The notes under the pieces are model-generated. The model searched no databases. It saw nothing but the letters and a program-made list of their open reading frames with translations, and had not been told where the DNA came from. From an uncultured virus (IMG/VR IMGVR_UViG_2061766007_004243) (lineage: Duplodnaviria; Heunggongvirae; Uroviricota; Caudoviricetes), in IMG/VR virus record IMGVR_UViG_2061766007_004243: a stretch of 20,000 bases of DNA. The stretch is one strand, 5' to 3'. Below are positions 1-20,000 of this stretch, in pieces. Both the position numbers and the translations under genes were made by a program. Position 1 is the stretch's first letter. Each line of letters begins with the position of its first letter.

Positions 1-124
1 TAATCAGGCCGCGCATGGCTTTGGGTGCCATCTCTCCAATGGATATGCTTATATCCAGGCTGTCAGGCTGAACTGGCTCCGCGGGAGTAGTTTCAGCTTG
101 GGCTTGGTTTCTGCTTCTCGGCAT
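1..124 (-). CDS. 5' part of a hypothetical protein (runs off the window)
   Basis: ATG at 124-122 preceded by AGGAGG; open frame MPRSRNQAQAETTPAEPVQPDSLDISISIGEMAPKAMRGLI to base 1. Not in the ORF track. Confidence 0.6.
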   Translation of the reverse strand, partial: MPRSRNQAQAETTPAEPVQPDSLDISISIGEMAPKAMRGLI

Positions 125-203
125 TTGAATTTCCTCCTGTTACTATATATTTGCCCCATGTTCGTGGCAGCCAGCCACAGGCGAGGGACATCTCATTGCC
201 TAA

Positions 204-406
204 GCTGTACAATGGGAGGGCAATGGCCTGACGAATTCCTCCAAGAGCATCACGCTCGTTTGGAAGTCAGTCAGCCGGCCTTCCCGTTGTGCAGCGTTCG
301 ATTTGTGCAGGTAGAGCACCCATAAGGGGCACTCGAGTCAGCGAACAGATAGAATCGGCGATGGGTAAAGGCGGTTCGCCATTGTANNNNNNNNNNCAAC
401 ACATCG
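204..406 (+). ncRNA. Putative IS110 bridge RNA (left non-coding end)
   Basis: Stem 204-221/278-295 (three G-U pairs) enclosing nested helices CTGAC/GTCAG, TCCAA/TTGGA and GAGC/GCTC. Then two stem/internal-loop/hairpin units: GTTCG 296-300 with CGAAC 342-346, and CGATG 359-363 with CATCG 402-406. Directly upstream of the transposase RBS. Confidence 0.6.
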
Positions 407-418
407 GGAGGATTCAAC

Positions 419-1661
419 ATGTTCGCAGTAGGAGTCGATGTTTCCAACGGCAGAAGCACAGTCGCTGTACTTGGAGCCAGGAGAACAGTGGTGGTGAGGC
501 CGTATGAGGTTCCACACACAGCGGATGGTTTTGCCGAGCTGACGGCAAGGCTCAATGATCTGGATGGCGAGGTCAGGATCGTCATGGAGCATACCGGGCG
601 GTACTATGAATCGTTAGCCATGAGTATGTACCGGGCAGGCTTCTTTGTGTCTGCCGTGAACCCTCTGGCTATCAAGGATTACCAGGAGGGGATCAGCGTC
701 CGGAAGGTGAAGACCGACAAAGCAGACGCCCTGAAGATCGCCCAGTTTGCCATTGACAAATGGGAGATCCTGCCGCAGTATAGTCCCATGGATACGATTC
801 GCTACGACCTCAAGACCATTCACCGGCAGTTCCAGCTGTCCTCCAAGACCAAGACCGCGCTGAACAACAATCTGATCGCTCTGTTGGAGCAGAGCTACCC
901 CGGCGCGAACAGGTACTTCGACAGCCCGGTCCGGCCGGACGGCAGCCAGAAATGGGTGGACTTCGCAGACACCTTCTGGCACGTGGACTGTGTGGCCAAG
1001 GTCAGCCGAAAGACTTTTACGGAGCGGTACCGGAAGTGGTGCAAGCGTCACGGATACAACTTCTCCGAAGCCAAGGCTGTCGAAATTCACGAGGATGCCA
1101 GGCAGAAGTTCCCGCTAGTACCCAAGTCCGACACCTGCAAGCTTTTGGTCAAGGAAGCTGTTAGCCAGCTCAACGCTGTTTCCCGCACGGTGGAAACCTA
1201 CCGCGCTGAGATGGATCGCCTGGCCTCTCAGCTTCCGGAATACGAGACTGTCATGGCCATGACCGGCGTGGGCAAGTCCATGGGACCGCAGTTGATGGCA
1301 GAGATCGGCGACCTTCGCCGCTTTGCGCACCAGAAGTCTCTGGTAGGCTTTGCCGGCACCGATCCGATCAAGGATGATTCCGGCGACAAGGTTTCCGACA
1401 GCAANNNNNNNNNNGCGCGGTTCTCCTTACCTTCGCAAGACGCTCTTTGTTATCATGACGATCCTGCTGCAGCTTCAGCCCCCGGACGATCCTGTCTACC
1501 AGTTCCTGGACAAAAAGCGCTCCGAGGGCAAGCAGTACTATGTGTACATGACTGCCGGCATGACCAAGTTCCTGCGCATCTACTACGGTAGGGTCCGTGA
1601 TTGTCTCAAAGAGAAAGGTCTCTGGGAGCAGCCCTCTGTTGATGAGGTCAACCCTGGTTGA
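419..1661 (+). CDS. IS110-family transposase (DEDD RuvC-like domain + Transposase_20 domain); frame break only at the N-gap 1405-1414
   Basis: GVDVS, VMEHTGRY and KTDKADA give the DEDD tetrad; GVGKSMGPQLMAEIGD and FAGTDPIKDDSG (catalytic Ser motif); C-terminus RGSPYLRKTLF... continues in the 1350..1661 frame after the gap; RBS GGAGG 407-411. Confidence 0.95.
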
Positions 1662-1662
1662 C

Positions 1663-1778
1663 AGGGGTTGGGAACCAACCCCTTGACTGTCCATGAGCAT
1701 AGACAGCACGACGAGTCAAGGATGCCGTAGGCACGGCCGAAGGCCGCTTGTCCTTGACGCGGCGGGATGGCTGTGCTA
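1663..1778 (+). other. Structured right non-coding end of the IS110
   Basis: Perfect hairpin AGGGGTTGG-GAA-CCAACCCCT (1663-1683); GTCAAGGA...TCCTTGAC stem enclosing hairpins TGCC-GTA-GGCA and CGGCC-GAA-GGCCG. Confidence 0.6.
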
Positions 1779-1788
1779 NNNNNNNNNN

Positions 1789-2370
1789 CTTGCCGTGCAG
1801 GCCGCCGCCGGTGACAGAATCACCCATGTCGCTGCCCAGCTTGCGGTTCACCGCGCCGGTGTCCACGTCAGTGCCACCGGTCCAGGGTCCCAAAGGATTG
1901 ACCTCGGCCTTTGGATACAGGTTCTGAATGTGCCTTGTCATGGCGTTGCTCTGGCATATGACCAGCCTGTCTCCGTCAAGTATGTACTTTCCGTCATAGG
2001 GAAACAGCTCGTAAATGCGGCGGGCGATCCTGCTGAGCCGTTTCTGTTCGGCGGTCACCGGCACGCCCCGGAAGATGCCGTTGTCTCCGCAGCGCAGGCC
2101 CTGCTTCTGGTTATCCGCCAGGTGTTCGTCCTGCGGCAGCTGCTTAAGATTCACGCGCACGCTGCCGGCTATGCGGCGCACCGCCATGTACACTTCCTTT
2201 TCCGGAAGCATGACCGAAGTCTCGCAGATGATGTTGCACACGCCGTGGCCGATGAGAACTTCAACAGCTATACGCGGATGTGCCGCTTTTCTGTACGCCA
2301 TGTCTACCAGCGCGCCGGCAATGCGGTCGGCGATTTTGTCAACATGCTGAGGGTTTACTTTTTCGAACAT
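1789..2370 (-). CDS. metK: Phage-type S-adenosylmethionine synthetase, 3' end lost at N-gap
   Basis: MFEKVNPQHVDKIADRIAG (HPDK-like), CGDNG (GAGDQG-like), DTGAVNRKL and TGGGLHGK (GGGAFSGKD-like); AAGGAG before ATG at 2370. Confidence 0.85.
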
Positions 2371-2879
2371 ACAGAATACTCCTTGCTTTTTATTCTTCCT
2401 CGTTGGAACCCGGTTGCGCACCATCTCTCAACATCTTCTTTATATACATATCTCTCAAGTATACCATTATTAATCCATCTTCTACGCGCGGTATCAGCTT
2501 TGAAAAAAGCACGCAAATCAATGGAAACCTTTCGATTTCGGTTTGCATCCCCAATTCTTCGCTTGACAGTTCCATAATTCAAGTTATGAAGATGTGTGCA
2601 CCACTCAAGATTCTCAACATTATTGTTTTCTTTATTCTCATCAAGGTGATTCACTTCTGGAAAATGGTTTGGATTAGGTATAAACGCTTCAGCAACAAGC
2701 CTGTGGATCAAATGATTTCTTTTGGAGTTTCTGAGCCATAAGCACACCCTTAGATATCCATTTCTTTGGCGATCCCCTTTTAAAACATGTGGTGCCTTTT
2801 TGACACTACGAACTTTGCCCGTATTGGAGACTTGATAGTGGCCTTCATAGCCTGCTACATCTCTCCATTCAGTTTCCAT
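2355..2879 (-). CDS. NUMOD4-domain HNH homing endonuclease
   Basis: EWRDVAGYEGHYQVSNTGKVRS (NUMOD4); IHRLVAEAFIPNP...EVNHLDENKENNNVENLEWCT (HNH_3); AT-richer than its neighbours; overlaps the metK start. Confidence 0.92.
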   Translation of the reverse strand: METEWRDVAGYEGHYQVSNTGKVRSVKKAPHVLKGDRQRNGYLRVCLWLRNSKRNHLIHRLVAEAFIPNPNHFPEVNHLDENKENNNVENLEWCTHLHNLNYGTVKRRIGDANRNRKVSIDLRAFFKADTARRRWINNGILERYVYKEDVERWCATGFQRGRIKSKEYSVCSKK

Positions 2880-2917
2880 TCACCGCTCCTATTAACAGAA
2901 GTACAGATATGCATATG

Positions 2918-2948
2918 AAAAGGACCCTGCTTTCTTAAGCAGAGTCCT
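2918..2948 (-). terminator. Hairpin plus short T run just downstream of the late-type promoter (terminator/attenuator-like)
   Basis: Minus strand AGGACTCTGCTT-AAGA-AAGCAGGGTCCT-TTT. Confidence 0.5.
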
Positions 2949-2971
2949 CTCCTGATCTTCAACATGATACC

Positions 2972-3029
2972 ATTATAGCACCCCTTGTAGTCACATTTAG
3001 TACCATCAAAGTGCCATTTAGTTCCAAAT
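2972..3029 (-). promoter_or_regulatory. Activator-dependent late-type promoter with four phased direct repeats
   Basis: Extended -10 TGCTATAAT (TATAAT at 2977-2972) with no consensus -35; repeats AGTCACATTT, AGTACCATCA, AGTGCCATTT and AGTTCCAAAT at 2989, 2999, 3010 and 3020; lies downstream of RinA/ArpU-like genes. Confidence 0.65.
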
Positions 3030-3454
3030 CAGGCTGTTTTTATGTTAAGATTCTGATTTATTTCTTCGGAATCTATCCAGAACCTTGCGCCGGCGTTCCT
3101 CATGTACCTTTTCGCCCTTTTGAATTGAGCGGCAATGTCCTCGGGGAGGTTTATGTCCCGGCCCCGAGCCCTGGAAGCGGCCCTGTAAGACGCGATCTCC
3201 TCATTGACGTGATCGCCCGTGATGTACACATACCTGACGTCCGCCTGTCCGCTCAGCTGGTAGGCCACGTAATACCTGTCCAGCCACAGTACGCCGTTAT
3301 CGTTTGCCATCACTACGGGCTGGGGAAACTTCCCGGACATCTCGCTGATCATTTTCGAATAGTCCGGTGTGCGCAGGCGGTGCCTTGCGGCGATCTCCCT
3401 GGCTATCTTATACACTTCTATGTTGCTCAGCAGGCCTTCATCATTTTTCTTCAT
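3029..3454 (-). CDS. Hypothetical protein, paralogue X3 (YYVAYQL family)
   Basis: 141-aa ORF; shares GKxPQP and WxDxYYVAYQLxGxAxVxYVYI with 3715..4118 and 5421..5885. Confidence 0.85.
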   Translation of the reverse strand: MKKNDEGLLSNIEVYKIAREIAARHRLRTPDYSKMISEMSGKFPQPVVMANDNGVLWLDRYYVAYQLSGQADVRYVYITGDHVNEEIASYRAASRARGRDINLPEDIAAQFKRAKRYMRNAGARFWIDSEEINQNLNIKTA

Positions 3455-3704
3455 ATTCCCCTCCCCCGTCCAGTATCCGTTCCACCAGCTGCAGCGCGTC
3501 TCTGTGCAGCCGGAACATATGTGTTCTGCTCAGGCCCATTATCTCGCGTATCTCGTTCCAGGGCTTCATGCACAGGTACCTAAGCTCCAGCAACGTCTGG
3601 CATGAGATATCCGGCACCTGGTCTATGACGTCGGCGATATCCTTACGGATGGCTACCAGCTCATCCACCGTGTTTCTGAGCTTCATTTCCAGTTCGCTGA
3701 TACG
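3441..3704 (-). CDS. RinA/ArpU-like (DUF1492) transcriptional activator, copy 3, C-terminal part (5' end in gap)
   Basis: RISELEMKLRNTVDELVAIRK...LLELRYLCMKPWNEIREIMGLSRTHMFRLHRDAL, a sigma region-4-like HTH. The ORF track fuses it to X2 across the gap. Confidence 0.8.
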   Translation of the reverse strand, partial: RISELEMKLRNTVDELVAIRKDIADVIDQVPDISCQTLLELRYLCMKPWNEIREIMGLSRTHMFRLHRDALQLVERILDGGGEYEEK

Positions 3705-4375
3705 NNNNNNNNNNATTGATGAACTTTCTTTGAGGTCTATCCAGAACTGTTCATCGTTCTCTTTCATCTGCCTTCGGGCCGTACGAAACTGCCTTTCAAT
3801 ATCAGGAGGCAGGTGTACCGCGATCCCGCGCGCTTTCCCTGCTGCCCTGTAGGATGCTGTCTCCTCATCGATATGGCGGCTTGTGATATATACGTACCTG
3901 ACGTCAGCCTCCCCGCTCAGCTGGTATGCTACATAATACACGTCTACCCAGAGACTGCCTTTTTCATTCGCCAGCAAATAGGGCTGGGGAACCTTGCCGC
4001 GCGCGTTCTGCCGGAACACCGCGAGATCAGGGCGTGGAAATCCATATCTGTCAGCGAGATGCGCGGCTATGTCCCAAACCTCCTGAAGATTCAGGTGTGC
4101 GCCTTTATCTGCCTTCATGAAGCTTCTCTCCTCTGCTCTCGCAATACGGTTTCGACCGCTGACAGGGCTTTACTGTGCAGGTGAAACACCTGAGAGCTTC
4201 GCAGTTTCATCATGTCGCATATTTCGCCCCACGGCTTCATGCACAGGTACCTGAGCTCCAACAGCGTCTGGCATGAGATATCCGGCACCTGATCTATAAC
4301 GTCGGTGATCTCCTTACGGATGGCCACCAGCTCATCCACCGTGTTTCTGAGCTTCATTTCCAGTTCGCTGATACG
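3562..4375. repeat. 143-nt direct repeat (3562-3704 and 4233-4375) inside DUF1492 copies 3 and 2
   Basis: 8 mismatches by manual alignment, mostly synonymous. Confidence 0.9.
3715..4118 (-). CDS. Hypothetical protein, paralogue X2 (last codons in gap)
   Basis: MKADKGAHLN...WVDVYYVAYQLSGEADVRYVYI...FWIDLKE; ATGA overlap with the upstream DUF1492 stop. Confidence 0.85.
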
Positions 4376-4516
4376 CGCTATGCTGTCCGCCATGCTGTCG
4401 GTATTGCGGGAGCGGGATACAGCCTCCCTGCCGTAGGACGCGGTCACCCTCTCGGCGAGCGCTCTTAACCTATATATCTGCTCATTTTTGTTAGCGATCC
4501 GCGTTTCCAGCCTGTA
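4115..4516 (-). CDS. RinA/ArpU-like (DUF1492) activator, copy 2 (first ~10 codons in gap)
   Basis: YRLETRIANKNEQIYRLRALAERVT...LLELRYLCMKPWGEICDMM...VFHLHSKAL. Confidence 0.85.
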   Translation of the reverse strand, partial: YRLETRIANKNEQIYRLRALAERVTASYGREAVSRSRNTDSMADSIARISELEMKLRNTVDELVAIRKEITDVIDQVPDISCQTLLELRYLCMKPWGEICDMMKLRSSQVFHLHSKALSAVETVLREQRREAS

Positions 4517-4526
4517 NNNNNNNNNN

Positions 4527-4838
4527 CGATCCGACCGAACTGACCATGACAAATGCGCTGGTCACCTACACCGACAGCAATGCGGTACTCGTCCTGTTTA
4601 CCTGCGGTAAGGGTTTCACAGCCTATAACATCGGTCCTGACGGAAGTGTGCAGTGGCAGCTGAATGACGAGCAGGCGCAGTCTGTCGGCGCCGGCATCTG
4701 CTATGCTGTGCAAAGCGACGGCGTGTTCTACGTGATAGGCTACTATTCATCCGTACTGACCGCAATCTCCCCCGACGGCAGATTCCTTTGGGAATGCAGT
4801 TGCGACGACGAGAATATTTATTGGCCTTATTACATCGA
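4527..4838 (+). CDS. Fragment of a beta-propeller (PQQ-like repeat) protein, isolated between two gaps
   Basis: Repeats AYNIGPDGSVQW and TAISPDGRFLW; opposite strand to all neighbours. Confidence 0.45.
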
Positions 4839-4848
4839 NNNNNNNNNN

Positions 4849-5199
4849 TGAGTAGTACTTAAGGGAAATGGCCAGCTGCTCCCTGTAGGGTCTCTGCCTT
4901 ATCTGCTCGTAGGTTCGATCCACGTCTTCTCTGTGCCGGCTGACGCCCTTGTAGAACGCGCACTTGTCGAACCCGGGACAGCCTCCCGTGAGCGCTGTGC
5001 ATTCAGGATATCCGCCGCCGCTTACGTCCGCGGGTATGTACGCGAAGCATGTCTCCAGGGATGTGTGTCTCCGGCTGGTGTTCGTACCATCCGGCGGGAA
5101 CAGCCCCCGTCTGCGCATGCGTTCCTTAAGTCTCTCCTCGCGTATTATATTGGATATGGCCTCGCCCGCCGTGGGGTCGGGGTATCCGTCTCCGTTCCT
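4849..5199 (-). CDS. Hypothetical phage protein fragment: YPDPTAG motif plus Cys-rich domain
   Basis: RNGDGYPDPTAGEAISNI...CFAY...CTALTGGCPGFDKCAFYK; both ends in gaps. Confidence 0.65.
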
Positions 5200-5209
5200 N
5201 NNNNNNNNN

Positions 5210-5424
5210 GTGCTGATCTGTGTGCCGAGCTCGGTTTCGGCCTCCGTAAGCTTCACAATCGCGTCCTCCAACGAATGAACGTTTCGCGTCCGCGACACCA
5301 CTTCGCTGCCATAGGATGTGGTCACGGTCTCCGCCAGTGAACGGATGGATTCGATCTGCTGCAGCTTGCTCCTGATCCGCTGTTCAAGGCGGTAGGCCTG
5401 GCTGAGGAATTCTTTTGCCGTCAT
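5210..5424 (-). CDS. RinA/ArpU-like (DUF1492) activator, copy 1, N-terminal part
   Basis: MTAKEFLSQAYRLEQRIRSKLQQIESIRSLAE, the typical DUF1492 N-terminus; cut by gap 5200-5209. Confidence 0.85.
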
Positions 5425-5885
5425 ACACTCACCCCCGTATTGTAAGTTCCTGTGCTGAATGAATTGTTCTGCGTGACTGCTCTATACGGCACCTCGTTTA
5501 CATCCACCCATATCTGGCAGCCTTTGGCAAGCATCTCCCCGCGCGCGCGTTTGAACTGTCGCAGGATACCGTTCGAAGGTTTAAAATCCTCACCGCGCAG
5601 TTTTGACGCATGCTTGTAACCGGATATTTCTTCAAGCACATGATGCTTGGCGATATACACATACTTGACCTCGGCCATGCCGTCCAGCTGATAAGCCACA
5701 TAGTATCTGTCCACCCACATGCGTCCGTTGTTACTGTCAAGAATTATGGGCTGAGGAATCTTGCCGGACATCTCGCTCCGCATTCTGCAATAATCCGGCA
5801 GTCGAAGCCCGTACTTTCTGGCGATGTACTTTGCGATATTGAACACCTGCATTGCGTTCAACGATTCCATTTCGTTTATGTTCAT
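5421..5885 (-). CDS. Hypothetical protein, paralogue X1
   Basis: 154 aa; WVDRYYVAYQLDGMAEVKYVYI; GGAGG RBS; 4-nt overlaps with both neighbours. Confidence 0.85.
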   Translation of the reverse strand: MNINEMESLNAMQVFNIAKYIARKYGLRLPDYCRMRSEMSGKIPQPIILDSNNGRMWVDRYYVAYQLDGMAEVKYVYIAKHHVLEEISGYKHASKLRGEDFKPSNGILRQFKRARGEMLAKGCQIWVDVNEVPYRAVTQNNSFSTGTYNTGVSV

Positions 5886-6067
5886 TTTGTCCTCCTGTTA
5901 TTACCGGCGACAGCAGCCGTGCGCGCAGCGGTCTTTTTTGCTTTCTGGCCTGCCTTGCGGCGCTTTGCTTTGGCTGCCCGCTTCTGCTCCCTCATAATGT
6001 TTGCTATAGCCTGTCCCGCGGTGGGATCGGGGTATCCTTCACTGTTTCTGTACACCCTTATCACCAT
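5882..6067 (-). CDS. Small basic phage protein with RNSEGYPDPTA motif
   Basis: 61-aa ORF; motif shared with 4849..5199; Lys/Ala/Arg-rich tail. Confidence 0.7.
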   Translation of the reverse strand: MVIRVYRNSEGYPDPTAGQAIANIMREQKRAAKAKRRKAGQKAKKTAARTAAVAGNNRRTK

Positions 6068-6275
6068 CCTTGCTCTTGTCTTCGATGTACACGATCAGCG
6101 CCATACCCAGTTTTTTTGCCAGCGGATGCTCGTGCCACTTGCGGATCAGCGCCATCAGATCCTCACCGGCTTTGCGCCAGAATTCCTCGCAGCCGGGATT
6201 GTGGATCGTGGGCGGGTTGTCGTATGTTTTCAGGTAATTCCAAAGATCCCTGAATATCGCTTTCTCGGTTTCCAT
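6039..6275 (-). CDS. Hypothetical protein (78 aa)
   Basis: GGAGGTG RBS; TAATG coupling to the (duplicated) SNF2 stop. Confidence 0.7.
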   Translation of the reverse strand: METEKAIFRDLWNYLKTYDNPPTIHNPGCEEFWRKAGEDLMALIRKWHEHPLAKKLGMALIVYIEDKSKDGDKGVQKQ

Positions 6276-6431
6276 TACACTTTCACCTCCGCTTTCACAG
6301 CTTCAATCAGCGCCTCTTGCACTCTGTCCTTCTCGGACAGCGCCTTCAGCACCCTCGAATCTACAGTNNNNNNNNNNTGTATGTTTTCAGGTAATTCCAA
6401 AGATCCCTGAATATCGCTTTCTCCGTTTTCA

Positions 6432-7803
6432 TTACACTTTCACCTCCGCTTTTACAGCTTCAATCAGCGCCTCCTGCACTCTGTCCTTCTCGGACAGCGC
6501 CTTCAGCACCCTCGAATCTACAGTGTCTTTCGTCACAATGTGCATGATCACAACCGTATCGGCTGTCTGCCCCTGCCGGTAAAGCCGCGCGTTCATCTGC
6601 TGATACAGTTCCAGCGACCAGGTGGGCGTGAACCAGCATATCGTGTTACCGCCCGCCTGCAGGTTAAGCCCGTGGCCGGTTGAAGCGGGATGCGCCAGCG
6701 CCACCTGAATTTGCCCGGCGTTCCACCGTTGCATCGATGCTTCGGAGTCAAGCCGTTCACAGGCGATGCCCAGTTTCGTCAGCCGCGCGGCGATGCGGTC
6801 GTAATCATGCTTGAACCAGTAGGCTACCAGCAGCGGCTTTCCATTCATGCCCTCGATGATGTCCTCCAGCGCGTCCAGCTTCCGGTCGTGAAGGTACATC
6901 ACGCTTCCGTCGTCCGCGTAAATCGCGCCGCTCGACAGCTGCAGGAGCTTTCCCGTCAGCACAGCAGCATTGCTTGCGGTCACCTCGCCGTCCGGGAGAG
7001 ACAGCATCAATTCACGCTTCATTTTCACGTACTGCCTTATCTCCGGATAGGACATCTCGACCTCATAATTCGTGGTGATGAGTTCCGGCATCCGCAATTG
7101 TCCGCACGCCTTCATGCTGATCGTGATATCCCCTATCCTGCGGTAAATTTCCTCTTCCGCGCCGGGCAGTGGCCTGTAGCTGTACACGATCTGGCCGTTG
7201 GTTTTATCCGGCGTGAAGAAAGCATTGCGGTATTGTCCGATGAACCTCCCCAGCCGCTTACCCATATCCAGCAGTTTGAATTCCGCGAAGAGGTCCATAA
7301 GCCCGTTGCTGCTGGGCGTGCCCGTTAGCCCGACAATGCGTTTCACGCGGGGACGCACCTTCATAAGGCTCTTGAAACGTTTGGCCTGCCAGCTTTTGAA
7401 GGAAGACAGCTCGTCGATCACCAGCATGTCGTAATCAAAGGGAAGGCCGCTGTCTTCCACCAGCCACTGCACATTTTCGCGGTTGATGATGTAGATGTCG
7501 GCATTTTGCCTGAGCGCCGTCCTGCGTTCCTCAGCTGTGCCCGCCGCGACCGACCAGGTCAGGCCTTTAAGGTGATCCCACTTCTGAATCTCAGCGGGCC
7601 AGGTGTTCTTCGCCACCCGCAGAGGCGCGATGATCAGCGGCTTCCTGATCTCAAATTCCCGGTACATGAGATGTTCGATCGCAGTCAGGGTTATAATGGT
7701 TTTGCCCTCAACCCAAGCCCATATCCAGCAGCAGTGCAGCCTGCTTATGATCCAAAATATGCTTGATCGCATATGCCTGGTAATCATGTGGTATGAACTT
7801 CAT
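6432..7803 (-). CDS. Phage SNF2-family (DEAD/DEAH) helicase, reading frame interrupted at Walker A (7707-7713)
   Basis: N-terminal part 7803..7711 MKFIPHDYQAYAIKHILDHKQAALLLDMGLG, then TGA; +1 frame continues GKTIITL..., IIAPLRVA, VIDELSSFK, GLTGTP, GHGLNLQ, QMNARLYRQGQ. True start has GGAGGTG and an ATGA overlap with VRR-NUC. Confidence 0.92.
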
Positions 7804-8087
7804 CGGGCATCACCTCCAATCTCATCCAGTATTCCGGCAACAGCGGCCGGATCGTCCAGCACATACACTCTGAAGCCCAGTCGCCGCAGGAGCCTGTGCC
7901 GTGACAGCTGCAGGGGCCGCGGCCTTTTGCCGGGAGCTTTCACTTCCACAAAGGCTATGCGCCCTACCGGCAGCAGCACCAGTCTGTCCGGCATGCCGTC
8001 CATCCCCGGGCAGACCAGTTTGGAACAGATTCCGCCCAGGTCTTTTACCGTCCGGACCAGTTTCTGCTCAATCTGCTTTTCTCGCAT
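7800..8087 (-). CDS. VRR-NUC domain nuclease
   Basis: MREKQIEQKL...GMPDRLVLLP...FVEVKAPGKRPRPLQ; GGAGG before ATG at 8087. Confidence 0.92.
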   Translation of the reverse strand: MREKQIEQKLVRTVKDLGGICSKLVCPGMDGMPDRLVLLPVGRIAFVEVKAPGKRPRPLQLSRHRLLRRLGFRVYVLDDPAAVAGILDEIGGDAR

Positions 8088-8305
8088 CTGACATACTCCT
8101 CCCAGCATTCTTCAAAAGTCTCCAGGCATTCATCGCAGGCGTTGTGACGATACAGATGCGCCAGAATGATCTCGTGCCAGTCGTCGAACTTGCACGAACT
8201 GTTTCTGGGGAAGTCTTCCTTATCGCGTTCCATGTCATACGCGAGATCACCCGCATTGGTAATCTGGCCTTTATGCGTTCTCATCATGTAAGTGTAAAAA
8301 GTCAT
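8045..8305 (-). CDS. YozE SAM-like domain protein
   Basis: MTFYTYMM...GDLAYDMERDKEDFP...FEECWEEY matches the YozE pattern; AAGGAG RBS. Confidence 0.7.
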   Translation of the reverse strand: MTFYTYMMRTHKGQITNAGDLAYDMERDKEDFPRNSSCKFDDWHEIILAHLYRHNACDECLETFEECWEEYVRCEKSRLSRNWSGR

Positions 8306-8358
8306 TTTGGTTCTCCTTCTTTTGTCATGCGGTCTTCTTCACCGTCTTTCAGTTGTTC

Positions 8359-8568
8359 CACACAAACCCCCTTTATTTACAGGGGGGTTTTCACATATGT
8401 CAGCCCAGTCATTTATGTCTTGAAATAAAGGGTATAAAACCTTATTCTGTAGTAGTAAAAATATATAATAATAATTATTATCTTTTTTTGACTGACTATG
8501 TGTAATGACATAAATGACGGGACTGTCCAAAGACTGAAACCTCCCTAAAATACAGAGGGTTTTGTGTG
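8359..8568. repeat. Imperfect ~61-bp inverted repeat around an AT-rich core; candidate replication origin
   Basis: Arm 8359-8419 (CACACAAACCCC...GTCATTTATGTC) matches the reverse complement of 8507-8568 (GACATAAATGAC...GGGTTTTGTGTG); core 8420-8506 is very AT-rich; immediately downstream of the primase gene. Confidence 0.7.
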
Positions 8569-8576
8569 TTGGGGTG

Positions 8577-11096
8577 TCATTCGGAACGGACGACGCTTGT
8601 TATGTCAAACTGACAATAGTAGTGTTCGACCCAGGGGTTGACGAGATAGGCCGGCATGGGCGGTCTTCCCTTGCCATAGCTTGCCGTGGGCTGGACAGTG
8701 GTGATATAGCCGTAGTCCTCGAGGAAATCCAGGACGGGCTGGATTTCAGCCACAGTCTTGAACATCTGGCAGTTGCGCATGGCCGTCCTGCGGTTGAACT
8801 CCTGCAGCCGCTTGTCATGCAGCATCTTCAGAATCTTGTGCGCGTTCTGGAACATGGCGTTATCGGGCAGGACGTTGAACACAGCCTGGGCGTGGTTCAG
8901 GAAGTACCTTCCCAGCCGGATGGCATTTTTCATTGTCTGCCCATCGATCACAAGCGGCTCGGGCACATCGAGAAAGTCATGGCAGCGCTCGACAGACGAC
9001 CTGCACAGCAGCCCCGCAATACGCAGCGTATTGCCAGGCAGCTTGCCACACCAGTCTGCGATTTCGGCGTACTCCTTCACGAGCTTGCCTTCGATCTCGT
9101 CCGAGAACGCTTCCAGCAGCCTGTCCGCTTCAGGGGACAACGTGATGAGCTCAGGCCTTTCCGAGTACTCATCTTCCAGCAGGTTGAAGATACGGCGCTC
9201 ATAGGCTTCGTAGACGCCGGGCGGGACCTGCGTACTCCGGTACTGCCTTGATCCGACGATGGATTTGGGCATGCTGTAGAGGAAACGCGCGGTGAGGCCC
9301 CTGCCGCGGAAGGTCTTGTTGCTCAGGACCCTGGACACGGCTTCAGGCTGCGCCATCATGAGAATCGTGAGCGAGGGTCGCATAATGCTCTCGCTTTCCC
9401 TGCCGATACGGTCAACCCGGATTGGATCTCCAGAATAACTTTTAAGCAGCACGTCAATATTGGGCATTTTGCTGTATGCGCCCGCGAAGGTGTCGAACAG
9501 GCCCGCTTCGCTGGAAAGCACCGACATGCGTCCGTCGTTCTCAGCCAGCACGGACACCAGTTTTTCCGGCGTGATGTCATCCGCGAACAGACGAAGGGGC
9601 TTCCGCGGGATGTATTCCGTCAGTTCCCTGGCGATTTTGTCCGCTTCGGACTGCTCCGCTTTCCCTTTTGCGATCTGCTCCTCGATCGCTTTTTGCCTGC
9701 GTTCAAGGATGCGCATGTGCATGCGGCTCGTTTCGACCGCTGCGGCGTGCTCCCGGTTATAACGGCTCTCGTAAGTGCTGAGCGGGCTTACCGGTCCGTG
9801 CTGCGCAGCGGATTTTCTCTCGGACGGTGCCGCGATAACAACTTCATACAAGTGTGGCGGCTCCTTCCAGTCGGGCTTGGCCTGAATTTCGTATTTGCCA
9901 TTCATGCTTGCCGATACTGCACTAAGAACGCTGCAGCCTACCATGTCGGGTGGTACCTGAATGCTGTCAGCGTAGGCGTTTACGTAGTCTGCCAAAACAG
10001 GAGGCAGCGCGTCCACGGGAAATGCGGTAATAGTATGTTTGCCAAAGGGAATCGGCTCCTCCCATGAGGAAGACACTTCTTCGAAATCCTTCTGCGCCTT
10101 CGCCGTCCGCTCCGTCTGCAGCGCTTTGCAGACCTCTTCATCCTCTTCGGCCAGCGCGCACATCTGCTGGAACGAGCCCTCCCCGTCGCCAAAGCGGTGC
10201 AGCCGGACGAGGTCGAAGGCGTTCAGCAGTTTGCCCCCAGCCGGGTCAGTCGCGTGATGGCTGTAGGCAAATTTACCGTCGTAGATCACGACGCCTGCTG
10301 TGCCCTCGCCGGGGATGTAATCGTAGCGGCCTTCCTTGAGAGACGGCGAATATACACTTGACAGGTACTTTTTGATCGCGTCGTGGATGCTGTAGGTGCG
10401 GCAGAACGCACCGACAATGCCGCTTTTGGTCAGCGGGTCTTCCTGCTTTCTGCCGTCGGAAGCCCGCAGCGGCTTTTCCTTGCTGGCGATCGGCAATTTG
10501 GAACAGTCGCGCCAATCCGGATACGCGGCAAGGAAATCCATGGCGTTCAGGAACGGTCCGTCGACCACCTTACAGATGTACTCGCCGTCTGACGGAGTCG
10601 AAGGCCAGTACATCAGCTGGTTTACCTTGTAGGAGCACATATCAAACTGGTCGATGCCCCACTGAGCGGCAAAGTATCTGGCGACCGCGTTATAGCAGTC
10701 CGGGGTGATGTCCTTTTCGAAGGGCATTACAATCCTGTACCGGGGAGCCTCGGGCGTATGCCCGTGGGTGGTATAAACCGCCGCCGCATAACCGCACCGG
10801 CTGAGAAACTTATTCAGGAACCCCATGTCTGCGGTGTCGGAATCGAGTGTGAGCAGCGACCGGCATTCCACGTTCTCTGCCAGGCGTCTGCCGTCCCTGA
10901 GGCTGCCGCCGACAAAACCGCCGATGTCTTTTGCCTTCTCTTTATCGTCCCGGCTCATGGCGTGATACTCTGCAACCGTCTCGCGCGTCCTGAGCGTGGT
11001 CTTCAGCTTCTCGCAGAGCTTTTCCCAGCTGATCGTGCTGTTCGTCCATTTCAGGGAGTCGGCGCTGCGGCCGAGGGCAATCTTTAAATCGCGCAT
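8577..11096 (-). CDS. Phage primase-like N-terminal domain fused to a DUF3987 (YfjI-like) P-loop domain
   Basis: KDIGGFVGG, RSLLTLDSD, YTTHGHTPEAPRYR, QLMYWPS, AYSHHATDP (N-terminus typical of VapE-type phage proteins); FPVDALP, APSERKS, DDITPEKL, RGRGLTARFL, GRPP...YLVNP (DUF3987); AAAGGAG before ATG at 11096. Confidence 0.85.
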   Translation of the reverse strand: MRDLKIALGRSADSLKWTNSTISWEKLCEKLKTTLRTRETVAEYHAMSRDDKEKAKDIGGFVGGSLRDGRRLAENVECRSLLTLDSDTADMGFLNKFLSRCGYAAAVYTTHGHTPEAPRYRIVMPFEKDITPDCYNAVARYFAAQWGIDQFDMCSYKVNQLMYWPSTPSDGEYICKVVDGPFLNAMDFLAAYPDWRDCSKLPIASKEKPLRASDGRKQEDPLTKSGIVGAFCRTYSIHDAIKKYLSSVYSPSLKEGRYDYIPGEGTAGVVIYDGKFAYSHHATDPAGGKLLNAFDLVRLHRFGDGEGSFQQMCALAEEDEEVCKALQTERTAKAQKDFEEVSSSWEEPIPFGKHTITAFPVDALPPVLADYVNAYADSIQVPPDMVGCSVLSAVSASMNGKYEIQAKPDWKEPPHLYEVVIAAPSERKSAAQHGPVSPLSTYESRYNREHAAAVETSRMHMRILERRQKAIEEQIAKGKAEQSEADKIARELTEYIPRKPLRLFADDITPEKLVSVLAENDGRMSVLSSEAGLFDTFAGAYSKMPNIDVLLKSYSGDPIRVDRIGRESESIMRPSLTILMMAQPEAVSRVLSNKTFRGRGLTARFLYSMPKSIVGSRQYRSTQVPPGVYEAYERRIFNLLEDEYSERPELITLSPEADRLLEAFSDEIEGKLVKEYAEIADWCGKLPGNTLRIAGLLCRSSVERCHDFLDVPEPLVIDGQTMKNAIRLGRYFLNHAQAVFNVLPDNAMFQNAHKILKMLHDKRLQEFNRRTAMRNCQMFKTVAEIQPVLDFLEDYGYITTVQPTASYGKGRPPMPAYLVNPWVEHYYCQFDITSVVRSE

Positions 11097-11110
11097 ATCT
11101 GGTTCTCCTT

Positions 11111-12208
11111 TCACAGAATAATTTCACGGTCGCGTCCGTCGAGACTCATACGGAACTCCCTCAATGCGCCTTTCCAGTAGGGCTGAATGAAAACCGTTTT
11201 GCCGTCCCCGTAGTGACGCCAATGACCGATCACATACCAGACCAGTGTGTGGCGTTCGAATTCACGGTCAGAGCCGTATTGAGCCCTATGGATGTCATCC
11301 GCGTTAATGACATGCTTACGGATATAACGGACAAATCTCCTGTGATTGCCTTTCTTTCCATATGCCGCGTATACGGGTTCGGTTCGGGGATTACGGAAGA
11401 CGTCCTTTACGGTCGGGTGCAGCAGCGCAACCTGGATGCCGTACCACGTAGTCATATGCTCGTAGACAAGATCAATCATGCCCATCTGCTTCCACTGCCG
11501 TCTGCATGAATTAAGTATCTCCGCAGGAACATTGCGATGACCTGTTTTTTCGATCATTATTGTGTCTACTCCCTTGCAAACGCTGAACGGAAAGATGAAC
11601 GTGTACCCATTAAGATCAATAAGCAGAGCGCCGACATCAACCGGCTCGTCGCCCGCCGATTCTATGCGTTCCCTGTAATCCGGAAAAATGACGACGCGGT
11701 AAGAACAGACCAGGCCGTTGGGTTCATCGGTTTCGTCCACGACGATCTCACAGTCCATCATCGGGATTCTCCCGCTGAAAAAGATGTCGGAAGGTAACCG
11801 CCCCTTCGGAACGGAGCAGCCCTTCATCCAAAGCTCGCACAGGGCCTCGTCATCCGCTCTTTTCAGGCATATTCTGTCGTCGGGGCGCGAACGCCTGATG
11901 TCCTGCCAAAGCGCTTCGTTCTCTGATCTGTTCAGAAACTTTACTGGAAAAAGATTCAGCGCGCTGTTTGCGCTGTTGATTTTGCCGGTGGAGAGTATTT
12001 TGCTGAGCGCATCCTGACAACGCCTGGGGGTGACGCCCGCTGCTTCGGCATAAAGCTTTGCTTCATCCATGAAACGGAAAAAATCTTCTTCCGGCATTGA
12101 GAGAAACCAAGCGCGCGTTTTTTCATACATATCGATAGTCAGGACCTGCCTCACTGCGTACAGCACTTCGTCTACGACCTGTTCCCTGGGCATATTCCTG
12201 TAGTCCAT
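11111..12208 (-). CDS. Hypothetical phage protein with C-terminal GHWRHY...FIQPYWKG motif
   Basis: 365-aa ORF with AGGAGG RBS, co-oriented with the primase. Confidence 0.8.
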   Translation of the reverse strand: MDYRNMPREQVVDEVLYAVRQVLTIDMYEKTRAWFLSMPEEDFFRFMDEAKLYAEAAGVTPRRCQDALSKILSTGKINSANSALNLFPVKFLNRSENEALWQDIRRSRPDDRICLKRADDEALCELWMKGCSVPKGRLPSDIFFSGRIPMMDCEIVVDETDEPNGLVCSYRVVIFPDYRERIESAGDEPVDVGALLIDLNGYTFIFPFSVCKGVDTIMIEKTGHRNVPAEILNSCRRQWKQMGMIDLVYEHMTTWYGIQVALLHPTVKDVFRNPRTEPVYAAYGKKGNHRRFVRYIRKHVINADDIHRAQYGSDREFERHTLVWYVIGHWRHYGDGKTVFIQPYWKGALREFRMSLDGRDREIIL

Positions 12209-12378
12209 AAGTCAACCTCCTATTAAATTGTTTTGAGTCTTTCATCTTTCTGAGCAAGCCATCTTACCCGGTGAGGTAATGGGATTCTGTATAAACTGCT
12301 CCTAACTGGTGTCGCCGTATCGCATATTCGCACATTCCTTTCATGTGATAGTGGGAGGCGGATCATCCTCTCACCAGC

Positions 12379-12578
12379 TATGTAGCCAAACAGTGCATTT
12401 TTCCGGTCCGCAGAAAAATATTTTTTCTGCGCGCGGGCGTGAAAAGTTTTCTGAAAAAAGTTTCGGGGGCACCGGAAAAACAGGTCCTTTGGCTACATAG
12501 CTTGTGGAAGGACGAAATCCGGAGCGTCCTTCAAAAAAGTTTTCGGATGACCGGAAAAACAGGTGGTTTGGCTACATA
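12379..12578. promoter_or_regulatory. Three copies of ACCGGAAAAA-N7-TTTGGCTACATA (one minus, two plus) in the divergent intergenic region
   Basis: Minus copy 12379-12407; plus copies 12471-12499 and 12550-12578; both boxes are identical in all copies with a variable 7-nt spacer. Confidence 0.8.
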
Positions 12579-12598
12579 TCGGGTGAAAGGAGGTCCAC

Positions 12599-12769
12599 AT
12601 GGATGAAAACAGGCCCGCCAATGATCAGGAACTGATCGATGTGCTGATCGCAATCAGCGTTGTAGCGAGGCGATTGGCAAGGAAACTGGAAATCTTGGAA
12701 AAGGAGAAACACCATGAGCAAAATGAACGAACTGATGCAGACGCTGGATGCCCTTATCGCGTGCGGTGA
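12599..12769 (+). CDS. Small phage protein (56 aa, ELIDVLIAISVVARRLARKL)
   Basis: Strong RBS AAAGGAGGT before ATG 12599; below the ORF track cut-off; resembles the small ORF that precedes this type of replication operon. Confidence 0.6.
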   Translation: MDENRPANDQELIDVLIAISVVARRLARKLEILEKEKHHEQNERTDADAGCPYRVR

Positions 12770-13082
12770 GACGCTCATCCGGTCGGCATCTGCCATCCGC
12801 GAAATGTTCAAAAGTGACGCGGAACTGACACCGGCGCATGATCCCGACCTGCCGTGGCCTGAAAAGGGAGAGCCCGCGCAGCAGGAGCTTCCAAAGGAGG
12901 GCCCCGAAGCAAAGACATACGCAAAAGAAGATGTCCGCGCCATGCTGGCTGAGTTGTCACAGACGGGGCACCGTGCTGAAGCAAAAGCGCTGGTAAGCAA
13001 ATACAGCGGAGGCGGCACTTTTGCGGACGTGCCTGCCGCGAAGTATAACGAACTGGTAAAGGAGATTATAAGCTATGCCTGA
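12714..13082 (+). CDS. Conserved phage protein (family often labelled 'rRNA biogenesis protein rrp5')
   Basis: MSKMNEL...EDVRAMLAELSQTGHRAEAKALVSKY...VPAAKYNEL; AAGGAG RBS; precedes DUF2800. Confidence 0.75.
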   Translation: MSKMNELMQTLDALIACGETLIRSASAIREMFKSDAELTPAHDPDLPWPEKGEPAQQELPKEGPEAKTYAKEDVRAMLAELSQTGHRAEAKALVSKYSGGGTFADVPAAKYNELVKEIISYA

Positions 13083-14198
13083 TCACGCGCTGCTATCCGC
13101 GTCGTCCAGCTACCGCTGGCTCAACTGTCCGCCCAGCGCGAGGCTTGCAGCTGAATACCCTGATACCTCATCCCCCTATTCCCTGCAAGGCACGCAGGCG
13201 CACAGCCTTGCCGCCTATAAGGTAATGCGGGCGTTGGGCATGGACGCAAAAGACCCCACCGGGGAGTTGACCCTGTTAGATCATGAAATGGAAGACTGCA
13301 CCGACGCTTACTGCGCCTTCGTCATGGAACAGCTGGCGGAGACCAAGAAGCACTGTTCCGACCCCGTTGTGCTGGTAGAGCAGCGGCTGGACTTCTCCCA
13401 CTGGGTACCTGAGGGCTTTGGCACAGGAGACGCCTGCATCGTAGCTGATGACCACCTGCACGTCATCGATTTCAAATACGGCATGGGCGTTCTTGTGGAA
13501 GCTGAGCGCAATCCGCAGATGATGTGCTACGCACTGGGGCTGTTGGAGGCTTTCGACGAAATCTACACTATCCGCACAATCCGTATGAGCATCTTTCAGC
13601 CCCGGCGAGACAATGTTTCGACGTATGAGATCAGCAAGCGCGATCTGCTTTTCTGGGCTGAGACTGTGCTCGCCCCTACCGCCAAACTGGCATACAAGGG
13701 AGAAGGCACCTTCAAGGCGGGCGATCACTGCCGGTTCTGCCCCGTCAAGGCTACCTGCCGGAAACGGGCCGAGTACAACCTGGAAATGGCGCGCTACGAC
13801 TTTACGCCGCCTGCGACACTAAGCGAGGATGAAGTCGCCGCAATACTGCCCCGCCTGGACGAGCTGGTGGCGTGGGCGGATGATGTGAGAGCTCATGCCC
13901 TGGCGCAGGCGATCTCGGGCACACACTATCCTGGGTTTAAGCTTGTAGCCGGACGCTCCGTAACAAAGTACACCGACGAGGACGCCGTGGCGCTTGCCGT
14001 CAANNNNNNNNNNNNNNNNNNNNNNNNNNNNNNNNNNNNNNNNNNNNNNNNNNNNNNNNNNNNNNNNNCTTTGATGAGCTGCTTGGCGGTCTGACCTACA
14101 AACCCCAGGGCAAACCCGCGCTCGTGCCGGAGAGCGATAAACGCCCGGCAATCACTACAGTCAACAATGATTTTATGGAGGAAAATGAACATGAGTAA
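13075..14198 (+). CDS. DUF2800 PD-(D/E)XK (Cas4-like) phage nuclease, spanning gap 14004-14068
   Basis: HALLSASSSYRWLNCPPS, VEQRLD, GFGTGDA, VIDFKYG, NPQMMCYALG, GDHCRFC...C; after the gap FDELLGGLTYKPQGKPALVPESDKRP...TAA at 14196-14198. Confidence 0.9.
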
Positions 14199-14754
14199 AT
14201 TCGTCAATTCCTGCAAAGTAATCACCGGTCCCAATACCCGCTGGTTCTACGCAAACGTGTGGGAAGCCCGCGCCATCAACGGCGGGACACCCAAGTTCTC
14301 CGTCAGCCTGATCATCCCGAAAACGGACACAGAGACCATAAATAAAATCAACCGTGCAATTCAGGCTGCTTACGAGGAAGGCCAAAGCAAGCTGAAGGGC
14401 ACCAGTAAGTACATGCCCAGTCTTGAGGACATCAAGAACCCGCTGCGCGACGGCGACAAGGAGCGCAAGGGCGATCCCACGTATGCCGGGTGCATGTTCA
14501 TCAACGCCAACAGCAGCACCGCGCCGGGCATCGTGGACGCCGACCGTCAGCCCATTCTGGAGCGTTCCGAGGTATACTCCGGCGTGTATGGCAGGGCGAG
14601 CATTACCTTCTACGCCTTCAACTCCAACGGCAATCGCGGTATCGCCTGCGGCCTGAACAACCTGCAGAAGATCCGTGACGGTGAGCCGCTGGGAAGCCGC
14701 AGCCGTGCTGAGGATGACTTCGACACCGATGATGACGACGATTTCCTGTCATAA
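14191..14754 (+). CDS. DUF2815 single-stranded DNA-binding protein (T7 gp2.5-like)
   Basis: PKFSVSLIIPK, PLRDGD, EVYSGVYGRAS, GIACGLNNLQKIRDGEPLG and an acidic tail; GGAGG at 14177-14181. Confidence 0.93.
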   Translation: MSKFVNSCKVITGPNTRWFYANVWEARAINGGTPKFSVSLIIPKTDTETINKINRAIQAAYEEGQSKLKGTSKYMPSLEDIKNPLRDGDKERKGDPTYAGCMFINANSSTAPGIVDADRQPILERSEVYSGVYGRASITFYAFNSNGNRGIACGLNNLQKIRDGEPLGSRSRAEDDFDTDDDDDFLS

Positions 14755-14761
14755 AAAAACA

Positions 14762-14794
14762 CCGGGCAGCAGAGTGATGAGCTCTGCTGCCCGG
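14762..14794. terminator. Perfect 13-bp hairpin between the SSB and polymerase genes
   Basis: CCGGGCAGCAGAG-TGATGAG-CTCTGCTGCCCGG, preceded by an A run (T tail on the minus strand). Confidence 0.55.
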
Positions 14795-14811
14795 CAGGAT
14801 TGGAGGGTAAT

Positions 14812-16794
14812 GTGAAATCAATCTCGATTGATATTGAAACCCGGAGCAGTGTTGATCTGGGTAAATGTGGAGTTTATAAGTATGTCGAGAGCCCCGATTT
14901 CGACATACTGCTCTTTGGCTACGCTGTCGATGCCGGTGAGGTGCAGGTCGTCGATCTGGCCTGTGGGGAGCAGATTCCGGAAGAAGTGTTGCTGGCGATC
15001 GTCGACGAATCCGTTGTGAAATGGGCGTTCAATGCGTCTTTCGAGAGAATCTGTCTGTCGACCTGGCTCAGGAAGAACAGGCCTGATCTGTTCCAAAGCT
15101 ACGGCATACCGGAGGACAGCGTTGGCAATTATCTCGATCCACGGTCATGGCGCTGCTCCCTTGTATGGTCGGCTTATCTGGGCCTGCCTTTATCGCTCCA
15201 GGGCGTCGGCGCTGTACTGAAGCTGGAAGACCAGAAAATGACAGAAGGTAAGGCACTCATTCGCTATTTCTGTATGCCCTGCAAACCGACCTCCGCCAAC
15301 GGCGGCAGGACATGGAATCTTCCGGAACACGCGCCTGACAAGTGGGCTGTGTTTAAAGAGTATAACAAGCGTGACGTTGAAGTAGAAATGGCGATACAGA
15401 AAAAGCTGTCTGCATTTCCTGTTCCTGATTCCGTTTGGGATGAATACCATCTGTCCGAAGAAATAAACGACCGGGGCATCGCCCTGGACAGGGAGTTGGT
15501 CAAACAGGCCATCACCCTTGACGATCTATCCCGGGACGAGCTCTCCGCCGAAATGCAACGACTGACGCAGATGGAAAATCCAAACTCCGTTTCGCAGATG
15601 AAGCAGTGGTTGGCCGATCACGGGATGGAAGTGGAATCACTGGACAAAAAAGCTGTGAAAGAGCTGCTGAAAACTGCGCCACCGGAACTGGCAAAGGCGC
15701 TGGAGCTCCGTCAGCAGCTTGCCCGGTCGAGCGTGAAGAAGTATATCGCCATGGAAAACTGCGTATGCGCAGACGGGCGCTGCCGGGGAATGTTCCAGTT
15801 CTATGGGGCGAACCGCTCTGGGAGATGGGCAGGCAGGCTTGTGCAGTTGCAGAATTTGCCGCAGAATCACATCCCGGATCTGGGGTCTGCACGTGATCTC
15901 GTCAAGGCAGGCGATTATGATATGCTCCGCCTGCTGTATGAGGATGTCCCCGATACGCTCAGTCAGCTGATCCGGACAGCCTTCGTGCCGAAGCCCGGAT
16001 ACAAGTTTATCGTCAGCGATTTCAGCGCCATTGAAGCCAGGGTAATCGCGTACCTGGCCGGGGAAACCTGGCGCACGGAGGTGTTCCGCAACAACGGTGA
16101 TATTTACTGCGCAAGTGCAAGTCAGATGTTTCATGTGCCTGTGGAGAAGCACGGGATCAACGGTCATCTCCGGCAAAAAGGCAAAATAGCCGAGTTGGCT
16201 TTGGGCTACGGCGGCAGCAGCGGAGCCTTGCGGGCAATGGGTGGTTTGGAGATGGGCCTGAAAGAAGAGGAACTTCAACCACTGGTCGCAGCATGGCGCG
16301 AGGCCAATCCCAACATTGTGTCCTTCTGGTGGGCTGCCGATGAGGCCGTTAAGAAAGCAATCCGGCAGAGGACAGAAACCGAAACACACGGCATCCAGTT
16401 CACGTGCCAGAGCGCTATGCTGTTTATCACCTTGCCCTCCGGCAGACGGCTGGCTTATGTAAAGCCGAAGATTGACTTCAACAAGTTTGGTGGCGAATCA
16501 GTCACCTATGAGGGTGTTGGCACCACAAAAAAGTGGGAGAGAATCGAAAGTTATGGGCCAAAGTTCGTGGAAAACATTGTACAGGCCATAAGCAGAGACA
16601 TTTTGTGCTACGCCATGCGAACATTGTCACACTGCTTCATCTGCGGGCACATCCATGATGAACTTATTATCGAAGCCAGCAAGGGTGTAAATTTGCAGGC
16701 AGTCTGCGAACAGATGGGCCGGGTACCGCCGTGGCTACCAGGGGCTGTGCTGAGGGCTGATGGGTATGAGTGCGAGTTTTACATGAAGGATTAA
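14812..16794 (+). CDS. Phage family A DNA polymerase with 3'-5' exonuclease
   Basis: SIDIET, AFNASFER, GRWAGRLVQLQNLP, motif A VSDFSAIEARV, motif B RQKGKIAELALGYG, motif C HIHDE; GGAGG before GTG at 14812. Confidence 0.95.
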   Translation: MKSISIDIETRSSVDLGKCGVYKYVESPDFDILLFGYAVDAGEVQVVDLACGEQIPEEVLLAIVDESVVKWAFNASFERICLSTWLRKNRPDLFQSYGIPEDSVGNYLDPRSWRCSLVWSAYLGLPLSLQGVGAVLKLEDQKMTEGKALIRYFCMPCKPTSANGGRTWNLPEHAPDKWAVFKEYNKRDVEVEMAIQKKLSAFPVPDSVWDEYHLSEEINDRGIALDRELVKQAITLDDLSRDELSAEMQRLTQMENPNSVSQMKQWLADHGMEVESLDKKAVKELLKTAPPELAKALELRQQLARSSVKKYIAMENCVCADGRCRGMFQFYGANRSGRWAGRLVQLQNLPQNHIPDLGSARDLVKAGDYDMLRLLYEDVPDTLSQLIRTAFVPKPGYKFIVSDFSAIEARVIAYLAGETWRTEVFRNNGDIYCASASQMFHVPVEKHGINGHLRQKGKIAELALGYGGSSGALRAMGGLEMGLKEEELQPLVAAWREANPNIVSFWWAADEAVKKAIRQRTETETHGIQFTCQSAMLFITLPSGRRLAYVKPKIDFNKFGGESVTYEGVGTTKKWERIESYGPKFVENIVQAISRDILCYAMRTLSHCFICGHIHDELIIEASKGVNLQAVCEQMGRVPPWLPGAVLRADGYECEFYMKD

Positions 16795-16888
16795 CATCCT
16801 CATACGACGGATTAACACTGCTCTCCCCTTTCATGGGCGCGGTGCTTCGTTGCTCATAGCATTACTTTTGCTTTTTATTCTATGTCAG

Positions 16889-16917
16889 TTGACAGACACA
16901 TATGCTCATGCTATAAT
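16889..16917 (+). promoter_or_regulatory. Consensus sigma-70/SigA promoter for the XRE gene
   Basis: TTGACA 16889-16894, 17-nt spacer, TG-n-TATAAT 16912-16917. Confidence 0.85.
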
Positions 16918-17093
16918 ACAAAGTACCAATTAGGGAATATTGTCCGTTTGGACGTGTTGAGGTAAATATATGGATTTTATTAAATTTGAGTTTCCTCTCC
17001 AGCGCATCAATGGCGAAGACTATATCGTTGGTTTGGACGATGCCGGCGTTCTTAAACATAGAAGAAAGCANNNNNNNNNNCTGAGGTAAATAT

Positions 17094-17456
17094 ATGGATT
17101 TTATTAAATTTGAGTTCCCTCTCCAGCGCATCAATGGCGAAGAATATATCGTTGGTTTGGACGATGCCGGCGTTCTTAAACATAGAAGAAAGCATCTGGG
17201 GCTGACACAGCAGCAGGTAGCAAAGTTGGCAGGTATACAGGTCAAGCAATACCAGCGGCTCGAATCCGGCGAGCGCAACATTATGGGAGCCAGCATGCGC
17301 ATTGGGTTGTCCATATGCGCTGTGCTCAAACTCGATCCATACAGTTTTATCGGGACCGCGGAGAGCATGAACAAAGCGATCAAAGTGACCAAGATCACAC
17401 CCGATCGGCTGCCTGATATGCAAATAGATTTTGACGATCGGCCCGGGAAGGGGTAG
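17094..17456 (+). CDS. XRE-family helix-turn-helix regulator (5' end duplicated at 16970-17070 across a gap)
   Basis: LKHRRKHLGLTQQQVAKLAGIQVKQYQRLESGER. Confidence 0.9.
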   Translation: MDFIKFEFPLQRINGEEYIVGLDDAGVLKHRRKHLGLTQQQVAKLAGIQVKQYQRLESGERNIMGASMRIGLSICAVLKLDPYSFIGTAESMNKAIKVTKITPDRLPDMQIDFDDRPGKG

Positions 17457-17580
17457 ATGCTCAAGTTTTCTATTTCTTGAGCATCTGGGTTTTTGCGTCA
17501 AAACTGTTAGATTTACGTCGCTACTCGACAAGAAATCGTATGTTTTACTCCCAAAAACCGTAGATGCTCAAGATGCTCAA
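17455..17580. repeat. Four AGATGCTCAA(G) copies (one inverted pair, one overlapping tandem pair)
   Basis: 17455-17465 (+), 17476-17486 (-), 17562-17572 (+), 17571-17580 (+). Confidence 0.8.
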
Positions 17581-17620
17581 CTTTCCCCCACTCCATAGTT
17601 GATCATGTGCGAGGTATAAC

Positions 17621-18688
17621 ATGGAAAAGTCTGTCACTAAACCGTTTCACGCTGACATCGAGCCCGGTTCGCCGGAGGACTACAGGCTCACAAAATTCTC
17701 GTCGGTTCAGGATGACCCGCCGAGCTGGTTGTGGGCTCCCTTCATTCCGTTTGGACATTTGACGATTGTCCAAGGCTGCCCCGGAAGTGGGAAATCATCC
17801 ATGCTTCTGGATATCATTGCGAGAGCAAGCAAAGGCAGAATGATGCCGGATGGCAGCAGACTGGATAAGCCAATAACATCCATTTATCAGTGTCTGGAAG
17901 CAGGCAAAGCTAGTGTCACGAAGCAAATGCTGCTCAACTCGGGTGCAGACCTTGACGCCGTTTCGTTTATTGAAGGAGCCGATCTGACCATCAACGATAC
18001 ACGCATACAAAGAGCGGTTCGGGAAACAAGCGCTAAGATCCTTGTGATCGATCCCATACAAAACTATCTGAGAGGCAATATGTCTTCAGCTCAAAGGCTC
18101 CGCATGGAGCTGGCTCCCATTTGCAGTTTTGCAGCGGAAACGGATTGCGCCGTCATTCTCGTCGGTCATTTCACAAAGAAGAGGTCAGCCAAAGCGCTGT
18201 ATCGGGGAATGGGCAGTGTAGACTTATCCGCCATTGTCAGGAGCATGATTCATGTTTTCAAAGTTAATGATCACTCCTCGCTCAGATACATAAGACAAAT
18301 CAAGTGCAACGACGCTATGCAGGGTGAAGACTTTGCTTATGAAATCGTTGGATTAGGCGATGTAAAATGGATAGGCCCATGTGACCCGGAAGAATTGGAT
18401 GATCTGGAAGAACAGGCAAAGGCACCAAATCCGGGGAAGTTAAATGAAGCCATGCTGTATATGCGTAATATGCTCAAAGGTCATGTAGTCTGCGCCATTG
18501 ACGCGATGGCAGAGATGCTGTCGCAGGGTTTCTCAACAGCTACCATACGCAGGGCTAAAAGGGAACTGGGCGTTCGATCTGTGCGTCAGTCTGATAAGCG
18601 CTGGGTGTGGGTACTGGAAGAGGAACGAATACCACATACCGGACGGAGGTCCAGCAAAGCGCGTTTTTCATGCCGCACGGAAAATTAA
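17621..18688 (+). CDS. AAA_25 (RecA/RepA-like) ATPase
   Basis: WLWAPFIPFGHLTIVQGCPGSGKS (Walker A), ILVIDP (Walker B), VILVGH, YRGMGS; C-terminal HTH-like STATIRRAKRELGVRS. Confidence 0.88.
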   Translation: MEKSVTKPFHADIEPGSPEDYRLTKFSSVQDDPPSWLWAPFIPFGHLTIVQGCPGSGKSSMLLDIIARASKGRMMPDGSRLDKPITSIYQCLEAGKASVTKQMLLNSGADLDAVSFIEGADLTINDTRIQRAVRETSAKILVIDPIQNYLRGNMSSAQRLRMELAPICSFAAETDCAVILVGHFTKKRSAKALYRGMGSVDLSAIVRSMIHVFKVNDHSSLRYIRQIKCNDAMQGEDFAYEIVGLGDVKWIGPCDPEELDDLEEQAKAPNPGKLNEAMLYMRNMLKGHVVCAIDAMAEMLSQGFSTATIRRAKRELGVRSVRQSDKRWVWVLEEERIPHTGRRSSKARFSCRTEN

Positions 18689-18813
18689 ATGCGAGCATGA
18701 GAAGAAAAGTCTGTAAACAAGAGAAAACCGAGGCCTTCTGTGATAGAAGAATAATTCATAGGAGGCCTTGATTATGACAAGCAAGAAGAAAGGATATTAC
18801 AAGCCTGGACTCG

Positions 18814-18903
18814 GCGAACATCTACACGCACGTTAGGGACGAGATGCTGAAGAAGGCGACGGTGAACATGGGAGAAGTGTTCGGGAGCAGGGAGAAGGGC
18901 TGA
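18814..18903 (+). pseudogene. 3' remnant of a tyrosine recombinase/integrase
   Basis: Frame reads ANIYTHVRDEMLKKATVNMGEVFGSREKG-stop (catalytic-Tyr 'IYTH' box); no upstream start in frame. Confidence 0.55.
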
Positions 18904-18923
18904 CAGGCTGGAATTATGACGGT

Positions 18924-18948
18924 TCCGGGCGTTTTGCCCGGATTCTTT
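18924..18948 (+). terminator. Possible intrinsic terminator
   Basis: TCCGGGC-GTTTT-GCCCGGA followed by TTCTTT. Confidence 0.4.
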
Positions 18949-18958
18949 GCGTTTTGGA

Positions 18959-18987
18959 TTGAAAAAGCAGTTGGAAAATGGTATAAT
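18959..18987 (+). promoter_or_regulatory. Sigma-70-type promoter
   Basis: TTGAAA-N17-TATAAT with TG extension. Confidence 0.6.
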
Positions 18988-19107
18988 GCAGAAAAAGCGA
19001 AAGATTTAAAAAAGAATTAACAGAGAATTTGTCTCGTTTTGGGCTTGAAAACTGTCTTTATATATAGAAGATCATCTTCAAAACAAAAAGGGAAAGGGAG
19101 CACGAAT

Positions 19108-19581
19108 ATGAAAAGGATGGCGGCTTTACTGCTTGCGTTAGTAATGTGCTTAAGCATCTCTGCCTTGGGCGAAGAGGAACTGATCGGGTCCTGGTTGGAA
19201 GACTATAGTTTTATACTAGATAACGAAGCATTAGGCACAATCAAAGTTTTGGCAAACAGTAAGACTTTTGCACTGCCATTACTAGGAGTCTATACTCTCA
19301 TTGGTTCGGACGTACAGTATGAAGGTTCTGACATAACCATTAGTTATGAAAACGAAAAATTGACTATTGAAGTATATAAAAAGACTGTGCTCAATGAATG
19401 TGGTGAACAGTTGCTTTGGCTACCTCCAGGAGGAACATACGAAATAAGACTTTGGATAGATGATGATATGTACGTGGATGAAGATTCACTTTTTGCATTG
19501 CTGTTTGACACAACTGACTGGGCTTTTCAAATTGATAAAATCAACCATGAAGTAATATTTCAGAAAAGGAGTCAAAGTTGA
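19108..19581 (+). CDS. Secreted hypothetical protein
   Basis: Signal peptide MKRMAALLLALVMCLSISALG; GGGAG RBS; AT-rich. Confidence 0.75.
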   Translation: MKRMAALLLALVMCLSISALGEEELIGSWLEDYSFILDNEALGTIKVLANSKTFALPLLGVYTLIGSDVQYEGSDITISYENEKLTIEVYKKTVLNECGEQLLWLPPGGTYEIRLWIDDDMYVDEDSLFALLFDTTDWAFQIDKINHEVIFQKRSQS

Positions 19582-19806
19582 ACACGATCTTGCTCGCCGG
19601 AACCTCGTCAGTGTGTCGGAGGTATCCACGAATAGACGCCCTCTTCCTTCCCCGCGCAAACCGGTGCGAAGGTGAGACACAGATGGGCTGGAAAAGTGTC
19701 ACGGAATGGGCGCGGAAAGTGCTATAATGTAAAAGCCACCCTCTCTGTTTTCCCGCGCAAGGCGAAAGAGGAAAAGGAAATCTAAACGATTCTCGANNNN
19801 NNNNNN

Positions 19807-19984
19807 CAATTTTTTTATGCTTTTTTCCGAAAACGTCCCCTTTTGGCATTTCCCGTGGCTACAAGAGGGAGGCCCGAANNNNNNNNNNTGGCATCGCTTT
19901 CGGGCGGTGCCAACTTTTTTTATGCTTTTTTTCAGAAAACGTCCCCTTTGGGCATTTCCCGTGGCTACAAGAGGGAGGCCCAAA
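19807..19984 (+). repeat. Two ~72-nt direct repeats containing CGTCCCCTTT-GGCATTTCCCGTGGCTACAAGAGGGAGG
   Basis: Copies at about 19807-19878 and 19911-19984, separated by a gap plus ~22 nt of unique sequence; a few mismatches. Confidence 0.75.
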
Positions 19985-20000
19985 ACGTATCGCACTGTTA

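Follow-up and report, generated by a model that had tools for sequence, protein, structure and literature searches.

The stretch of DNA analysed here, referred to as the window, comprises 20,000 nucleotides (nt) of an uncultured virus (IMG/VR record IMGVR_UViG_2061766007_004243). Judged from its sequence, the part running from position 137 to at least 1778 is an insertion sequence of the IS110 group (IS110 family), while positions 1789-20000 hold a phage-like replication module. The genes of the window include those for a NUMOD4/HNH endonuclease, two DUF1492 proteins, an SNF2 helicase, a DUF3987 protein, a DUF2800/PD-(D/E)XK protein, an Enc34-type single-stranded DNA-binding protein, a family A DNA polymerase, and an AAA_25 ATPase, as well as a fragment resembling SAM synthetase. 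Given this phage-like module, the IS110 element sits in a phage or prophage.

The transposase gene of the element starts with an ATG at 419 and ends with a TGA stop codon at 1659-1661 (Table 1). Its product matches the Pfam families DEDD_Tnp_IS110 (E = 9e-27) and Transposase_20 as well as the NCBIfam model NF033542, "IS110 family RNA-guided transposase" (159.1 bits, cut-off 140), and the best match among solved structures is the IS621 transposase 8wt6 (E = 2.6e-11). Residues D7, E57, D100, D103, and S321 align with D11, E60, D102, D105, and S241 of IS621, for which the roles of the DEDD residues and the catalytic Ser have been described (PMC11208158). An intact transposase of 414 amino acids (aa), 90% identical to that of the window, is encoded by one relative (L007). 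The ribosome-binding site and the ATG are as described in the initial annotation, an earlier reading of the same letters made without database searches. Upstream of the gene lies a non-coding left end of 282 nt (137-418), which measures 275-277 nt in most relatives, and this upstream position corresponds to the arrangement of the IS110 group and not to that of the IS1111 group, where the non-coding region is found downstream.

Relatives of the element were collected from 45 loci, 44 on genome contigs and one from viral contigs, and their transposases are 36-94% identical to that of the window. Nearly all derive from metagenome-assembled genomes of Clostridia from gut and rumen, so "clostridial-type", as the element had been called, is a fair description. 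A megablast search of window 100-1780 against phage and plasmid collections gave no matches.

Table 1 Features of the IS110 element and its left flank in the window.
Feature	Position	Strand	Remarks
ATG of flanking gene	122..124	-	12 nt from the junction; reading frame open for 41 aa to the window edge
Left target (LT), TTTCCTC	130..136	+	6/7 match to left target guide 235-241
Core dinucleotide CT	137..138	+	First bases of the left end; 23 related loci
-10 box TACTAT of predicted junction promoter	141..146	+	Read from sequence
5' stem-loop	164..178	+	164-168/174-178; 97.5% of cells paired; 4/5 pairs compensatory
Closing helix P1, 5' strand	192..200	+	Pairs with 357-365, 9/9 in the window
Target-binding stem-loop	204..295	+	Consensus fold; helix 3: 12/23 pairs compensatory, 87.8% of cells paired
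Left target guide (LTG), ATTCCTC plus C	235..242	+	Same as left-flank top strand
Right target guide (RTG), TTGGA plus AG	260..266	+	Reverse complement of core plus 5 nt of right flank
Donor-binding stem-loop	296..355	+	Consensus fold; helix 6: 7/8 pairs compensatory
Left donor guide (LDG), TGTGCAGG	304..311	+	Same as the relatives' right-end tip TTTGCAGG before CT
Right donor guide (RDG), AACAG	344..348	+	Complementary to left-end start CTGTT (137-141)
Closing helix P1, 3' strand	357..365	+	Shared with alternative hairpin 358-364/379-385
Run of 10 N	387..396		Outside both guide loops
Transposase ribosome-binding site, GGGAGGA	406..412	+	GGAGG invariant in 27 aligned sequences
IS110-family transposase gene	419..1661	+	Frame broken solely by N run 1404-1413
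Structured, conserved right-end part	1696..1778	+	3' of the stop codon; fold z = -3.58

Fold of the non-coding left end

The structure of the left end was derived by aligning 29 left ends and folding the alignment with four candidate guide segments held unpaired. This replaced an unconstrained RNAalifold consensus of the close family, in which the guide bases were paired with each other and the outer stem was shifted. In the resulting fold, a small 5' stem-loop is followed by a closing helix that encloses two stem-loops, referred to as target-binding and donor-binding. The target-binding stem-loop consists of an outer stem (204-221/278-295), a helix (224-232/270-277), an internal loop of 12 + 12 nt (233-244 and 258-269), and an apical hairpin (245-248/254-257). 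The donor-binding stem-loop has a base helix (296-299/352-355), an internal loop, and an apical hairpin (314-334). A search of window 1-2400 against Rfam 15, with E values up to 10, gave no matches, meaning that Rfam either has no model recognising such an RNA or none that fits this one.

The outer stem had been noted for being interrupted by nothing other than G-U pairs, and indeed all 18 of its 18 pairs form, three of them G-U, which exist on the + strand and correspond to C-A mismatches on the other strand. In a control with mononucleotide shuffles of window 1-4000, allowing G-U pairs and loops of up to 120 nt, an 18-bp stem also occurred in one of 20 shuffles, and the stem alone is therefore weaker evidence than it appears. 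The larger fold is more distinctive, as the RNA of 190-386 reaches -88.8 kcal/mol (z = -6.19), a value that none of 200 dinucleotide shuffles equalled. Across the 29 sequences, 88.1% of the structure cells can pair, compared with 32.5-42.9% when the partners are slid by one to three columns, and compensatory changes are seen in 28 of 49 pairs, compared with 10-16 when slid; since the tested structure was derived from the same alignment, the slid control favours it. On four of five measures, no shuffle out of 500 reached the observed value, while 65 of 500 did so on the fifth. Aligning the regions upstream of homologous transposases was a check proposed with the initial annotation, and its outcome is a conserved fold with compensatory change. 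The stem in 1/20 shuffles is also what would speak for an inverted repeat that arose by chance in GC-rich, non-coding sequence, an explanation refuted by compensatory changes across transposases down to 36% identity together with the guide statistics given below, and so improbable as to be negligible.

The anatomy of the fold differs from that initially proposed. The stem at 204-295, which had been interpreted as a 5' arm of ~90 nt preceding the guide modules, is the target-binding stem-loop itself, and the first of the two predicted stem and loop units (296-346) is real, with its true extent reaching from 296 to 355. The second unit (359-406) holds up in part: a hairpin (358-364/379-385) can form, with 7/7 pairs in the window and pairing in 82% of cells across the 29 sequences, but it contains no internal guide loop and was rejected as a guide module, being an alternative pairing that shares a strand with the closing helix. 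Of the two pairings, the closing helix (192-200/357-365) is better supported. Its duplex forms in all 29 sequences with a mean of -12.4 kcal/mol, and z is below -1.64 in 24 of them. In the most distant relatives, its letters are quite different, yet the pairing is kept. The covariation of the hairpin is, by comparison, no better than that of shuffles (237 of 500 reach its compensatory-pair count), and its pairing is weak (-3.6 to -5 kcal/mol) among the most distant relatives. According to the model, the two guide modules form a three-way junction together with the closing helix, and this helix would be a structural novelty.

The closing helix and the hairpin before the ribosome-binding site are mutually exclusive, and both are kept in the close family. 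It could be speculated that the alternatives open to strand 357-365 act as a switch between folding of the RNA and translation of the transposase. As a separate observation, one DNA sequencing run (X1, window 180-366) gave a summed contig depth of 213.9 over the first left-end bin of ~65 nt versus ~20 over the coding region, which is ~10-fold, and one of its contigs skips 259-343, a hint that the sample contains numerous left ends that are related or shortened.

Element ends and guide segments

All 23 loci with a left flank share their sequence from CTGTTAC (window 137) rightwards and diverge directly to its left, and this sharp divergence identifies 137 as the left end and CT as the core. All 23 left junctions have the CT core, as do 26 of 27 right junctions, the exception being L023 with TT; in the window copy, the left junction is the one present. 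As in other members of the IS110 group, the ends carry no terminal inverted repeats. At the other end, a right-end tip, TTGACTTTTTATTTGCAGG followed by CT, was found in 27 of the 45 loci. Right ends are undefined for L036, L038, L039, and L041, which were used solely in the structure count and the reading of left flanks.

The paired parts of the left end are conserved, and the loop bases are its most variable part. When loci were compared, the loop bases tracked the sequences flanking the element. The LTG has the sequence of the top strand of the left flank and would thus pair with the bottom strand. Across 24 loci, it matches its cognate left flank at 4.79 of 7 positions on average and non-cognate flanks at 3.38, and none of 100,000 permutations reached the total. 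The match is complete (7/7) in five of the 24 loci and 6/7 in the window itself. For the RTG (the five bases 260-264), the corresponding values over 19 loci are 4.26 of 5 for cognate and 1.96 for non-cognate right flanks; 11 of 19 loci match at 5/5, and the total was again reached by none of 100,000 permutations of locus pairing. In the window's clade, the LTG spans the first core base only, as the next guide base is A and the core has T. For the window copy, the target match can be measured on the left flank only, and its right target is predicted to read CT followed by TCCAA. Among distant relatives, matches counted by eye amount to 10/10 (L023) and 9/9 (L021) on the left flank including the core, and to 7/7 (L032, L034), 8/8 (L033), and 7/7 including the core (L045) on the right flank. 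The guides miss in a minority of cases, with 2/7 or fewer on the left in five of 24 loci (L001, L012, L013, L020, and L024) and 2/5 on the right in L015. Several of these lie on metagenome-assembled contigs, in which the flank and the guide may come from different copies.

Two further observations concern individual relatives. L044 (1227-1581) is a miniature element of 355 nt without a transposase, consisting of a full left end, 18 transposase codons, and a right-end tip; it has GTGACT as its -35 box, its guides match its own flanks at 6/7 (left) and 5/5 (right), and it is either a non-autonomous derivative or an internal deletion. One isolate genome (G001) carries at least three further related copies (L047, L052, and L053), whose contigs break inside the left end. 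Here, the left flank ends in CCAC before CT and the guide reads CCTC, so that the same single mismatch is seen in every copy.

These loop bases also bear on what the stems could be doing. One alternative is that the fold is a 5'-untranslated region that has no guide role and only regulates how the transposase mRNA is translated or how stable it is, as might be expected of a structure placed directly upstream of a ribosome-binding site with a strand (357-365) that pairs in two exclusive, switch-like ways. Such a regulator would give no reason for loop bases to track flanks and element ends across loci, nor for these bases to be the most variable of the left end with the paired parts conserved, and this explanation is very unlikely. 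Alternatively, the stems may act as DNA, for example as single-stranded hairpins recognised by the transposase as in IS200/IS605, since long inverted repeats are found near the element end. Against this, the three G-U pairs of the stem, and many more in relatives, form solely on the + strand as RNA, the transposase is of the DEDD/Ser IS110 type and not an HUH enzyme, and the loops, like those of bridge RNAs, match opposite strands of double-stranded flanks, making a role as DNA extremely unlikely. The preferred reading remains that of an RNA carrying guides.

The second loop was compared with the ends of the element, where the donor match of the window copy rests on the right ends of relatives. 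In L009 (T to C at one position) and L028 (CAGG to TAAG, two positions), the LDG has changed in step with the right-end tip, while changes in the guide only are seen in L014 and L034. Complementarity between the RDG and the left-end start is seen in three variants, namely CTGTT/AACAG, CTACT/AGTAG (three loci near 55% identity), and CTCCT/AGGAG (L033). Covariation of loop bases with target and donor, which had been named as a check, has accordingly been found for both. It had also been stated that the guides could not be assigned owing to N in the second loop and at the right end. Relatives allow the assignment, as their right ends are readable, and the N run at 387-396 falls outside both loops.

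In relatives, the right-end tip includes a putative -35 box, TTGACT, which is absent from the window. Joining the right end to the left end would place TTGACT, followed by 13 nt and the first four left-end nt, which begin with the CT, at a 17-nt spacing from TACTAT, and this predicted arrangement resembles the split promoter reported for IS110 circles, where the right end meets the left end (PMC11208160). A promoter scan also returned GGGACA-17-TACAAT (+ strand, 185-213) and CTGCCA-17-TATAGT (- strand, 170-142), each with 9/12 matches, to which no weight was given. Parts of the element are present in six RNA (metatranscriptome) runs as assembled contigs, which carry no start, end, strand, or level. 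In three of these runs and one DNA run, contigs extend over the coding region and over some of the left end (X15: 136-194 and 358-460). As assembled contigs with possible DNA carry-over, they say nothing for or against a small RNA.

Proposed bridge RNA and comparison with known systems

Boundaries, conserved and covarying structure, and complementarity of guides with flanks and element ends are directly supported across the relatives. It is very probable that a bridge RNA of ~210 nt with the architecture of IS621 is encoded by the left end between ~153 and 365, and comparative evidence thus supports the original proposal of a bridge RNA with target- and donor-binding loops at this left end. 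From 5' to 3', the RNA would comprise the hairpin at 164-178 and the closing helix enclosing first the target-binding and then the donor-binding stem-loop. Within the donor loop, the LDG would recognise the right-end tip and the RDG the left-end start. If it behaves like IS621 and CazIS110-1, the element would excise as a circle, joining the -35 box of the right end to the -10 box at 141-146 and switching on the bridge RNA. Recombination between the circle junction and a 14-nt target, at the CT core that both contain, would then be carried out by the RNA-loaded DEDD/Ser transposase. We infer transcription, the RNA ends, transposase binding, and recombination from this comparison. Taken as a whole, the initial annotation is partly supported, its interpretation being right in kind and wrong in anatomy, and the mechanism would follow from strong comparative evidence.

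A qualification of this reading, which does not exclude it, is that the bridge RNA gene is real in the family while the copy in the window is dead or incomplete, and so can neither excise nor rebuild the promoter. Relatives extend ~130 nt past the equivalent of 1778, ending in the tip with its -35 box and the CT core, and a search for the tip across the whole window with up to three mismatches gave no matches. From 1789 onwards, following an N run at 1779-1788, the window instead holds the interior of the SAM-synthetase-like reading frame on the other strand, matching the predicted right target at two of five positions (by eye), and public contigs continue from 1778 into other sequence, none of them into window 1789 onwards. 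On the other hand, the break coincides with an N run. Three such runs, each exactly 10 long (387-396, 1404-1413, and 1779-1788), fall within this part, and others are evident from translations of later parts of the window. At 387-396, relatives and public contigs are nine letters shorter, and at 1414 they have two more letters, which makes the runs look like placeholders of unknown length, so a truncated copy and an assembly gap are indistinguishable for the window copy and the assembly may simply lack the right end. With its left end and reading frame otherwise intact, a dead copy is possible though rather doubtful, and the main reading of a bridge RNA gene stands in either case.

What is present of the right end is itself structured, the fold of 1645-1778 having a free energy of -61.2 kcal/mol (z = -3.58). 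Hairpins span the stop codon region of the transposase (1647-1652/1657-1662, and a 9-bp hairpin at 1663-1671/1675-1683), and beyond them lies a long branched structure, which relatives keep with changes on both strands (by eye). A tandem duplication of ~50 nt is found within the right end of L014 (2778-2938).

Bridge RNAs have been known since 2024 as guides telling the recombinase where to insert, with IS621 of E. coli as the described RNA and recombinase system (Durrant et al. 2024, PMC11208160; Hiraizumi et al. 2024, PMC11208158). Like IS621, the window element has the RNA encoded in the left end upstream of the gene, with a 5' stem-loop first, the target-binding stem-loop second, and the donor-binding one third, the latter two both having the order stem, guide, hairpin, guide. 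In both, the LTG and LDG pair with the left bottom strand and the RTG and RDG with the right top strand. The two further share a CT core and a DEDD RuvC-like domain combined with a Tnp domain carrying the catalytic Ser, and the sequence of the present element would fit a promoter split between the right and left ends, as in IS621. The proteins are nevertheless distant, aligning over the RuvC part and a short Tnp stretch, and that of the present element is longer (414 aa in L007 versus 326), with ~160 interdomain residues versus 66. The target-binding unit is 92 nt versus 65 nt in IS621, with an outer stem of up to 18 bp, and the two units abut (295/296), whereas those of IS621 (TBL 34-98, DBL 110-177) are separated by 11 nt. 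While the LTG of the window's clade reaches only the first core base, the RTG covers 5 nt plus the core, compared with 4 nt in wild-type IS621. Finally, a closing helix encloses both units in the window element, and the available text of the IS621 descriptions (PMC11208160, PMC11208158) yielded no mention of such a helix.

CazIS110-1 from Caloranaerobacter azorensis (Clostridia) has been shown experimentally to use a bridge RNA of ~170 nt needed for both excision and integration, and an abundant RNA with the target-binding loop only as well as a direct-transfer pathway have been described (10.1101/2025.10.25.684509). By description, to which the comparison is confined, it likewise is an IS110 element of the class Clostridia with target- and donor-binding loops. 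The seekRNAs of IS1111 and IS110 elements are transposase-bound RNAs from the non-coding region that select the target, and natural re-programming among relatives has been reported for them (Siddiquee et al. 2024, PMC11187229). In IS1111, as described there, the region lies downstream with the target-matching segments reversed, whereas here it lies upstream with the IS110-type order. A catalogue of 32,190 bridge RNAs predicted from 86 covariance models, as summarised by its authors, contains many structures that deviate from IS621 yet covary with target and donor (bioRxiv 10.64898/2026.10.21.760802). The window element would be one such variant, having ~26-29 guide bases by our own count compared with a stated catalogue median of 25 and 28 in IS621. 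Given the IS621-type design, CazIS110-1, the catalogue, and the "RNA-guided" NCBI name, the element belongs to an already known kind.

Insertion next to gene starts and meaning for the family

The left target in the window is the antisense of the Shine-Dalgarno sequence of the flanking gene, whose reading frame at the window start matched no Pfam family. Across the left junctions of L004-L045 as in the window (122-138), elements of this clade mostly sit within the Shine-Dalgarno of an opposite-strand gene, the target typically reading TTCCTC before CT, and the duplicated CT core leaves the Shine-Dalgarno intact. An ATG located 8-16 nt from the junction on the opposite strand is present at 19 of 35 junctions compared with 213 of 3014 (7%) mock junctions placed within these flanks (Fisher p = 3.7e-13, for loci that are not phylogenetically independent). 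The ATG had to open a reading frame of at least 60 aa, or of at least 30 aa if open-ended, a definition replacing a looser first one that 30% of mock junctions passed. The pattern is absent at the four most distant loci. In addition, the 3' part of the LTG keeps a CCUCC-like sequence down to ~47% transposase identity. CCUCC is the core of the anti-Shine-Dalgarno end of 16S rRNA.

It may be that the bridge recombinases of this clade are aimed at translation-initiation regions, a tentative suggestion for which the balance is close to even. The distal bases of the left guide and the right guide would then drift, picking individual genes, and the element would land inside the Shine-Dalgarno facing away from the gene, separating it from its promoter. 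A literature search returned no published description of a gene-start or Shine-Dalgarno preference for IS110 elements. Neither PMC11208160 nor PMC11187229 uses RBS or Shine in its main text, and ribosome occurs once, for an unrelated cargo construct. If the preference is selected, it would represent a natural scheme of one fixed half-guide and one programmable half-guide with thousands of near-cognate sites per genome, and the element would be a gene-specific polar switch.

For annotation, the region should carry the label of a bridge RNA gene, which is not novel biology. With it, a family heavily studied as a genome-engineering tool gains one well-resolved natural bridge RNA, whose source is uncultured gut and rumen Clostridia and, for the window copy, a phage-like contig. 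The closing helix and the ribosome-binding-site preference vary the known design in small, testable ways. Finally, the loci hold 21 distinct left and 13 distinct right guides, most of them matching their own sites, and these form a natural re-programming series that belongs to a recombinase only distantly related to IS621.
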